Shown piece by piece: positions 1 through 64,000 of a DNA stretch of 64,000 bases (its first letter is position 1; the number at the start of each line of letters is the position of its first letter). Both the position numbers and the translations under genes were made by a program. The stretch is from Candidatus Woesearchaeota archaeon (GTDB taxonomy: Archaea > Nanobdellota > Nanobdellia > Woesearchaeales > JACPIF01). Below the pieces are notes generated by a model. The model was not told the origin of the DNA and did no database searches. It saw only the letters and a list, made by a program, of their open reading frames with translations. The DNA lies in the NCBI GenBank assembly GCA_016188215.1, contig JACPIF010000001.1:5923-69922 (forward strand), given 5' to 3'.

Positions 1-711
1 TACCAGTATAATAGTCATAATATTCCCCCGATGCCGCCCGGATAACTCCTCTAAAAATATTTACGGGTAAATCCCATAGATTTTTCCCAATAACACCAAG
101 TCCTTTTGTAAACCTATCATACCCCTGGTAAATTGTCTTGAATGTGTCAACAGGAATAATCGCCTTTGCAAGCCCTAGGTCATTTCCTAATGTAGTCATT
201 ATGGTGGGAAATCCAATAACAAGCCACGCTGTGATATACAGTATCAAAGCAATTTTAGTTGTCCTTGTGCCTCCTGTTAACATCAGGAATAGCGGCCATG
301 CTGGTATGAATGTAACCAAGAAAATAAATGTCTCAGTACCCGTTATGATGTTAAGCCAAGGGAATGAAGCAGCATACGGAATTAAAAACATCCATAGCGA
401 TAAGGCTAAAGGCAGTTTTGCTGCTCCAAAGTCTAGAGTGGCTGCCCCCCTGTTAAACACGACCAACCAAGCATATATGGTCAATACAAAATAAAGGAAA
501 AACCTAACGGCGAACGCTTGATAGCCTGTTATTACATCAATTAAATGTACAACTATTGTGACGAATAACAAGACGTTAACGCCTGACATAAATCTTGCAG
601 TTCCAGAGATAGCGGATCCACCTGCCGAGCCACCTACTGCAATCGTTGTCATCAAACCAGAACCCAATCTCTTCATACCTCTACCCGTAGCAGCAATTCC
701 CCTCCCAGTCA
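1..711 (-). CDS. Hypothetical polytopic membrane protein, partial (runs off the window start)
   Basis: Reverse-strand reading frame open from an ATG at about 711 to position 1. The hydrophobic, TM-rich translation (…LLFVTIVVHLIDVITGYQAF…) is not in the ORF track because it is truncated. The 138..494(+) ORF is its antisense shadow. Confidence 0.4.
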
Positions 712-919
712 TACTTAAAGCCTGAGCAGCCCTTACCCTCCTGTACTCTTTTGCGGCCTAAAGTCAAGTCTTCCCTCTTTCTACGCGCCTCTTCAGCCCT
801 TGCAGCAGCCTGCTCCTTATTAAAATAATTCTGAATCCAGTCTCTTGCAGCCATAATACCTCTTTACACCAATACGGAAGAATACAGCATTTAAACCTTA
901 CTCCTCATCGCTCAGCAGC

Positions 920-2089
920 TTAGTTCTTCTTAATGGTAACATTCAGCTCAACTATATACAGGGTCTCCTTCGGGATGATCTCTATGAAGTTATTGCCTTC
1001 CTCAACAAACCCGTCAATGTTCCTGGTAAAAACAGGCTTTTCCTGGTCTATCCTGAACTTGTGGCCGTTGACGCTCACGTCAGCCGCCTTTGTCTCCTTG
1101 TCATCAACGAAGCGCATGGCCATGATCACATCTTTCCTGTTTTCAGTCACATTGATAAAATCGCTTTCATTAAGCTCAAAGAAGTATACTGCTGACCGGG
1201 TCTTCTTGAAATCAATATCCAGCCTTATCTGCTCTATGCTGTAGCTGCCCCTGGATGACCTGAATGCAAGGCTGTTGCTGCCGTCATTCAACATATCCTC
1301 ATTGATGTCCAGCATCACAGGATCATCACAAACAGGGACAGATGAATAGACATTACGGTTATTGAGCAGGACTTCCAATGATCCAAGACTTGCCACACTG
1401 CTGCAGAAAGGTATGAAGCGAAGCTGCGACCTTTCTATATTAGTCAGCTCTGCATTAGTCACTACAAAAGAATTCTGGCTCTTTTGGCGGCTTATGTCAG
1501 TGACATCCCCTATAACCTTAATATCTTCAAGGCTGTACTCATTGGTGCGCCAGAATTTCCAGCCGACGCTGCTCGCTGAGAATTCAAGCTGATTAGCATC
1601 CTTGAGAAGCTCCTTGCGCAATTCTATAGGCTCAATAGCCCCTGCTGCCCCGTATTCAAGAATTGTTTCGCCGTTCAGCTTTATTATAAGATCACCCTTA
1701 GCCTTTTTTATTGAAAAAGAAAGGAATACGTTATCAGTATTCTTAATATCAGGTATGGAGAACTCAGCTGCCTTATCTTTCTCATCAAAGATACCATTCC
1801 TTACCGTGAAAGGAGCAAACTTTGCCAGCAGCTGCGATTCAACTGATTCCAGGAGATTGACATTTGGAAAGTCAATGTCACGCTTATCATCTTCCCTAAA
1901 AGAAAGCGTGCCGGGGAACTCTTCAAGGAGCGTTGAAATATTAACCCTCTTAGAGATTGGCCTGCTTCCTGAATCGCCATTGTCTTCAAGCAGGGCTTCA
2001 CGCTCTTCAGGAGGCAATATTACTATATAGAGCACAATGAGCAGCAGGATGATAAGGACTAGGGTATGGGCCTGCGCTTTCTTTCTCAT
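920..2089 (-). CDS. Hypothetical membrane-anchored protein (N-terminal TM helix plus a large extracytoplasmic domain)
   Basis: 389-aa ORF. The N-terminal LVLIILLLIVLYIVIL is a single TM or signal anchor. No recognisable catalytic motif. Confidence 0.45.
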   Translation of the reverse strand: MRKKAQAHTLVLIILLLIVLYIVILPPEEREALLEDNGDSGSRPISKRVNISTLLEEFPGTLSFREDDKRDIDFPNVNLLESVESQLLAKFAPFTVRNGIFDEKDKAAEFSIPDIKNTDNVFLSFSIKKAKGDLIIKLNGETILEYGAAGAIEPIELRKELLKDANQLEFSASSVGWKFWRTNEYSLEDIKVIGDVTDISRQKSQNSFVVTNAELTNIERSQLRFIPFCSSVASLGSLEVLLNNRNVYSSVPVCDDPVMLDINEDMLNDGSNSLAFRSSRGSYSIEQIRLDIDFKKTRSAVYFFELNESDFINVTENRKDVIMAMRFVDDKETKAADVSVNGHKFRIDQEKPVFTRNIDGFVEEGNNFIEIIPKETLYIVELNVTIKKN

Positions 2090-2207
2090 ATTGACACCTT
2101 TTTGTATAGCTTTCCATTACTGTAAAAATTGCCTATATAAATGTTACTTTAGTTAAGGTTGCGGCAGCGACAATACCCTTAAATATACTGCAAGGATAGT
2201 ATGCTGC

Positions 2208-3259
2208 ATGCAAAAGCTGTACAGCAACCTGAAGCAGGGCGAGATAAAGGTAAGGGTGACTAATCCTGATGACCTGTGGAGCCTGTCCCAGATCATAGAG
2301 CAGGGAGATACCATCAAAGGCATAACAACCAGAAAGATCAAGATGGGAGATGCAGGGGAGTCTGTAAAGAAAACAATGTTTATTACAATTCTTGCTGAAT
2401 CTGTGGAGTTTCACGAGTACCAGAATTCGCTGAGAGTTTCAGGCAAGGTGCTTGAGGCACCGGAGGATGTGCCAAAGGGGTCTTACCATACTATAAACGT
2501 GGAGCAGGATAGTGTAGTGAGCATCGTCAAGGGGCACTGGGCAAAATACCAGCTTGACAGGCTGCATGAGGCTCTGGAAGAGCAGCCACAGGCATTGATA
2601 TGCGTGTTTGACAGGGAGTATGCATACTTTGCCCTGCTAAAGAAATACAAGTATGAGCTGCTACTCGAGCTGCATGGAACTGTGCAGAAAAAAGAGGATG
2701 CAACCAAAGTCACCTCAAACTTCTACCAGCAAATAATAGGTCATCTGAAGGAATATAGCGAGCGCTACAATACTGCAGCCATTATCCTTGCAAGCCCGGC
2801 ATTCTGGCGGGAATACCTCATGGAAGAGCTCAAGGATGAGGCGCTGAAGAAAAGATACGGCTGGCAAGCTGCTCCTCTGCAACAGTGAATGCGATAGAAG
2901 AAGTCATCAAGAGCAATGAAGTCAAGGAGCTCCTGAAAAAAGATAGAGTGACACAGGAATCAAAAATTATAGAGGAGCTCTTCAGGGAGATTGCAAAAGA
3001 TGCACTGGCTGCCTATGGGCTGGAGGATACCGGAGAGGCTGTAGAGGCAGGGGCTGTGCGAAGCCTGCTCATCGCAGATTCCCTAATAAAAAAGATGAGG
3101 CAGGAAGGAAGCTACAACAGGCTTGAAAGGCTTATGAAAAAGGCTGAATCAATGCAGGGAGAGGTAATATTGATAAGCGCGGCGCATGAATCTGGCAAGA
3201 AGCTTGAGGGATTGGGAGGTATTGCCGCACTCCTGCGGTACAAGTTCAAGTATCATTGA
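2208..3259 (+). pseudogene. pelA: Pelota/Dom34 (mRNA surveillance, eRF1-like) split into 2208..2888 and 2885..3259 by a frameshift
   Basis: ORF1 begins MQKLYSNLKQGEIKVRVTNPDDLWSLSQIIEQGD (Pelota N-domain). ORF2 has the Pelota C-domain (AYGLEDTGEAVEAGAVRSLLIAD…GGIAALLRYKF). The +1 frame is open from 2840 and reads …EEKIRLASCSSATVNAIEEV, which bridges the two parts. The shift maps to an AAAA run at 2850-2853. Confidence 0.75.
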
Positions 3260-3386
3260 ATGTCAGAATTCCACCATTCTAAGTCCTAAAAGAAATTTCG
3301 TTCTTAACATTAAACTGCCAATGAGCAACCCACATACCCTTGCCCCGCCACCCGCCCACTACTTATCATCATTTTACTTCTGAACA

Positions 3387-4784
3387 CTATTTCTTTCCAA
3401 TCCGACTGATTAATGCAGCCATTGCCTTTGCGGATTTGCGGACGTCATTGTAGTCAGGAATCCCGTTCTCCTCAAGGTAGCGGAAGCTTGATTTGGTGAA
3501 CTTGCCGCCCATGTACGTGCAGATAATCGGTTTGCCAGGATGCTTCTGTTTTGCAGCTATCACTATCTTAGCATCTTCCAACGCCTCAGTCATTGTCTGC
3601 AGGGTCTGTATGACAATCAGGCCGGCAATATAATCCTGCGCCAGCAAGATATCCAATGCAGCTTTGTAGCGGACAGGAAGCGCATCGCCTACAATATCCA
3701 ATGGATTTGCACGGGAATATGCAGGGTGCATGACTCCTGAACGGTCAAGCTCTTTTATGGTTGCCTTGTCAAGCTCTACAAGATTAATGCCAAATTCTGA
3801 GCAATAATCTGCACACAAAACACCTGGCCCGCCGCCGTTTGTGACAATGGCAATAGCATTCTTTTTCGGCACAGGCTGGGTTGCAAACACCTTGGCAATG
3901 TCAAACATTTCCTCAACGCTCTCAGCCAGCACGACGCCAGCTTGACGAAATGCAGCTTTATAGATATCATAGTCTCCTGCAAGGTTTCCGGTATGCGAGC
4001 TGATAGCTTTTACCCCGCGAAGTGTCTTGCCAGCCTTTAGCACTATAATTGGCTTTTTCTTGCTGACAGAGCCGGCTACCTTCAGGAATCTTCTGCCATC
4101 ACGTATTGACTCAATGTAAAGTGCTATCACTTTTGTTTCCAAGTCTTCTGCAAAATATTCTATGAAATCAGACACATCCCTGTCAGCTGAGTTTCCAAGG
4201 CTTACTATACTGCTGAATCCATAGCTCTCCTCAATTGCCCAGTCAATGATAGAATCTGCTAAGGCGCCTGATTGAGACACAAATGCAACATTTCCTTTAG
4301 GTGGCATGCTCGGTGCAAAGCTTGCATTCAGATGAGTGGATGTACGGATGATGCCCAGGCAGTTTGGGCCTATGAGCGGGATTTTGGCTCTCCTCAGTTT
4401 CTTTACAATACGCTCCTGGGATTCCCTGCCCTGCGCGCTGAATTCTGCGAAGCCTGCAGAAATTATTATGACACCTTTTACCCTTTTTTTGATGCATGCA
4501 TCAACCTGATCTTCAACTAGAGGGGCAGGCGTCGCTATGATTGCCAGGTCAATCTGTTCCTTCACCTGAGCAAGGATGCGGTGGCAGCTGGCCCCAAGTA
4601 TCTTGTCGGCAAAAGGGTTTACCAGGAATACCTTTCCTAAGAATGGCGCACAGTAGCGGCAGCGCATGACACAGCCTTCCAGCAAGTTTTTTGCCAGGCC
4701 ATATCCTACACTTTTAGGATCCCTTGAAGCCCCAATTAGTGCGATAGTCCTCGGATTGAATAGAGAGCTTAAACCTTGGCTCAT
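3387..4784 (-). CDS. acdA: Acetyl-CoA synthetase (ADP-forming) alpha subunit, CoA-binding/ligase-CoA domains
   Basis: 465 aa with LIGPNCLGI and NVAFVSQSGAL motifs typical of the NDP-forming acyl-CoA synthetase alpha subunit. 4-nt overlap with the upstream beta gene. Confidence 0.75.
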   Translation of the reverse strand: MSQGLSSLFNPRTIALIGASRDPKSVGYGLAKNLLEGCVMRCRYCAPFLGKVFLVNPFADKILGASCHRILAQVKEQIDLAIIATPAPLVEDQVDACIKKRVKGVIIISAGFAEFSAQGRESQERIVKKLRRAKIPLIGPNCLGIIRTSTHLNASFAPSMPPKGNVAFVSQSGALADSIIDWAIEESYGFSSIVSLGNSADRDVSDFIEYFAEDLETKVIALYIESIRDGRRFLKVAGSVSKKKPIIVLKAGKTLRGVKAISSHTGNLAGDYDIYKAAFRQAGVVLAESVEEMFDIAKVFATQPVPKKNAIAIVTNGGGPGVLCADYCSEFGINLVELDKATIKELDRSGVMHPAYSRANPLDIVGDALPVRYKAALDILLAQDYIAGLIVIQTLQTMTEALEDAKIVIAAKQKHPGKPIICTYMGGKFTKSSFRYLEENGIPDYNDVRKSAKAMAALISRIGKK

Positions 4785-5398
4785 AGCAGCATCCTCACAT
4801 CAACAATATGGCATCCATCTTCATTGATAAGTATAGGGTTAAAGTCAAGCTCCTTTACTGCCTCTTTTTCCATGAGCCTTGCCACTCTGCTTATGATATC
4901 AGCCAGCTGATTTTTGTGGTGCATATCCAAGGGTATTGGAATCTCTTGTATCATCTCAAGCGCCTGGCTTGCAGTAATAGGGCAAATTCTAATAGCAGTC
5001 TGCCTGAGCGCTTCGGCATAAATTCCTCCAAAACCAAACAAGACAATAGGGCCGAATGAGGCATCCTGCTTGCCGCCAACTATGATTTCAAATCCGTCAA
5101 CCTGCGGCTGCAGAACCAGCTCAAACCTTGTGATGTGATGCTCATGGATAATTTCAAGCATGCTTTTGTGGGCTGCAACTAAACCAGGCTCATCCCTGAT
5201 ACCTGTAATGACGGCCCCTGCCATGCTTTTATGGAGAATCTCCCGGGCATAGAGCTTGAGGACGCAGGGGTAGCCTATTTTTACTGCCTGCCTTTTTAGC
5301 GCTGGAAAATCCTTATTGGACGCACTTGCAAAAATGATTGGCTTGAGCCTGTATCTTTTCAGCAGCCCAACACTTCCTTTAAAATCCATCACCCTCAT
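4781..5398 (-). CDS. acdB: Acetyl-CoA synthetase (ADP-forming) beta subunit (ATP-grasp)
   Basis: 205 aa with an ATP-grasp-like sequence (YPCVLKL…GGIYAE). Operonic with the alpha subunit. Confidence 0.65.
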   Translation of the reverse strand: MRVMDFKGSVGLLKRYRLKPIIFASASNKDFPALKRQAVKIGYPCVLKLYAREILHKSMAGAVITGIRDEPGLVAAHKSMLEIIHEHHITRFELVLQPQVDGFEIIVGGKQDASFGPIVLFGFGGIYAEALRQTAIRICPITASQALEMIQEIPIPLDMHHKNQLADIISRVARLMEKEAVKELDFNPILINEDGCHIVDVRMLL

Positions 5399-5528
5399 TT
5401 TATAGCATAATAATTGTCCTACATTTTAAAAGCTACTCAAAAGCTGCCTTATTGACACCTTTTAGCAATATTTATATAGAAGTAATACTATAGTAGTATA
5501 ACTCCTTAGTGGGAACTAAGTGTTATGA

Positions 5529-5567
5529 GTAGTAGATAATTAAGGCGAACTGCCTATTATATACTAC
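5529..5567. promoter_or_regulatory. Candidate operator palindrome in the acdB/trmB divergent intergenic region
   Basis: GTAGTAGATAAT-N15-ATTATATACTAC (12-bp arms, one mismatch). Related half-sites TAGTAGTATAAC (5491) and ATAGTAGTTG (5592). Also a CTTAGT-gggaa-ACTAAG hairpin at 5505-5521. Confidence 0.3.
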
Positions 5568-5656
5568 AATGTGGCAACCGCAACATATTAATAGTAGTTG
5601 TGTTTTGCCATCAATCAATAACAAAAAAGTATTGTTTCCAAAAAGGGGTGGAAGCT

Positions 5657-6481
5657 ATGATTGTAAAAGAAGAATTTTTGAGCAAATTAAGGCGGTATTT
5701 CTCGCTGAACCTTTATGAAGTAAAAATATGGACTGCACTGCTCTCCCGCGGCGTGAGCACAGCAGGCGAACTTTCTGACATAGCCAATGTGCCAAGGAGC
5801 AGAAGCTATGATGTCTTAGAAAGCCTTGAAAAGAAAGGATTTGTTGTCATGAAGCTGGGCAAGCCAATAAAGTATATTGCAGTGGCACCGCAGGAAGTAG
5901 TAGAGCGCGTCAAGAAAAACATGGCTGCTGAAGCTGAGGAACGGATTGGAAGGCTTGAAAAGCTTAAGGAGACTGACATCCTGGGCGAATTGAGCATGCT
6001 GCATAAGCAGGGCGTTGAGCTTGTTGAGCCTAGCGACCTCTCCGGATCACTCAGGGGAAGGCATAATCTCTATAATCATCTTGAGCTACTTATCAGGAAT
6101 GCCGAGGAATCTGTGGTAATCATGACCACTACACAAGGCCTGATGCGGAAAGTAGAGGGGCTCAAGCCAGTATTTGAAAAGCTTAAGAAGCGCGGAGTGA
6201 AGATCAAGATTGCAGCGCCATTGACCAAGGAAGCTGCAGCTGCCATAAAGGATATATCAGAGGTTGCGGAAGTCAGGCATACAACCAATAAGTCGCGGTT
6301 TACCATTGTAGACGGCAAGGAGCTGCTGTTCATGGTCCTGGATGACAAGGATGTGCATCCGACTTATGACGTGGGCATCTGGGTCAATACACCATTTTTT
6401 GCCAAATCACTGAATGACCTGTTTGAATTAGCATGGAAACAGATGAAGCCTGCAGAAGACGTCATCAAGGTTAAAGTTTAG
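5657..6481 (+). CDS. trmB: TrmB-family transcriptional regulator
   Basis: N-terminal wHTH YEVKIWTALLSRGVSTAGELSDIANVPRSRSYDVLESLEKKGFV with a TrmB-like C-terminal domain. SD-like GGGGTGG lies 6 nt before the ATG at 5657. The track ORF begins at 5600 but 5657 is the likely start. Confidence 0.7.
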   Translation: MIVKEEFLSKLRRYFSLNLYEVKIWTALLSRGVSTAGELSDIANVPRSRSYDVLESLEKKGFVVMKLGKPIKYIAVAPQEVVERVKKNMAAEAEERIGRLEKLKETDILGELSMLHKQGVELVEPSDLSGSLRGRHNLYNHLELLIRNAEESVVIMTTTQGLMRKVEGLKPVFEKLKKRGVKIKIAAPLTKEAAAAIKDISEVAEVRHTTNKSRFTIVDGKELLFMVLDDKDVHPTYDVGIWVNTPFFAKSLNDLFELAWKQMKPAEDVIKVKV

Positions 6482-6588
6482 GCGGTGCTAGAAATGATGC
6501 GTAAGGATACTGCGGGCTTTCCAGATTTTTCTTTTACCTTTTTTTGCTAGCCCTGCTAGCTTCTAATCTTTTCAAACTTACAAATTTA

Positions 6589-6682
6589 TTGAAAATTCAT
6601 GCTAAAGCAAGGGGTTTTAAACCCATGAATTTCAATCCCGCAAACTTGCCTCGTGATTGATAGGCAAGTTTGCGTTATTTTT
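6589..6682 (+). terminator. Tandem hairpins plus T-tract between trmB and pheS
   Basis: TTGAAAATTCATG…CATGAATTTCAA (11-bp stem, 23-nt loop). Then GCAAACTTGCC-tcgtgattgata-GGCAAGTTTGC (11-bp perfect stem) followed by GTTATTTTT. Confidence 0.4.
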
Positions 6683-6756
6683 AGCAGAGCTATAAATCAG
6701 AACTGGAGAACTGGTAAGATTTTTAAAAGGGTTACACATAACATCATTAGCGCACT

Positions 6757-8289
6757 ATGGACATTGAAAAAATAATTGACGGCCTGCATCCCCTGGAACG
6801 GAAGGTTCTGGCAGCACTCAGGACAGAGCTTGATTTTGACAGGCTTGCAAAGAAAAGCAAGCTTAAAGATGTTGAACTAGCCCGCGCCCTAGTCTGGATG
6901 GAGGGCAAAGGCATTGTGAAGCTGCAGGAACAGAGTAGCACATTCATAGAGCCTGCTGAAAACGGAAAGCGATATCTTGCAGAAGGGCTGCCGGAGCGGA
7001 GGTTGCTGAAAGCGCTTGAAAGGGAGCATACCCTGCCTCAGCTGCAGCATGCAACGCAACTCACCGATGATGAGATTTCTGTCTCTATCGGCATACTGAA
7101 AAAGAAACAGGCAATCACAGTGCGAAAGGATGCTGAGCTCAAAATAGCGCGGACCGCGACAGGAAATGAATATATGCGCAAGAAATTCATAGAAGAGACT
7201 TTCCTGAAAGAATTGCCGCTGAAGCTAGCAGGGCTTAGCGCCGAGCAGGCATTTGCCTATGAAGAACTGAAGAAGAGGAAGGCGATTGTAACAACTGTTA
7301 CAATAAAGAAACAGGAGATTACAGTTACTGAGCTTGGAAAAAGGCTGCTTGTGAAAGATGTCAAGCAGCAGCAAGAATATCTTGAAACACTTACGCCTGA
7401 GATGCTCAAAACAGGCTCATGGAAAAACAAGAGATTCAGGACTTTTGACATCGCGGCGCCTGTCCCAAGGATTTACCCTGGAAAGAGGCATTTCACCAAC
7501 CAGGCTGTTGAATATGCGCGCAGGATATGGCTGGATCTCGGATTCAGCGAGATGCACGGGAGGCTGCTGCATACGTCGTTTTGGAATTTTGATGCGCTAT
7601 TCACAGCGCAGGACCATCCTGTGAGAGATATGCAGGATACGTTCTTCATCAAGGATCCTGAAAAAGGAAAATTGCCTGATAAGGAACTAGTAAAGAGAAC
7701 CAAAACAGTGCATGAAAATGGCTGGACGACCGGCAGCACAGGATGGCGTTATGCCTGGAGAGAGGAAGAATCCAAAAAGAATGTGCTGCGGACGCATACC
7801 ACGGTTCTCAGCGCCAGGACAATCGCCGCACTCAAGGAGTCAGACCTGCCTGCAAAATTCTTTGCCATTGGCAAATGCTTCAGGAACGAGACGTTGGACT
7901 GGAGCCACCTGTTTGAATTTGACCAGGTGGAAGGAATTGTTGTGGATCCTGATGCCAACTTCAAGCACCTAATCGGTTACCTCAAGAACTTCTTTTTGAA
8001 GATGGGGTATAAGGCTGTGAGGGTGCGTCCTGCTTATTTTCCCTATACTGAAATGAGCGCAGAGGTTGATGTGCTGCACCCCGTGCATAACAAGTGGATT
8101 GAGCTCGCCGGCTCTGGAATTTTCAGGCCGGAGGTCGTCAAGCCGCTGCTGGGGAAAGATGTGCCTGTCATTGCATGGGGCCTTGGGTTTCCCAGGACAA
8201 TTGCAGAATACTACAAGATAACCGATATCAGGGACCTGTACAGGAATGACCTGCGGCAGCTGCGGGAGATGAAACTGTGGATGAAATAA
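6757..8289 (+). CDS. pheS: Phenylalanyl-tRNA synthetase alpha subunit (archaeal type)
   Basis: 510 aa with class II aaRS motifs (FRNETLDWSHLFEFDQVEG) and an N-terminal wHTH extension. Confidence 0.85.
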   Translation: MDIEKIIDGLHPLERKVLAALRTELDFDRLAKKSKLKDVELARALVWMEGKGIVKLQEQSSTFIEPAENGKRYLAEGLPERRLLKALEREHTLPQLQHATQLTDDEISVSIGILKKKQAITVRKDAELKIARTATGNEYMRKKFIEETFLKELPLKLAGLSAEQAFAYEELKKRKAIVTTVTIKKQEITVTELGKRLLVKDVKQQQEYLETLTPEMLKTGSWKNKRFRTFDIAAPVPRIYPGKRHFTNQAVEYARRIWLDLGFSEMHGRLLHTSFWNFDALFTAQDHPVRDMQDTFFIKDPEKGKLPDKELVKRTKTVHENGWTTGSTGWRYAWREEESKKNVLRTHTTVLSARTIAALKESDLPAKFFAIGKCFRNETLDWSHLFEFDQVEGIVVDPDANFKHLIGYLKNFFLKMGYKAVRVRPAYFPYTEMSAEVDVLHPVHNKWIELAGSGIFRPEVVKPLLGKDVPVIAWGLGFPRTIAEYYKITDIRDLYRNDLRQLREMKLWMK

Positions 8290-8374
8290 TAAAAACTACA
8301 GAAAGAGAGGATTACGGGATTTATGGAATTCATATTTATACTAGTCATACACTGTATACGGTGAACTGTGAACC

Positions 8375-10057
8375 ATGCCGAGCGTTAAGCTGAACAAAGA
8401 TGTGTTTGAGAAGCTAGTGGGCAAGAAACTGCCTCTTGAGAAGCTCAAGGATAGGATCAGCTATCTTGGAACTGATCTTGAGAAGATTGAAGGCAATGAG
8501 ATACACGTAGAAGTGTTTCCAAACAGGCCGGATATGCTTTCTGAGCAGGGGTTCGCAAGAGCATTCAGCGCATTCATAGGACAGAAGCCAGGGCTCCGCA
8601 ATTATTCTGCAAAAAAAGCAGGGCATAAGCTCATAGTTGAGAAATCACTCCCAAAAGAATGGCCGTTTGCTTTTGCATGCGTTATCAAGGGGCTAACTTT
8701 CACTGATGAGCGCATCCGGGAAGTCATACAGCTGCAGGAAAAGCTTGGTGTCACGCTTCTCCGCAGAAGGAAAAAAGGAGGTATTGGGCTTTACCCGCTT
8801 GAAAAAATATCTTTCCCAATCAAGTTCAAAGGCATGGATCCTGACGCAATTAAGTTCCAGCCGCTTGAGTACCCTGATGTTATCACGGGCCGCGAAATAC
8901 TTTCCCTGCATCCAACAGGAAGAGAATATGCGCATATTGTGGAAGGATGGGACAGGCTCCCTGTTTTTGTAGACAACAAGGGAATAATCATGTCAATGCC
9001 GCCTATCATAAATTCACATACAGTCGGGAAGATAGATGAAACTACACAGAATATCTTCTTGGAAATAACAGGCAATGATTTCTTTACGCTCCAGACAGCG
9101 CTTTCCGTTATGGCTACTTCACTTGCCGACATGGGCGGAATAATTTACTCAATTGACTGCGTGCAGCAGGACGGGAAAGCTCTTGAGATGCCGAATCTTG
9201 CACCAAGGGAAATGCGGCTTGACCTTGCTTACTGCAACAAGCTGCTTGGGCTGAATCTGAAACAACAGGATGCCAAGAAACTTTTGGAGCGCATGGGGTA
9301 TGGATTCCATAATGGGAATAAAGAAAATAACGGAAATTGCGGGAAGGTCCTTGTACCTGCTTACCGGTATGATATACTGCATCAAATAGACTTGGTTGAA
9401 GATATAGCAATTGCCTATGGCTATGAGAATTTTACTGCAGAGATACCAAGCATAAGCACTATCGGCAATGAGGATGCCTTCTACAGGTTCAGGGAGCGCA
9501 TTGCCACACTGCTGACCGGCCTCGGGTATATGGAGGCAGCAACTTATCACCTTGGCAGCCATGATATAAACAGAAAGATGCAGCATGAGGTTGAGATGAT
9601 TGAGCTCGCAGGCTCAAAATCCCAGGATTATTCATTCCTGAGGGCCTGGCTGCTTCCCAACATGCTGAAAGTATTGAGCGAGAATACTGATAACGCGTAT
9701 CCGCAGGATATCTTTGAGATGGGCATTGTGTTCAGGAAAAATACAGCAGAAGAAACCAATGTTGAGGAGACCTGGAAGCTTGCTGTTGCCTTGAGCCACG
9801 GAAAGGCAAACTATACGCATATCAAGCAGGTGCTTGAAACCATTGCTAGCCACCTTGAACTGCGGCCAGAGCTTGAGGAGCTGGAGCATTCATCGTTCAT
9901 ACCCGGCAGGGGGGCATCAATCAGCGTAAAAGGGAAGAAAGTAGGGTTTATGGGTGAAGTGCAACCTGTAGTGCTCGGCAACTGGAACCTTGAGATGCCG
10001 GCAGTCTGTCTGGAAATCAATCTGAATATATTGTATATGCTCTTCCTTGAATCATAG
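8375..10057 (+). CDS. pheT: Phenylalanyl-tRNA synthetase beta subunit (archaeal type)
   Basis: 560 aa. N-terminus MPSVKLNKDVFEKLVGKKLPLEKLKDRISYLGTDLEKIEGNEIHVEVFPNRPDM is characteristic of archaeal PheT (B3/4 domain). Confidence 0.85.
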   Translation: MPSVKLNKDVFEKLVGKKLPLEKLKDRISYLGTDLEKIEGNEIHVEVFPNRPDMLSEQGFARAFSAFIGQKPGLRNYSAKKAGHKLIVEKSLPKEWPFAFACVIKGLTFTDERIREVIQLQEKLGVTLLRRRKKGGIGLYPLEKISFPIKFKGMDPDAIKFQPLEYPDVITGREILSLHPTGREYAHIVEGWDRLPVFVDNKGIIMSMPPIINSHTVGKIDETTQNIFLEITGNDFFTLQTALSVMATSLADMGGIIYSIDCVQQDGKALEMPNLAPREMRLDLAYCNKLLGLNLKQQDAKKLLERMGYGFHNGNKENNGNCGKVLVPAYRYDILHQIDLVEDIAIAYGYENFTAEIPSISTIGNEDAFYRFRERIATLLTGLGYMEAATYHLGSHDINRKMQHEVEMIELAGSKSQDYSFLRAWLLPNMLKVLSENTDNAYPQDIFEMGIVFRKNTAEETNVEETWKLAVALSHGKANYTHIKQVLETIASHLELRPELEELEHSSFIPGRGASISVKGKKVGFMGEVQPVVLGNWNLEMPAVCLEINLNILYMLFLES

Positions 10058-10135
10058 GGGTAGAAGAAAAATCCCGAAAAAATTTGTTTGCTGACTTGAT
10101 GTCAGTTCTAATTCATTTCTTTTCCTTAGCCACTT

Positions 10136-10456
10136 TCACTTCTTTTGTTTTTTAGAGTCAATTTTATGGTGAATTGGATTTTCCTGCGTTGCAGCCTGCT
10201 GCTTTTCAGCCTTCGGCTTCCTCTCCTTGATATCAATGCCTATCGCCTTGAAGGCGGCCCTGACTTCTTCACTAGAAGCATTTTTTTTTATGTCAAGCTT
10301 TGTTGATAATGGCTCAAGATGCACAAGATTGCTGCGCTTTCTTCTTGTTTCCCCATCAACAATGACAAAGTTCTTGTCAAGCAAGTCAACTATGACGCAC
10401 TTCCTCCCAGCATCCCTGCCTGCAGTCTTTATGCATATCCTTCCAATCTCTATCAT
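10136..10456 (-). CDS. rpl14e: Ribosomal protein L14e (KOW)
   Basis: GRICIKTAGRDAGRKCVIV motif. It lies at the conserved archaeal position downstream of L34e. Confidence 0.8.
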   Translation of the reverse strand: MIEIGRICIKTAGRDAGRKCVIVDLLDKNFVIVDGETRRKRSNLVHLEPLSTKLDIKKNASSEEVRAAFKAIGIDIKERKPKAEKQQAATQENPIHHKIDSKKQKK

Positions 10457-10725
10457 GGCTGCCTCCTCACCTGCTCAACAATCGTGCGGCGCATGCAGGC
10501 CGCGCAGAGCATGCCACCATAAGGGCGCTCCGGCCTTCTTGAGCTTTTGGCTGTCTTGCCCTGCATTGAAGGGCGAAGCCTCGTCGTGCCTTTCAGCACA
10601 TCTCCGCACTGCGCACAGTGCGCTGCCTTCGGCTTCCGGCGGGTATAATGGACTACTGTCCTGCTTCCAGGTGTGCGCGTATATACCCTGCGCATTGATC
10701 TTGATTTTTGTTTTCCAGATACCAT
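10453..10725 (-). CDS. rpl34e: Ribosomal protein L34e
   Basis: 90 aa, basic, with a C4 zinc ribbon (CAQCG…CAAC). Confidence 0.8.
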   Translation of the reverse strand: MVSGKQKSRSMRRVYTRTPGSRTVVHYTRRKPKAAHCAQCGDVLKGTTRLRPSMQGKTAKSSRRPERPYGGMLCAACMRRTIVEQVRRQP

Positions 10726-10838
10726 TTTTTATTGAAAATTCATTTGAAACAAATTTTTGCCAGTTTTTGAGAATAACTAGTGATTTAAAAACCTTTGCAC
10801 AGCCCTGCACAGCCTTTCAGCAAGCCTAATGGCAGTCT

Positions 10839-11582
10839 TCAATGTAGCTTCAGGATACGCTTCAGGCCCAGGCTGAACGCTATTGATGAGATTATATATA
10901 AGGCAAGCCAGCCAGGATGCCATGAAAAAACCTTAAAGCTGCCCAGAGGCATCATCTTCCTGTGACCAACTATAATTTTTTCTGCTATCCCGTCATTAAT
11001 CTCTTTTTCAGGCTTTTCATACTTGTGCAGCCCTGAAACAAGAACATCCTTTTGGTACACCTTATCATCATGCTTGAATTCAAGCACATACGACCCTTCT
11101 TCCTGCGGCATGATAATCCAGGTTACTTCAGGCTGGACCGGCTGCAATCTTTCACCATTTAGCATGAATGATGGAGGCACGACCAGCTCAACAGTGCCGT
11201 TTGCACCTGCACTGAATACAATAGTTACATTGAAATCAACACCGGGTAGAAGCGGCTCATATGCATAGTGCGAGCCAAGCCATGTAAAGATGAGAAGCAG
11301 CGGAATGAGCGTGAATAAGGTCGGTTTTAGAGATTTCATCATGTACTGCATATTAGCTTCCATCGCTTTCTTCTGCGATTCAATCATCTTTTTTGGATCC
11401 CCTTTATGCTCCTTCATCTTCTGCTGATGCGCCCTGATTTCGTCGCGCAAGCCTTTCATAATAACCTGATCAGTAGTGTACTTATAGACAAGAGTCGCGA
11501 CTAACGAGACAAAGAGAGATATTATCAGCAAACCAAGTGCGGGGTGCAATGCAAGCAATGGGTCAAGTATTGTAAATGCCAT
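10839..11582 (-). CDS. DUF106-family membrane protein (archaeal YidC/Oxa1/EMC3-like insertase homologue) carrying an inserted ~110-aa loop domain
   Basis: Topology TM1, coiled coil, TM2, then TM3. Located between secY and rpl34e, where DUF106 sits in archaea. Confidence 0.5.
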   Translation of the reverse strand: MAFTILDPLLALHPALGLLIISLFVSLVATLVYKYTTDQVIMKGLRDEIRAHQQKMKEHKGDPKKMIESQKKAMEANMQYMMKSLKPTLFTLIPLLLIFTWLGSHYAYEPLLPGVDFNVTIVFSAGANGTVELVVPPSFMLNGERLQPVQPEVTWIIMPQEEGSYVLEFKHDDKVYQKDVLVSGLHKYEKPEKEINDGIAEKIIVGHRKMMPLGSFKVFSWHPGWLALYIISSIAFSLGLKRILKLH

Positions 11583-11586
11583 AGTT

Positions 11587-12978
11587 TTATCCTTCCATAA
11601 ATCTTCTCAGTGCAGGATGCATATCCATCATATGCTGCTGCGCAATGTCCTCGTACAACTTGTAAATAATCATGACAGTAAGCAAAATGCCAGTGCCGTT
11701 GCTGAGTGCGCCAGAAAGGTCTGCAATTGCGGCGAGAAAACCTACTGTGAGGGCTCCCATAACTGTTAGAGGTTTAATATAACGGTCAAGCATCCGTTCC
11801 ATTATTCTTTCATCCTTCCTGAATCCCGGGATTTGCAAGCCTGAATTCATAATCTGCTTTGCCTGGCTCCGTGCGTCCATGCCGGCAGTCTGCACCCAGA
11901 ACCATGAGAAAAGGACAGAACCTCCCATGAGGAATAATATATAGACAATAGAGTGTGCAATATCTATCCCCTGAATGCTTCCAATAATAGTTCCTGACAC
12001 AATATTTGGAGGAGACAACCACGCAACTAATCCGGATTCAGGGGTATTTCCGGCAAAACTTCCTAAAATTGGCCAACCATAGTTCTGCAGCAGACGGGCC
12101 CATAATTGGATGTTTGCAATTAGAGCAGCTACGAGGATAACTGGAATATTGCTCGTATAGATAAAATTAAGAGGCCAGCGGATACCATAGCCGCGAACCC
12201 TGCCAAATGATAAAGGAATCTCTACTTTCATACTCTGCGCATAAACTGCAAATACAAAAACAAGAATTGTAGCCATCACTGCCGCAAACATTAAAACAGC
12301 TGTTTGAGGGTCTCCTGCGGCAAGGGATTGGACCAGTGCAGGAATGGCGCCAGTTGCAATATTCGGGTTTGTGGGGCTGGGGAATGGCGAAAGCGCACGG
12401 ATGACTATCTGTTCAGAGACATTGGCTGCTATAAACAGGGAAATGCCTGAGCCAAAGCCCCATTTGCTGACGACCTCGTCCATGAACATGATCAGTATGC
12501 CACCCAGGATAAGCTGGAATATCATGAGCAGCTCAAGCTGCAGGTATAGTGAACTGCCTGCTAGCTCTGCTGCAGGGGCAAGGCCACCCATGAAGACATA
12601 TATGCCGGCCTCAAAGATGATGAAGACGATGGATAGCAATTTCTGCGTGCCCTGGAATTTCTTCTTGCCTTCAGTGCTCTGCAGGTCAAATTTTACCAGG
12701 CCGGAGCCGTTAAGGAGCTGCAGGACTATAGATGCGGTCACAATGGGGCCAATACCAAGAGATATGATGCTGCCGAACCGAGCGCCTAAAATAATAGAGA
12801 GAAACTCAAACCGCTGCAAAGAATTCTGGCTCAGGCCGAATAATGGGACCAGGCCTAGAATGAAAAAAAGGCTTAAGACAATTAATGTCCACTTAAGCTT
12901 TTCCTTAAACGAAAGGCGGCGTTGGCTTGGGCTGCTTACTTCCGGCAGATTGTTTATCAGTGTCTGGAAAAAGCCCAT
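11587..12978 (-). CDS. secY: Preprotein translocase subunit SecY
   Basis: 463 aa, 10-TM protein following L15 in the canonical order. Confidence 0.9.
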   Translation of the reverse strand: MGFFQTLINNLPEVSSPSQRRLSFKEKLKWTLIVLSLFFILGLVPLFGLSQNSLQRFEFLSIILGARFGSIISLGIGPIVTASIVLQLLNGSGLVKFDLQSTEGKKKFQGTQKLLSIVFIIFEAGIYVFMGGLAPAAELAGSSLYLQLELLMIFQLILGGILIMFMDEVVSKWGFGSGISLFIAANVSEQIVIRALSPFPSPTNPNIATGAIPALVQSLAAGDPQTAVLMFAAVMATILVFVFAVYAQSMKVEIPLSFGRVRGYGIRWPLNFIYTSNIPVILVAALIANIQLWARLLQNYGWPILGSFAGNTPESGLVAWLSPPNIVSGTIIGSIQGIDIAHSIVYILFLMGGSVLFSWFWVQTAGMDARSQAKQIMNSGLQIPGFRKDERIMERMLDRYIKPLTVMGALTVGFLAAIADLSGALSNGTGILLTVMIIYKLYEDIAQQHMMDMHPALRRFMEG

Positions 12979-12995
12979 TGTTTTTATTTTAAAAC

Positions 12996-13442
12996 CTATT
13001 CCTTGAGCGTAACTTTGCCACCTGCCTGCTGCACCGCTTCAATAGCTCCCTGTGAAGCGTACTTTACGGTAATATTAAGTTTCCTGGTGACCTTGCCTGA
13101 GCCAAGGAGCTTATTGTAGCCTGCCTTGCCAAGGTCCATCGAGCAGCCCTGCGCATCTTTGGTGGCTGCCTGCCTTGCCACCAGCATGTCTACTTTCTCA
13201 TCAAGTTCCCGCACATTAATAACCTGCATCTTTTCCCGCGCACCATGGCGATGGAATCCATGTTTGCCAAAGTAATCTGCATCTTTCCAGATGCTAGGCT
13301 TCTTGGAATCCGCCCGCTTTCCAGTGCCAGACATGCCAGCGCCACCCTTGTGGCCTGAGCCCCTTCGCTTTTTCATGGAGCCGCCGCCATGAGTCTTGGA
13401 ACCACGCATCCTCACTGATTTCCTGCGCTTATGGACTACCAT
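12996..13442 (-). CDS. rpl15: Ribosomal protein uL15
   Basis: Gly/Lys-rich N-terminus (HGGGSMKKRRGSGHKGGAGMSGTGKR). Confidence 0.85.
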   Translation of the reverse strand: MVVHKRRKSVRMRGSKTHGGGSMKKRRGSGHKGGAGMSGTGKRADSKKPSIWKDADYFGKHGFHRHGAREKMQVINVRELDEKVDMLVARQAATKDAQGCSMDLGKAGYNKLLGSGKVTRKLNITVKYASQGAIEAVQQAGGKVTLKE

Positions 13443-13898
13443 TTATAGCATCCTCCTGATAAGGTCATTAATCTTATTGCCGCGGTAGCCGAGCGAGCCT
13501 GCTTTACTGAAAGGAGCTTTAATGCCCCGTCTGCCAAGACCGCCCTGCGGCGAGTTTAGCCTGAAGAATCTTTTACCCTGCCCACGCTTATCCTGGAGCT
13601 CCTTGAGCATAGCAGCATCAATCTCGCCCCAGGTGACATGGTCCTTTACCTTCTCAACCATACCCAGGTATGCCGCATTTTTAGGTATAACAACGCAAAA
13701 ATTGCGCTTGTACAGGCCAAGCATCTGCATGGTATGCTCAAACTCTGTCTTGATCGTGACATTGCCCCTGAGCCGGATGACTGCAATTTTATCTTTCTTA
13801 TCTTTCCCTGCTGCTTTTTCAGGTTCTGTGTTTTGTGCCTGATGAGCTACAACCTGCGCAACAATCTGCACTTGTTTTGCCTGCTTTGCTACGCTCAT
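13443..13898 (-). CDS. rpl30: Ribosomal protein uL30
   Basis: Carries the IAVIRLRGNVTIK motif in the core, with an N-terminal extension. Confidence 0.8.
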   Translation of the reverse strand: MSVAKQAKQVQIVAQVVAHQAQNTEPEKAAGKDKKDKIAVIRLRGNVTIKTEFEHTMQMLGLYKRNFCVVIPKNAAYLGMVEKVKDHVTWGEIDAAMLKELQDKRGQGKRFFRLNSPQGGLGRRGIKAPFSKAGSLGYRGNKINDLIRRML

Positions 13899-14707
13899 GC
13901 TACCCTCCTCACCCTGCCTTCAGTAATGCCCAAACTTGCAGACACGTCCTTAGGTACTTTAGTTGAGGTCAGCTGCTGCAACGCTTCCATGCAGGCACTG
14001 ATCAAATTAATTTTAGTTCCTGCCTTTCCAAGCGTCTTGGACCAAACATCCCTGATGCCGGCAAGGCGCAATATTTTCTGGCACTCTTTCTCCACCTTTA
14101 ATCCAGTGCCTTTCGGAGCAGGTATCAGCTCAATCTGCACGCTGCCGCATTTTCCACTAACCTTGAACGGGATAGAATGAGCCTCACGGCAGCCGCATTC
14201 CCAGCTCCCGCATCCGCGCCTGATTTTTATGATACTGATTTTTGCATTTCTCAGCGCTTTCTCACGCGCAGGAACAGTTTCCTTGCTCTTGCCGTATCCA
14301 ATGCCAACGTATCCGTCCTTATTGCCGACCACGGCGATAGTAGCAAACTTAGGCTTGTTGCCTTCCATAGTCTTCTTCTGAGTCTGCTTAAAAACCCGGC
14401 GCTGCCCGCCACCAAATTTCCCCTTTGATTGTCCAATCAAGAGCAGATCCATTTCAACATCAGGAAGCAGGATATCTGCAATCTCAGGCTCCAGGAAAGC
14501 CATGCCCTTGTCAAGGATATCATCTATGCGCTTGATTTCACCTGACTTGATCCTCCTTCCGAGCTCAGTTTTCGGATTCCATGATGCCACATCAAAGCTT
14601 GACTTAATGATTGCCTCTTCAGGAACTTCTTCAATAGGCTCAACGAGCTCAACAACAGGCTCCTCTACTTTCTTTTTCCTTGCTACTGGTTTAGGTTTAC
14701 TTGCCAT
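13895..14707 (-). CDS. rps5: Ribosomal protein uS5
   Basis: S5 core GYVGIGYGKSKETVPAREKALRNAKISIIKIRRGCGSWEC, with an N-terminal extension. Confidence 0.85.
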   Translation of the reverse strand: MASKPKPVARKKKVEEPVVELVEPIEEVPEEAIIKSSFDVASWNPKTELGRRIKSGEIKRIDDILDKGMAFLEPEIADILLPDVEMDLLLIGQSKGKFGGGQRRVFKQTQKKTMEGNKPKFATIAVVGNKDGYVGIGYGKSKETVPAREKALRNAKISIIKIRRGCGSWECGCREAHSIPFKVSGKCGSVQIELIPAPKGTGLKVEKECQKILRLAGIRDVWSKTLGKAGTKINLISACMEALQQLTSTKVPKDVSASLGITEGRVRRVA

Positions 14708-15284
14708 ATGCAGCCTCTATGCTTTTCTTGACAGCTTCGACATTCTTTGCCACATCTTCAGGCGCTATGCCATTCTTCAGGTACATGCTGAAATACCTGT
14801 CATATCTCTGCTTGTCTTTCTGCAGCACCTGCGCATATTTTGCCAGGATGCTGCCATTTATAGCATGATCGTTCGGGAGCATTTCAGGCGAGACCGGAAC
14901 AGAAATGCCTGCATCAATAGCACCTTTTGCAACAGCGTACACCTTTGACCCTTTCACTGAGGGTTGCAGGCCAATATCAAGGATTGCCTGCTTCACTTTA
15001 CTTTTCTGAGCTTTCTTGCCCAACAGATAGCCTACAAGGTATGCTGCGGGAATATTGCCGGTGTTTGCCTTCCAGCCAAGCTTTTTCAGCTCTTCACTTG
15101 CGGCAGACACCTTGACCAGATCGCCATCCTCGTTATATTCAACGAGCTGCGCGTACATGTGCTTTAAGGATTTGCGGACCACTAATCTTGTTTTCTCTGA
15201 CAGGAGTATCTTCAGGCGCTTCCTATAATTAGTCTTGCCTTCCCGCTTTCTCCTGTAATGGATTGTTTTTATCTGCTTAAGCAT
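14697..15284 (-). CDS. rpl18: Ribosomal protein uL18
   Basis: HYRRKREGKTNYRKRLKIL signature. Confidence 0.85.
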   Translation of the reverse strand: MLKQIKTIHYRRKREGKTNYRKRLKILLSEKTRLVVRKSLKHMYAQLVEYNEDGDLVKVSAASEELKKLGWKANTGNIPAAYLVGYLLGKKAQKSKVKQAILDIGLQPSVKGSKVYAVAKGAIDAGISVPVSPEMLPNDHAINGSILAKYAQVLQKDKQRYDRYFSMYLKNGIAPEDVAKNVEAVKKSIEAAYGK

Positions 15285-15741
15285 TGCTACCCTTCCCCTT
15301 CTTCAGGCCATGCTCTTCAATATAGAGCAGTATGTGGCGCCTGCTCCTGAAAAAGCCGCCGCCGGCCTTATGGTATAAATCACGATATACATCCTTGCTG
15401 ATGACATCCCTGCCGAGCAAGATGCGCAAGACCATGCGCTGGAGCCTGATCCTGGATATCCATGCAGTCTTGCCATGGTTGCGCACATTACCTGTTCCTT
15501 TCCGTGAGCCAGTCCCACGTTGCCTGCCTTTCCGCCTCTGAGCCTTATTATGCCTGATTCTGCCGCGCGAGGTGCCCTGTTTTGGTTCAATGACAATAAG
15601 ACCTTCTTTAATCAAACTCCTGATATCTGATTTAGTTATAGCTTCCTTTATCTCAGAGAGGTGCTCCTGGCTGAACTTCACCCTGTTAGGTGAGCAATTC
15701 CCGACATACGCCGCCAATCTCCTCTGTACCGTAAGCTGCAT
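15277..15741 (-). CDS. rpl19e: Ribosomal protein L19e
   Basis: RLAAYVGNCSPNRVKF plus RHNKAQRRKGRQRGTGSRKG. Confidence 0.85.
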   Translation of the reverse strand: MQLTVQRRLAAYVGNCSPNRVKFSQEHLSEIKEAITKSDIRSLIKEGLIVIEPKQGTSRGRIRHNKAQRRKGRQRGTGSRKGTGNVRNHGKTAWISRIRLQRMVLRILLGRDVISKDVYRDLYHKAGGGFFRSRRHILLYIEEHGLKKGKGSNA

Positions 15742-15743
15742 TG

Positions 15744-16373
15744 TTATTTCTCCTGCCTGGTCAATACCTTGTCAAGCTGCTTCTTATCCTGCTGCTTTTT
15801 TGATTCATCCTGCGATGCATCCTGCCTTTCCGCCTCTGTTGATTTTTTGTCTGCCCTATCTCCAGCAAATTTTTCTTCAGCGCTGGCAGCCCCAACATCC
15901 TTGGCATTCTTACCTTCAGCCTTCTTCACTTCAGGCGCAGGCTTAACTTTAGCAGATTTCCTCTGCTTTAGCTTCTCTTCCACAACCTTCCTGTATCCAT
16001 TCTGGTCAATATTGATAATAGAGATGCCGCGCTCATTTGCCTTGTCAACCAGCAGCAATTTTTTCCGCATGCCAACTGATCGCGCAATGACAGCTGCCTG
16101 CGTTTCCGCATTAAGCTGCATGAGTTCAGCGAGCGAGGATATTGTCACCATCTGCAAACCTTTCCCGGACAAGCCGCGGACACTTGACGGGGACTTGTAG
16201 CCTTTTGAAACAAGCGCCCGATAGCCTTTGAACTTGTGGCGCATCTTTGAATGCAATCCTTTCGGCCTCCTCCATTTCTGCGGCAAGCGCTTTACCTTAT
16301 GGGCGTCCTGCCTAAGGAAATCAGGTTTCCTTGTCTTCATTGCCTTCCGCAATCCTAGGAGCTTATCCATCAT
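15744..16373 (-). CDS. rpl32e: Ribosomal protein L32e with a ~75-aa Lys/Glu/Ala-rich C-terminal tail
   Basis: L32e core (DFLRQDAHKVKRLPQKWRRPKG…) followed by low-complexity KPAPEVKKAEGKNAK…KKQQDKKQ. Confidence 0.8.
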   Translation of the reverse strand: MMDKLLGLRKAMKTRKPDFLRQDAHKVKRLPQKWRRPKGLHSKMRHKFKGYRALVSKGYKSPSSVRGLSGKGLQMVTISSLAELMQLNAETQAAVIARSVGMRKKLLLVDKANERGISIINIDQNGYRKVVEEKLKQRKSAKVKPAPEVKKAEGKNAKDVGAASAEEKFAGDRADKKSTEAERQDASQDESKKQQDKKQLDKVLTRQEK

Positions 16374-16936
16374 ATCCCCTTACCATCCTTGTCAATGATG
16401 TAAATGCCGTCCTGAAAAATGCGCTTGTCATATGCTGCGCGCCTAGTTATAGCTTCAATCGCGGCAGCAGTCTGGCCAGCACTTTCCTTGCTTGAGCTTT
16501 CCACAATGATATGGTCGCCTTCAACCTTGACTTTTACGTTGCCGGAAAGGACAAGCGTTCTGGGTATCTTCTCGCCAAGGAAATTCTTGACGCTGAATTC
16601 GTTCTTATTGACCGCGACACTCATCGGAAAATGGCCAGAGCAGATTTTAAGCTTGTATACATGGCCCTGCGTAACTCCCCTGAATATGTTCCTGATGTGC
16701 GCCTTGAGCGAGCCGATAAGCTTGCGCTCACGTTTTGTGTCGCGCGGCGCAGTAAACACAAGTGAGGAGCCTTCAATAGCAGCCTGGACAGTAGCGGTGC
16801 GCAATGCACGCGATTCTGCAGCAGCAGATTTTCCTGTTACGGTGATGACGCCATTCGCAACGCTAACAGAAACTCCTTGGGGGATTTCAATAGCATCCCG
16901 GATTCCCTGCCTCACTTGCTTTTTCTCCTGCGCCAT
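16370..16936 (-). CDS. rpl6: Ribosomal protein uL6
   Basis: 188 aa with the two-domain L6 pattern and conserved position. Confidence 0.85.
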   Translation of the reverse strand: MAQEKKQVRQGIRDAIEIPQGVSVSVANGVITVTGKSAAAESRALRTATVQAAIEGSSLVFTAPRDTKRERKLIGSLKAHIRNIFRGVTQGHVYKLKICSGHFPMSVAVNKNEFSVKNFLGEKIPRTLVLSGNVKVKVEGDHIIVESSSKESAGQTAAAIEAITRRAAYDKRIFQDGIYIIDKDGKGI

Positions 16937-16948
16937 GTGTTTGTAGTT

Positions 16949-17338
16949 CTAATACACATATGCAACCAATCTTCCCCCTACGTGCTTCTTCTTTGCGTCA
17001 TACTGAGTCATAAGCCCCTGCTGCGTTGATACCACGAGGATGCCGAAATCCTTTGCGAGCAGGTAACGCTTCTCAAACTTCTCAAAATCATCCTTCTTTA
17101 CGGCATACCGCGGCTTGATTGAGCCGCACTTGTTAAGTTTGCCTAACAGATTTATCTTGAGGTATCCGCCTTTCCTGTTAGTGATGAGCTCAACATCACC
17201 TATATAATGGTGCGAGTGCAGCAGCTTCAATATGCCCACTAGCAATTTGGAAGCAGGCCTCACGGTACATTCCTTGCTGCCCCTCTGCTCTGCATTCAAC
17301 AGTTTTGATAATCCGGCTGAAACCAAGTCATTCATCAT
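16949..17338 (-). CDS. rps8: Ribosomal protein uS8
   Basis: 129 aa with S8-like sequence (…GDVELITNRKGGYLKINL…) in the conserved position. Confidence 0.85.
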   Translation of the reverse strand: MMNDLVSAGLSKLLNAEQRGSKECTVRPASKLLVGILKLLHSHHYIGDVELITNRKGGYLKINLLGKLNKCGSIKPRYAVKKDDFEKFEKRYLLAKDFGILVVSTQQGLMTQYDAKKKHVGGRLVAYVY

Positions 17339-17347
17339 AGTACACCT

Positions 17348-17578
17348 TTAGCTATATTTCTTGAAGCCCAGCTCCAGGGCCTTCTCGCGGAAGCACTGCC
17401 TGCAAAGGTCAATGCCATACTGCCCGATGTGGCCCCCGGTGCGACCGCAGCGCTTGCATTTCTTCAGGTTGAAGCCACAGCTCCTTGATTTGGGAGTGTT
17501 ATGCTTAAGGAACTTCTGCATAATCGCAGGCTTGCCTCTCAGCTGCTTGAGCATCTTCTTGTGCGAGCTGGTTGTCAT
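17348..17578 (-). CDS. rps14: Ribosomal protein uS14 (zinc-binding type)
   Basis: 76 aa with [29 protein letters not shown]. Confidence 0.8.
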
Positions 17579-18124
17579 CTAATATTCATCCTCCATAATT
17601 GCTACGTTGAAATTCTGCTTCATGAATTCAATTGCCTCTTCCTTGCTGATAATGTGGCTGCCGTGCAATGGTCTTGACATGATCCTGCGCTTCTTGATCC
17701 TATAGCCTGGACGCTCCAGCGTGATGCAGACCTGCAGACCTATGATGCCGATGGCAGGATCGTATTTTGCGTTCGGGATGTCAATATATTCCCTGATACC
17801 GAATGCAATGTTCCCGTAACGGTCAATCTGTGCAGCTTTTAGCTTGTTGTCAACTGCTGAAAGCAGCCTTGGCACTATCTCCATTGCTTGCGCTTTTCTA
17901 AGAGTCAGCTTGCAGCCTATCGGAAGGCCAGGGCGGATGCTCCATTCGGGGATTCGCTTGGTGGTAAATGTCTTTACCGGCGTCAGGCCTGTAATCATCT
18001 TGAGGAGCTGCATGCCTTTCTCCAACTTTGCCTGATCAGCGCCTGCACCTATGTTCAAGGTTACTTTCTCTATCCTGATACGCTTCATGACCTGTTCCAT
18101 CTTATTTATCAGCCTTAGCATCAA
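17579..18124 (-). CDS. rpl5: Ribosomal protein uL5
   Basis: 181 aa in the conserved position between S4e and S14. Confidence 0.85.
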   Translation of the reverse strand: MMLRLINKMEQVMKRIRIEKVTLNIGAGADQAKLEKGMQLLKMITGLTPVKTFTTKRIPEWSIRPGLPIGCKLTLRKAQAMEIVPRLLSAVDNKLKAAQIDRYGNIAFGIREYIDIPNAKYDPAIGIIGLQVCITLERPGYRIKKRRIMSRPLHGSHIISKEEAIEFMKQNFNVAIMEDEY

Positions 18125-18797
18125 TCACATCAACCTGTATAGCGCTCTTGCCCTTGCCCAGCACGAATGCATAGGCTTTCGGCATTAGGAAAGTGTGCGC
18201 ATCACTCTTGCATACCAATCCGCTGTCTGAAATGCTCTCAACAATACCTATTGAGCCGAGGTGCTTACCTTTCGTTATATACACTGCAGCCCCACGCTCA
18301 AGCCTGAGCTGCTGCACAATCTTCTGGTCCGGAACTTCCAGCAGGAGCGTATCGCCTACCTTTGAGCTGTTGTCCCCGAACAGGTTCTTGCCATCGTGCA
18401 GGTTCAACTGGACTTTTCCAGCTACCATCGTCTTCCCGATTATCTTACAGGGCTTAAGATTGGCATCTGCAACTTTCATAGCGGCAATCTTGCCCTGCCT
18501 GTTGAGATGCATGCGATAGTTTTCCTTTATTTTTGGAATCGTGATGACATCAAACAAGCCGACAATCCTCTTGTGGTCCTTTACCCTCCTGCCGTCAACC
18601 AGTAACTCTTCAGTATGCAGCAGCCTCTTGACCTCTCTGGCGGTGTCTGCAAAGTGCAGCAGTTCACGCAGCACTACCAGCAGCGGCAGACCCTGCTCAG
18701 CAGGATGGCTGCCTCGCGGCTTTACAATAAAAGTTATGCCCTTTCGCTTGATGGGCCATGTCTTAGGCGCGCTTATGCGCACTAGGTGCCTGCTCAT
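18102..18797 (-). CDS. rps4e: Ribosomal protein S4e
   Basis: N-terminus MSRHLVRISAPKTWPIKRKGITFIVKPRGSHPAE. Confidence 0.85.
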   Translation of the reverse strand: MSRHLVRISAPKTWPIKRKGITFIVKPRGSHPAEQGLPLLVVLRELLHFADTAREVKRLLHTEELLVDGRRVKDHKRIVGLFDVITIPKIKENYRMHLNRQGKIAAMKVADANLKPCKIIGKTMVAGKVQLNLHDGKNLFGDNSSKVGDTLLLEVPDQKIVQQLRLERGAAVYITKGKHLGSIGIVESISDSGLVCKSDAHTFLMPKAYAFVLGKGKSAIQVDVIDAKADK

Positions 18798-19177
18798 TGT
18801 TTCCTCGCCAGAGATGCAACACGCTCCTTGTCGTCTGTCACTATATCCAGTATTGTTATATTGCTCGGATGCAAGCCAACAGGCGACTTGCTGCCGTCTT
18901 TCTTTATCCTGTCAATGCCTTCCAGGTAGACTAGCTCACGCCGCACATCAACCCTACTTACCTTTGCAGTCTTGTCCTTGAACGAGCCGCGCTCTACCTT
19001 GACCCTGTCGCCTTTCCTGACCACTGCTGAGCGCTTGCTATATTTCTTCCTTAGCTCCTTGCTCAGGTGAGCTGCCATGAATTTGCGCTTTAGATGCAGC
19101 GGCGCGTTGTAGCGGTACTTACGCTGCTTCCTTCGCTGCGAGCTTTCAATCCATTTTGCTGAAAATCGCTTTTCCAT
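18794..19177 (-). CDS. rpl24: Ribosomal protein uL24 (KOW)
   Basis: VRKGDRVKVERGSFKDKTAKVSRVD. Confidence 0.85.
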   Translation of the reverse strand: MEKRFSAKWIESSQRRKQRKYRYNAPLHLKRKFMAAHLSKELRKKYSKRSAVVRKGDRVKVERGSFKDKTAKVSRVDVRRELVYLEGIDRIKKDGSKSPVGLHPSNITILDIVTDDKERVASLARKQ

Positions 19178-19212
19178 TGTTATTTTTTAATTGTTCTTGC
19201 TCATCCTTGTTC

Positions 19213-19614
19213 TTACACTACGATACTTGCCAGCTTGGCAATTCCAGGATACCTGTCGCACACTTCTTTTGCGACCGCACCTTTCAGGATAGTCCCCTTA
19301 GGATTCCCCTTGTCGTCTTTCAACACGATAGCTGCATTGTCTGCGAATTTCACGCGCATGCCATCAGGACGCCTGAACTCCTTCTTCTGCCGTGCAATGA
19401 CTGCAAAGACAACCTGTTTCCTCATGTCAGGCCGGCCTCGCTTGACTGATGCCATGATCATGTCACCAATGCCTGCCGAAGGCTTCCTGCCCTTCACAGT
19501 CTTCTGGTTGAACACTGCAGTGATCTTGATGCTCTTTGCCCCTGAATTGTCGCATGTATCAACCCATGCCCCCAACGGAAGGGCTCTCGGAATGCTTGCC
19601 TTAACTGCCTGCAT
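19213..19614 (-). CDS. rpl14: Ribosomal protein uL14
   Basis: 133 aa with L14 signature and position. Confidence 0.85.
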   Translation of the reverse strand: MQAVKASIPRALPLGAWVDTCDNSGAKSIKITAVFNQKTVKGRKPSAGIGDMIMASVKRGRPDMRKQVVFAVIARQKKEFRRPDGMRVKFADNAAIVLKDDKGNPKGTILKGAVAKEVCDRYPGIAKLASIVV

Positions 19615-20048
19615 TATGCCTCACCTTCTTTCTCTTCTCCTGGAAAACCTTTGACAGCCTGCTTTACCTTGCCCTCTGCCTTCAGCTCCTGCTTCTGCGC
19701 AAAAAGGATATCCTGCCCAATCTTCTGGACGACTACAAAATGCTTGGTCTTGGATAGCGGCCTGCATTCATGGATCCTGACCAAGTCGCCAATCTTTGCG
19801 GCAATGCATGATGGGTTGTGCACTCTGATGCGGCTTCTCCTTTTCTCGTACCGCTCATACTTTGGAATAAAGATCCTGCGCCCCCATTCAACAGTTGCAG
19901 ACTTATGGACATCTGCAGCCACCACTACTCCCGTGAATGACTGGCCCCTTACCTTCAGGCTGCCGTGGAACGGACACTTCTTGTCAGTGCACGATTCCTT
20001 TGGCGGCTGAACCTTGATTCCGATACTTTTGGTTACTGTTTTTGCCAT
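19614..20048 (-). CDS. rps17: Ribosomal protein uS17. The track ORF runs to 20150, but the likely start is MAKTVTK at 20048.
   Basis: S17 OB-fold core (GSLKVRGQSFTGVVV…IHECRPLSKTKHFVV). The upstream 34 codons overlap GC-rich repeat copy A and look non-coding. Confidence 0.75.
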   Translation of the reverse strand: MAKTVTKSIGIKVQPPKESCTDKKCPFHGSLKVRGQSFTGVVVAADVHKSATVEWGRRIFIPKYERYEKRRSRIRVHNPSCIAAKIGDLVRIHECRPLSKTKHFVVVQKIGQDILFAQKQELKAEGKVKQAVKGFPGEEKEGEA

Positions 20049-20069
20049 TTTTATTTTATGAAATTTTGA

Positions 20070-20150
20070 TTTTGACTTACTTTGCACCGCGCTACGCGCG
20101 GATGCGCTCAGGTGAACCTTCGCGCACTGTACTAGTCCTGCGGACAGCAC
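20070..20150. repeat. GC-rich modular hairpin repeat, copy A, between rnp1 and rps17
   Basis: tttactt-TGCACCGCGCTaCGCGCGGATgCGCTCagg-tgaa-cctTCGCGCACTGT. Two stem-loops: CCGCGC/GCGCGG and GCGCTCAGG/CCTTCGCGC. Confidence 0.6.
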
Positions 20151-20156
20151 ATCTCA

Positions 20157-20399
20157 CTACTTCTTCATGCGCTCATCCACCCTGCCGAGCAATTCCGCTC
20201 CAGGGATGGTGAGCTCTTGATTGTTCATCTTAAGTGTTATTGTTACATCTTTCTTCTGGATAGCTTTCCTGCCCTTGCTTGTCTGCAGGGTCAGCATGTC
20301 CCTTGTGTCAAGCAGCACAATTCCCTGCAATCCGATAAGGGAGCTGTTTGCTGCAGCAACTACGCTGATTTCCCTGCCAACCAATGCGTGCCTGAACAT
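20157..20399 (-). CDS. rnp1: RNase P protein component 1 (Rpp29/Pop4-like)
   Basis: 80-aa Sm-like barrel protein at the conserved L29 to S17 junction of archaeal r-protein clusters. Confidence 0.6.
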   Translation of the reverse strand: MFRHALVGREISVVAAANSSLIGLQGIVLLDTRDMLTLQTSKGRKAIQKKDVTITLKMNNQELTIPGAELLGRVDERMKK

Positions 20400-20419
20400 T
20401 TTAGCCTTGACATATCGCG

Positions 20420-20728
20420 CTAACGGACATCAATCCTGTCTGACGGGAAGCCCATCTTCACCAGGATATCCTTGACGCGAAGCTTATGCACTCCCTGGAG
20501 CTCAATCACGTTGCCCTTTGCCGTGCCGCCGCAAGCAAGCTTTGACTTCAGGCTCTTCAGCAGATCCTTGAGGTCAACTTCCTTGTGGTCAATCCCAGTC
20601 ACGACGGTGTAGTTCTTGCCAAATTTCTTGCGCTCAATGCTGATGACGATGCGCTGAGCTTCCTTGGCAATAGTCTCGCACATGCAGAGCTCTTTGGGCA
20701 GGCCGCATTTCGGACATATTTCGTTCAT
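20420..20728 (-). CDS. sui1: Translation initiation factor SUI1 (aIF1)
   Basis: 102 aa with an N-terminal zinc knuckle (CPKCGLPKELCMC) and a SUI1 fold (GGTAKGNVIELQGVHKLRVKDIL). Confidence 0.75.
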   Translation of the reverse strand: MNEICPKCGLPKELCMCETIAKEAQRIVISIERKKFGKNYTVVTGIDHKEVDLKDLLKSLKSKLACGGTAKGNVIELQGVHKLRVKDILVKMGFPSDRIDVR

Positions 20729-20937
20729 ACGTTTGGTGTTCCTCCTTTTCGTGCGTGCAGCTGCTGGAGCATGCGCGCTATAGATTTTTTCGTGCCCTTG
20801 ATCTGGCTTGGATTCTTGGCAACAGTTCCCGTAGCTGCCTGCGTGTTGAGCTTCATCAGCTCCAGGCGCAGCTCTTCAAGCTTGGCCCTCAGTTCAGCCT
20901 CCGGCATTGCCTTGAGTTCCTTATTTTTGAGCTTCAT
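20725..20937 (-). CDS. rpl29: Ribosomal protein uL29. The track ORF extends to 21060 and overlaps the S3 3-prime end.
   Basis: Core MKLKNKELKAMPEAELRAKLEELRLELMKL. The upstream extension is arginine-rich and overlaps S3, so it is probably not translated. Confidence 0.7.
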   Translation of the reverse strand: MKLKNKELKAMPEAELRAKLEELRLELMKLNTQAATGTVAKNPSQIKGTKKSIARMLQQLHARKGGTPNV

Positions 20938-21670
20938 CTTGTTTCTTCTTCCTCGTGCGTTTTGGCTTTGCTTCTTTATTTTCTTTGGATTCTTTTGCCT
21001 CAGCCGCATCTGCCGCAGGCTCTTCCTTTGATGCAGACCCTGGCTCAGCAATCTCTTCAACTATCTCCTCTTTCTGCTTCAGGATTTCAATATCGTCAGG
21101 CAGCTTGATGTCAGGCGGCATGATCCTTACCTGTATGCCAACAGTCCCTGTCTTCAGCTGGGCTGCTGCATAGGCTGTGCGCACTCCGCTTATTGCAATA
21201 TCTCCGCATTTCTTCAGGTAGCCCTGGTAAAACCGCCAGCTTTTCGCCCGAGCGCTGGGGATCTTACCTGAAACTTTTATCTCAACACCCAATGCGCCAG
21301 CGCCCATGACATCACCCATAGTCTTGTGGCCAATGCCCTTGAATTTTGAAGTTCCGAATCGTTCCAGGCTTGAGGCTATCCTCTCTGAAATTATCTGCGG
21401 ATCAAGGTTAGGATTTGAGACATCTGAAAGCTCAATCTGCGGATTTTCCAGGTTGAAGCGTTTCTTCAGGACCCTTGTCAAATTTTTGATGCTCTCGCCT
21501 TTCTTGCCGACAACCATTCCGGGCTTTGTGGCATATACTACAATCTTCTCTCCCAGGGGAGTCTTAAACATCCTGGTATGGCTGACTCCTGCCCGCCTCA
21601 TGCTTTCCGCAACGAACTCCTGCACAAGGACTTCTTTCATCTTCTGTGATATGAATCGCTTTTCAATCAT
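20921..21670 (-). CDS. rps3: Ribosomal protein uS3 (KH) with an Ala/Glu/Lys-rich C-terminal tail
   Basis: KH and S3-C domains, followed by the tail SKEEPAADAAEAKESKENKEAKPKRTRKKK. Confidence 0.85.
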   Translation of the reverse strand: MIEKRFISQKMKEVLVQEFVAESMRRAGVSHTRMFKTPLGEKIVVYATKPGMVVGKKGESIKNLTRVLKKRFNLENPQIELSDVSNPNLDPQIISERIASSLERFGTSKFKGIGHKTMGDVMGAGALGVEIKVSGKIPSARAKSWRFYQGYLKKCGDIAISGVRTAYAAAQLKTGTVGIQVRIMPPDIKLPDDIEILKQKEEIVEEIAEPGSASKEEPAADAAEAKESKENKEAKPKRTRKKKQDEAQK

Positions 21671-22164
21671 GGTTTTTGAGCCTGCACCTGCTTATTATCC
21701 TTTAGTCGTGATTCCTTCTTGGATTTCTTAACCTCAGCTTCCTGGACAATTATCTCAACATGCGCCTTCCTCATCTTACGGCCTCGCTGCCTGCCGAACC
21801 TGAACGGTCTTGGAGCAAGCTTGGCGCATGCGTGCACAATCACTAGGTTGTTGACATTAAGACCCTTGAATTGCGCATTTGCCTCAGCATTCTCAACTAC
21901 TTTCTTGATCTCTGCCGCAGCCTTTACAGGATAGCGGCCTGCAGCCATGCCCGGCTTGTGGCCTATATTCTTGTTGAATCTGGTAAAAGGGACTGCCAGC
22001 TCGGTTTCCTGCACCTTGTCCAGCATGAGCTTAACTTTCTGCACGCTCTTATGCTTCACGAACTCGCAGATCTCGCGGCTGTGCTTCATGCTGATAGGCA
22101 GGCTTACGCCAACTGCCTTTGCCATGGTCGCCTGGTTGTAGTCCTGCATTGAGTATTTATACAT
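21667..22164 (-). CDS. rpl22: Ribosomal protein uL22
   Basis: Signature and position. Confidence 0.85.
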   Translation of the reverse strand: MYKYSMQDYNQATMAKAVGVSLPISMKHSREICEFVKHKSVQKVKLMLDKVQETELAVPFTRFNKNIGHKPGMAAGRYPVKAAAEIKKVVENAEANAQFKGLNVNNLVIVHACAKLAPRPFRFGRQRGRKMRKAHVEIIVQEAEVKKSKKESRLKDNKQVQAQKP

Positions 22165-22178
22165 CGTTAGTTCCTCAT

Positions 22179-22562
22179 TTACCTCACTGAAATGCTTGCC
22201 GAGCTCCTTGTTGCCCCTACTCCTGGAGCTGAATGCGCAATCCTTTTCCTCGTCATGGCAAATTCGCCAAGGTAATGGCCGAGCATCTCGCCTTCTATTA
22301 ATACAGGCTGGAAGCCGTTGCCCTTGTATACCTTAATAGTCATGCCGATCATCTGCGGCATGATGAGCATGTCGCGGCAGTGAGTCTCAATATTACCCTT
22401 GCCTTTGTTGATCTTTGCCAGTAATTTCTGCTGGGCAGGAGTGAAGCCTCGCTTCAGTGACCTGCGCTGTCGCGCCGGGAGGAGATGCATGAATTCCTGC
22501 AATGACATCTTCTTAAGATCCTCAACAGTCTTGCCGCGATAGGTAAATTCTTTCTTTGCCAT
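22179..22562 (-). CDS. rps19: Ribosomal protein uS19
   Basis: Signature and position. Confidence 0.85.
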
Positions 22563-22605
22563 TGTGCTTTATGTTAACTGTTTGTTACTGTTTATTATGC
22601 TCAGT

Positions 22606-23316
22606 TTACCTTCTTCCAGTCCTACTTGGAGCTATCTTCCCGACTTTCCTGCCAGGAGGATCATTCCTTGCTGATTGCGTCGGCCTTCCCTTTACGTGCG
22701 AGCTCTTGCCCCCGAATGGGTGATCGACTGCATTCTGGGAAACTCCTGAAACTGTTGGATACATGCGATTCCTTGCCTTGAATGCGTAATGCTTCCTGCC
22801 TGCTTTGAGGAATGGCTTCTCCTGCCTGCCGCCTGCTGCAAGGATGCCGATGCCAACCCTGCATTCCGGCAGGAACATCTTTGTTTTCTTGCTCGGCAAT
22901 TCAACCAGGACGCCTGCAACAGTATGGCTTATGACCCTTGAAAAAGTGCCTGCTGACCTGCAAAATTTGCCGCCATCGCCAGGCTGGCTTTCTATATTAT
23001 ATACCAAAGTGCCTTCAGGAACATCTTTCAAAGGAACTGTGTTGCCTGGGTTAATTGGTGCATTCTGGCCTGTCATGACTTCATCGCCGACACGTATGCC
23101 TTCAGGAGCCAGCATGTAGCTTGTCTCTCCATTTTGATAGCGGACTTGAGCTAAAGGAGCATAATGGCCAGGGCAATGGACAATGTCCATGACTTTGCCA
23201 ACTAGCTGCGTGTTGGTGAGCTTTGCATGCTTTACAGACCCCAGGAACCTGTGGCCCGGGCTCTTGTAAGTAAGGCTTCCCTTTCCACGAGCCTGCTGCA
23301 ATAATGTTTTTCCCAT
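22606..23316 (-). CDS. rpl2: Ribosomal protein uL2
   Basis: 236 aa. Conserved L2 C-terminal region (HPFGGKSSH…). Confidence 0.9.
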   Translation of the reverse strand: MGKTLLQQARGKGSLTYKSPGHRFLGSVKHAKLTNTQLVGKVMDIVHCPGHYAPLAQVRYQNGETSYMLAPEGIRVGDEVMTGQNAPINPGNTVPLKDVPEGTLVYNIESQPGDGGKFCRSAGTFSRVISHTVAGVLVELPSKKTKMFLPECRVGIGILAAGGRQEKPFLKAGRKHYAFKARNRMYPTVSGVSQNAVDHPFGGKSSHVKGRPTQSARNDPPGRKVGKIAPSRTGRR

Positions 23317-23325
23317 TTTTGTTCC

Positions 23326-23583
23326 TTACATGACTCCTAGTTTTGTTGCAATATCAATAGCAGGAGTGTCCTTGCTGAATCTCACGAATGCGCGCTTCTC
23401 GCCGTGCTGCAGCTGAGTGTTGACAGCTTCTATCTTCACCTTGAACATTGACTCCAAGGCAGCTTTAATCTCAAGCTTCTTTGCCTTCTTGTCCACTACA
23501 AATACCAGCTTGTTCTCTGATTCCATCAGGCGGATGGATTTTTCAGTCGTTAATGGATATTTGATTATCTGGAAGCTGTCCAT
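23326..23583 (-). CDS. rpl23: Ribosomal protein uL23
   Basis: 85 aa in the conserved position. Confidence 0.8.
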   Translation of the reverse strand: MDSFQIIKYPLTTEKSIRLMESENKLVFVVDKKAKKLEIKAALESMFKVKIEAVNTQLQHGEKRAFVRFSKDTPAIDIATKLGVM

Positions 23584-23584
23584 T

Positions 23585-24412
23585 TTATTTGACGACCTCC
23601 GGCTTCATCGTGAATAGCTGCTCTTTTTCCATGACATCTAAAGCATGCTCGGTGAATAACGTTAATCTGCCAATGTGGCCGCCCGGTGCCAATAATTCTG
23701 AATTAAGGTGCCTGACCTCAACAACATCAATGCCGGGAACATTCCGCGCGGATTTGAGGAGGTTGCAATCTGCGCCGACAACAAGCAATGGACCAGTTCT
23801 CCTTCGGTATTTCCTGCCTCTCATCTTTCCTTTTCCAGCCCGCACTTTTGCATAATCTGCATGCTGCAATTCCTGTGCCAAGCCTAACGATGCAAGAGCA
23901 GCCTCAATTTCTTTTGTCTTGCTGATAGATTCAAAACTATTATCCAGTATGAATGGGTACAATTCAGGGATGACATGATTTCTTTGCTTCACAATATCCT
24001 TGAGGATAGTTGCTGACAATGCGCTTCTTAGCGCTTTTCTTCTCTCTTGTATGTTGATCTTTTCCCACCATATCTTTTGCGCTTTAGGAGGATGCGCACG
24101 CCTGCCGCCGCGCATGCCGGGAGCAAATGCGCCGACCCATGACATTCTGGTTCCACGCCTTGACATTATCTTCCTGGGGACCCTTGAGATGCCTAATCCG
24201 TAAGCTCCACGGTAATCCCTGCGACGCCTGCTAAGCTTGGCAGAGGCACGCTTGCCGGCTCCAGGCGACGCGCCATATGGCTGCCGGGTGTGGCTTTGAA
24301 TTGCAAGCACTGCACGCTTCACTAAATCAGGCCTTATAGGCTCGCTGAATTGTGCAGGAAGGTCGCGCTTCTTGGTTTCTTGTTTTGTTGCGGTGATAAT
24401 TGCGAGTTTCAT
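23585..24412 (-). CDS. rpl4: Ribosomal protein uL4
   Basis: 275 aa with an L4 core. Confidence 0.85.
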   Translation of the reverse strand: MKLAIITATKQETKKRDLPAQFSEPIRPDLVKRAVLAIQSHTRQPYGASPGAGKRASAKLSRRRRDYRGAYGLGISRVPRKIMSRRGTRMSWVGAFAPGMRGGRRAHPPKAQKIWWEKINIQERRKALRSALSATILKDIVKQRNHVIPELYPFILDNSFESISKTKEIEAALASLGLAQELQHADYAKVRAGKGKMRGRKYRRRTGPLLVVGADCNLLKSARNVPGIDVVEVRHLNSELLAPGGHIGRLTLFTEHALDVMEKEQLFTMKPEVVK

Positions 24413-24428
24413 GTTTTGTTTGCATTGC

Positions 24429-25382
24429 TTATTGCTTGCTCTCCAAGGATATGTAGTTGATTGGGCTTGCGTCCCTGAACTTTGGATTAGGGCGGATGGG
24501 CATGTTCAGCCTGATTAATCGCTTCTGCGGGCCTGCAATACCGCCCTTGATCATTACGTATGGGTTTTTTAGAGCTCCAAAATGGAGCCAACCGCCTTTC
24601 ATGGCTAATTCATCGTGCTTTCCTATCTTGAGGATCTGCTTGTTGTACTCAGTCCTGGTATGGTAGCCCATCTTGCCTGCGTGAGCAACCCGATACATGG
24701 TCTGCCCCTGCCCCTGCCAGCCGCCTAATGAGCCTGGGTTGCGGATTGATTTTTCTGACTTGTGCTGCCTCCTTGCAATGCCAAACCTTTTCATAGGGCC
24801 CTGGAAACCTTTGCCTGCGGTGACTGCGTGGATATCAACCTGGGCGCCGTCCTTGAAAACTTCTGTTATCAGAAGCTCTTTGCCTAGCTTCTCCTGGGCG
24901 AATTTCAGCTTGTCTTCCTTCTTTCCGCCGATGCCAAGCTCAAAGATTTCCGGCTTCTTTTTGCCGATGCCTGTTAAATGAGGCTGCGTATGCGCCAATA
25001 ACCTGATATCGTCATAGCTTTCAGGAATGGTTGCTTTCTTGTTTTTTGGAAGCTTGAGAGTTTTTGACAAATGCTTATCGAGGTTATCTGAGAAAATCTG
25101 AGAAAGAGAAACTGTGTTTTTATAGAAGCGCAAACCAAAAATCCTGAGCGGCGGGCACTCAATGATGGACACTGGAATTGAGATCTGCTGGTTTTTGGTC
25201 ATTGAATGCTGGCGGTTGTCAGTTGCTATAACATGAGTCATGCCAACCTTGTAGCCGGCGAAGCCTAATGGCTTTACATCCTTGACAGGAGCCCAAGTGC
25301 GGACTCTAGCTGTCTCGTTCCTTGCCCTTACCCTGGGCCAAAACTGCATGCTTCCATGTCGCGGCCATCTTATATTCGGCAT
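24429..25382 (-). CDS. rpl3: Ribosomal protein uL3
   Basis: 317 aa. N-terminus MPNIRWPRHGSMQFWPRVRA… First gene of the operon. Confidence 0.9.
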   Translation of the reverse strand: MPNIRWPRHGSMQFWPRVRARNETARVRTWAPVKDVKPLGFAGYKVGMTHVIATDNRQHSMTKNQQISIPVSIIECPPLRIFGLRFYKNTVSLSQIFSDNLDKHLSKTLKLPKNKKATIPESYDDIRLLAHTQPHLTGIGKKKPEIFELGIGGKKEDKLKFAQEKLGKELLITEVFKDGAQVDIHAVTAGKGFQGPMKRFGIARRQHKSEKSIRNPGSLGGWQGQGQTMYRVAHAGKMGYHTRTEYNKQILKIGKHDELAMKGGWLHFGALKNPYVMIKGGIAGPQKRLIRLNMPIRPNPKFRDASPINYISLESKQ

Positions 25383-25435
25383 TGATTCCTCTCTCTACAT
25401 CTTTGTGAATGAACGTGATGTTGCCATCACCCAAA

Positions 25436-25452
25436 AGCCTTTTTATACAGAA
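25436..25452 (-). promoter_or_regulatory. Candidate TATA box (minus-strand GTATAAAAAGG) and 5-prime UTR hairpin for the L3 operon
   Basis: AT-rich TATA-like element about 60 nt upstream of the L3 ATG. A perfect GTGATG/CATCAC palindrome at 25415-25430 lies between it and an AGAGGA Shine-Dalgarno. Confidence 0.3.
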
Positions 25453-25548
25453 ATCCCTGTAAGAACACTTGACGCGTACTGATCCAAGATTTCCTTATCA
25501 GGCTTGTCTCTTGCTATGGGGCATACCTTTGTAAAACCCCAATACAGA

Positions 25549-25566
25549 GGAAATGCGCACATTTCC
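25549..25566. repeat. GGAAATGC-NN-GCATTTCC hairpin module (third copy, standalone)
   Basis: ggaaatgcgcacatttcc. The same 8-bp stem occurs in copies C (45706) and D (49724). Confidence 0.5.
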
Positions 25567-25705
25567 TAGTCTTGAAAATCTTTGATTTTCAATACAGCCT
25601 TATTACGGGCTATAACTTGGTTTTGGAATGGCAGGGGATTTATAAAGGTTGCGGTGGGTTGTCCAATGAAAAAGCCTGTATTCACGTTTAAACTGTGATT
25701 TACCG

Positions 25706-25739
25706 CACTGGTCACTGGACAGGTGCAGACGTGAGCTAT
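25706..25739 (+). repeat. 34-nt motif CACTGGTCACTGGACAGRTG…CGTGAGNTAT, copy 1
   Basis: cactggtcactggacaggtgcagacgtgagctat, about 200 nt upstream of the Panacea cassette. Confidence 0.55.
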
Positions 25740-25941
25740 TTAAGTTCATTCCTGCTTTTTCCCCATTACAGAGGATAAATTTTAATACTAGTATTTTAAT
25801 ATTAAAATACTATGACGAAGTTACAGCATACAGGTAAACAATTTTACTTGAATATTCCCAAAGAGCATATCAGAAAATTAAACTGGAAAAAAGGAGACGA
25901 AATTTACATCACTAAAGATCCTATTAAGGACGTATTGTATT

Positions 25942-26514
25942 TTGAAAAAATGCCAGGAAGGAAAAAAAATGGAAGATGAAATTTCAATTGCCGAGAAATA
26001 TTTAATCCTTTTATTAGGAGTAGAAGATAAACCTATACCTAGTGAATTATATCTCCAGAAAGAAATTTTCGTTTTATCTCAATTTAGGCCAAAAATTCAA
26101 TCTATTTTTAACTTTCAGAAACACTATAAAGGTCCATATTCTCAACTAATAAGCGAAATAGTAGATGCACCGATTTACCATCCAGGCGCATTTGAAAAGA
26201 TTAATGAAAAAATAGTTATTACTAAGAATGGTAAAAATCAATATAGAGAGATTCTGGAAGAATATAGTAAAAACAACGAATTCAATACTTTAATCTCAAG
26301 TTTAATCTTTATTAGAAGACTTTATGAAAAATTAGATCAAGAACAATTACTTTTCTTGATATATACTAGTTATCCAAATTATATAGAATTTTCTAATATT
26401 TCTGATAAATTGCTAAAGGATAATCAAGTTAGATTGAGAATTAGTAGAGAGCTATTCCAAAAAGGCATTATTACTGAAGAAAGGTTTTTAGAATTAAAAG
26501 ATGATCAAAAATGA
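25942..26514 (+). CDS. Panacea/SocA-like (DUF4065) domain protein, putative antitoxin-like component
   Basis: ISIAEKYLILLL … LYLQKEIFVLSQ … FQKHYKGPYSQLI matches the Panacea hallmarks (LqKllY and GPv spacing). About 28-30% GC, far below the flanks. 4-nt overlap with the next ORF. Confidence 0.5.
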   Translation: MKKCQEGKKMEDEISIAEKYLILLLGVEDKPIPSELYLQKEIFVLSQFRPKIQSIFNFQKHYKGPYSQLISEIVDAPIYHPGAFEKINEKIVITKNGKNQYREILEEYSKNNEFNTLISSLIFIRRLYEKLDQEQLLFLIYTSYPNYIEFSNISDKLLKDNQVRLRISRELFQKGIITEERFLELKDDQK

Positions 26515-27050
26515 AAGACTTAGTTGCCGACTCAAGTTTTTATCTATGTTTCTTGGAAGATATTTGCAGCCCTTCTGATTTGGTTGCCATCATTGATAAT
26601 TTTAGGGCCCATTTAACTCCTTTAATTCATAAAGAAATTAAGAGATCAATCAATTTCTCATCAATAGATCAGCATGCTAATATTAATATTTTCTCAACAC
26701 CAAGTTTCAATATAGGTGAATTAGTTAAACCCTTCTTTTCAAAGAAGGAAATATCAAAGGGAGAACACGAAATTGTTGTGGCCGCATATTTTATTTATAA
26801 CACTAATAGAGATATTATAATAATTATTGATGAGAAAGGACCCAGGCAATTTATAATCAATCATTTGCCGGAATTAATACCTTTCCTTACTGGGACCGTT
26901 GGTATGGTTGGATCATGTTATTATACCTTTGCCATAATGGATAAACAGAAAACTTTAAATTTATTGGACCAAATAGGGTCTTCTAGATTTAGAGTAACTC
27001 AAAAAATATTAAATGAAATAAAAGAGAAGGTTGTGAACCACCGTGACTAA
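26511..27050 (+). CDS. Hypothetical protein, possible PIN-like nuclease (candidate toxin partner)
   Basis: The N-terminal LVADSSFYLCFLED and later GEHE / IIIDEKG / AIMDK acidic positions have PIN-like spacing. AT-rich. 8-nt overlap with the next ORF. Confidence 0.3.
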   Translation: MKDLVADSSFYLCFLEDICSPSDLVAIIDNFRAHLTPLIHKEIKRSINFSSIDQHANINIFSTPSFNIGELVKPFFSKKEISKGEHEIVVAAYFIYNTNRDIIIIIDEKGPRQFIINHLPELIPFLTGTVGMVGSCYYTFAIMDKQKTLNLLDQIGSSRFRVTQKILNEIKEKVVNHRD

Positions 27051-28170
27051 AATCCAAATTAAAGAAGTTATTGAAGACAAAACATCCGATTTCAATATTA
27101 AACGATATAAACTTTCAGGATTAACTTTGGATGAGCCGATAAAGACTTTTGATATTTCTTTAACTACAAATGGTCTGTTTAACGGTATTAAAATTAAGAA
27201 TAAGGTTCTTGAAAAACGAAAATCAATAAGACATTTTGAAACAATTAAGAAAGTTATAGAAGAAGATGATGATAAAATTATTAATCAATTCTTTGGAAAA
27301 GCACAATGGGCAGCAGGATATCCCTCCTTGATTAATGTAACTTTTGATTTTAATCCTTATAACTTTGTTAATAAAATGGAATCAATTGCTTCGTTTTTTG
27401 ATTATTATTATACTTATTCCAAAGATTTACTATTTGTACCAAATATTCGCTACAAGAAGTCAAATAACATTATAATAGATCTCGCAAATTATAAGAAATT
27501 TGTTGATGAAGTCTATAATCTATTAAATAAAAAAAATTCAAAACCAATTTTTGTACCTATATCACTAAGATTTCCTATAAAATATTATGAAGATTTAATA
27601 AAACATTATAAGAAAAAAGACTATCTTTATTTCTGGTTTGATTTTGAAGGGAAGCCCATAAATGAAGCAATAGCTGGAAGAATAAGGAGTATTAATTCAC
27701 TTATAAGAGAGCAAGGGCTGTTTAAACAATCTATAACCTATTTTACTAATATTAAGCGAGAAATTTTATCTAACATCAAAGACTTGGATAGTCCAGCATC
27801 CGATATCCTAGCAACTGTAATTGGAGCAAATATTACAGGAGTTAATAGGGAACCATTAAGATTTTTTGAATCAGGTGTTGAAGTTCCAGATCCAAATGAG
27901 ATTTGGAAACATAAGGCTAGAAATTTTGATAAAGATTCTTATTACTATGTCAAGAAAAAAGGGCCTGTGGAAAAAAAGAATGAAAATTTTACAAATAATA
28001 GTATTGTATTGAATGAAGAGCTTAGTAACCAAAGCGAGTATTTTTCAAAGAAATTAGAAATTAGAAATTATCTTTTAAAGAAAAGGATGTTAAATGAGTA
28101 CCAAAATGGTAATTTCTTAAGAAGGATTACAAATTCTGGTAGACAGGCTGGATTGAGTAGCTTCTTCTAA
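27043..28170 (+). CDS. Hypothetical 375-aa protein (third gene of the AT-rich cassette)
   Basis: No recognisable motif. Very low GC and Lys/Asn/Ile-rich. Its stop abuts the stop of the convergent rhomboid gene with zero spacing. Confidence 0.45.
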   Translation: MTKIQIKEVIEDKTSDFNIKRYKLSGLTLDEPIKTFDISLTTNGLFNGIKIKNKVLEKRKSIRHFETIKKVIEEDDDKIINQFFGKAQWAAGYPSLINVTFDFNPYNFVNKMESIASFFDYYYTYSKDLLFVPNIRYKKSNNIIIDLANYKKFVDEVYNLLNKKNSKPIFVPISLRFPIKYYEDLIKHYKKKDYLYFWFDFEGKPINEAIAGRIRSINSLIREQGLFKQSITYFTNIKREILSNIKDLDSPASDILATVIGANITGVNREPLRFFESGVEVPDPNEIWKHKARNFDKDSYYYVKKKGPVEKKNENFTNNSIVLNEELSNQSEYFSKKLEIRNYLLKKRMLNEYQNGNFLRRITNSGRQAGLSSFF

Positions 28171-28809
28171 TTATCTCCTAACAACCTCCATCCTAACCAA
28201 AACCCACATCACCACATACCCGAATACAAAGCCGCCGACATGGGCCCAGAATGCGATGCCTGCTCCTGTGCTGTCGAATAAGGAGAAGCTGCCCAATATG
28301 AGCTGCAAGATGAACCAGAAGCCTATCATGTAAACTGCTGAAATTTGGTGGAATCCAAACCTGCCTGCTACATGGATTTTGACATGGGGAAACAGCGCCA
28401 AATATGCTCCCAGGATTCCAGAGATGGCTCCTGATGCTCCAATTGTAGGGATATCGCTGCCTATATTAGTAAGATAATGCAATAAAGTTGCGGCAATGCC
28501 TGACAATATATAGAATACAATGAAGTAGAGCCTGCCGAGCCTGTCCTCAACATTGTCTCCAAATGTCCACATATACCACATGTTGCCGAAGATATGCTCA
28601 ATGCCTCCATGGAGGAACATTGAGGTGAATACTGTCAGCAGGGCAGGATGCAGCGGAGTAAAGCCAAATGTGCTTATAACCTGCTCAAAGTCAGTCAAGC
28701 TGTAGAGAAATACAAGCACGTTGACAGCTATGAGCGTGACGGTGACAAAGGGAAACTTTTCCCTGGGATTCTCATCCTTGTAGGGGAAGAATTGCGCTTT
28801 TTTGTCCAT
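28171..28809 (-). CDS. Rhomboid family intramembrane serine protease
   Basis: GASGAISGILGAYL (GxSG) and AHVGGFVFG (catalytic His), with 6 TM helices. Confidence 0.8.
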   Translation of the reverse strand: MDKKAQFFPYKDENPREKFPFVTVTLIAVNVLVFLYSLTDFEQVISTFGFTPLHPALLTVFTSMFLHGGIEHIFGNMWYMWTFGDNVEDRLGRLYFIVFYILSGIAATLLHYLTNIGSDIPTIGASGAISGILGAYLALFPHVKIHVAGRFGFHQISAVYMIGFWFILQLILGSFSLFDSTGAGIAFWAHVGGFVFGYVVMWVLVRMEVVRR

Positions 28810-28821
28810 TTTTGTTAGTTT

Positions 28822-28952
28822 TTACTTATACTAATTTGGACGGCTTCGCCGCCATGCGCTTCGCGCACTGCAATATGTCCCCCGATTTGCTGTAAAATAC
28901 GATTCGGGGGACTCCTCGCACCCCGGAGCGAACCTTTAGGTGAGCGACTACT
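28822..28952. repeat. GC-rich modular hairpin repeat, copy B, between priSL and the rhomboid gene
   Basis: Shares tttactt, CTTCGCGCACTG, a GTCCCCCG…CGGGGGAC 8-bp stem with a TTGCTGTAAAA loop, and TCGCACCCCGGAGC with copies C and D. Confidence 0.6.
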
Positions 28953-28955
28953 TTG

Positions 28956-30278
28956 CTAGTTATTAGTATTGTCTACCTTCTCTTTCTTTACTCTTTTCTT
29001 TGTCGGTATAGCAGTCAACTTAACTTTCTTTAAGGTATACTGGGCAGGATTACGTATCTTCTGGCAGAAATTGTCAGGCTTGCACACGCCAATATCAATC
29101 ATGTATGCCTTATTGTCGCAGTTGGGAGGCGGCATCTTCTTTCGCTGCAGTTTATGATACTTCAATTGGCCGAGGATATAGTTCTCCCTTAACGGCTCTG
29201 CATTCTTCTCGTTCCACGCCCTGACAATATTTTCCATCTCTTCATAGCTGTAGCCGACAGATGAAAGGAAGTTAAGCAAAACAAATAATGCGCGCTTCTT
29301 GCCGTCACTTAACCCATCCAAAATAAGCTTGATGCAAGGCGGGAAATATTCTGCTGAGATTGCCTCTGAAGGGATCTCAAACTGCTTCTCTGTCTTCTCA
29401 GGCTGCTTTGCGCTCTGCTCAAATGAGGTGTCAAATGCATCCAGAAGCAACCTTCTGGCTTCCCCCCTTACAGCATTCCTGTCAATGAAGCTGCCTTTCA
29501 CTATAACATTCTCAGGAGCAGCCATTGATTTCTGGAACTGCAATACCCGCATAGGATCAACAGGTATGGAGACAAGCCATGATTTTTCGTTCAAAGTGTA
29601 GGGCATCCTGTACAAATGCCGGGATGAGATAAGGACAGTGTCTATGTCAAGCAAAGAAAATGGGTTAAGCTGGTTATTGATGACCAGCTCCTTGTAGCCC
29701 TTTCCCGTGAGCTTCTGTATATCTTCAAAGGAGTATGCGTTGAGAATTGCCTGCATTAATTCATCTTTTATCTTTTCCTTTAGCCTTGCAGCAATCTGCC
29801 TAGGGCCTTCAGGGAACAGGTCTTTGGTCAAATTTTTGCCAACCCTGTCAGGAAAGCTTTCAAAAGGAATGCCGATATGGAAACCGTTGCCGCCTGAGAA
29901 CTTTAAGGAGACACTCCTGATGCCTTCCAGCTTTAATCTTTTGCAGATAATGAAAGCGGCTATCTTGGAGAATTCAACGTGCTTGGTGTCAATGTCCAGG
30001 AGCAAATCCCAGCCTATGCGTAATGCGTCCAGCTCTTTTCTTTTTAGGTTTGGGCTTAAAGCTAATGGATTGCTCCATAATTCTTCAGAAGCATGAAAAC
30101 TGGTGGCGCCTTCCTTGGCAAGCTCAAACACATCCCTTGGATACTGCAGGATATCCGGCCTTTTTCCGAAACCAGACTCGCCGAACTTCACAGCAACTTC
30201 TCTATTGGCTGCGTTCTGGAAAATAGCTTCCTGGACCTCTTTCCTAGAGTAATACTGCAGTATGAGCCTGGCATCCAT
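28956..30278 (-). CDS. priSL: Fused DNA primase: PriS catalytic domain plus PriL C-terminal Fe-S domain
   Basis: N-terminal PriS-like core (LLDIDTKH, SFHxS). The C-terminal FPPCIKLIL…PPNCDNK…GVCKPDNFC resembles the PriL-CTD 4Fe-4S cluster ligands. Confidence 0.6.
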   Translation of the reverse strand: MDARLILQYYSRKEVQEAIFQNAANREVAVKFGESGFGKRPDILQYPRDVFELAKEGATSFHASEELWSNPLALSPNLKRKELDALRIGWDLLLDIDTKHVEFSKIAAFIICKRLKLEGIRSVSLKFSGGNGFHIGIPFESFPDRVGKNLTKDLFPEGPRQIAARLKEKIKDELMQAILNAYSFEDIQKLTGKGYKELVINNQLNPFSLLDIDTVLISSRHLYRMPYTLNEKSWLVSIPVDPMRVLQFQKSMAAPENVIVKGSFIDRNAVRGEARRLLLDAFDTSFEQSAKQPEKTEKQFEIPSEAISAEYFPPCIKLILDGLSDGKKRALFVLLNFLSSVGYSYEEMENIVRAWNEKNAEPLRENYILGQLKYHKLQRKKMPPPNCDNKAYMIDIGVCKPDNFCQKIRNPAQYTLKKVKLTAIPTKKRVKKEKVDNTNN

Positions 30279-30370
30279 ATGGCTGTGGAATTGGTTTGGG
30301 TATTAAAAGGTTCTACTCTTAACGTGCGCTAAGATTTATATAGTCTGGAACATATACTATATGATAATGA

Positions 30371-33064
30371 TTGAGAGGGCAGAGTATGAAGATTATTTTA
30401 CCTATCATAATTATTTTTGTCTTAACAGTACTTAGTGCAAGCTATGTCTTTAGTGTTTCTTCACCTTACATAAAAGGATTTGTTTATGATAATTCCCTTC
30501 CTGACGAACCAAGATACAAGTATGTTTGCTTCAATACAAATGATAAAACTTATAGCATGAATATCACTCATGATTCTATGAGTTTTCAATGCTCCATAGT
30601 TAATGTTTCTGACACCCTAATTAGAGTTTTATGTGACAGCAGACATGATGGCAATGGGGATGGTAAATGCCAGAGCGGTGAATCCTGCATTGGCTATAGT
30701 TTCTACTCTGACAGGTATAATGTTGTAGATACAGATGGCGCATTTTCTTTTGATCCACCAGCTAGCTGGACTAGTATTCTTGATGAGAATGGCTATATGC
30801 ATTATAGCTACCTAATTGACATATGGGTATTTCGCAACACTGGACTAGACGAGTTAGTTGTAACACAACAGAGTGGCAGTGTATGTCCTGCTCCTAGAAT
30901 TGTAAATTACAATATCTATAATACCACAAATGAGAGTGGTCAAAATGTTGTAACCATTGGAATTAATACAGATCTTGATGGCTCATGTAAATTGTCGAAC
31001 CAATCCGGTACAGCATTTGAGAATATGATTTCTTTTAATGTGACTGGAGCAAATAGACATAACTATAGTTTTGTTCCTGAAGAGAATCGCAATTATACTT
31101 TCTACGCCAAGTGTAATAATTCAATAGGTAATATAAATAGCGAAGAGTCAAAAATTACATTTCTATTTGAATCAAGCAAGCCAGTTTTCTCATTTAATGA
31201 ATCTAAAATAAATATCTCTACTAACCTTACTATTGGGCTTTTTGCTCCGTTTTCTGACTATGGTTTTGGGTTTGCTGTAAATACAAGCTGTGAAATCTGT
31301 ATAGCTTCTGATAGAATTTGTGACACTGAATGGACGACTCAAGATGTAATAACAAATTACTCAAATGATTATTTAAGCGGTAATTGCTCTTATTCCTGGA
31401 ACAATTCAAATAACACAGATGCGCATTATAATGTAAGTTTCAGAATAAATGATATTTTAGGAAATAAAGGCATTGCTTCTAAACAAATTACTCTGGACAG
31501 GTATCCTCCTGAATTTAGGTTATACGACCCTTGGGACAATAAAGTGTTCACAGTAAATAATTCACAGATTGGCACAAATTTAACTACAGACGTGACTTTC
31601 TACTATGATGTACATGATTTAACTTCTATAGCAAATTGCTCATTAAAAATTAATGGGAAGGTAAATGCAACAAATACAACTGCTGGAGGAGGCTTCCACA
31701 AGTTTAGAGTAGATTTTCCAACAAATTTTGAAGGAGCAAAGAGTTTTAACTGGAGCATAAATTGTGCCGATGTTTTCGGATCTGAACTTATAGGTCAAAC
31801 AAGGAAATTTACTTTTATAGTGCTAGGAAATTTCTCAGGGGAAACTACTGATTTGAGTGCCGTGAATTTGTCTTATATACCTAATTTAACCTTTGAAGAA
31901 TCAAACTTAGGAAAGATCAAATTTATGGATATCATTAATTTAAGTAATGCATCTTTAAATCTCAATGATTATATAAAAATTTCCACATATAGAATAGAAA
32001 TAAACAGTGATGCCCTGCCTGCCCTCAACAAACCAGCTACATTATATATGTATAATGTTACCTACAGCAATCCCCGTATTATACGAGATGGAGAAGTGTG
32101 CCCCTCTGCTATCTGCGCCATTGTAAATGTCTCAAATGGGACTGTCATCTTTAATGTCACCCAATTTAGCACATATACCCTAGAAGAGACACCAGCTTCT
32201 TCTGATCCTTCTGACCCATCCACTCCAAGCGATGAAGGCGATTCAGGAGGCGGAAGTGGAGGAGATTCTAGCAGTGGAGGGTCTTCTGGTGGCTCAGGAG
32301 GAGGTTCCTCTGGCAGTGGTGGCGGCGGGGGAGGCGGTGGTGGAGGGGGCGGGAGCTCAAGCGGAAGCACTTCACCAGGAATGAAGGCCGAGCGGTTTTA
32401 TGACATTGTAAAACCAGATACGCCTATTGTTTTTACTGTTAGAAATGATGAACTTGCTGTGACTAAAATCACTATTAATCCAGCAATTCAGAGAGAAAAT
32501 GTAAATATTATGGTAGAGAAGATAGTGAATGAAACGAAAGTAACTCTACAGCTTCCAAACACGCTACAATACCTTAATTTAAGTGTTACAAATCTTGAAG
32601 ATACTTCTATTCAGGCCGCTTCATTTGAGTTTAAAATAGGCAAAACTTGGTTAGTTGATAGAAATTTTGAAAGTACAGACGTTGCGATGAAAAGATTCAA
32701 AGATGGGGTATGGGGCAATCTACCGACTTCTATAGTTAATGAATCCCAATATGATTACTCTTACATAGCATCCACTCCAGGATTCTCAATTTTCGCTATA
32801 ACTGCTGAAAAGCAAAAAGAGAAGGTAAGTCAAGAACCAACTCAAATTATGAAAGAAGAAAATATAGCCTTTCAATCCGTTGAACCAGTTGCCGAGGATG
32901 TCAATAATACGAATGTCAAAGACGAAAACCTTATTACTGGTTCAGCTGTAACAATTCCTGCAGAACAAGCCCATTTAAGATATACTTGGTTATTAATCCC
33001 TGCTATAGCAGTTTCACTAGGTTTACTTTATCTTTATAGGAAATATACAAAAAAGAAAAAATAA
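30371..33064 (+). CDS. Large secreted surface (S-layer-like) glycoprotein with a poly-Gly/Ser linker and C-terminal TM anchor
   Basis: Signal peptide MKIILPIIIIFVLTVLSASYVFS. More than 50 N-x-S/T sequons. A G/S run of about 60 aa at 32230-32390. C-terminal TM LLIPAIAVSLGLLYLY plus RKYTKKKK. Confidence 0.6.
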   Translation: MRGQSMKIILPIIIIFVLTVLSASYVFSVSSPYIKGFVYDNSLPDEPRYKYVCFNTNDKTYSMNITHDSMSFQCSIVNVSDTLIRVLCDSRHDGNGDGKCQSGESCIGYSFYSDRYNVVDTDGAFSFDPPASWTSILDENGYMHYSYLIDIWVFRNTGLDELVVTQQSGSVCPAPRIVNYNIYNTTNESGQNVVTIGINTDLDGSCKLSNQSGTAFENMISFNVTGANRHNYSFVPEENRNYTFYAKCNNSIGNINSEESKITFLFESSKPVFSFNESKINISTNLTIGLFAPFSDYGFGFAVNTSCEICIASDRICDTEWTTQDVITNYSNDYLSGNCSYSWNNSNNTDAHYNVSFRINDILGNKGIASKQITLDRYPPEFRLYDPWDNKVFTVNNSQIGTNLTTDVTFYYDVHDLTSIANCSLKINGKVNATNTTAGGGFHKFRVDFPTNFEGAKSFNWSINCADVFGSELIGQTRKFTFIVLGNFSGETTDLSAVNLSYIPNLTFEESNLGKIKFMDIINLSNASLNLNDYIKISTYRIEINSDALPALNKPATLYMYNVTYSNPRIIRDGEVCPSAICAIVNVSNGTVIFNVTQFSTYTLEETPASSDPSDPSTPSDEGDSGGGSGGDSSSGGSSGGSGGGSSGSGGGGGGGGGGGGSSSGSTSPGMKAERFYDIVKPDTPIVFTVRNDELAVTKITINPAIQRENVNIMVEKIVNETKVTLQLPNTLQYLNLSVTNLEDTSIQAASFEFKIGKTWLVDRNFESTDVAMKRFKDGVWGNLPTSIVNESQYDYSYIASTPGFSIFAITAEKQKEKVSQEPTQIMKEENIAFQSVEPVAEDVNNTNVKDENLITGSAVTIPAEQAHLRYTWLLIPAIAVSLGLLYLYRKYTKKKK

Positions 33065-33217
33065 ATCCGAACCAGACAAAGAGGTGTTGTGGTGTGTTGG
33101 TTGAGATTTTCCAGTCCGGATTATAAGCTATGGTGTTTGTATAAGATATTTGTAGCAAGCTTTTTAAAATAGCTTATGTAACCTATATCCAGACTTGGAA
33201 TCCATACATATGTAAAA

Positions 33218-33886
33218 ATGGCAATAACACTACAGAACCCGCCGTTATTCTATACTATAGACACTGCACTGCAGCTCGTATCCATGCTTATAGCGCTTTT
33301 AATCGTTGGATTCGGCTATAAAGCCTATAGGTTCACCAAGGATAAGCGATACTATTACTACTCAGTCGCCTTTGCCCTCATCGCAGCTGCGTTCTTTGTC
33401 AAGGCACTTTCCAATGTCATCATCTACTATATCGTGCCTTCCCCCGCAGCCAATTTCCTGCCGGTATTCAACTGGGGCATCTTTGCATACAGAATCCTCA
33501 TGATGCTTGCCTTCACAGGCATTATGCTCATGACCTTAAAGATAACTGACAGGAGGGTTGTATTATTGCTTTTGGTGTTTGCACTGTTCTCAGCGATCGC
33601 CTCAGAAGACCATAATACAGCTTTTTACATACTTTATATCATCATCCTGGGAGCAACATCTACGCAGCTCTACCTCAACTACAAGCTCAAGAAATCAAGG
33701 CTTGGGCTGGCAACCTTTGGCATCTTTGCCATGCTTACCGTGGCGCAGGCACTGTTCCTTGCGCTGATCCTGGACTTTTACTTTAAGATAGGCCTGGGAG
33801 CATTGCTGTACTACGCAGGGCAGGCATTCCAGATAACCAGCTTCCTGCTCCTGTTTTATGTCATGATACGCATCTCCAGACGATAA
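33218..33886 (+). CDS. Hypothetical 6-TM membrane protein
   Basis: Hydrophobic periodicity only. Confidence 0.4.
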   Translation: MAITLQNPPLFYTIDTALQLVSMLIALLIVGFGYKAYRFTKDKRYYYYSVAFALIAAAFFVKALSNVIIYYIVPSPAANFLPVFNWGIFAYRILMMLAFTGIMLMTLKITDRRVVLLLLVFALFSAIASEDHNTAFYILYIIILGATSTQLYLNYKLKKSRLGLATFGIFAMLTVAQALFLALILDFYFKIGLGALLYYAGQAFQITSFLLLFYVMIRISRR

Positions 33887-33889
33887 AAG

Positions 33890-34162
33890 ATGGCTGAACG
33901 AAGAGATAGGATAACCATCATCTATGACATCCTCTCAGCTATTGCTGCGAAGAGCGGCAGGATCAAGCCAACACATTTACTGTATAAGTCTAATCTTTCC
34001 CATATCAGCATGAAGAAGTACATTGAGGAGCTTAAGGGGAAGAAGCTGATAGATGAAGAGCATGTAAAGGAGCATCTGTTCTATAAATTGACTGATGAAG
34101 GCATAAAGTTCCTGAATGATTACAAGAAGATAAGAGAGTTTACCGAGAGCTTTGGATTGTGA
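33890..34162 (+). CDS. Small winged-helix DNA-binding protein
   Basis: 90 aa with a wHTH-like sequence (ITIIYDILSAIAAKSGRIKPTHLLYKSNLSHISMKKYIEELKGKKLI). Confidence 0.45.
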   Translation: MAERRDRITIIYDILSAIAAKSGRIKPTHLLYKSNLSHISMKKYIEELKGKKLIDEEHVKEHLFYKLTDEGIKFLNDYKKIREFTESFGL

Positions 34163-34219
34163 TCACCTTAATTTTCTTTTGAAGCTAAATTTAAATAGTG
34201 CCTTAATTTCAAGCAACTT

Positions 34220-34912
34220 ATGAACGAGCTTCCCGCATCAGATATTTATGAGCAAGAGTTCAAGTATATGCCTTGGGGAACACTGATAGAGAGGGTTCTA
34301 GACCTGATATCCACAACAGTTCCACGCAACGGAAGCGCCCTTGACCTCATGTGCGGGCCAGGGTACTTGCTCGGAAAAATCAGGGAAAGGAGAAGGGACA
34401 TGTTTCTTGAGGGCATAGATATAAGCAAAGAATTCATCGGGCATGCAATAGGCAGATACCCTACAATCAAATTCGGCGTTGCAGATGTAATGGGCTGGAA
34501 TTCCACAAGAGGATATGACCTGGTTACATGCACTGGAGGCATCCACCACCTCCCCTATGAGCAGCAGGCAAGGTTCTTGGAGAAGGTAAAAGGCTTGCTA
34601 AAGCCAAACGGATTAGGCATTCTTGCAGATCCATATATAGATCATTATGAAAGTGAGGAAGAAAGGAAATTGGGTGCTGCGCGGCTTGGATATGAGTATC
34701 TTGCGGCCACAATGAGAAATGGGGCACCACCGGCAATAGTAAAAGCGGCCATAGATATCTTAGATAATGATGTAAGGGGAAAAGAATTTAAAACTTCAAT
34801 CAGAAGGATGAAACCAATAATGGGCAGTGTCTTCTCAAGCCTTGAAGTGCACAAGACATGGCCTGAAACAGATTCTGATTATGGGGAATATTACTTAGTT
34901 GTTAGAAAATGA
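34220..34912 (+). CDS. Class I SAM-dependent methyltransferase
   Basis: Motif I LDLMCGPGYLL and motif II VTCTGGIHHL. Confidence 0.65.
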   Translation: MNELPASDIYEQEFKYMPWGTLIERVLDLISTTVPRNGSALDLMCGPGYLLGKIRERRRDMFLEGIDISKEFIGHAIGRYPTIKFGVADVMGWNSTRGYDLVTCTGGIHHLPYEQQARFLEKVKGLLKPNGLGILADPYIDHYESEEERKLGAARLGYEYLAATMRNGAPPAIVKAAIDILDNDVRGKEFKTSIRRMKPIMGSVFSSLEVHKTWPETDSDYGEYYLVVRK

Positions 34913-34922
34913 ATGACCAATA

Positions 34923-35324
34923 TTGGCAACATTTTTAAATATTGAAGTTCCAGTCTGCTTTCAGATGCACATCGCAAGAGAACTTGAACAGTGGCTACAA
35001 GGATTGCGTGCATCAGATGAATTCATAATCGTTGAAGGCAAGAAGGACAAGGAAGCTTTAGAGCGGCAAGGCATTACAAATATCCTGATTCTCAACAAGA
35101 AGCCGCTTTATCAATTGGTGGAAGAGCTTTCATCTGAGCGCAAGAACGTCGTGATATTGACTGATCTGGACAGGAAAGGCCGGGAGCTGTACGGGAAACT
35201 GAACAATGGGCTTAAGAAGCACGGGGTCAAGGTAAATGACAAGCCACGCAACTTTTTGTTCAAAAGGACTAAATTAAGACAGATAGAAGGGCTGACGACT
35301 TATTTGCAGACTATACTGCAGTAA
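34923..35324 (+). CDS. Small Toprim-domain protein
   Basis: IIVEGKKDKEAL … VVILTDLDRKGREL (Toprim E and DxD). Confidence 0.55.
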   Translation: MATFLNIEVPVCFQMHIARELEQWLQGLRASDEFIIVEGKKDKEALERQGITNILILNKKPLYQLVEELSSERKNVVILTDLDRKGRELYGKLNNGLKKHGVKVNDKPRNFLFKRTKLRQIEGLTTYLQTILQ

Positions 35325-35366
35325 TAATACATAAGATTTTTAAACAAAAATTTCTTTCATGCAGAA

Positions 35367-35918
35367 ATGGCAATGCAATCTCTGCAGAAACTAAAGACTG
35401 GAGACAAAGCTCCCAACTTTAACTTAAAAGGCATAGATGGAAAATATTATGGTTTGCAGGATTTTAAGGATGCTAAAGCTTTGCTAGTGGTATTTATGTG
35501 CAACCATTGCCCTTATGTAAAGGCTAAACTGGAAACTATAAAGAATCTGCAGTCTAAGTATAAGGATAAAGGACTAGTCTTAGTAGGAATTAATTCTAAT
35601 GAATCAGAGAATTATCCTGAAGACAGCTTTGAGGGAATGGTGGAAACTGCTAAAGATAAGGATTTTAATTTTATTTACCTGCATGATGAAACACAGGCAG
35701 TAGCCAATGCTTACGGTGCTTCATGCACTCCAGACCCTTTTTTGTTTGATAACCAGCAGAAGTTAGTTTATCATGGAAGGTTTGATGATGCCTTAGAGCC
35801 TGGGCAAAAGGCGACACAGCATGATATGGAAGAAGCTGTTGTGGCAGTATCGCAAGGAAAAAAGCCTAAGCATGAGTTCCTTTATTCTCTAGGATGCTCT
35901 ATTAAGTGGAAAAGCTAG
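35367..35918 (+). CDS. Thioredoxin-fold thiol-disulfide oxidoreductase (AhpC/TSA-like)
   Basis: LLVVFMCNHCPYVKA (CxxC-type active site). Confidence 0.6.
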   Translation: MAMQSLQKLKTGDKAPNFNLKGIDGKYYGLQDFKDAKALLVVFMCNHCPYVKAKLETIKNLQSKYKDKGLVLVGINSNESENYPEDSFEGMVETAKDKDFNFIYLHDETQAVANAYGASCTPDPFLFDNQQKLVYHGRFDDALEPGQKATQHDMEEAVVAVSQGKKPKHEFLYSLGCSIKWKS

Positions 35919-35963
35919 TAATAAAACATTAAACTTTTAAACACAAAATATTTACCAAGAGCT

Positions 35964-36806
35964 ATGGCAATTAAAAACCAGATTAAAACTGTTCTGCTGC
36001 TTGGAATTTTAACAGGCATCCTGCTAGTTATAGGGCAATTCCTAGGAGGCAATACCGGATTAATCATCGCGCTTGTCATTTCTTTAGCATTGAACTTCAG
36101 CATGTACTGGTTTTCTGACAGGATAGCTTTGTTCATATATAGGGCAAAGCCGGCTGATCCTAAGCAGTATAGGGAGCTGCATAATTTAGTAGCTGATACG
36201 GCAAAGCTGTCTGGGATTCCAAAGCCAAGGGTGTATATTATCCCTTCTGAACAAAGTAATGCCTTCGCATGTGGAAGAAACCCTAAAAACGCCTCAGTTG
36301 CCTTTACACAGGGCATACTTAAATTGATGACAAAAGAAGAACTGCAAGGCGTTACAGCCCATGAAATCTCCCATGTTAAGAATAGGGATGTTCTTATTTC
36401 AACCATAGCTGCTTCTATAGCAGGTATCATCTCCTATATTGCAATGATGGTGAGATGGGGTCCTTTGTTTAATAGTGATGAAGAAGGTGTCAACCCCCTA
36501 TATTACATCATAATTGGGATATTAACTCCTATTATTGCCATGCTTATCCAGCTTGCCATCTCAAGAAGTAGGGAATATTTCGCAGATGAGAGTGGAGCTA
36601 AGCTATTACGCAATAGTGAAGGATTAGCTACAGCCCTTCAGAAACTGGAAAGTGATACTAAAAAGACCCCCATGAGGCTTGGAAGTCCCAGTACGGCGCA
36701 CCTCTTTATAGCAAATCCTTTTAGAGGTCAATTTCTTATGAGCCTTTTATCCACCCATCCCAATACTCAATCCAGAGTGGAACGCTTAAGAAAGATAAAA
36801 TTCTGA
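35964..36806 (+). CDS. htpX: HtpX-like M48 zinc metalloprotease
   Basis: TAHEISHVKNRD (HExxH), 4 TM helices and a C-terminal STHPNTQSRV. Confidence 0.8.
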   Translation: MAIKNQIKTVLLLGILTGILLVIGQFLGGNTGLIIALVISLALNFSMYWFSDRIALFIYRAKPADPKQYRELHNLVADTAKLSGIPKPRVYIIPSEQSNAFACGRNPKNASVAFTQGILKLMTKEELQGVTAHEISHVKNRDVLISTIAASIAGIISYIAMMVRWGPLFNSDEEGVNPLYYIIIGILTPIIAMLIQLAISRSREYFADESGAKLLRNSEGLATALQKLESDTKKTPMRLGSPSTAHLFIANPFRGQFLMSLLSTHPNTQSRVERLRKIKF

Positions 36807-36808
36807 AC

Positions 36809-36842
36809 CACTGGTCACTGGACAGATGTGCGCGTGAGATAT
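36809..36842 (+). repeat. 34-nt motif CACTGGTCACTGGACAGRTG…CGTGAGNTAT, copy 2
   Basis: cactggtcactggacagatgtgcgcgtgagatat, starting 3 nt after the htpX stop and about 90-140 nt upstream of the LAGLIDADG-like gene. Confidence 0.55.
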
Positions 36843-36931
36843 ATAAAGGCTAACCTCTCCCATTGATTAACTCATTCAATATAAATCCCACTAGGATGTG
36901 TTCAGCTTTCAAATTATGATTTCCAATTCTC

Positions 36932-38095
36932 GTGAAATCATTTACAAAGCTTCACATAATTAAAAAGACGGTGATTTACATGAATTCGCTTAATCAAATC
37001 AAAATTAGAGAGTTCCACATTAATCAATTTCCCACTGATAGAATATTCATTTCTTTAAACGAGAGTTTTCATAGAGAACTCTTTTCCATGATAAATATTA
37101 AAAATTATGAAAATTTGAATAAATCAACTTTTAAGCAATGGAAAAATAGAAGGCATTTTATTCCACTCTGGGTTATCATTAAGCTGCAGGAAACTTCACC
37201 ATATTCTATAGAAGACTTTGAAAGAAATATTATCGCGTATAAGGGTCCTAGTACCTCTGCTGTGATCGATAACCCATGTTTGCCTTTACTGGAGGATGAA
37301 AGACTACTGCGTGCTGTGGCCCACTTATTAGGAGACGGATTTGTAGGAGGCGGCTTTGGCAGTAAGTTGCCTCAAGGGAAGCAACACTCAGAATTTAGAA
37401 ACTTTGCTCCGGAACTTTTGGACAGTTTCCATAGAGATTTATCGGTATTTGGAAATGTTCCTGTAACTAAAAATTATCAGCACGGTTCTTTAGTAATACC
37501 CAATTCTATAGGGTATATCTTATGTCATCTTTATAGGATAAAGTTTGACACATTTAATTCACGAGTGCCAGAAGTATTTTTTAATCTTCCTAAAGAGTTG
37601 GTAGCACAATTCTTACGCGCCTTTGCAGATGATGAAGCACACGTTTTTGATAGTTCTATTGAGTATTATTCATGTAATAAGGATCTATTGCAAGATGTAC
37701 TATCTTTAATGAATTCACATTTTCCAGAGATTAAGACTTCTGGAATTAAAGCCAATATTAAAGCAGGAAGAAATACAAAGTATTCATTTTCAGTTTATAG
37801 CAAATCTCAAGAATTGTACCTGAATCATATAGGATTTGACCACAATCAAAAAACAAAAGATTTAACATTTAATCTAAGTCGCAATAAAAATAGAAAATAC
37901 AACAAAAATTCTCGCGATATAATTCTGGATTTATTAGCAAATAATACTTTATCTGCAAAGGAACTCTCTAGAATTACGAATATCACTCATGTACAAGTTT
38001 TGGCTTATCTTAAAGAACTTAAGGAACAAAGAAAGGTAAAAATTATTGAAAAAGTACATTGGGCTAATCGATGGACTTCTAAATTATCTCAATAA
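36932..38095 (+). CDS. Free-standing LAGLIDADG-like protein with C-terminal wHTH (possible homing-endonuclease relic)
   Basis: Two motifs about 100 aa apart: VAHLLGDGFVGG and FLRAFADDEAHV. C-terminal HTH LSAKELSRITNITHVQVLAYLKEL. Low GC. Confidence 0.4.
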   Translation: MKSFTKLHIIKKTVIYMNSLNQIKIREFHINQFPTDRIFISLNESFHRELFSMINIKNYENLNKSTFKQWKNRRHFIPLWVIIKLQETSPYSIEDFERNIIAYKGPSTSAVIDNPCLPLLEDERLLRAVAHLLGDGFVGGGFGSKLPQGKQHSEFRNFAPELLDSFHRDLSVFGNVPVTKNYQHGSLVIPNSIGYILCHLYRIKFDTFNSRVPEVFFNLPKELVAQFLRAFADDEAHVFDSSIEYYSCNKDLLQDVLSLMNSHFPEIKTSGIKANIKAGRNTKYSFSVYSKSQELYLNHIGFDHNQKTKDLTFNLSRNKNRKYNKNSRDIILDLLANNTLSAKELSRITNITHVQVLAYLKELKEQRKVKIIEKVHWANRWTSKLSQ

Positions 38096-38476
38096 AGATT
38101 CTTTATATTCACTCTCTTCCCTAACTTTTGCAACATAATCCCGAACATAATTCTCGTAGTCTGGATGTCTATTTCTAATCTTTGATTTAGCTAAAGTACT
38201 AGACCCCACAATTATTATTATAGGTATAAATAACCATATATAAAGGAAAATAGGACGACCATCCATTACTGATCCTATAAATGGTATATTTAATAATCCA
38301 ACCAACATGAAAATTATTGCTACTATAACCCAAAATCTTACTTTCTTTTGTAAGAATGATCTATTTGCATCCCTCAATAATCTACTTTCAGAATATTCGT
38401 TAGAATAATTTCTATGTTGCCAACAATATTTGTACCCACTTTTAATGCCCTTTCCGCAAACTACACATTCCTTCAT
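38084..38476 (-). CDS. Zinc-ribbon membrane protein
   Basis: N-terminal CVVCGKGIKSGYKYCWQH, then two TM helices. Confidence 0.4.
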   Translation of the reverse strand: MKECVVCGKGIKSGYKYCWQHRNYSNEYSESRLLRDANRSFLQKKVRFWVIVAIIFMLVGLLNIPFIGSVMDGRPIFLYIWLFIPIIIIVGSSTLAKSKIRNRHPDYENYVRDYVAKVREESEYKESLLR

Positions 38477-38488
38477 TTTTATGGAAGA

Positions 38489-38683
38489 TTAATTCTTTTT
38501 ACTTCCTATAGCCATTACAGCTATTCCTATTACAAAAATTAGAGCAAATATTCCAAATTTTATAGTTATGAAATATGCAATAATATCTTTATAGCTTGTA
38601 ATTTGTCTAGTTAATATGGGATAGAAAGCTCCTAAAATACCGATAAGAACAATTACAAGCCCTATAATCCTTTTTGTTTCCAT
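38489..38683 (-). CDS. Small two-TM membrane protein
   Basis: 64-aa hydrophobic ORF. Low confidence. Confidence 0.25.
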   Translation of the reverse strand: METKRIIGLVIVLIGILGAFYPILTRQITSYKDIIAYFITIKFGIFALIFVIGIAVMAIGSKKN

Positions 38684-38730
38684 AGGAATCCTAATAATAG
38701 TAGAAAGAATTTGTTATATAAGTCTTTCTC

Positions 38731-40926
38731 TTAATTCTCCTTATACTCGCCATCAACCACATTCCTAATATCCTCAGCCTTCTTTGGGCCGATCTTCTCT
38801 ACGTTCTGCAGATCTTCAACAGAGGCGTTCATCACGTTTTTCACAGATTTGAACTCCTTGAGCAGGGGCTTGCTGAGGATTGGCCCGATTCCAGGCAGCG
38901 CTGAAATAATATATTCCTGCAGTTCCTTGAGGGACATGGGCTTGTCCGCATGCTGTGAGAAATCATTGGTGAAATCAGATTGCTCACGCTTTGCAATGAT
39001 AGCTATCAATGATGCAGTCTCCTTGCTGTTCCTTGTTGATATAATAGGAACACCAAAACTTACTGCTATTGTAGCCAGCATGCCGCGTATAGCATTAGGA
39101 TGCACGTTCCGGATGCCATAAATGTCCTCGTCCCCTTCAATAATCAATATAGGCCTTTCAAATGAGTATTTGATATCCTTCACCTGCTGCAGCAGCCTGC
39201 CGTCAATAATGGAATTTACAAAATCCTCAACATTTTTTATTTCAATGCCAACCCTGGATGAGGCGACATAGTCAGCAGTATTCAGCTTCTCAAGCTTTAT
39301 GGCGATGCCCTGCTCCATCAAATCCCTGAGAATGCCTGAGCCTTTCTCCCTGTAATCTGCAAATACAACTATCTCCTTGCTCTTCTTCATGTATGCAGTC
39401 AGTGATTCAGGCTTGTCCATTATTATCTTGCTCTTGAGCTGCTGCAAGGTGCGGTGCATCCTGCTTTCCTTGTTCCTCGCAACCCAATGATATGCCTCAT
39501 CACGCGTATGGGCTGTCATTAATATAATTACCCTTCCTTTTTCCTGGCGTCCAGTGCGGCCCCTTCGCTGGATAGTGCGTATGGCAGACGGAATAGGCTC
39601 AAAAAATATGACGAGGTCAACGCTCGGGATGTCAAGCCCTTCCTCACCGATTGAGGTGCACACCAATATGTTGAAATCGTCTGCCCTGAACTCATCCAGG
39701 ATCCTGCGCTGCTCCTTCTGGCTCATTCCAGTCTCATTTTTCTTCATCTGCCCGACAAATAGCTTTGCCTTTGCACCTTCAATTTTATTGAGCTCAGCCA
39801 CAATCTGCGAGCCGGAGTCACGGTACTGCGTGAACACAATTAGCTTGCGCTCCTGCGCAGCCTCTTCAGCAACAATCTTCTTCAGCTCAGTCAGCTTGGG
39901 ATGCTCAACATTCTCCTCATACAGTGCTTTTGCCAGGATAAAGGCGCTCTTGAAATTAATGTCCTTTGCAAGGTTCTTTACGGCTTTCACCTTGCTCCTT
40001 GCACTTTCTGCAAATAATCTGTCCATGTAACGGTATACTGACTGGATACCCTGCGTCTCAAGCAGCTCAAGTGCATGCTGCGCCTTCACAACTTCTGCCA
40101 ATAATGAAAGGGATTTTAGCAGGTTGAAATCCTTGTTGCCCTTGATGAATTCTTTCCGTAGAGCAGCCTGCAACTCCAGGATGTCTTTCTTGCCTGCATT
40201 CATCACATTGTATTTAATATAGCCGAAGTGCTTCAATTGGCTTATCTTTGCCTGCAGGCATTCCTTCAGGTTTTTCTGAACGCCCTTGAATGCTTCAGGA
40301 AATTCAACCTTTACCCATTGGACGTCAATATCCTGGATATATGGCTTAACGTCAGGATCATCATATGTCCTCACTTCAATATCCTCAATGAAAAGACCCT
40401 TGCAGACCTCTGTGATCTTTTCCAAATCGCTGCCAGGGGATGCTGTCAATGCGACAATCCTAGGATAACGCGCAACCTTCATGTACTGCTTTGCGATAAA
40501 ACCATATGCATATTCTCCGACTGCCCTGTGAGCCTCATCAAAACCGAGCAAGGCAACATCTTCCAATGATATTTTCCTTGAGATGATATCGTTCTCAAGG
40601 CCCTGTGGCGTGCTGAAAATAATCTGCGCCTTTTTCCAGAGCTGCTCACGCTTCTCCGGCGCAACATTTCCCGTAAAGACAGCCATAGCTTCAGGAAGAA
40701 TATCAAAGTGCCTGAGGAAGACAGCATAATACTGGTCAATAAGCGGCTTGGTTGGGCCGAGCAGCAATATCTTGGAGTTAGGGAACCGCTTCAACCTATC
40801 TGCTGCAAGCATGAGGAAAATGTTAGTCTTGCCCATTCCAGTGGGCAGAACAACTAATGTATTCTTTTCTGCGCATGTCCCCAGGATGGTTTCCTGGTAT
40901 AATCTTGGCTGGAAATCTTTTATCAT
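38731..40926 (-). CDS. hef: Hef-like helicase-nuclease (SF2 helicase plus ERCC4/XPF nuclease plus HhH2)
   Basis: LPTGMGKT (Walker A), DEAH-like box, helicase C, ERCC4 ILIIEGDEDIYGIRNV…, and a terminal HhH pair LPGIGPILSKPLL. Confidence 0.8.
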   Translation of the reverse strand: MIKDFQPRLYQETILGTCAEKNTLVVLPTGMGKTNIFLMLAADRLKRFPNSKILLLGPTKPLIDQYYAVFLRHFDILPEAMAVFTGNVAPEKREQLWKKAQIIFSTPQGLENDIISRKISLEDVALLGFDEAHRAVGEYAYGFIAKQYMKVARYPRIVALTASPGSDLEKITEVCKGLFIEDIEVRTYDDPDVKPYIQDIDVQWVKVEFPEAFKGVQKNLKECLQAKISQLKHFGYIKYNVMNAGKKDILELQAALRKEFIKGNKDFNLLKSLSLLAEVVKAQHALELLETQGIQSVYRYMDRLFAESARSKVKAVKNLAKDINFKSAFILAKALYEENVEHPKLTELKKIVAEEAAQERKLIVFTQYRDSGSQIVAELNKIEGAKAKLFVGQMKKNETGMSQKEQRRILDEFRADDFNILVCTSIGEEGLDIPSVDLVIFFEPIPSAIRTIQRRGRTGRQEKGRVIILMTAHTRDEAYHWVARNKESRMHRTLQQLKSKIIMDKPESLTAYMKKSKEIVVFADYREKGSGILRDLMEQGIAIKLEKLNTADYVASSRVGIEIKNVEDFVNSIIDGRLLQQVKDIKYSFERPILIIEGDEDIYGIRNVHPNAIRGMLATIAVSFGVPIISTRNSKETASLIAIIAKREQSDFTNDFSQHADKPMSLKELQEYIISALPGIGPILSKPLLKEFKSVKNVMNASVEDLQNVEKIGPKKAEDIRNVVDGEYKEN

Positions 40927-40962
40927 GATGCCGGAAAAGAATGCGTGGTATAAATAGTTTAG

Positions 40963-41565
40963 CTAGTAATCATGCCCTGGGCAGATGTGCCTTGGATTGT
41001 ACTTTGCAAGCTTCATCAAAGATTCAGGCATCTTCTCAGGCATTGATGTCGGAAGGTCTGTCCTGCCAAGCAGCTTTTTCCGGAAAATGGTATCCCCAGT
41101 AAAGAGGACGCTTTCCTTCTCGTACCAGAAACAAACACTGCCTGCGGTATGGCCTGGAGTGTCTATGATTTCAAGCTCTGAATCCGCTGGAAACGGATTG
41201 AGGTGAACGGCGAACTTCTCAGCGATGTCTGGATTAAGGGTAGCGGCATCCTTATTCTTATTGAATGCGTCTATCTCAACTGCTGACGCATGGAATTCTG
41301 CATTAGGAAAAAGATCAAAATTGCCGATATGGTCGTAGTGAAGATGGGTGAAGAACACCTTTTTAACTTGGGCAGGGTCAATTATTTTCCCTAAGAACTG
41401 CTCAACAACATTCCTTTCTGAGCGGTCGCCTGCATCAATCACCACGATTTCAGAATTTAATTTGATAATATAAATATTAGAGTTGGCCCTTAATTTGGTG
41501 ACTGAGGCACTAATATTCTGTAGTGGAGATATAGCCCTGATCATGGAGGTAGTACCCGATTGCAT
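40963..41565 (-). CDS. Metallo-beta-lactamase fold hydrolase
   Basis: THLHYDHIGN and a TPGHTAGS motif. Confidence 0.65.
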   Translation of the reverse strand: MQSGTTSMIRAISPLQNISASVTKLRANSNIYIIKLNSEIVVIDAGDRSERNVVEQFLGKIIDPAQVKKVFFTHLHYDHIGNFDLFPNAEFHASAVEIDAFNKNKDAATLNPDIAEKFAVHLNPFPADSELEIIDTPGHTAGSVCFWYEKESVLFTGDTIFRKKLLGRTDLPTSMPEKMPESLMKLAKYNPRHICPGHDY

Positions 41566-41851
41566 TCCCTACTATGAACAGCAGGATAATAATCTTTGTA
41601 TCACCGTATGCAGCCCCGATTGCAAAGCCGACGATAAAGCCAACCAGTACCAAAATCCAAGTGAACTTGAGGTGGTGCTTGTAGCGGAAGAGAAGCCTGC
41701 CGCCCATCAAGCCGCCGCAGAATACAATCAGGTAGCTGATTAAGGCAGAGGTGACAAGGGTTGAAATGAGAAAGCCAGCTACCAAAAGCAGGAATGCCAG
41801 TATCTCTACCCAATCCTCCCACAAGCTTACTGCTCCTTTTTTGGATATCAT
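41510..41851 (-). CDS. Small membrane protein (likely start MISKKGAVS, not the track start at 41974)
   Basis: Three TM helices. The track ORF overlaps the upstream gene by 122 nt, and the internal ATG gives a 4-nt stop-start overlap. Confidence 0.35.
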   Translation of the reverse strand: MISKKGAVSLWEDWVEILAFLLLVAGFLISTLVTSALISYLIVFCGGLMGGRLLFRYKHHLKFTWILVLVGFIVGFAIGAAYGDTKIIILLFIVGNAIGYYLHDQGYISTTEY

Positions 41852-41852
41852 G

Positions 41853-42653
41853 CTAAATCCCAGGGGGACGCGGCAAGCCGAACCCCTCCCATGCATCCTT
41901 TTCAAAGACAATATAGTAGACGAGCCAGAATCCTGCGCCGATAAGCAATGCGTAAATGTACGAGAAGACTCCAAAGAATTTTACTAAAGCTGCGTATCCG
42001 GTGACAGAGCCGGCAATGAAGACGTACATAAGGCGCGACTGGAAAAAGATTCGGCTTCCATCCAAAGGAGGTATAGGCAATAGGTTATAGGCAGCATAAA
42101 CCCAGCACAGGAAAAAAAATTCATTGATTAGAGCATGGTTGACAAATGGCATGCCTGCAAAGACGTATAAGTCTAATGTCTTGACCAAAGTGCCAAGGAA
42201 AATTACTGAGAGCGGGCCTGCAAGGGAGGTGAGGCTGAATGCAAGCGTATTAGTGCCATACCTGAAATAGCCTAGGCGATGGACAGTCATGTGGTGGATG
42301 AAGACACCTGAAAAGCCCAGGAACCATACGTTGCCATTGGATACCAATACAAGTATTAACCCCAACACTATGCCGAACCACCAGAGCTTGTGCTCAGCCC
42401 TGAAACCTGAATGAAGAGCAGCTATCCGCTGGCCGCTCACATGCGTCAAGATAATCGCTGCCATTATCAGCAGGGCTTTAATGAAATTCTTTATGCCTAT
42501 CAGGAAATCAAAAGAATCATCACCCCAGCGCTTGAATGAGACAATAAAGGCAGCCGCCAGAATCATGATTATTATTGCCACGAGCTCGTTATGGCTGAAT
42601 CGGTAGTAGCGCTTTACCTTGTCTATAGTATCGCTTATCGGATAAATAGCCAT
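41853..42653 (-). CDS. Site-2-protease (M50)-like membrane protein lacking an obvious HExxH
   Basis: Strong M50 motif-2 NLLPIPPLDGSRIF in a polytopic membrane context. No canonical HExxH found. Confidence 0.4.
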   Translation of the reverse strand: MAIYPISDTIDKVKRYYRFSHNELVAIIIMILAAAFIVSFKRWGDDSFDFLIGIKNFIKALLIMAAIILTHVSGQRIAALHSGFRAEHKLWWFGIVLGLILVLVSNGNVWFLGFSGVFIHHMTVHRLGYFRYGTNTLAFSLTSLAGPLSVIFLGTLVKTLDLYVFAGMPFVNHALINEFFFLCWVYAAYNLLPIPPLDGSRIFFQSRLMYVFIAGSVTGYAALVKFFGVFSYIYALLIGAGFWLVYYIVFEKDAWEGFGLPRPPGI

Positions 42654-42700
42654 GCCAAGAATCTTGGGATTGCAGTATTTAAGAGTTTCTGCTGTAAAGA

Positions 42701-43372
42701 TCAGAAGATGCCAAAGTGGTCATATATTATCTTCCTGATTCCTTTGACATGGGCTGCGCCAACAATAACTGCAACTTTATTTCCTTTATTTGATTCAAGC
42801 AGCTTTATTACTTTCCGGGCCATGTAGGAATTGCGTTCAGTCACCAATGTTGTATAAATCCCTGGGTAGCGCTGCTTAAGGATGGCCATGAGATGCCCTA
42901 TAATCTTATCTTCAGGCACTTTGGTAAGGTCAATGGCCATGCCTTTACCGAACAACCCTTTTATGATGTCTGCAGCGAAATGCCACTTCTCTTTCCAGGT
43001 AATGCTTCTTGAAAGCCTCTTGAGAGTGATGCCGATGGGCTGGTCAATGAGCTCAATATGGAGCTTGCGGCCTTTTGCGAGCTTGTAGGCCTCCAGCATG
43101 TCACTTCCAGGCTGGATGCCTACTATTCTGCCAAGCCTGTTCTGAGCATACATTGCAATAAGCGCAAACAGGTAGCCTTTAATTCCTATGTCACGCATGT
43201 CCCTTAGCCTAAGCTTCTCCTTCGTCTTATAGAGCAATGAATCTAACCTGGCTGGGTCAAGCTCCAAGCAAACAATGTCTGGCTTAAACGCGTCCAGCTT
43301 ATGCCTAATCTCCTTAATGCTGGAAGCTGCAATATGAGATGTCCCTATAATCATCATATCATTTTTATCCAT
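42701..43372 (-). CDS. TraB/PrgY-family protein
   Basis: MMIIGTSHIAASSIKEI…DIVCLELDPARL matches the TraB family N-terminus. Confidence 0.55.
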   Translation of the reverse strand: MDKNDMMIIGTSHIAASSIKEIRHKLDAFKPDIVCLELDPARLDSLLYKTKEKLRLRDMRDIGIKGYLFALIAMYAQNRLGRIVGIQPGSDMLEAYKLAKGRKLHIELIDQPIGITLKRLSRSITWKEKWHFAADIIKGLFGKGMAIDLTKVPEDKIIGHLMAILKQRYPGIYTTLVTERNSYMARKVIKLLESNKGNKVAVIVGAAHVKGIRKIIYDHFGIF

Positions 43373-43436
43373 TCAGGAATGATAAAATGAAAATCTTTAT
43401 ATATACCTACCCTCAGGAAATAGCTTAAGGTAGTGA

Positions 43437-43727
43437 TTGCAAGGAGGTAGGACAATGCTGAAGCTGAAGAAGATATCTGAAACGTATGATATGAAAGTGT
43501 TTACTGATTCTGGGGAATACTTCGGAGATGTTGAGGAGAGCATATTGACCAGCAACAAAGTGTTCGGCTGGCGAGTTCGTGCAACCAAGAACTCGTTCCT
43601 GTCAAAAGTGCTTGGCTCTGCAAAGGGCGTTATCGTGCCGCACCAGCTTGTAAAGTCAGTTGGCGACATCATGATTATCAGCAAAGCAGCTGTACCAAGC
43701 TATAACCCTGAGGATGAGGAAGAGTAG
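43437..43727 (+). CDS. PRC-barrel domain protein
   Basis: 96 aa with a PRC-like sequence and an acidic tail. Confidence 0.4.
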   Translation: MQGGRTMLKLKKISETYDMKVFTDSGEYFGDVEESILTSNKVFGWRVRATKNSFLSKVLGSAKGVIVPHQLVKSVGDIMIISKAAVPSYNPEDEEE

Positions 43728-43761
43728 GGATAGCTTTTTATTTATTCCTTAGTTTTCTTTC

Positions 43762-44538
43762 TTGATGCAGAAACTCTTTATTAAAAATAGAAGCGGTAAA
43801 AGAATAGCTCTTATTCTTGATACAGTTGCTGACCAGAAAGGCGTTGTCTTCATTGCACACGGTAGAGGTGGCTTTAAGGAACAGGAGCATATTAACGCTT
43901 TTTCAGAGGCATTTAAACAGGCTTGGTATTCTACCATTAGGTGGGATGCGCGCAACACAGTCGGAGAATCCGAAGGCCTTATGGAAGATGTCACTATCAC
44001 AAGCTACTATGAGGACCTTGTAGATGTTATCTCCTGGGCAAAGTTACAGCCTTGGTACCAAGAGCCATTCATACTTTGCGGACATAGCCTAGGAGGCATT
44101 ATTGCTATACTATATGCAGAGAAGTTCAGAGAGAAGGTGAAGGCACTTGCACCAATATCTACTGTTGTGTCCTGGTCCTTGAGCAAGGAAACATTTGACA
44201 GCAAACTTCTAGAAAACTGGGAAAATGTTGGATATTACAATGAAGAAAGCAAATCCACTCCCGGTTTAATAAGAAAAATGAAATGGGCATACATCGCTGA
44301 CAGGACGGGGTATGACGTCCTGAAGGAAGCTTCTGCACTGATTATGCCTGTTTTACTTATAGTAGGAGAAAACGATCATTCTACGCCGCTCGAGCATCAA
44401 CAGATACTCTACGAGGCAATTCCCCATACTAAAAAAGAATTACACATTATTAAAGGAGCAGAACACACTTTCAGAGAGAAAAAACATCTTGAAGAGATAA
44501 AGGATATTATCTTAAAATTTGTCAAATCCATAGATTAA
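43762..44538 (+). CDS. Alpha/beta hydrolase (esterase/lipase-like)
   Basis: Nucleophile elbow CGHSLGG. HG oxyanion FIAHGRGG. Confidence 0.65.
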   Translation: MMQKLFIKNRSGKRIALILDTVADQKGVVFIAHGRGGFKEQEHINAFSEAFKQAWYSTIRWDARNTVGESEGLMEDVTITSYYEDLVDVISWAKLQPWYQEPFILCGHSLGGIIAILYAEKFREKVKALAPISTVVSWSLSKETFDSKLLENWENVGYYNEESKSTPGLIRKMKWAYIADRTGYDVLKEASALIMPVLLIVGENDHSTPLEHQQILYEAIPHTKKELHIIKGAEHTFREKKHLEEIKDIILKFVKSID

Positions 44539-44579
44539 TTCAAAAACTTTAAAACTAGTTCCATTTTAACTCCTCTCAT

Positions 44580-44682
44580 ACGGTAGTGGTCTAGTGGTAT
44601 GATTCGAGCTTCCCAAGGTGGGCTGCGTTATCCAACCGCTAGGAGTCAGCTTGCGATGCGGGTTCGATTCCCGCCTACCGTA
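44580..44682 (+). tRNA. tRNA-Gly (anticodon CCC) with a ~32-nt intron at the canonical 37/38 position
   Basis: Acceptor ACGGTAG/CTACCGT. T-arm GCGGG-TTCGATT-CCCGC. Anticodon arm CGAGC-TTCCCA|intron|A-GCTTG. 103 nt total, about 71 nt after intron removal. CCA not encoded. Confidence 0.65.
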
Positions 44683-44689
44683 CTTTATC

Positions 44690-45109
44690 ATGGAGCTGCT
44701 GCAATTCATAACAAATAGAATCTTCCTTTCTGTCCTGATAGCCTGGCTCTCCGCATTCTTGCTGAAGCTGGCATTGAACTCCAGGCAGAAAGGGTTTAGC
44801 ATTAAGCTGATATATGCTACTGGAGGGATGCCAAGCTCACATAGTGCCTTTGTTACTGCGCTCTCGCTTGCCGTCGGCCTCTCAGAAGGATTCGCTTCCC
44901 CGCTGTTTATTGTGGCCTTATTGCTGAGTGTCGTGTTCATCCATGACGCAATCAATATCAGGAGGCGCACGGATTTAAAGCTGCAGGAGATATGCAAAGG
45001 GGTAAAGATAAAGCTTACTGATGTGACTCCATTAGGACATTCAATTGCAGAGGCGGCAAGCGGCATGGCCATCGGGATAGCAGCATCGCTTGCGGTCTTT
45101 TTGCTATAG
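44690..45109 (+). CDS. DUF212/PAP2-like small membrane protein
   Basis: GGMPSSHSAFVTALSLAVG motif. Likely start MELLQF at 44690, because the track start 44618 overlaps the tRNA. Confidence 0.5.
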   Translation: MELLQFITNRIFLSVLIAWLSAFLLKLALNSRQKGFSIKLIYATGGMPSSHSAFVTALSLAVGLSEGFASPLFIVALLLSVVFIHDAINIRRRTDLKLQEICKGVKIKLTDVTPLGHSIAEAASGMAIGIAASLAVFLL

Positions 45110-45559
45110 AGACTCTATTGCCTCCAGATTTTCCTTTAACTCAGCCTCGTCCAATGTGGCAACTGTGTCAAACATGGCCTGCAGGCCGCGCTTCAGCGAG
45201 GCTTCATCTGAAACACGGTGGTGGATTGCAGGGGATACTATCCATTTGTGGTCTGCTTCTGAGAACGGGTTTATGAAGAACAGCTTAAGATTGGGGAATC
45301 TTATGAAATGCTCCCAGCTGTCAAGGAGCACTTTGAAATTCTTGTGCGAGTTAAATACGATGATATCGATGAAATCTTGAGAGGGCTGCTCATTGAACTC
45401 TTCCAGGCTGCCTAAGGGCATTATCTGCTCCTCATGGTCCTTGTACTTCAGGATGACTACATCTTTTCCCTGCTCAACAGATACTATATTCCGTGCAACA
45501 ATATCCTTGTTCCTGAAATATTGTACTGCCCATTCTTTTAGGTATGTATGGATGTCCAT
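45104..45559 (-). CDS. Hypothetical protein
   Basis: 151-aa ORF with no motif recognised. Confidence 0.35.
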   Translation of the reverse strand: MDIHTYLKEWAVQYFRNKDIVARNIVSVEQGKDVVILKYKDHEEQIMPLGSLEEFNEQPSQDFIDIIVFNSHKNFKVLLDSWEHFIRFPNLKLFFINPFSEADHKWIVSPAIHHRVSDEASLKRGLQAMFDTVATLDEAELKENLEAIESL

Positions 45560-45649
45560 AGCTTGCTTTTACCATGTCATTTTGTTTATATACTTTTTTC
45601 TTTGGAGAGATATAGACGATTAGCAAGCTAGAAATTACTATAACTTGCA

Positions 45650-45782
45650 TGACGAGCGCGAAATGCGCGCTACAAAATCACGGAAACTTTTGTTTCCGGG
45701 ACTCGGAAATGCAAGCATTTCCTTTGTGTCCCCGAGTGATTGCTGTGAAGCCTGAAATTCGGGGACTGTTCACAGTCCAGTT
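45650..45782. repeat. GC-rich modular hairpin repeat, copy C, upstream of tgt
   Basis: AGCGCG-aaat-GCGCGCT, CGGAAAC-tttt-GTTTCCG, GGAAATGCaaGCATTTCC, GTCCCCGAG…TTGCTGTGAA…ATTCGGGGAC, and an inverted ACTGTTCACAGT. Confidence 0.6.
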
Positions 45783-45876
45783 TAGGTTTACCTCAACTGG
45801 TTCCCTGCTCATTGTCATGTTGTTTTATAATAACACAACCACAAACTTTTAATGCGATTGCTTAACCCTGCACCCC

Positions 45877-46983
45877 ATGTTTGAAATCACGGCAAAGGAG
45901 GGAGCAGCCAGAACAGGAATCTTGCATACTGCGCACGGCTCTTTTGAGACGCCTTTTTTCATGCCGGTTGCGACGAAGGGAGCAGTCAAGCATATGAGCC
46001 AGGAGCTGCTGGAGCAGAGCAAGACAAGGGTATTCATCTCAAATGCATTGGTGTTATACTTTACTAATTTTGATGCGGTAAGAGCTGCTGGAATCCATGG
46101 ATTCATGAACTGGAAGCACGGCATCTTTACAGACTCCGGCGGGTTCCAGATTCTTAGAGAAGGTTTTCTCTTGAGTATATCTGAGATAGGCGTCAGGTAC
46201 AGAAGCCCTTTTGACGGGAGCAGAATGCTGCTGAAACCGGAACAGGCAATAGATATCCAAAACAAATTAGGAGCGGATGTGATTATGGCTTTGGATGATG
46301 TGCCCGATTACGCGAAATATGGCAATGATTTTGAGAAGGTTAAGCTGGCGACTGAGCGGACGTACAGGTGGGCTGAGCGATGCAAAAAAGCGCACAGACA
46401 AAAGGGGCAGCTCCTGTTTGGAATCTGCCAGGGCGGCATTTTCCCGGAACTTAGGAAGGAAAGCGCAAAAGCTATTGCCGAGCTTGGCCTTGATGGCGTA
46501 GCGCTGGGCGGGCTATCAATAGGTGAGTCAAAAGAGACTATGCATGCAATGGCACAGCTAAGCATTTCCCGGATACCTGAAGATAAACCAAGATATTTGA
46601 TGGGCCTTGGAAGCCCTGAAGACATGCTTGAGGCGATTGAGCTTGGAATTGATATCTTTGACAGCGCATTTCCAACACAAAATGCACGGCACGGGACACT
46701 GTTCACATCTGCAGGAAAAGTCAGGATAGGGAAGCAGCAGTATAAAGCGCAACTTGTGCCTTTGGATGCTGCATGCAGCTGTTTTGTTTGCAGGAATTAT
46801 ACAAAGGCGTATCTGCACCACCTCTTCAGGAGCGCAGAGCCGTTAGCCAAGACACTGCTATCGTTTCATAATATATACTTCATACAAGAGCTGCTGGAGC
46901 AAGCCAGGATTGCTATCAGGCAGGGGAAATTCTCCAAGTTCAAAAGTGAGTTCCTGCGCGGCTATAAGGCTAAAGAGCCTTAA
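45877..46983 (+). CDS. tgt: tRNA-guanine transglycosylase, catalytic domain only (no PUA domain)
   Basis: TIM-barrel TGT motifs (ALGGLSIGESKE, MGLGSPEDM) and a zinc site CSCFVCRNY…H. Confidence 0.75.
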   Translation: MFEITAKEGAARTGILHTAHGSFETPFFMPVATKGAVKHMSQELLEQSKTRVFISNALVLYFTNFDAVRAAGIHGFMNWKHGIFTDSGGFQILREGFLLSISEIGVRYRSPFDGSRMLLKPEQAIDIQNKLGADVIMALDDVPDYAKYGNDFEKVKLATERTYRWAERCKKAHRQKGQLLFGICQGGIFPELRKESAKAIAELGLDGVALGGLSIGESKETMHAMAQLSISRIPEDKPRYLMGLGSPEDMLEAIELGIDIFDSAFPTQNARHGTLFTSAGKVRIGKQQYKAQLVPLDAACSCFVCRNYTKAYLHHLFRSAEPLAKTLLSFHNIYFIQELLEQARIAIRQGKFSKFKSEFLRGYKAKEP

Positions 46984-47135
46984 TTTGGCCTTATAGAGGC
47001 TATAAAAGCCCTTAAATAAGCTTTAATATTTCTAATCGTAAGATTTATATATCAGTATACTAAAACGTATACAGAAATACATAGAAATATATAAAGAGAG
47101 CTATCTGCTCTATACTAATACTAAACAAAAAGAAG

Positions 47136-47885
47136 GTGAATGCCATGGCAGTTGAAAGCGAGATAATCCATAAGATGGTGTACGACATTGTTGAGAAGAA
47201 CCGCGACATGATAGACGTGAAGGGCCCGAGCCTGGACAATTTCAAGAAGATTGTTCCAACCTTGATTGACAAGGGGATTGATAATATCAATTTCTCAATG
47301 TTCAGCGAGGATATGCGCCGGGGATTGTTGAATGCGCTGGGTGATGAATACCTGAAGAAGGGAAGGATTAACGAGGCCATCAAAGCCTATATTCTTGCAG
47401 GAAACCGGAAGAAACTTACTACAATAGGAGAGGATTATGAAGCAGTAGGCTTGTTCAGCAACGCAATTGATGCCTATAGGCTTGCGGACAACAAGGAGAA
47501 GCTTGAGCATGTCGGCGACAAGTGCCTTGAGGAAGGGCATATCATTGATGCAATCAAAGCGTTCAAGAGCGTGAGCGCTACCGAAAAATTAGTCAGAGTG
47601 GGGGAAGACTGCATGCACAAGGAAAAGTGGGAATATGCAATTGAGGTATTCAGCGCGATAGATAACAAGCAGAAGCTGGCTGAGCTTGGCGATAAATGCC
47701 TATCTGATAGGCAGATAGCATTAGCTGCCAAGGCGTACGAGCTGGCTGCTGACAAGTCAAGGTTATCTGCGCTCGGCGATACGTGCCTTAGAGAAGGCCT
47801 TGTCCAGGCTGCATTGAAAGCCTATACACTTGCCGGCAATGAGATGATGGTGCAGTTCATCAAGGAGAATTTCGTTAACAAGTAA
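47136..47885 (+). CDS. Internal-repeat protein (six ~27-aa helical repeats)
   Basis: Repeats fit the pattern A(I/L)KAYxLAxNxxKLxxLGDKCL. Confidence 0.4.
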   Translation: MNAMAVESEIIHKMVYDIVEKNRDMIDVKGPSLDNFKKIVPTLIDKGIDNINFSMFSEDMRRGLLNALGDEYLKKGRINEAIKAYILAGNRKKLTTIGEDYEAVGLFSNAIDAYRLADNKEKLEHVGDKCLEEGHIIDAIKAFKSVSATEKLVRVGEDCMHKEKWEYAIEVFSAIDNKQKLAELGDKCLSDRQIALAAKAYELAADKSRLSALGDTCLREGLVQAALKAYTLAGNEMMVQFIKENFVNK

Positions 47886-47911
47886 TCACAGCAACACTCA
47901 GAGGTGAATTT

Positions 47912-48373
47912 ATGGTAGACAGCAGATTCAGCGAATTGGTAAAAGAGCTCGGCACAGAGCCTATGAAGATAGAAGTAAAAGAGCTTAGAGACGATAAGCC
48001 TGTTTCTCGTGATATCCTGCAGCAAAAACAGATTGAGCTGATGGTTGAGATGGCTGTCAAGAAGCTTGAGCTAAAGCTTGATGCATTGCGAGAGGAAATT
48101 GTTTCTGTTAAAAAAGAAGTTGAGCATGTAAAGGCAAGGCCTGCCCAGGTAGCGCAGCCAAGTCAAGTCCAATCTCAAATGCAGGATTCTATAAAAGTTC
48201 CGGATAATATCCCCGTAGAAGGTTTCATGCAGGTAAAGGCTCCCTCCAGGGATCCGATGAGTTCTACTGCAGAGCATTCTAAAGGAGAAGGCACGCAAGT
48301 GCATCCAAGGCTTGGAAACTACAAGACAGAAGATGTCTCTGTTGAGAAGTTCTTCAATTTCGGGAGAAAGTAA
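47912..48373 (+). CDS. Hypothetical coiled-coil protein
   Basis: 153-aa ORF, SD-less, separated by a short gap from the repeat protein. Confidence 0.35.
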   Translation: MVDSRFSELVKELGTEPMKIEVKELRDDKPVSRDILQQKQIELMVEMAVKKLELKLDALREEIVSVKKEVEHVKARPAQVAQPSQVQSQMQDSIKVPDNIPVEGFMQVKAPSRDPMSSTAEHSKGEGTQVHPRLGNYKTEDVSVEKFFNFGRK

Positions 48374-48395
48374 GAATTTAGCTATAAGCTATAAA

Positions 48396-48752
48396 TTAGG
48401 CATAACGTATCATATCTGCACTTAAACCTTCTGAGTGGTCTAACTGATCTTCTCTAACAACCACAGTAACCCCAATCGCTGGAAAATTTGCTGCATAAGC
48501 TCTTTGCAATCTTTCAGCAAAAGCTTCTTGGATTTTTCCTCTAACTGTAAAAATATCTATTTCTCTTACCCTTGGATGATATCTTACAATAAGAGGTCCA
48601 TACCCGCTTGGTTTAAGATGGACTTCACCACCATTGGGAAAAGCAGGATTAATCTCTTTCACATCAACAGAATCGATAGGAAACAATCTTTTTATAGTTG
48701 GCCTATCTGCCAATTCTCTAGCAACTTTTGCAAGGTCACTAATTTGAAACAT
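48396..48752 (-). CDS. Hypothetical protein
   Basis: 118-aa ORF between the coiled-coil gene and PCNA. Confidence 0.35.
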   Translation of the reverse strand: MFQISDLAKVARELADRPTIKRLFPIDSVDVKEINPAFPNGGEVHLKPSGYGPLIVRYHPRVREIDIFTVRGKIQEAFAERLQRAYAANFPAIGVTVVVREDQLDHSEGLSADMIRYA

Positions 48753-48767
48753 TTTTACAGTTTACTC

Positions 48768-49511
48768 CTAATCATTCTCCACCCTCGGAGCGAGGATAAA
48801 TGCCAGCTGCAACTTATCAACCAGATTGTATTCCAGCTTTAGAGGATAATCCTTGTTCATGCGGATTATCACGTTGTCTGTCAATTTAGCCGCGGAGATC
48901 ATCTTCTTGAGGTATTCAATTGAATATTTCGCCCTTACTTTGTCGTCTGCATCAAACTCAATCTTTGTCTCATCATCTGCCTTGACCTCTATCTTTGCCT
49001 GGCTTAAATCGCCCTCTCCCATTATAGTAAAGCGCTTTGGCTCCACTACAAAGCTGACTGATTCTGCAACTATATCAGCATCTTCAATTGCTTCGCTTAA
49101 TATTGCAGAGGAGGTAGTGATGCTTACCGGGAATTTCAGCTCAGGGATTTTCTGCTCCTTTTCTTCCAAGTCAATTATCGGCAATGAAAATGAGCGCAGG
49201 GTGCCGCCTTTCATTACAATGTCAAGCTTGTTATCGCCTATTTCCAGTGAAAGCATGTCTTCCGGCTTAACACGCCTAAGGATCTGCTTGAGGTTGCTCA
49301 GGTTGATGGCAATCTCCATCTCCTTGTCAATGTTGTATTCAGTAAAGCATGAAGAAAGCAAATTGAACATGACCATGGCAACATTTGCAGGGTCCATAGC
49401 TACAAGCTGCATGGAATTCTTGCCTATCCTGAACCTGCCTTCAGTAACTAGATCTGAGATAATGGAAACACTCTCTTTCAAAAAGCGCGGCTCTGCCAAT
49501 GTCAAACGCAT
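48768..49511 (-). CDS. pcn: DNA polymerase sliding clamp PCNA
   Basis: 247 aa with PCNA two-domain pattern (…SMQLVAMDPANVAMVMFNL…). Confidence 0.8.
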   Translation of the reverse strand: MRLTLAEPRFLKESVSIISDLVTEGRFRIGKNSMQLVAMDPANVAMVMFNLLSSCFTEYNIDKEMEIAINLSNLKQILRRVKPEDMLSLEIGDNKLDIVMKGGTLRSFSLPIIDLEEKEQKIPELKFPVSITTSSAILSEAIEDADIVAESVSFVVEPKRFTIMGEGDLSQAKIEVKADDETKIEFDADDKVRAKYSIEYLKKMISAAKLTDNVIIRMNKDYPLKLEYNLVDKLQLAFILAPRVEND

Positions 49512-49597
49512 ACTTCAACCCCCTATCACCTGTTCTCTGTAGGCTCCCTGTATAAATAAGCAGTATTTAATGCTTTTGCTTTCTCTGTGTCTTTGTC

Positions 49598-49800
49598 ATT
49601 TACTTACTAACGTGCAGTGCACCGCTTCGCGGACAGCGCTCGGATAAATCCTCGCGCACTGTGAACAGTTCCCGAACCACAATACACAGTGAATCATCGA
49701 AAATCCGTGATTTTCGAGGCTAGGAAATGCCCGCATTTCCTTTGATTCGGGGACCCAATCGCACCCCGGAGCCGAGGTTAATCTCGGCGACTAATTTCCC
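49598..49800. repeat. GC-rich modular hairpin repeat, copy D, between pcn and rnj
   Basis: catttactt…TGCACCGCttCGCGG…GCGCTCgga-taaa-tccTCGCGCACTGTGAACAGT, plus GGAAATGCccGCATTTCC, GATTCGGGGAC and TCGCACCCCGGAGC. Confidence 0.6.
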
Positions 49801-49820
49801 CATTATAGTTATTTCCTAAT

Positions 49821-51158
49821 TTAACTCAAGGTGATGCGCTGGCCATCCTTGAGAAGATGGATTGTTGCATTCGGCATGTAGCCCATTTCAGACGCAAGGT
49901 CAGAAGCAGCACGCAGCATCAAGGGAGTGCCATGCGCCGGGATAATATGCTTCGGCTTGACTATGTTTATCATGTCCCGCAAATCTTCCCTGGCAGCGTG
50001 ACCGGAGACGTGGATATCCTTGAAGATGCGGACCTTTGCCTGCCGCAGCTTCTCCTCTATAATCTCGCGGTTCCTGATATTGGTCTCAGTCGGGATAACT
50101 TTGCATGAGAAAATGACGTGGTCATCCGGCCTGAAATTGAAGTGCAGCTCCCGGTTGAGCATTTTTGATAGAATGGACGTCTGCTCGCCTTGGTGACCAG
50201 TCACCACAACCAGGAATTTATTGCGGTGGCGCTCAACCTCTTTCAGCTTCCTCTTAATATGCCTTGAATAGCGGATGATCTCTATGCCCTTGAAATCCAT
50301 GACGCCGCTGGATGCAGATGCCCTTGTATATTTCTCAAGGCTCCTGCCAAGGAAAAGGATGCGGCGATTCAACTTCTTCCCGCACTCAATGATGGATTTC
50401 AACCTGGCTATGTGAGATGAGAAAGTGGTCACAACAATTGCATTATCCTTTGACTTTGTGCCAAGTAAAACATCCTTGAGCATCTGCCTAGCTACACCTT
50501 CAGAAGGTGTCTTGATAGCGATGTTGGCATTAGTTGAGTCAAGGATCAATGCCAAGACCCCATGCCTGCCAAGCTCCTCAAGCCGCTTCAGGTTTGTCTT
50601 CTTGCCAACAATAGGAGAACGGTCAAACTTGAAATCAACTGCATAGAGAATAATGCCGTATGGGGTATGGAGGGCAATGACTGCAGTCTGCGGAGTGGAA
50701 TGGGTTATATGCACCAATTCAACTGTAATTGCATCTGAGACCTTATACTTGGAATTCGGATGGACTGTCTTGATAGGATTCCTTAATTGGAGCTTTTCCT
50801 CCTCAACAATTGTCTTGATGACTGCTGTTGTAAATGGAGTCCCTATCAATGGGGCATGGAAGCGGTTGCTTAAGAAAGGGATGGCGCCTACGTGGTCAAG
50901 GTGAGCATGGCTTGGAATAATCGCTTTAACCTGCTGCTGCCAATCTTCAATCGGCTCAAGATTTGGGATGGCGCCAACTTTAGTCAATTCATCAACATCA
51001 ACCTTGACAATATCCTCGTTCTCCGTGTAACGGATGTAATGCTCAAGATGCAGGCCCATGTCAAGGATAACGACTTCATTGTCTATCTTGATAGCAGTGC
51101 AATTCCTGCCTATATCTGAATATCCGCCGACTGCTGTTATCTGGATTGCCATTGTCAA
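49821..51158 (-). CDS. rnj: beta-CASP/MBL ribonuclease, archaeal RNase J-like
   Basis: HSHAHLDHVGAIPFL and a beta-CASP region. 445 aa with no KH domains, so RNase J-like rather than aCPSF1. Confidence 0.7.
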   Translation of the reverse strand: MTMAIQITAVGGYSDIGRNCTAIKIDNEVVILDMGLHLEHYIRYTENEDIVKVDVDELTKVGAIPNLEPIEDWQQQVKAIIPSHAHLDHVGAIPFLSNRFHAPLIGTPFTTAVIKTIVEEEKLQLRNPIKTVHPNSKYKVSDAITVELVHITHSTPQTAVIALHTPYGIILYAVDFKFDRSPIVGKKTNLKRLEELGRHGVLALILDSTNANIAIKTPSEGVARQMLKDVLLGTKSKDNAIVVTTFSSHIARLKSIIECGKKLNRRILFLGRSLEKYTRASASSGVMDFKGIEIIRYSRHIKRKLKEVERHRNKFLVVVTGHQGEQTSILSKMLNRELHFNFRPDDHVIFSCKVIPTETNIRNREIIEEKLRQAKVRIFKDIHVSGHAAREDLRDMINIVKPKHIIPAHGTPLMLRAASDLASEMGYMPNATIHLLKDGQRITLS

Positions 51159-51191
51159 ATGTTAATTTTAAATCAAAATGTAATTTACTTG

Positions 51192-51345
51192 CCTTTGCTA
51201 ATTTGCACCGCGCTGCGCGCGGATAGCGCTCGCCTAAAGTCGAGCGCACTGTGAACAGTCCGCCGTTATCGATGCACATCTGATGTTGGCGGACTCCCGT
51301 AACCACGGAGGTGACATTTATGTCACCGACTACCATGCTCGTTAC
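51192..51345. repeat. GC-rich modular hairpin repeat, copy E, between rnj and the tRNA
   Basis: aatttactt…TGCACCGCGCTgCGCGCGGATaGCGCTCG-cctaaagt-CGAGCGCACTGTGAACAGT, then CCGCC…GGCGG, and the perfect palindrome GGTGACATttATGTCACC. Confidence 0.6.
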
Positions 51346-51370
51346 CGTTGCATGCTCAATTACTATTAAA

Positions 51371-51477
51371 TGCGGGGAGCAGGTTTCGAACCTGCGTAGG
51401 CACTTAGCCATTAGCTCTTGAGGCTAACCCGTAAAGCCTTCCTTTTTAGGGGAATTTGGCCACTCCGGCATCCCCGC
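51371..51477 (-). tRNA. tRNA-like gene, 107 nt, probably intron-containing. Isotype unresolved.
   Basis: Minus-strand acceptor GCGGGGA/TCCCCGC plus discriminator A. T-arm GCAGG-TTCGAAA-CCTGC. D-arm GGAG-TGGCCAAA-TTCC with a 4-nt 8/9 spacer. About 32 nt in excess of a standard tRNA. Confidence 0.5.
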
Positions 51478-51527
51478 GCAGGAATGCTGATTACAGCTTT
51501 ATTTAAAAAGCTTATCCACGCTTTGGT

Positions 51528-51890
51528 CTAAGAAAGCTTGTTCAGCCTGCCTTCAATAAAACTGAGTTCCTGCTCAAGCTTCTCTATTTCATTCAATTCC
51601 TTTTTAGAAATCTTATTCTTGGCCTGCTTTTTGGTTTCTTGTATAGGGATGCGCTCAGGCAGCTTTAAGCCTGCTTTAGGGAACTGCGCCTTTAGATCCG
51701 TGTTCAGCTTGTCTATCTCCTCAAAGATGTGCCTTAACTCAAGGGTAAGCTTTACCTTCTCTTCCCTGATAGGCTTTAATTCCTCATACCGCTGTAGCTG
51801 GCGTATGATCTCCTTGGCGCATTCCAGGGTGCTTTTTCTGGCCTGCACTGGCTCAGGAATGCCTACAAAAAGGCTGTAATCCTCAGCCAT
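51528..51890 (-). CDS. Coiled-coil protein
   Basis: 120 aa, heptad-rich, last of three tandem coiled-coil genes. Confidence 0.4.
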   Translation of the reverse strand: MAEDYSLFVGIPEPVQARKSTLECAKEIIRQLQRYEELKPIREEKVKLTLELRHIFEEIDKLNTDLKAQFPKAGLKLPERIPIQETKKQAKNKISKKELNEIEKLEQELSFIEGRLNKLS

Positions 51891-51892
51891 CT

Positions 51893-52126
51893 TCAGAATC
51901 CCTCTGGCTCATAGAGGTTGTCATCAATCTCGCCCAACTTCTTTTCTATCTCAGCCAGGCCGGACTGCCAACTTGACAGCTCGGCATCTTCCTGCTGCTT
52001 TAACTGATTAACCTTTTCCAGGGTCTTCTTGGCCTGCTCTATCTTTAATTTCAGGAGCTCAATAATCTCGCGGATATCCTTGTACTCTTCTATCTTGATG
52101 AATACTGGCATGTTTTTGTCTTTCAT
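51893..52126 (-). CDS. Small coiled-coil protein, paralogous to the C-domain of 52136..52657
   Basis: MPVFIKIEEYKDIREIIELLKLKIEQAKK resembles VPVFVKIDEYRNILENINTIRNKIKESD in the neighbour. Confidence 0.4.
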   Translation of the reverse strand: MKDKNMPVFIKIEEYKDIREIIELLKLKIEQAKKTLEKVNQLKQQEDAELSSWQSGLAEIEKKLGEIDDNLYEPEGF

Positions 52127-52135
52127 AAAAACACC

Positions 52136-52657
52136 TTACGACTTTACCTTATCCTCAAAAACTACCTTGTCTATGTAGAGCAGCTTGCGCTGCATCTCCT
52201 CAAGATCCTCGCGCCATTTCTCAAACTCAGCCTCTACCTTTGTGCGGAGGTCGCCTAAAGCCTCAACTACGTAATCACTTTCCTTGATCTTGTTCCTTAT
52301 TGTATTAATATTTTCAAGTATGTTGCGGTACTCATCAATCTTGACAAACACCGGAACATCTTTTTTTGGGATAGTCTCAGGAACAGGTATTTGTTTGGGC
52401 TCATCGGTTTTCACTTGTAATTCCTGCTTTGGCATGACTTCTAAAGGAGGCAAGGGGAATTCCTCATTCTCTAGAGAAGGTATCTCGTAGCTCTTTGGCT
52501 CTGGAACTTCTGTGTTCTCTATAGGCGGCAAATCCGGTAATGGAGGAAGCGTTAGATCGCCCTGCGGCATATCCTGCTGCTCAAGAAGCTCAGGAGGCGG
52601 AGGAGGCGGTAAATCAATCTCTTTCTGCTTCCTCTTGAAAATATCAAGTACCCCCAT
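52136..52657 (-). CDS. Proline-rich plus coiled-coil protein
   Basis: Pro-rich N-terminal half (PPPPPPELL…LPPLPDLPP) followed by the same PVFxKIxEY module as the neighbouring gene. Confidence 0.4.
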   Translation of the reverse strand: MGVLDIFKRKQKEIDLPPPPPPELLEQQDMPQGDLTLPPLPDLPPIENTEVPEPKSYEIPSLENEEFPLPPLEVMPKQELQVKTDEPKQIPVPETIPKKDVPVFVKIDEYRNILENINTIRNKIKESDYVVEALGDLRTKVEAEFEKWREDLEEMQRKLLYIDKVVFEDKVKS

Positions 52658-52729
52658 TTATGCCCCTTTTCACATGAAACTGTGTGAATACTAGAAGTAT
52701 TGAGAAGGATATTATAAAGCTTTTTGGTG

Positions 52730-54118
52730 TTATCTGCTAGTAGCAAAAGATTCTTTACCAAGACCCCTTCCGCCAAAACATTTTATACAGTAGAAATCAT
52801 TAGGAGCAGGAGCAACCTGTAACATCCCATTAAGGCTTAGATATCCCAAGCTTGTTGCACTAAGATGTTCTCTTATAGCTTCAGTATCACTATTCAATCT
52901 ATAAGCCAAAAGTTTCTCTTTGACCGGGGTATCTATACCTAAATCACAAATATCTATATAAGGTGGGGATGCAATTCTTACATGCACCTCAAGTGCTCCA
53001 GTCTCAAACAACTGCTTGACAATTCTTGGCATTGTTGTGCCCCTTACTATTGAATCATCAACAAGCACAATCCTTTTACCCCTTATCTTTTCAGAGTCTG
53101 GAACCAATTTCATATCTACACCTTTTTCTCTATCCTCCTGGTCATACATTTGAAACGTTCTTTTTACCAAAGAGTTATAAATAAACCCAGAAGGCTCAAA
53201 ACGTATTCCAGATTGTGCTGCATATCCCTGACTGGCTCTCATCCCTGACATAAGTACAGGCACTACAATATCTGCTTCAGCAGGATGCTCAATCGCGAGC
53301 TGCATGCCAGTATGCTCTCTGAACTTGCCTACTGAAGAACCTTCGAAGATGTAGCTGTCTGGTCTGCTCATATAAACTAAATCAAAAACACACCGGTATC
53401 TTTCTTTAGGCTCAAACAATTGTGTTTTCCTAACTTTCTTTTCATCAATAATAATCATCTGACCCGGTTTAATATCATCACAGTATTCAACACCTGTCCT
53501 TTTAAAAGGACTTGTTTCTGAGGCTATTACCCATCCTCCATTCCCCTTTATCTTTCCCAAGCATAACGGCCTGTTTTCATGAGGATCCCGTATTGCAATA
53601 AGCTTACCTTCACCAGCTAAAATAAGTGAATATGATCCGTAAATCTCTGAAGAACCCTCAATGTATTCCAAAGCATCTGCTATTCTTCTTTCAAGAGTGC
53701 CTTTGTTTGACATTTTTATCATTTCAAATAGTAGACGAGAATCACTAAAACCCTTATCCTTCACAGCAGAAAAGAGCGTGTCCATGACATTAGAGGAAAA
53801 ATTTAATTGACCATTGTGCGCAAGGGCGAATTCTTCATTGTGAATAGGCTGCAAATTCTCAGTCGGAGATTTTCCATCTGCATTGGGTTCTACAGTAGTA
53901 TACCTTGTATGGCCAACAGCAATTGTACCATTTAATCCCGCTATTATATCTCTGTTAAAAACTTCTGTAACTGCACCAGGACCTTTGTGCGATTTAACTA
54001 ATCCATCCACAAGAGCAGCTAAACCAGCACCTTGCGGACCCCTATGGTAAAGGTCAACCAGCATATTAAAAGCTATAAAAGAAGCATCATGACTACTAAC
54101 CCCAACCACACCACACAT
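52730..54118 (-). CDS. purF: Amidophosphoribosyltransferase (class II GATase plus PRTase)
   Basis: N-terminal MCGVVGV (Ntn-Cys). PRTase motif IVLVDDSIVRGTTM. Confidence 0.7.
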   Translation of the reverse strand: MCGVVGVSSHDASFIAFNMLVDLYHRGPQGAGLAALVDGLVKSHKGPGAVTEVFNRDIIAGLNGTIAVGHTRYTTVEPNADGKSPTENLQPIHNEEFALAHNGQLNFSSNVMDTLFSAVKDKGFSDSRLLFEMIKMSNKGTLERRIADALEYIEGSSEIYGSYSLILAGEGKLIAIRDPHENRPLCLGKIKGNGGWVIASETSPFKRTGVEYCDDIKPGQMIIIDEKKVRKTQLFEPKERYRCVFDLVYMSRPDSYIFEGSSVGKFREHTGMQLAIEHPAEADIVVPVLMSGMRASQGYAAQSGIRFEPSGFIYNSLVKRTFQMYDQEDREKGVDMKLVPDSEKIRGKRIVLVDDSIVRGTTMPRIVKQLFETGALEVHVRIASPPYIDICDLGIDTPVKEKLLAYRLNSDTEAIREHLSATSLGYLSLNGMLQVAPAPNDFYCIKCFGGRGLGKESFATSR

Positions 54119-54337
54119 GATATTTTAACGGGTTAAAAGGCGGGGGTATAAATTGATTTCGGAAAAATCAGGGCAATTGTGTAATTTTCCCTCTTTGCTT
54201 TGAAGATAAACACAAACATTTATAAAGAAAATATGTTCCCGGAAGTTGGTACTTCTGAGATTGCCTTAGGCAGTGTTATTTGATTCTGCCGTCGTGGTAT
54301 AGCCTGCGGTTGCACAATCTATTTAAATGAGCGCTTA

Positions 54338-55426
54338 TTGTTCTCTTTTTTTAGGATGCTGGACACAAGTAAAGCTGCACAATTAGTTCTTGATGATGGC
54401 TCTGTTTTTCCCGGCATATCCTTCGGCGCTGACAAATCTGTTTCAGGCGAAGTCGTGTTCAATACAGGAATGACAGGGTATCCTGAATCTTTTACCGATC
54501 CTTCTTACAGAGGGCAGATCCTTGTCCTGACATACCCCTTGATAGGAAACTACGGTGTGCCTGGAATTGACAAGGAGCATAACCTGCTGAAATTTTTTGA
54601 ATCTGACAAGGTCCATATCCGCGCACTGATAATATCTGACTACTCAAACAACCACAACCACTGGAATTCCCGGAAAAGCCTGGCTGCATGGCTGCAGGAG
54701 CATAACATCCCTGCGCTGCATGGCATTGACACAAGAAGCCTGACGCAGAAATTAAGGGAGAAGGGCGTGATGCTGGGCAAGCTGGTGAATGGAACTGACG
54801 TGAGGCTTGAGGACCCAAACAAAAGAAATCTTGTTGATGAGGTCAGCATAGAGCGAAAGCAGATTTATGAGGCAGGGAAAAAGAGAGTACTGCTGATTGA
54901 CTGCGGAGTCAAGTACAGCATAATAAGGAATTTATTGGCGCGGAATGTGACCGTAATCAGGGTGCCGTGGGATTATGATTACAGCAGGGAGCGCTATGAT
55001 GGAATTGTGATCTCTAATGGGCCAGGGGATCCAAAGATGTGCAAGGCAACTATAGAAAATGTCAGGCAGTCAATAAAAGAAAAGATTCCAATCCTTGGCA
55101 TCTGCCTGGGCAACCAGATCCTTGCATTGGCAGCAGGCGCAAACACCTACAAGCTCAAGTACGGGCATAGAAGCCAGAACCAGCCATGCATTGACCTGGA
55201 AACAGGGAGGTGCTACATAACCTCGCAGAATCATGGGTATGCAGTTGACACAAAGTCACTTGGAAAGGACTGGAAGCCCTGGTTTGTGAATGCGAATGAT
55301 AATACGAATGAGGGGATGCGGCACAAGAGGCTGCCGTTCATGAGCTGTCAATTTCACCCAGAAGCGTATCCAGGGCCAGTTGATACAAACTTTATTTTTG
55401 ACAGGTTTTTGAGGATGGTGAAATGA
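54338..55426 (+). CDS. carA: Carbamoyl-phosphate synthase small (glutaminase) subunit
   Basis: CarA N-domain plus class I GATase (GICLGNQ, HGYAV). Confidence 0.85.
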   Translation: MFSFFRMLDTSKAAQLVLDDGSVFPGISFGADKSVSGEVVFNTGMTGYPESFTDPSYRGQILVLTYPLIGNYGVPGIDKEHNLLKFFESDKVHIRALIISDYSNNHNHWNSRKSLAAWLQEHNIPALHGIDTRSLTQKLREKGVMLGKLVNGTDVRLEDPNKRNLVDEVSIERKQIYEAGKKRVLLIDCGVKYSIIRNLLARNVTVIRVPWDYDYSRERYDGIVISNGPGDPKMCKATIENVRQSIKEKIPILGICLGNQILALAAGANTYKLKYGHRSQNQPCIDLETGRCYITSQNHGYAVDTKSLGKDWKPWFVNANDNTNEGMRHKRLPFMSCQFHPEAYPGPVDTNFIFDRFLRMVK

Positions 55427-55427
55427 A

Positions 55428-55937
55428 ATGAGACAAGAATATGTGTACCATGTTGATGAAAACGATAAGGTACTTGGAAAAGTGACCAGGAAGGAGATGC
55501 GCGAGAAGAATCTTCTTCATAGGAGCACCTTCATTCTCGTCTTCAATACGAAAGGCGAGCTTTTGGTTCATAAAAGGACCATGACAAAAGATATTTTCCC
55601 TGGTTACTATGCCTTATGCGTAGGAGGAACTGTCTCGTATGGTGAAAAGTATGAAGAATCAGCATATAGAGAAGCACAGGAAGAGATTGGAGCTCAAGAT
55701 GCAGATTTGAAATTCTTATTCAAATTTAAGTTTGATAATCCAAAAATAACACGAGTATATGGCTATGTATTCTCTCTTATCTACAACAGGCCGTTGAAAT
55801 TGCAAAAAGAAGAACTCGCCTATGCAACATTTATGCCAATCAAAGAAGTTAAAGAACTGATGAAAAAAGAAAGCGTATGTCCTGATGATATAGAAATATT
55901 CAACAAATATCTCAAAGAGTTCCATGGCAAAAAATAA
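55428..55937 (+). CDS. Nudix hydrolase embedded between carA and carB
   Basis: Nudix box CVGGTVSYGEKYEESAYREAQEEIGA. 1-nt gap after carA and 14-nt overlap with carB. Confidence 0.65.
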   Translation: MRQEYVYHVDENDKVLGKVTRKEMREKNLLHRSTFILVFNTKGELLVHKRTMTKDIFPGYYALCVGGTVSYGEKYEESAYREAQEEIGAQDADLKFLFKFKFDNPKITRVYGYVFSLIYNRPLKLQKEELAYATFMPIKEVKELMKKESVCPDDIEIFNKYLKEFHGKK

Positions 55938-58900
55938 ACAAAAGCCAAAAATCAACAAGCCGAAGAAAGTCCTAATCCTAGGATCAGGGGCATTGAAAAT
56001 AGGTGAGGCGGGGGAATTCGATTATTCTGGAAGCCAATGCCTCAAGGCGCTGAAGGAAGAGGGAATTAAAACTGTACTGGTAAATCCGAACATAGCAACT
56101 ATCCAGACCAGCGAAGGGATGGCAGACACGGTTTATTTCCTGCCTGTAACCCCTTATTTCGTTGAAAAAATCATCAAGAAAGAAAGGCCGGATGCAATCC
56201 TGCTTGGATTTGGCGGGCAGACTGCCCTGAACTGCGGCCTGGAGCTGGATGCGCAGGGCATCCTAAAGAAATACAATGTCAAGGTGCTCGGCACTTCAAT
56301 AAAGGCTATCAGGCTGACTGAAGACAGGAAGCTATTCTCGGAATTCCTTAAAAGCATAGATGTAAAGACTCCGAAAAGCAGGACTGCAACAAATATTGAA
56401 CAGGCCTCACAAGTTGCGCAAAAGCTTGGTTATCCTATAATGGTGCGCTCCGGATTCGCGCTCGGTGGCCTTGGATCAGGCGTTGCCAGGAACCAGGAAG
56501 GGCTCAAGCTGCTTGCGGCAAAGGCATTAGCCTATTCTAAACAGATACTTGTAGAGGAATACCTGCACGGCTGGAAAGAGATAGAGTACGAGGTTGTCAG
56601 GGACAGCAAGGACAACTGCATCACAGTCTGCAACATGGAGAATTTTGATCCGATGGGAATACATACAGGGGAGAGCATAGTTGTAGCGCCCTCGCAGACG
56701 CTGACGAACCATGAATACCATAAACTGCGCCAAATCTCCATACACGTCATCCGCAGTCTAGGCATTGTGGGAGAGTGCAACATACAGTTTGCGTTTGACC
56801 CGCATTCAGAAGATTATAGGGTGATAGAAGTTAATGCAAGGCTTTCGCGCTCATCTGCGCTTGCATCCAAGGCAACAGGATACCCGCTCGCGTTCATCGC
56901 TGCAAAGCTTGCGCTAGGCTATTCTTTGAGCGAGCTTGACAATTCAATCACCAAGAAAACAAAAGCATGCTTTGAGCCTGCGCTTGACTATGTGGTGCTC
57001 AAGATACCCAGGTGGGACATGCAGAAGTTCAGGGAGGTTGATACAAAGATAGGGAGCGAGATGAAATCAGTAGGGGAAGTAATGGCCATCGGCAGGAAGT
57101 TTGAAGAAGTCCTGCAGAAGGCGCTGCGCATGCTTTCCATCGGGGTTGAGGGATTGGCATGCAATGCGCTGCAGTTTGACGATCTGGAGCACGAACTTGA
57201 GAATCCTACTGATAGGAGAATATTTGCTATTGCGCAGGCCTTCAAGGAAGGGATGCCTGTTGATGCAATCTATGCACTCTCACGGATTGACAAGTGGTTC
57301 CTGTACAAGATCAAGCATATCGTGGACATGGAGCACAACCTCAAGATGTACAGCCTGAGCAAAGAGCTATTGCTCAAGGCAAAGCAGCTGGGCTTCTCTG
57401 ACAATCAGATTGCGCTGCTAAAGGGAAAATCAGAGCTTGAGATAAGGCAGCAGCGGAAACAGCTCGGTGTCATGCCTTTTGTCAGGCAAATAGACACGCT
57501 GGGAGCCGAGTATCCTGCATCCACTAATTACCTCTACATGACATATAACTCCGGGCAGCATGATGCACTGCCATTGAAGCAGAAGGCTGCCATAGTTCTT
57601 GGCTCAGGAGCATACCGCATCGGAAGCTCGGTTGAATTCGACTGGTGCTGCGTCAATGCAGTGCTCACGCTACAACAGCTAGGCTACAAGACCATCATGA
57701 TAAATTATAATCCCGAGACTGTCTCAACGGACTATGACATCTGCGACAAGCTGTATTTTGAAGAGCTGAGCCTTGAGCGCGTGCTTGACATCTACGAGTA
57801 TGAGCAGCCATCAGGAGTCATCGTATCAATGGGAGGGCAGATACCAAATAATATTGCCCTGAAGCTGCACAATCAAAATGTCAAGATATTCGGGACAAGC
57901 CCCGTCAATATTGACCGGGCAGAAGACAGGCATAAATTCTCACAGCTTATGGATACACTTCATATTGAGCAGCCTGCCTGGAAAGAGGTGACAACTGTAG
58001 AGGATGCAAAGCGGTTTGCAGAGACCGTCGGCTATCCTTTGCTGGTGAGGCCAAGCTATGTACTAAGCGGCTCAGCCATGAGCGTCGTGTTTGAGGAAAA
58101 AAGGCTGATTGAGTATATCAAGAAGGCAGCCGACATCTCACGGGAGCATCCTGTCGTCATAACAAAGTTCATTGAGAATGCGAAGGAGATTGAGATAGAC
58201 GCGGTTGCGAACAAGGGAGCATTGGCGGCGTATGCCATTACAGAGCATATTGAAAATGCAGGAGTGCATTCAGGCGATGCAACCTTGGTGCTGCCTGCGC
58301 AGCGGCTGTACGCAGAAACAGCCAGGAAAATACTGGATTACTCATCAAAGATAGCGCAGTCGCTGCAGATTACTGGGCCGTTCAATATGCAATTCCTTGC
58401 CATAGACAATGATGTCAAGATCATAGAATGCAACCTTCGCGCATCCCGCAGCTTCCCGTTTGTGTCAAAAGTCATGAAGCGTAACTTCATTGACATTGCA
58501 ACCAAGACCATGCTCGGCAAGCCCATTCCTCCTTTCAAGAATGGGAAATTAAGCTATGTGGGCGTCAAGGCACCGCAATTCTCATTTACCAGGCTCAAGG
58601 GGGCAGATCCCGTGCTCGGTGTGGAGATGTCTTCTACCGGCGAGGTAGGATGCCTTGGGAAGGATTTGAACGAGGCGTTCCTAAAAGCCATACTTGCGGT
58701 CGGCTTCCGCCTGCCTAAGAAAACTGTGCTGCTGTCAACCGGACCACTTAAAACAAAACTGCACCTACTTGAGGCGTGCACGCATTTCAAGGAGCTCGGA
58801 TTCACGCTGCTTGCGACTGAAGGCACGCACAAGTTCCTCAAAGAGCACAGGATACCTGCAACAAGGGTATACTGGCCGCTTGACAAGAAGCAGCCGAATG

Positions 58901-59118
58901 TCATGCAATTCCTTGAATCAGGCAGCGTTGACCTGGTGATCAACATACCTAAAAGCTCTGAGAAGATAGAGCTTGACAATGACTATATTATCAGGAGGAT
59001 GGCAATTGACCGTAATATACCATTGCTGACAAATGAGCAGATAACAAGGCAGTTCGCGCATGCACTTGCAACAGTCAAGCCGGAGCAGCTTGAGATCAAG
59101 AGCTGGCAGGAGTACTAG
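55924..59118 (+). CDS. carB: Carbamoyl-phosphate synthase large subunit
   Basis: 1064 aa with two ATP-grasp halves and an MGS-like domain. Confidence 0.9.
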   Translation: MAKNKQKPKINKPKKVLILGSGALKIGEAGEFDYSGSQCLKALKEEGIKTVLVNPNIATIQTSEGMADTVYFLPVTPYFVEKIIKKERPDAILLGFGGQTALNCGLELDAQGILKKYNVKVLGTSIKAIRLTEDRKLFSEFLKSIDVKTPKSRTATNIEQASQVAQKLGYPIMVRSGFALGGLGSGVARNQEGLKLLAAKALAYSKQILVEEYLHGWKEIEYEVVRDSKDNCITVCNMENFDPMGIHTGESIVVAPSQTLTNHEYHKLRQISIHVIRSLGIVGECNIQFAFDPHSEDYRVIEVNARLSRSSALASKATGYPLAFIAAKLALGYSLSELDNSITKKTKACFEPALDYVVLKIPRWDMQKFREVDTKIGSEMKSVGEVMAIGRKFEEVLQKALRMLSIGVEGLACNALQFDDLEHELENPTDRRIFAIAQAFKEGMPVDAIYALSRIDKWFLYKIKHIVDMEHNLKMYSLSKELLLKAKQLGFSDNQIALLKGKSELEIRQQRKQLGVMPFVRQIDTLGAEYPASTNYLYMTYNSGQHDALPLKQKAAIVLGSGAYRIGSSVEFDWCCVNAVLTLQQLGYKTIMINYNPETVSTDYDICDKLYFEELSLERVLDIYEYEQPSGVIVSMGGQIPNNIALKLHNQNVKIFGTSPVNIDRAEDRHKFSQLMDTLHIEQPAWKEVTTVEDAKRFAETVGYPLLVRPSYVLSGSAMSVVFEEKRLIEYIKKAADISREHPVVITKFIENAKEIEIDAVANKGALAAYAITEHIENAGVHSGDATLVLPAQRLYAETARKILDYSSKIAQSLQITGPFNMQFLAIDNDVKIIECNLRASRSFPFVSKVMKRNFIDIATKTMLGKPIPPFKNGKLSYVGVKAPQFSFTRLKGADPVLGVEMSSTGEVGCLGKDLNEAFLKAILAVGFRLPKKTVLLSTGPLKTKLHLLEACTHFKELGFTLLATEGTHKFLKEHRIPATRVYWPLDKKQPNVMQFLESGSVDLVINIPKSSEKIELDNDYIIRRMAIDRNIPLLTNEQITRQFAHALATVKPEQLEIKSWQEY

Positions 59119-60075
<957 letters not shown>

Positions 60076-60186
60076 ATTGATATGAAACAACAAAACCAAA
60101 AAAAAGCAAAGCTTTTTGGGTCCCGAAAACTCAGTTTTCGTGGAATTAAAAATTTTTGGGTTCCAAAAAAGCACGGAGGTGTTTTT

Positions 60187-60639
60187 TTGAAAGAGTATAA
60201 GATAAGCGCGATAAGCGAAGGGACAGTGATTGACCATATCACGCCGGAGGCAACGTTCAAGGTTATTGAGATCCTGAACCTGGACAAGAGGCCGGACCTC
60301 ATCATATCTGTCGGCAATAATATGAGCAGCAAGCAAATCGGGAAGAAAGGCATCATTAAGATAAGCGGCAGCTTCCTTGGGGCAGATGATGCAAATAAGA
60401 TAGCGCTCATTGCGCCAAATGCAACCCTCAACATCATCAAGAATTTCAAGGTCACTGAAAAAAAGCAGCTCAAGATACCTGAAAAGATTGAGGGTATCGT
60501 GAAATGTTTTAATCCGAACTGCATAACGAATGTTGAGCGCGTACCGACTAAGTTTACCGTCACCTCACGTGACCCATTAAAGTTGCTCTGTGCATATTGC
60601 GAGCGGCGCATGAAGCGGGAGGATATCATATTGCTATGA
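60187..60639 (+). CDS. pyrI: Aspartate carbamoyltransferase regulatory subunit (probable TTG start)
   Basis: LKEYKISAISEGTVIDHI matches the PyrI N-terminus. SD GGAGGTG lies 6 nt before an in-frame TTG at 60187. C-terminal zinc domain CxxC…CxxC. The track ORF starts at 60082 and is unlikely to be translated from there. Confidence 0.7.
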   Translation: MKEYKISAISEGTVIDHITPEATFKVIEILNLDKRPDLIISVGNNMSSKQIGKKGIIKISGSFLGADDANKIALIAPNATLNIIKNFKVTEKKQLKIPEKIEGIVKCFNPNCITNVERVPTKFTVTSRDPLKLLCAYCERRMKREDIILL

Positions 60640-61577
60640 GCAGTCACATATCAACGAAAGCAGCAATAGCAGGCATAACTATAGAGCCGTGCATCTTCAA
60701 TGCAGCCGGGCCGCTCTGCGTGACCAAAGAAGAATTAGAGGCTATAGGCAGCTCGCATTCAGGGGCAATCATGACAAAGTCATGCACGTTTGAGCCGCGG
60801 CCAGGAAATCCGGAGCCCAGGTATTACGAAGATGCGCTTGGATCCATCAATTCAATGGGGCTTCCAAACCTTGGCTACATGAAGTATGCAGAATTCTCTT
60901 CAGAGATGAAGAAGTACAGGAAACCATATATCGTGAGTGTTGCTGGGCTAAGCCTGCAGGATAATATTGAGATTGTCAAATATCTGGGGCAGTTCAAGGA
61001 TATAGATGCGATTGAGCTGAATCTGAGCTGTCCAAATGTGATAGGAAAGCCGCAGGTGGCTTATGACTTTGATGCTTCAGATGAGATGCTGCGGGAGGTG
61101 CTCAAGGTAAACAAACATGTCCTTGGCGTCAAACTATCGCCATACTTTGATTTTGCGCATTTCCAGCAGATGGCAGGTGTCCTAAAGAAGCATAAGCTCG
61201 CGTTTGTGAGCTGCGTGAATAGCCTGGGAGAAGGATTGTTCATTGATGCTGATGCCGAGCAGGTTGCCATCAAGCCAAAGGGAGGGTTTGGCGGAATCGG
61301 CGGTGATTATATCAAGCCGACTGCACTTGCAAATGTCAGGAAATTTTACGAGCTGCTTGACAGGAAAGTCCCGATTGTAGGCGTTGGAGGAATCAAGTCC
61401 GGCAGGGACGCATTTGAGTTTATCCTGGCAGGCGCAACAGCTGTGCAGATAGGCACTGAGTTCATGCGATCAGGCACAGCCTGCTTTGCAAGGGTTGATG
61501 CTGAATTAAAGGCCTTAATGAAGGAAAAGGGCTATAGCACACTTGATGATTTTAGAGGCAAGCTTAAAGTACTCTGA
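60637..61577 (+). CDS. pyrD: Dihydroorotate dehydrogenase (class 1, no pyrK partner in the window)
   Basis: MSSHISTKAAIAGITIEPCIFNAAGP…. TIM-barrel DHOD motifs. Start-stop overlap with pyrI. Confidence 0.8.
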
Positions 61578-61592
61578 TAATTATTTACTCTT

Positions 61593-62909
61593 ATGGCTAG
61601 TTCGCTTCTCATTAAACACTGCAGGATTCTTGACCGCGGGAAACTGAAAGAGAGCCATATTTTCATCAGGCAAGGGAAGATTAAGAGCATAGGAAAGGCT
61701 GAGAGAGCGCAGAAGACAATAGAGGCAGAAGGCAATATAGTAATTCCCGGGCTCATAGACTGCCATGTGCATTTCAGGCAGCCTGGAGGCGAGCAAAAAG
61801 AGGATTTCTACAGCGGCAGCCGGGCAGCTGCGAAAGGGGGCATTACAAGCATTTTTGACATGCCTAATACAAACCCTGCGACAACTACCCTAGCTGCATT
61901 AAAGCAGAAGCGGGAACTGGCAAAACGGCACTGCATCGTGAATTATGGACTGCATTTCGGCGCAACTCCTGATAATGCAGATATGGTTCGGAAAGCAGAT
62001 ACAAAATCTGTAAAGATATACATGGGCTCTTCTACGGGAAACCTTTTGGTGAATACCCCTGAGGCGCTCGCAAGGATATTCATGGCGGCTAAACAGTCAG
62101 GGAAAGTATGCATGGTGCATGCTGAGGATGAGGAATGCTTGCGAAACCTGAAGGAGATGTACAAGGAGCAGACTGCTAATCATGCTGAGGCAGAGCTTCA
62201 TACTAAAATAAGGGACAGCAGTTGTGCAGCAAAAGCTATAAAAGATGCTCTGCGGCTGCAGGCCAAAATCGGCAATAAACTTTACTTTTGCCATACCAGC
62301 ACCAAGGAGGAGATGGCACTATTGCGGAAGGCAAAGCAGCGCTCCACAAAGGTTTTCTGCGAGGTGACGCCGCATCACCTGTTCCTTGACGTCAGAGCTT
62401 ACCGGAAGTACGGGAATTTTGTGAAAGTGAATCCGCCGCTTAGGCATGCTGAGGACAGGGAAGCGCTATGGAAAGGCATTGCAGACGGGACTGTTGATAC
62501 CATATCTACAGACCACGCGCCGCACCTGCCTGAGGAGAAAGGGCAGGGCTACTGGGATGCCCCATCAGGAATGCCTGGTGTGGAGACCATGCTGCCGCTG
62601 CTGCTGGATGCTGTCAATAAAGGTAAGCTGAGCCTTACAAAGGTAGTGGAGCTCACTGCATGGAATCCTGCAAAGATATTCGGCATAGTGAATAAAGGAT
62701 ATATTAAAGTAGGATATGATGCGGATTTAGTGTTGGCTGACATGAATCTGAGCACAAGGCTGGAATCAATAGAAAGCAAATCAAAATGGAGCCCGTTCCA
62801 GGACATGATCCTGCAGGGATGGCCTGTCGTTACAATTATAAATGGTGATATAGCATATTACCGCGGGGCATTGTACAACACAAGAGGAAAGCCGGTAGCT
62901 TTTGCATGA
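61593..62909 (+). CDS. pyrC: Dihydroorotase
   Basis: DCHVHFRQPG metal-binding motif and an amidohydrolase fold. Confidence 0.85.
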   Translation: MASSLLIKHCRILDRGKLKESHIFIRQGKIKSIGKAERAQKTIEAEGNIVIPGLIDCHVHFRQPGGEQKEDFYSGSRAAAKGGITSIFDMPNTNPATTTLAALKQKRELAKRHCIVNYGLHFGATPDNADMVRKADTKSVKIYMGSSTGNLLVNTPEALARIFMAAKQSGKVCMVHAEDEECLRNLKEMYKEQTANHAEAELHTKIRDSSCAAKAIKDALRLQAKIGNKLYFCHTSTKEEMALLRKAKQRSTKVFCEVTPHHLFLDVRAYRKYGNFVKVNPPLRHAEDREALWKGIADGTVDTISTDHAPHLPEEKGQGYWDAPSGMPGVETMLPLLLDAVNKGKLSLTKVVELTAWNPAKIFGIVNKGYIKVGYDADLVLADMNLSTRLESIESKSKWSPFQDMILQGWPVVTIINGDIAYYRGALYNTRGKPVAFA

Positions 62910-63873
62910 CATGGCAGACAAAACCAGGATAATATTGAAGGAGATTGTGAAGCAGATATATGCAATGCGGAGATCATTGCAGCGCGAAAAAAAGGTTGAT
63001 ACGTGGTGGCAAAAGACCCTCACCTTAAAGCAATTTGTTGAAACTGAGGGATTGAAGCAGGCATATACAGCATCATTCTACAACCTGGTTAAGCAAAAGC
63101 CACGGATACGGCAGGATATTGTCGCCAAGCAGAAGTATATTACAGATAGCGAGTTCAGGCGGGGCAAGACTGTGTTTGAGCTGCTCACAGCGCAATGGAA
63201 TTTTGTGGAGCAGATGCTGGAACTTATTGAAGGCAATATTGCCCTGATAAAAGGACTGCAGCAGGCTGAGCATGGCAACATAAAAAGCCAAATGGTAATC
63301 CATTTACAGCAGATAGCGAGATTCCAGGAGTTGAGGAAGATGCTATATGGCAAGGAATATAAGTACTTGTCAAGGATTTTCAAGACAGAGAAGCGCATCA
63401 ATGTAGCTGAGATTGCCCTGAACAAAAAAGAGCTGCAGCGCGAAAAGCTTGAGATCATGGCGTTCATAAGGGCTGTTGACCTGCTCAAGAGGCTGCAGAT
63501 ACACCTGAACTATCAGTTTAAGTACATTGATGCGATTGAGAATTATTATATATCGGTGGAGGAGCATGCCACAAAATCCGAGATGCGTGAGATGGTAAGC
63601 GAGGAACGGGAGCTGGAGGAGGCTGAGGCAGGCCATAAGCTCAAGTCAATGCTGCCGGTAGTCATCAATATCACTTCACTTGTAAAATTGTTTGCGCACA
63701 ATTCCAGCGAGGAGATGCGGCATGTGCACACGCTTGAAGCCCTATTCAAAGGCCAGCGATCCAAGAATATCAAGCTGATAAGCCTTACAAAAAAAGAATT
63801 ATCGCTGGAGCAGCTGGAGAAATCATACGAAACTGCGCTGAAGCATGTGATCAGGGAGATCAGGCATGGATGA
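62902..63873 (+). CDS. Hypothetical all-helical protein inside the pyr operon
   Basis: 323 aa, coiled-coil rich, overlapping pyrC at its start and pyrE at its end. Not PyrF-like. Confidence 0.4.
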
Positions 63874-64000
63874 TGCAGCCAGCATAAGCAAAATACTGCT
63901 GGAAATCAAGGCAGTTACCCTTAACCCGGGAAAACCGTACACCTTTGTATCTGGCATAAGGAGCCCTATCTATTGCGATAATAGGCTGATCCTCAGCTAT
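63866..64000 (+). CDS. pyrE: Orotate phosphoribosyltransferase, partial (runs off the window end)
   Basis: [40 protein letters not shown]. Confidence 0.7.

Follow-up and report, generated by a model that had tools for sequence, protein, structure and literature searches.

The pyrimidine genes at the end of the window (the whole 64,000 nt stretch of DNA that was analyzed) make up the opening 9.7 kb of one compact and complete operon for de novo UMP synthesis, in which all six enzymatic steps have canonical genes and none is missing or replaced. Its ten genes are ordered carA, nudix, carB, pyrB, pyrI, pyrD, pyrC, orphan, pyrE and pyrF, an arrangement that departs only modestly from a known operon type, and nothing in it is unusual apart from two small extra genes specific to the lineage. 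These are a Nudix hydrolase gene between carA and carB and an orphan gene between pyrC and pyrE, and both appear to be accessory genes of restricted distribution that were built into the operon and retained by selection. We have moderate confidence in the reading as a whole, namely a complete UMP operon with a selected accessory Nudix hydrolase that would trim the pyrimidine pool, and an orphan that would serve as a binding protein. The features in the window are as follows, with scores in bits and model cutoffs where applicable.

54119..54355, + strand: intergenic region separating carA from a divergent, minus-strand purF-like gene
54356..55426, + strand: carA, carbamoyl phosphate synthetase (CPSase) small, glutamine-hydrolyzing subunit (TIGR01368, 464.8 bits, cutoff 307); start probable
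55428..55937, + strand: YfcD-family Nudix hydrolase, 169 aa (PF00293, 59.2 bits, cutoff 21.1)
55924..59118, + strand: carB, CPSase large subunit (TIGR01369, 1537 bits, cutoff 1027)
59119..60075, + strand: pyrB, aspartate carbamoyltransferase catalytic chain (TIGR00670, 386 bits, cutoff 237)
60076..60186, + strand: pyrB-pyrI spacer, in this lineage only
60187..60639, + strand: pyrI, aspartate carbamoyltransferase regulatory chain (TIGR00240, 165.7 bits, cutoff 148.6); start probable
60636..61577, + strand: pyrD, class 1A dihydroorotate dehydrogenase, oxidase type (NF002702, 439.6 bits, cutoff 301); start probable
61593..62909, + strand: pyrC, dihydroorotase (TIGR00857, 385.7 bits, cutoff 279)
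62911..63873, + strand: orphan gene, 320 aa from the annotated start ATG 62911 (323 aa from TTG 62902)
63866..64000, + strand: pyrE, orotate phosphoribosyltransferase, first 45 codons (NF001729 on the fragment, E 7e-12)

The open reading frames, their order and their coordinates are as given in the initial annotation, and the Pfam and NCBIfam assignments agree with it, but its description of a near-complete operon without pyrF does not hold. The window ends 135 nt into pyrE, which is why that gene is partial and why pyrF seems to be absent. Contig L001, which differs from the window by 18 mismatches over 11,090 shared nt (99.8% identity), carries beyond this point the full-length pyrE (209 aa; TIGR00336, 136.5 bits, cutoff 106.8) and, directly after it and overlapping it by 13 nt, a canonical pyrF (281 aa), so that the operon is a complete ten-gene unit. 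The L001 PyrF belongs to OMP decarboxylase subfamily 2 (TIGR02127, 215.1 bits, cutoff 110.6) and has the D-x-K-x-x-D motif as DAKRGD (LLDAKRGDIG). With pyrE and pyrF taken from L001, every gene scores above its curated cutoff, and CPSase, ATCase, DHOase, DHODH, OPRTase and OMP decarboxylase are all encoded. The gene order is identical in the relative L005/L015, where the proteins of the ten operon genes share 58–79% identity.

The orphan had been placed in the slot of a missing pyrF, and an operon without this gene would have made the 323-aa helical frame a candidate for a non-orthologous OMP decarboxylase, as no pyrF is visible in the 64 kb window and the frame is translationally coupled to pyrE. 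There is, however, no vacant slot to fill, since pyrF lies two genes downstream. Both the contigs that match the window at 99.8% identity and the relatives carry a subfamily-2 pyrF overlapping the end of pyrE, while the orphan is predicted to be all-helical and matches no OMP decarboxylase profile, leaving this explanation a negligible probability. Judged by what defines an OMP decarboxylase (a PF00215 or TIGR pyrF match, a TIM barrel and the DxKxxD motif), the orphan does not belong to that family, having no Pfam or NCBIfam match and a predicted all-helical structure. The main value of these results is corrective, in that a seeming pathway gap and candidate gene replacement are only an artefact of the window edge.

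Gene junctions are tight throughout. In operon order the gaps are 1, -14 and 0 nt up to pyrB, then the pyrB-pyrI spacer, which is the sole exception, and then -4, 15, 1, -8 and -13 nt (minus denoting overlap); pyrB thus starts at the base after the carB stop codon, and pyrD overlaps pyrI by 4 nt. Upstream of the operon, a TATA-like TATTTAAAT (54320-54328) precedes ATG 54356 by about 27 nt. This region is probably the operon promoter, a function that we infer from the sequence, with a leader that would be short or absent. The frame of carA opens at TTG 54338, but the true start is probably ATG 54356, and the protein contains the CPSase_sm_chain and GATase domains (Pfam). L005 and L010 also have the block GTTGCAYAATCTATTTAAA and the T-run preceding this ATG. 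A lineage without the orphan at its locus retains the carA upstream motifs equally well, which was counted against the orphan role in the preferred reading.

The Nudix gene begins 1 nt past the carA stop codon (55426/55428), with a ribosome-binding site, GAGGATGGTG, ahead of it, and its end at 55937 lies beyond the carB start at 55924, an overlap of 14 nt. Both figures are those originally reported, and the analysis bears out that a Nudix gene is translationally coupled inside carAB, an unusual feature that a clade has conserved. Four related lineages of Woesearchaeota have the same carA-nudix-carB arrangement, the gap being 1 nt and the overlap 14–20 nt, and the Nudix gene is under purifying selection (dN/dS about 0.12). 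Extra sequence between carA and carB is known elsewhere, as in the carA-orf-carB of Pseudomonas and the carA-carB intervening sequence of Neisseria; these likewise separate the two CPSase subunit genes, but they are not Nudix genes, whereas the insert described here encodes an enzyme and is both conserved and translationally coupled.

Membership of the Nudix superfamily is given by the PF00293 score, which is above the gathering threshold, together with an intact Nudix box (G67 TVSYG E73 KYEESAY R81 E82 A Q E85 E86 I G88 A), the residues of which are invariant in 31 homologues. The top NCBIfam match of the protein is the YfcD model NF011922, at 120.2 bits over the whole protein and so below the equivalog cutoff of 152, and the best solved relative is Escherichia coli YfcD (PDB 2fkb, E 1e-22, residues 4-160). 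The two proteins have in common the Nudix box and an N-terminal HR motif; they differ in that the archaeal protein scores under the equivalog cutoff and in that the bacterial YfcD-like loci examined are unlinked to carAB. No shared genomic context was found among the bacterial YfcD-like genes, and none of the 29 other YfcD-like loci examined is linked to carAB. As judged from its sequence, the protein is a catalytically competent YfcD-family pyrophosphohydrolase.

Some database entries name homologues of this protein as type 1 isopentenyl-diphosphate isomerase (IDI), and IDI profiles and structures do match weakly, but an isomerase is very unlikely. The scores are far from the cutoffs (TIGR02150, 47.9 bits against 105.8; NF002995, 53.2 against 127) and the full REx2EE Nudix box is present. 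In the HMMER register, where query residue n aligns to IDI residue n+1, Met24, Gly66 and Thr68 take the positions of His25, Cys67 and His69 of E. coli IDI, which we take to be its catalytic and metal residues, a difference that we infer from this register. The protein was accordingly not assigned to type 1 IDI, its profile scores being under the cutoffs and the Cys and His positions being occupied by Gly, Met and Thr.

Weaker matches to proteins of solved structure are DR_0079 of Deinococcus radiodurans (PDB 1Q27/2O5F; E 1e-9) and NudI. DR_0079 is also a Nudix hydrolase, for which we know of no operon link to CPSase. The match to it is limited to residues 7-91, so that the N-terminal half alone aligns. 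PMC5389931 describes DR_0079 as a diphosphatase of pyrimidine nucleoside triphosphates that prefers cytosine nucleotides (CDP/CTP), with Asn at the final Gly position of the Nudix box, which is kept here as Gly88; for YfcD it lists the function as 'undetermined'. The pyrimidine preference of DR_0079 fits the context of a pyrimidine operon. In the preferred reading, the Nudix enzyme would be made together with both CPSase subunits and would by hydrolysis release the monophosphate from its substrate, either a pyrimidine nucleoside di- or triphosphate or a related metabolite with a diphosphate link, thereby trimming or sanitizing the pyrimidine pool that the operon feeds. The position of the gene inside carAB is a concrete genomic hint to the physiological role of the uncharacterized YfcD family.

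The same position could also suggest a stoichiometric CPSase accessory, that is, a putative nucleotide-sensing or effector-processing subunit on CarA/CarB and not a free-standing housecleaning enzyme. The gene lies exactly between the two subunit genes with the same 1-nt gap and 14–20-nt overlap in four lineages, and such linkage is missing at the other YfcD-like loci, but all catalytic Nudix residues are kept, as expected of an active hydrolase, and CarB retains its own allosteric C-terminal MGS-like domain (Pfam). An accessory subunit is considered improbable.

The orphan is a real, tightly coupled and co-transcribed gene, in support of its earlier description as likely co-translated. Its reported overlap with both neighbors stands for pyrE (8 nt, ATGGATGA), but with pyrC it occurs only if translation begins at TTG 62902; from ATG 62911 there is a 1-nt gap. 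The orphan protein has a basic pI of 9.6, lacks cysteine and is predicted to be all-helical, although the structure model is weak (pLDDT 59, pTM 0.54), and the six chromosomal members of the family have pI values of 9.3–9.6 and likewise no Cys. A 21-residue invariant core and a second block (KLFAHNS..EM) are present, and the core motif is conserved at the protein level only, with varying synonymous codons. The dN of the orphan is 0.225, compared with 0.26–0.28 for pyrC, pyrE and pyrF (synonymous sites are saturated), and purifying selection acts on it as strongly as on the neighboring enzyme genes. Profile searches returned no annotation at all, and hence no clear unrelated one: Pfam, NCBIfam, PHROGs, PADLOC and the PDB sequences gave no match, nor did profile and fold searches detect a known fold, an HTH or a domain that binds DNA or RNA. 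A defence or phage family is not indicated by PADLOC or PHROGs at E <= 0.1, and IMG/VR contains no relatives.

The orphan family comprises only seven sequence clusters among 5.8 billion proteins, and an exhaustive profile search recovered two representatives. Six of the seven clusters lie between pyrC and pyrE, these being all six chromosomal lineages of known context. The seventh, P0053, with 36% identity over the full length, is encoded on L013, an 11 kb contig of co-directional ORFans (GC 36%) that also carries a ParB-like gene, an HTH/HNH-like gene, a weak ArdC-like gene and a phage-type radical-SAM gene (phrog_9298, E 4e-29), and is probably a mobile element. Since the sole distant relative is found among unrelated ORFans on such an element, the function of the family need not concern pyrimidines. 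The orphan could accordingly be a domesticated or hitch-hiking mobile-element gene, for example one for interaction with the element or host, or for defence or counter-defence, to which the operon gives expression only. The genes that surround P0053 and the extremely small size of the family are consistent with such an origin, which is possible though rather unlikely: the position between pyrC and pyrE is fixed in six lineages that have diverged to 65–80% identity, the dN matches the low values of the enzymes, PADLOC, PHROG and IMG/VR provide no match or relative, and the junctions have neither repeats nor leftover space.

The preferred reading gives the orphan, made together with PyrC and PyrE, a binding rather than an enzymatic role: it would regulate the operon specifically or bind nucleic acid, or else act as a partner of the neighboring enzymes. 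It belongs to a tiny family with members both in this operon of core biosynthesis and on a mobile element, which is a rare case. To our knowledge, pyrimidine regulation in archaea is poorly understood, and a bolder proposal makes the orphan an unrecognized, dedicated archaeal pyrimidine component (a regulator or a PyrC/PyrE scaffold) and the Nudix protein a third CPSase subunit or effector-processing partner. We regard this combination as doubtful; if true, the mobile element would carry an orphan relative to manipulate the nucleotide supply of its host.

A second element of the initial annotation concerned pyrD, which was said to lack a pyrK partner. No PyrK-like gene was found in the operon, but this is no anomaly because the PyrD is of class 1A, as given by the score above the NF002702 cutoff, the active-site cysteine motif NLSCPN and the lack of a PyrK partner. 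Other PyrD models are under their cutoffs (PRK07259, class 1B-type, 208 against 269; archaeal PyrD, 134 against 330). Class 1A dihydroorotate dehydrogenases are homodimers that work without PyrK, and no difference was detected from the Lactococcus lactis DHODA type, with which the protein shares the equivalog model, NLSCPN and the absence of a PyrK gene. The start of pyrD is probably ATG 60636. In archaeal hosts, a class 1B-like PyrD is more usual, and the relative L010 has a different PyrD that is only 32% identical.

The source organism is a tiny groundwater archaeon of the Woesearchaeota (DPANN). DPANN archaea are usually thought to depend on a host for nucleotides, and a fully self-contained UMP operon in one of them is of modest interest. 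The pyr operon of Bacillus subtilis (pyrR-P-B-C-AA-AB-K-D-F-E) similarly gathers all UMP-synthesis genes in one operon of overlapping, translationally coupled frames and also has an embedded non-enzymatic gene, pyrR. The order differs, however; in the archaeal operon the Nudix gene separates carA and carB, a pyrI regulatory chain is present, a class 1A PyrD takes the place of class 1B plus PyrK, and there is no pyrR or pyrP. PyrR has a PRTase fold, and the helical orphan is unrelated to it.

The pyrB-pyrI spacer contains the near-palindrome TTTTGGGTYCCNAAAA twice, at 60114-60129 and, 40 nt on, at 60154-60169. The rest of the window has no further copy of this motif, against 0.54 matches expected by chance, and among the loci compared the motif is found only in the identical contigs L001–L003. 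A GGAGGTG ribosome-binding site in the spacer precedes TTG 60187, which is probably the start of pyrI. The TIGR00240 match spans residues 37-182 of the long pyrI frame, and in relatives a PyrI of 149–150 aa directly follows pyrB. Alternatively, the spacer can be read from ATG 60082 as a basic, 35-aa N-terminal extension of PyrI.

The genes for pyrimidine synthesis at the end of the window all lie on the plus strand, and the order first proposed for them (carA to pyrE) was reproduced in the ORF list for 52-64 kb. All enzyme assignments exceed the curated cutoffs of Pfam and NCBIfam, and the pyrE fragment was matched at E 7e-12. The junctions of the Nudix gene were also borne out, with a gap of 1 nt to carA and an overlap of 14 nt with carB, and a GAGGATGGTG ribosome-binding site for this gene lies within the 3' end of carA. 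The unassigned ORF between pyrC and pyrE, hereafter the orphan, overlaps pyrE by 8 nt (ATGGATGA). With intergenic distances near zero, we are confident that this is a single operon of ten genes, which encodes every step to UMP along with two conserved accessory proteins.

Genes of the pyrimidine operon in the window (ORF list; assigned by Pfam/NCBIfam except where stated)
54338/54356-55426, plus strand, carA
55428-55937, plus strand, Nudix gene, 169 aa
55924-59118, plus strand, carB
59119-60075, plus strand, pyrB
60082/60187-60639, plus strand, pyrI
60597/60636-61577, plus strand, pyrD
61593-62909, plus strand, pyrC
62902/62911-63873, plus strand, orphan (unassigned ORF), without a Pfam/NCBIfam match
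63866-64000, plus strand, first 45 codons of pyrE (OPRTase model, E 7e-12)

The initial annotation described an operon without pyrF, in which the orphan was a candidate replacement, and this, its most interesting claim, is refuted. The apparent absence is an artefact of the window edge, as pyrF is present downstream of pyrE in L001, a near-identical contig that differs at 18 of 11,090 shared positions. There, pyrE (209 aa) is followed by a 281-aa gene that overlaps it by 13 nt, reaches 215 bits with the subfamily-2 model of pyrF (cutoff 110.6) and carries the D-x-K-x-x-D signature as DAKRGD. The pyrE-pyrF tail is also found in L005/L006/L007, L014 and L054, and the genes 3' of pyrF are unrelated (a zinc-ribbon protein, an LTD-domain protein, an MJ0538-like protein and ScpB). 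With pyrE and a canonical pyrF directly downstream, the operon is complete and all six steps to UMP have canonical genes; the presence of pyrF rules out the orphan as its replacement. The enzymes of the operon are ordinary, and complete pyrimidine pathways have already been reported for some Woesearchaeota (PMC8421398).

PyrD passed the class 1A 'dihydroorotate oxidase' equivalog model (439.6 bits vs a cutoff of 301), failed both the class 1B-type and the archaeal PyrD models, and contains the NLSCPN cysteine motif. Class 1A enzymes are homodimers that function without the PyrK electron-transfer subunit. The lack of a pyrK partner, correctly noted at the outset, is therefore to be expected. 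A different PyrD (300 aa, 32% identical) occurs in L010/L011/L016, a lineage that also has carA-nudix-carB; there, pyrB, pyrI and this gene close the operon, beyond which an Lrp/AsnC-type regulator lies on the opposite strand. Since pyrC, the orphan, pyrE and pyrF are not found in the L010/L011/L016 locus, the second half of the window operon, from the class 1A pyrD through pyrF, may be a separately acquired block.

The arrangement carA-nudix-carB, with a small gap and an overlap of 14-20 nt, is present in four lineages (that of the window, L005/L015, L008/L009 and L010/L011/L016), the Nudix proteins of which are at least 62% identical. None of 29 further YfcD-like loci was linked to carAB; most of them are bacterial (Desulfomonilia, Binatia, Tectomicrobia, Pseudomonadales and Ktedonobacterales, among others), and two come from other Woesearchaeota (L012 and L029). 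The carAB context is limited to one clade. Guilt by association across these 29 loci was not informative, as their neighbours were clade-specific and none was common. Between the window lineage and L005, a relative with the same ten-gene order, the Nudix gene has a dN/dS of ~0.12, indicating that it is functional and has been kept at its position between carA and carB across family-level divergence. In L008, a carA-like stretch (5126-6169; tblastn, 63% identity) lies upstream of the Nudix gene, where the gene caller gave no carA but placed a 171-aa ORF on the other strand. The carA of L008 may be frameshifted or pseudogenised, or its absence from the gene calls may be an error. In the sister contig, L009, carA is intact.

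The Nudix box of the protein is a textbook example, and its residues, G67-x5-E73-x7-R81-E82-A-x-E85-E86-x-G88-A, are invariant or nearly so among 31 homologues. The top match was the NCBIfam YfcD model (120 bits vs a cutoff of 152), and the best solved relative is Escherichia coli YfcD (PDB 2FKB; E 1e-22, residues 4-160). Type 1 IDI models reached 48-53 bits against cutoffs of 106-127, and the positions that appear to align with the catalytic Cys of IDI, and with two His that bind metal there, are not conserved. DR_0079 was matched over the N-terminal half only (E 1e-9), and NudI more weakly. A survey of the Nudix clan lists YfcD as 'undetermined' and calls DR_0079 a pyrimidine nucleoside triphosphate diphosphatase, with reference to studies of its preference for cytosine (deoxy)ribonucleoside di- and triphosphates (PMC5389931). 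Gene context and the nearest characterised relatives thus lead us to favour a pyrimidine nucleotide pyrophosphatase, the main alternative being an accessory protein bound to CPSase. In this scheme, which we put forward only tentatively, synthesis of the enzyme would keep pace with that of CarA and CarB, and its substrate would be a diphosphate-linked pyrimidine metabolite. A literature search on a Nudix gene within carAB, or on YfcD function, gave nothing relevant. A YfcD-like Nudix gene (47% identical) is also found at 8001-8498 of L012, a locus from a more distant member of the Woesearchaeota (GCA_018221125.1), where it is located not in carAB but between Nop56-like and fibrillarin genes, and overlaps an upstream gene for a HAD-family hydrolase. 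Nudix and HAD proteins are a typical pairing of a nucleotide pyrophosphatase with a nucleotidase.

The 320-aa orphan protein that starts at ATG 62911 has an identical NCBI entry, from a 'Candidatus Woesearchaeota archaeon' contig of 158 kb, and is carried by four independent assemblies, L001 among them. Searching 5.8 billion proteins from word seeds gave six clusters of 65-100% identity. A profile search run exhaustively against 1.84 billion representatives recovered only two of these representatives and added one distant member, P0053. A second profile search found no further family members, JGI metagenomes contributed two short contigs with close-type members, and IMG/VR added no relative. 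Wherever a chromosomal copy has sequence context, the orphan is directly 3' of pyrC, and it precedes pyrE-pyrF if the contig reaches that far. Its dN between the window lineage and L005 is 0.225, on par with those of pyrC (0.262), pyrE (0.278) and pyrF (0.262), synonymous sites being saturated for all genes. The orphan is therefore a real protein, and purifying selection on it matches in strength that acting on the enzymes. A block of 21 residues shows no variation among the six close members and almost none in P0053. Since the synonymous positions of its codons do vary, it is the protein that is constrained, and an embedded RNA or DNA element is ruled out.

Profile searches matched this ORF to no family or annotation. 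There was no consistent match in Pfam, NCBIfam, PHROGs or PADLOC (including scans of individual members at E <= 5), among PDB sequences in a profile search at E <= 10, or in an exhaustive HMM search for remote homologues across 1.84 billion representatives. The protein is basic (pI 9.3-9.6), the chromosomal members have no Cys, and it is predicted to be all-helical, with poor AlphaFold confidence (pLDDT 40 with six sequences; 59, pTM 0.54, with seven). Foldseek against PDB and BFVD returned only generic long-helix proteins (E > 0.03, TM < 0.3), and no sustained heptad signal of a canonical coiled coil was detected. The six close members have in common several invariant His, Glu and Asp residues with ExxH-like spacings, but a ferritin- or hemerythrin-type helical bundle that binds metal was rejected, as most of these residues (D207, E218, H219, H242 and H271) are not kept in P0053. 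We suggest, only tentatively, that the orphan is produced alongside PyrC and PyrE and would work by binding nucleic acid or the neighbouring enzymes, and not by catalysis.

P0053, the only distant homologue, is 36% identical to the orphan over its full length and is encoded on L013 (ENA ERZ28564302 scaffold_18984, 1-11357), an 11.4 kb contig of 36% GC with ~20 co-directional genes, nearly all ORFans. The genes with matches specify a ParB-like protein (Pfam ParB HTH, 1e-15; PHROG ParB, 5e-14), a radical-SAM protein of a phage family (phrog_9298, 4e-29), an HTH/HNH-like protein and a weakly ArdC-N-like protein with an HExxH motif. L013 is probably a plasmid or virus of a DPANN archaeon, which suggests that the orphan family circulates between the chromosomes of Woesearchaeota and their mobile elements. 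Its other genes have no relative in the window or related loci. A replication-initiator role was also considered and rejected, there being no convincing repeats or iterons, and no Rfam match, adjoining P0053. L013 also encodes a 248-aa protein with four internal repeats.

Two features are new, namely an operon layout in which carA and carB are separated by a YfcD-family Nudix gene, and the conserved orphan between pyrC and pyrE with its mobile-element relative; no literature on either was found. Two loci with the same operon, L015 and L016, are labelled 'uncultured Methanosarcinales archaeon' in TPA assemblies, in conflict with the Candidatus Woesearchaeota assigned by NCBI to the window proteins.

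A TATA-like box ~27 nt 5' of the carA ATG, kept in three lineages, would drive transcription of the operon. Divergent from carA is a purF-like amidophosphoribosyltransferase gene (52730-54118, minus strand; weak Pfam scores), adjoined by a proline-rich 173-aa ORF without a family (52136-52657, minus strand). One 220-bp control region is common to this first purine gene and the pyrimidine operon, and is also conserved in L005. The pyrB-pyrI spacer (60076-60186) is 111 nt long, against 0-10 nt in relatives, and contains two near-palindromic TTTTGGGTYCCNAAAA copies, 40 nt apart, that are absent from the rest of the window and from other lineages. This spacer may represent an operator, a small inserted element or a regulatory RNA internal to the operon; its sequence can also be read as coding, in which case PyrI would gain 35 aa of basic character at its N-terminus. 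An operator motif common to the orphan and the carA promoter was discounted, since the conserved upstream blocks are found also in a lineage with no orphan in its locus, and the pyrB-pyrI palindromes are strain-private.

Elsewhere in the window, Rfam flagged a 103-nt tRNA (44580-44682, plus strand; 50 bits) absent from the ARAGORN output, probably an intron-containing archaeal tRNA. GC content dips to 0.28 at 26-28 kb and 0.35-0.40 at 30-38 kb, compared with ~0.45 elsewhere; ORFs of 897 aa (30371-33064) and 387 aa (36932-38095) have no Pfam match, and the low-GC stretch (26000-28000 and 30000-38000) may be a genomic island.
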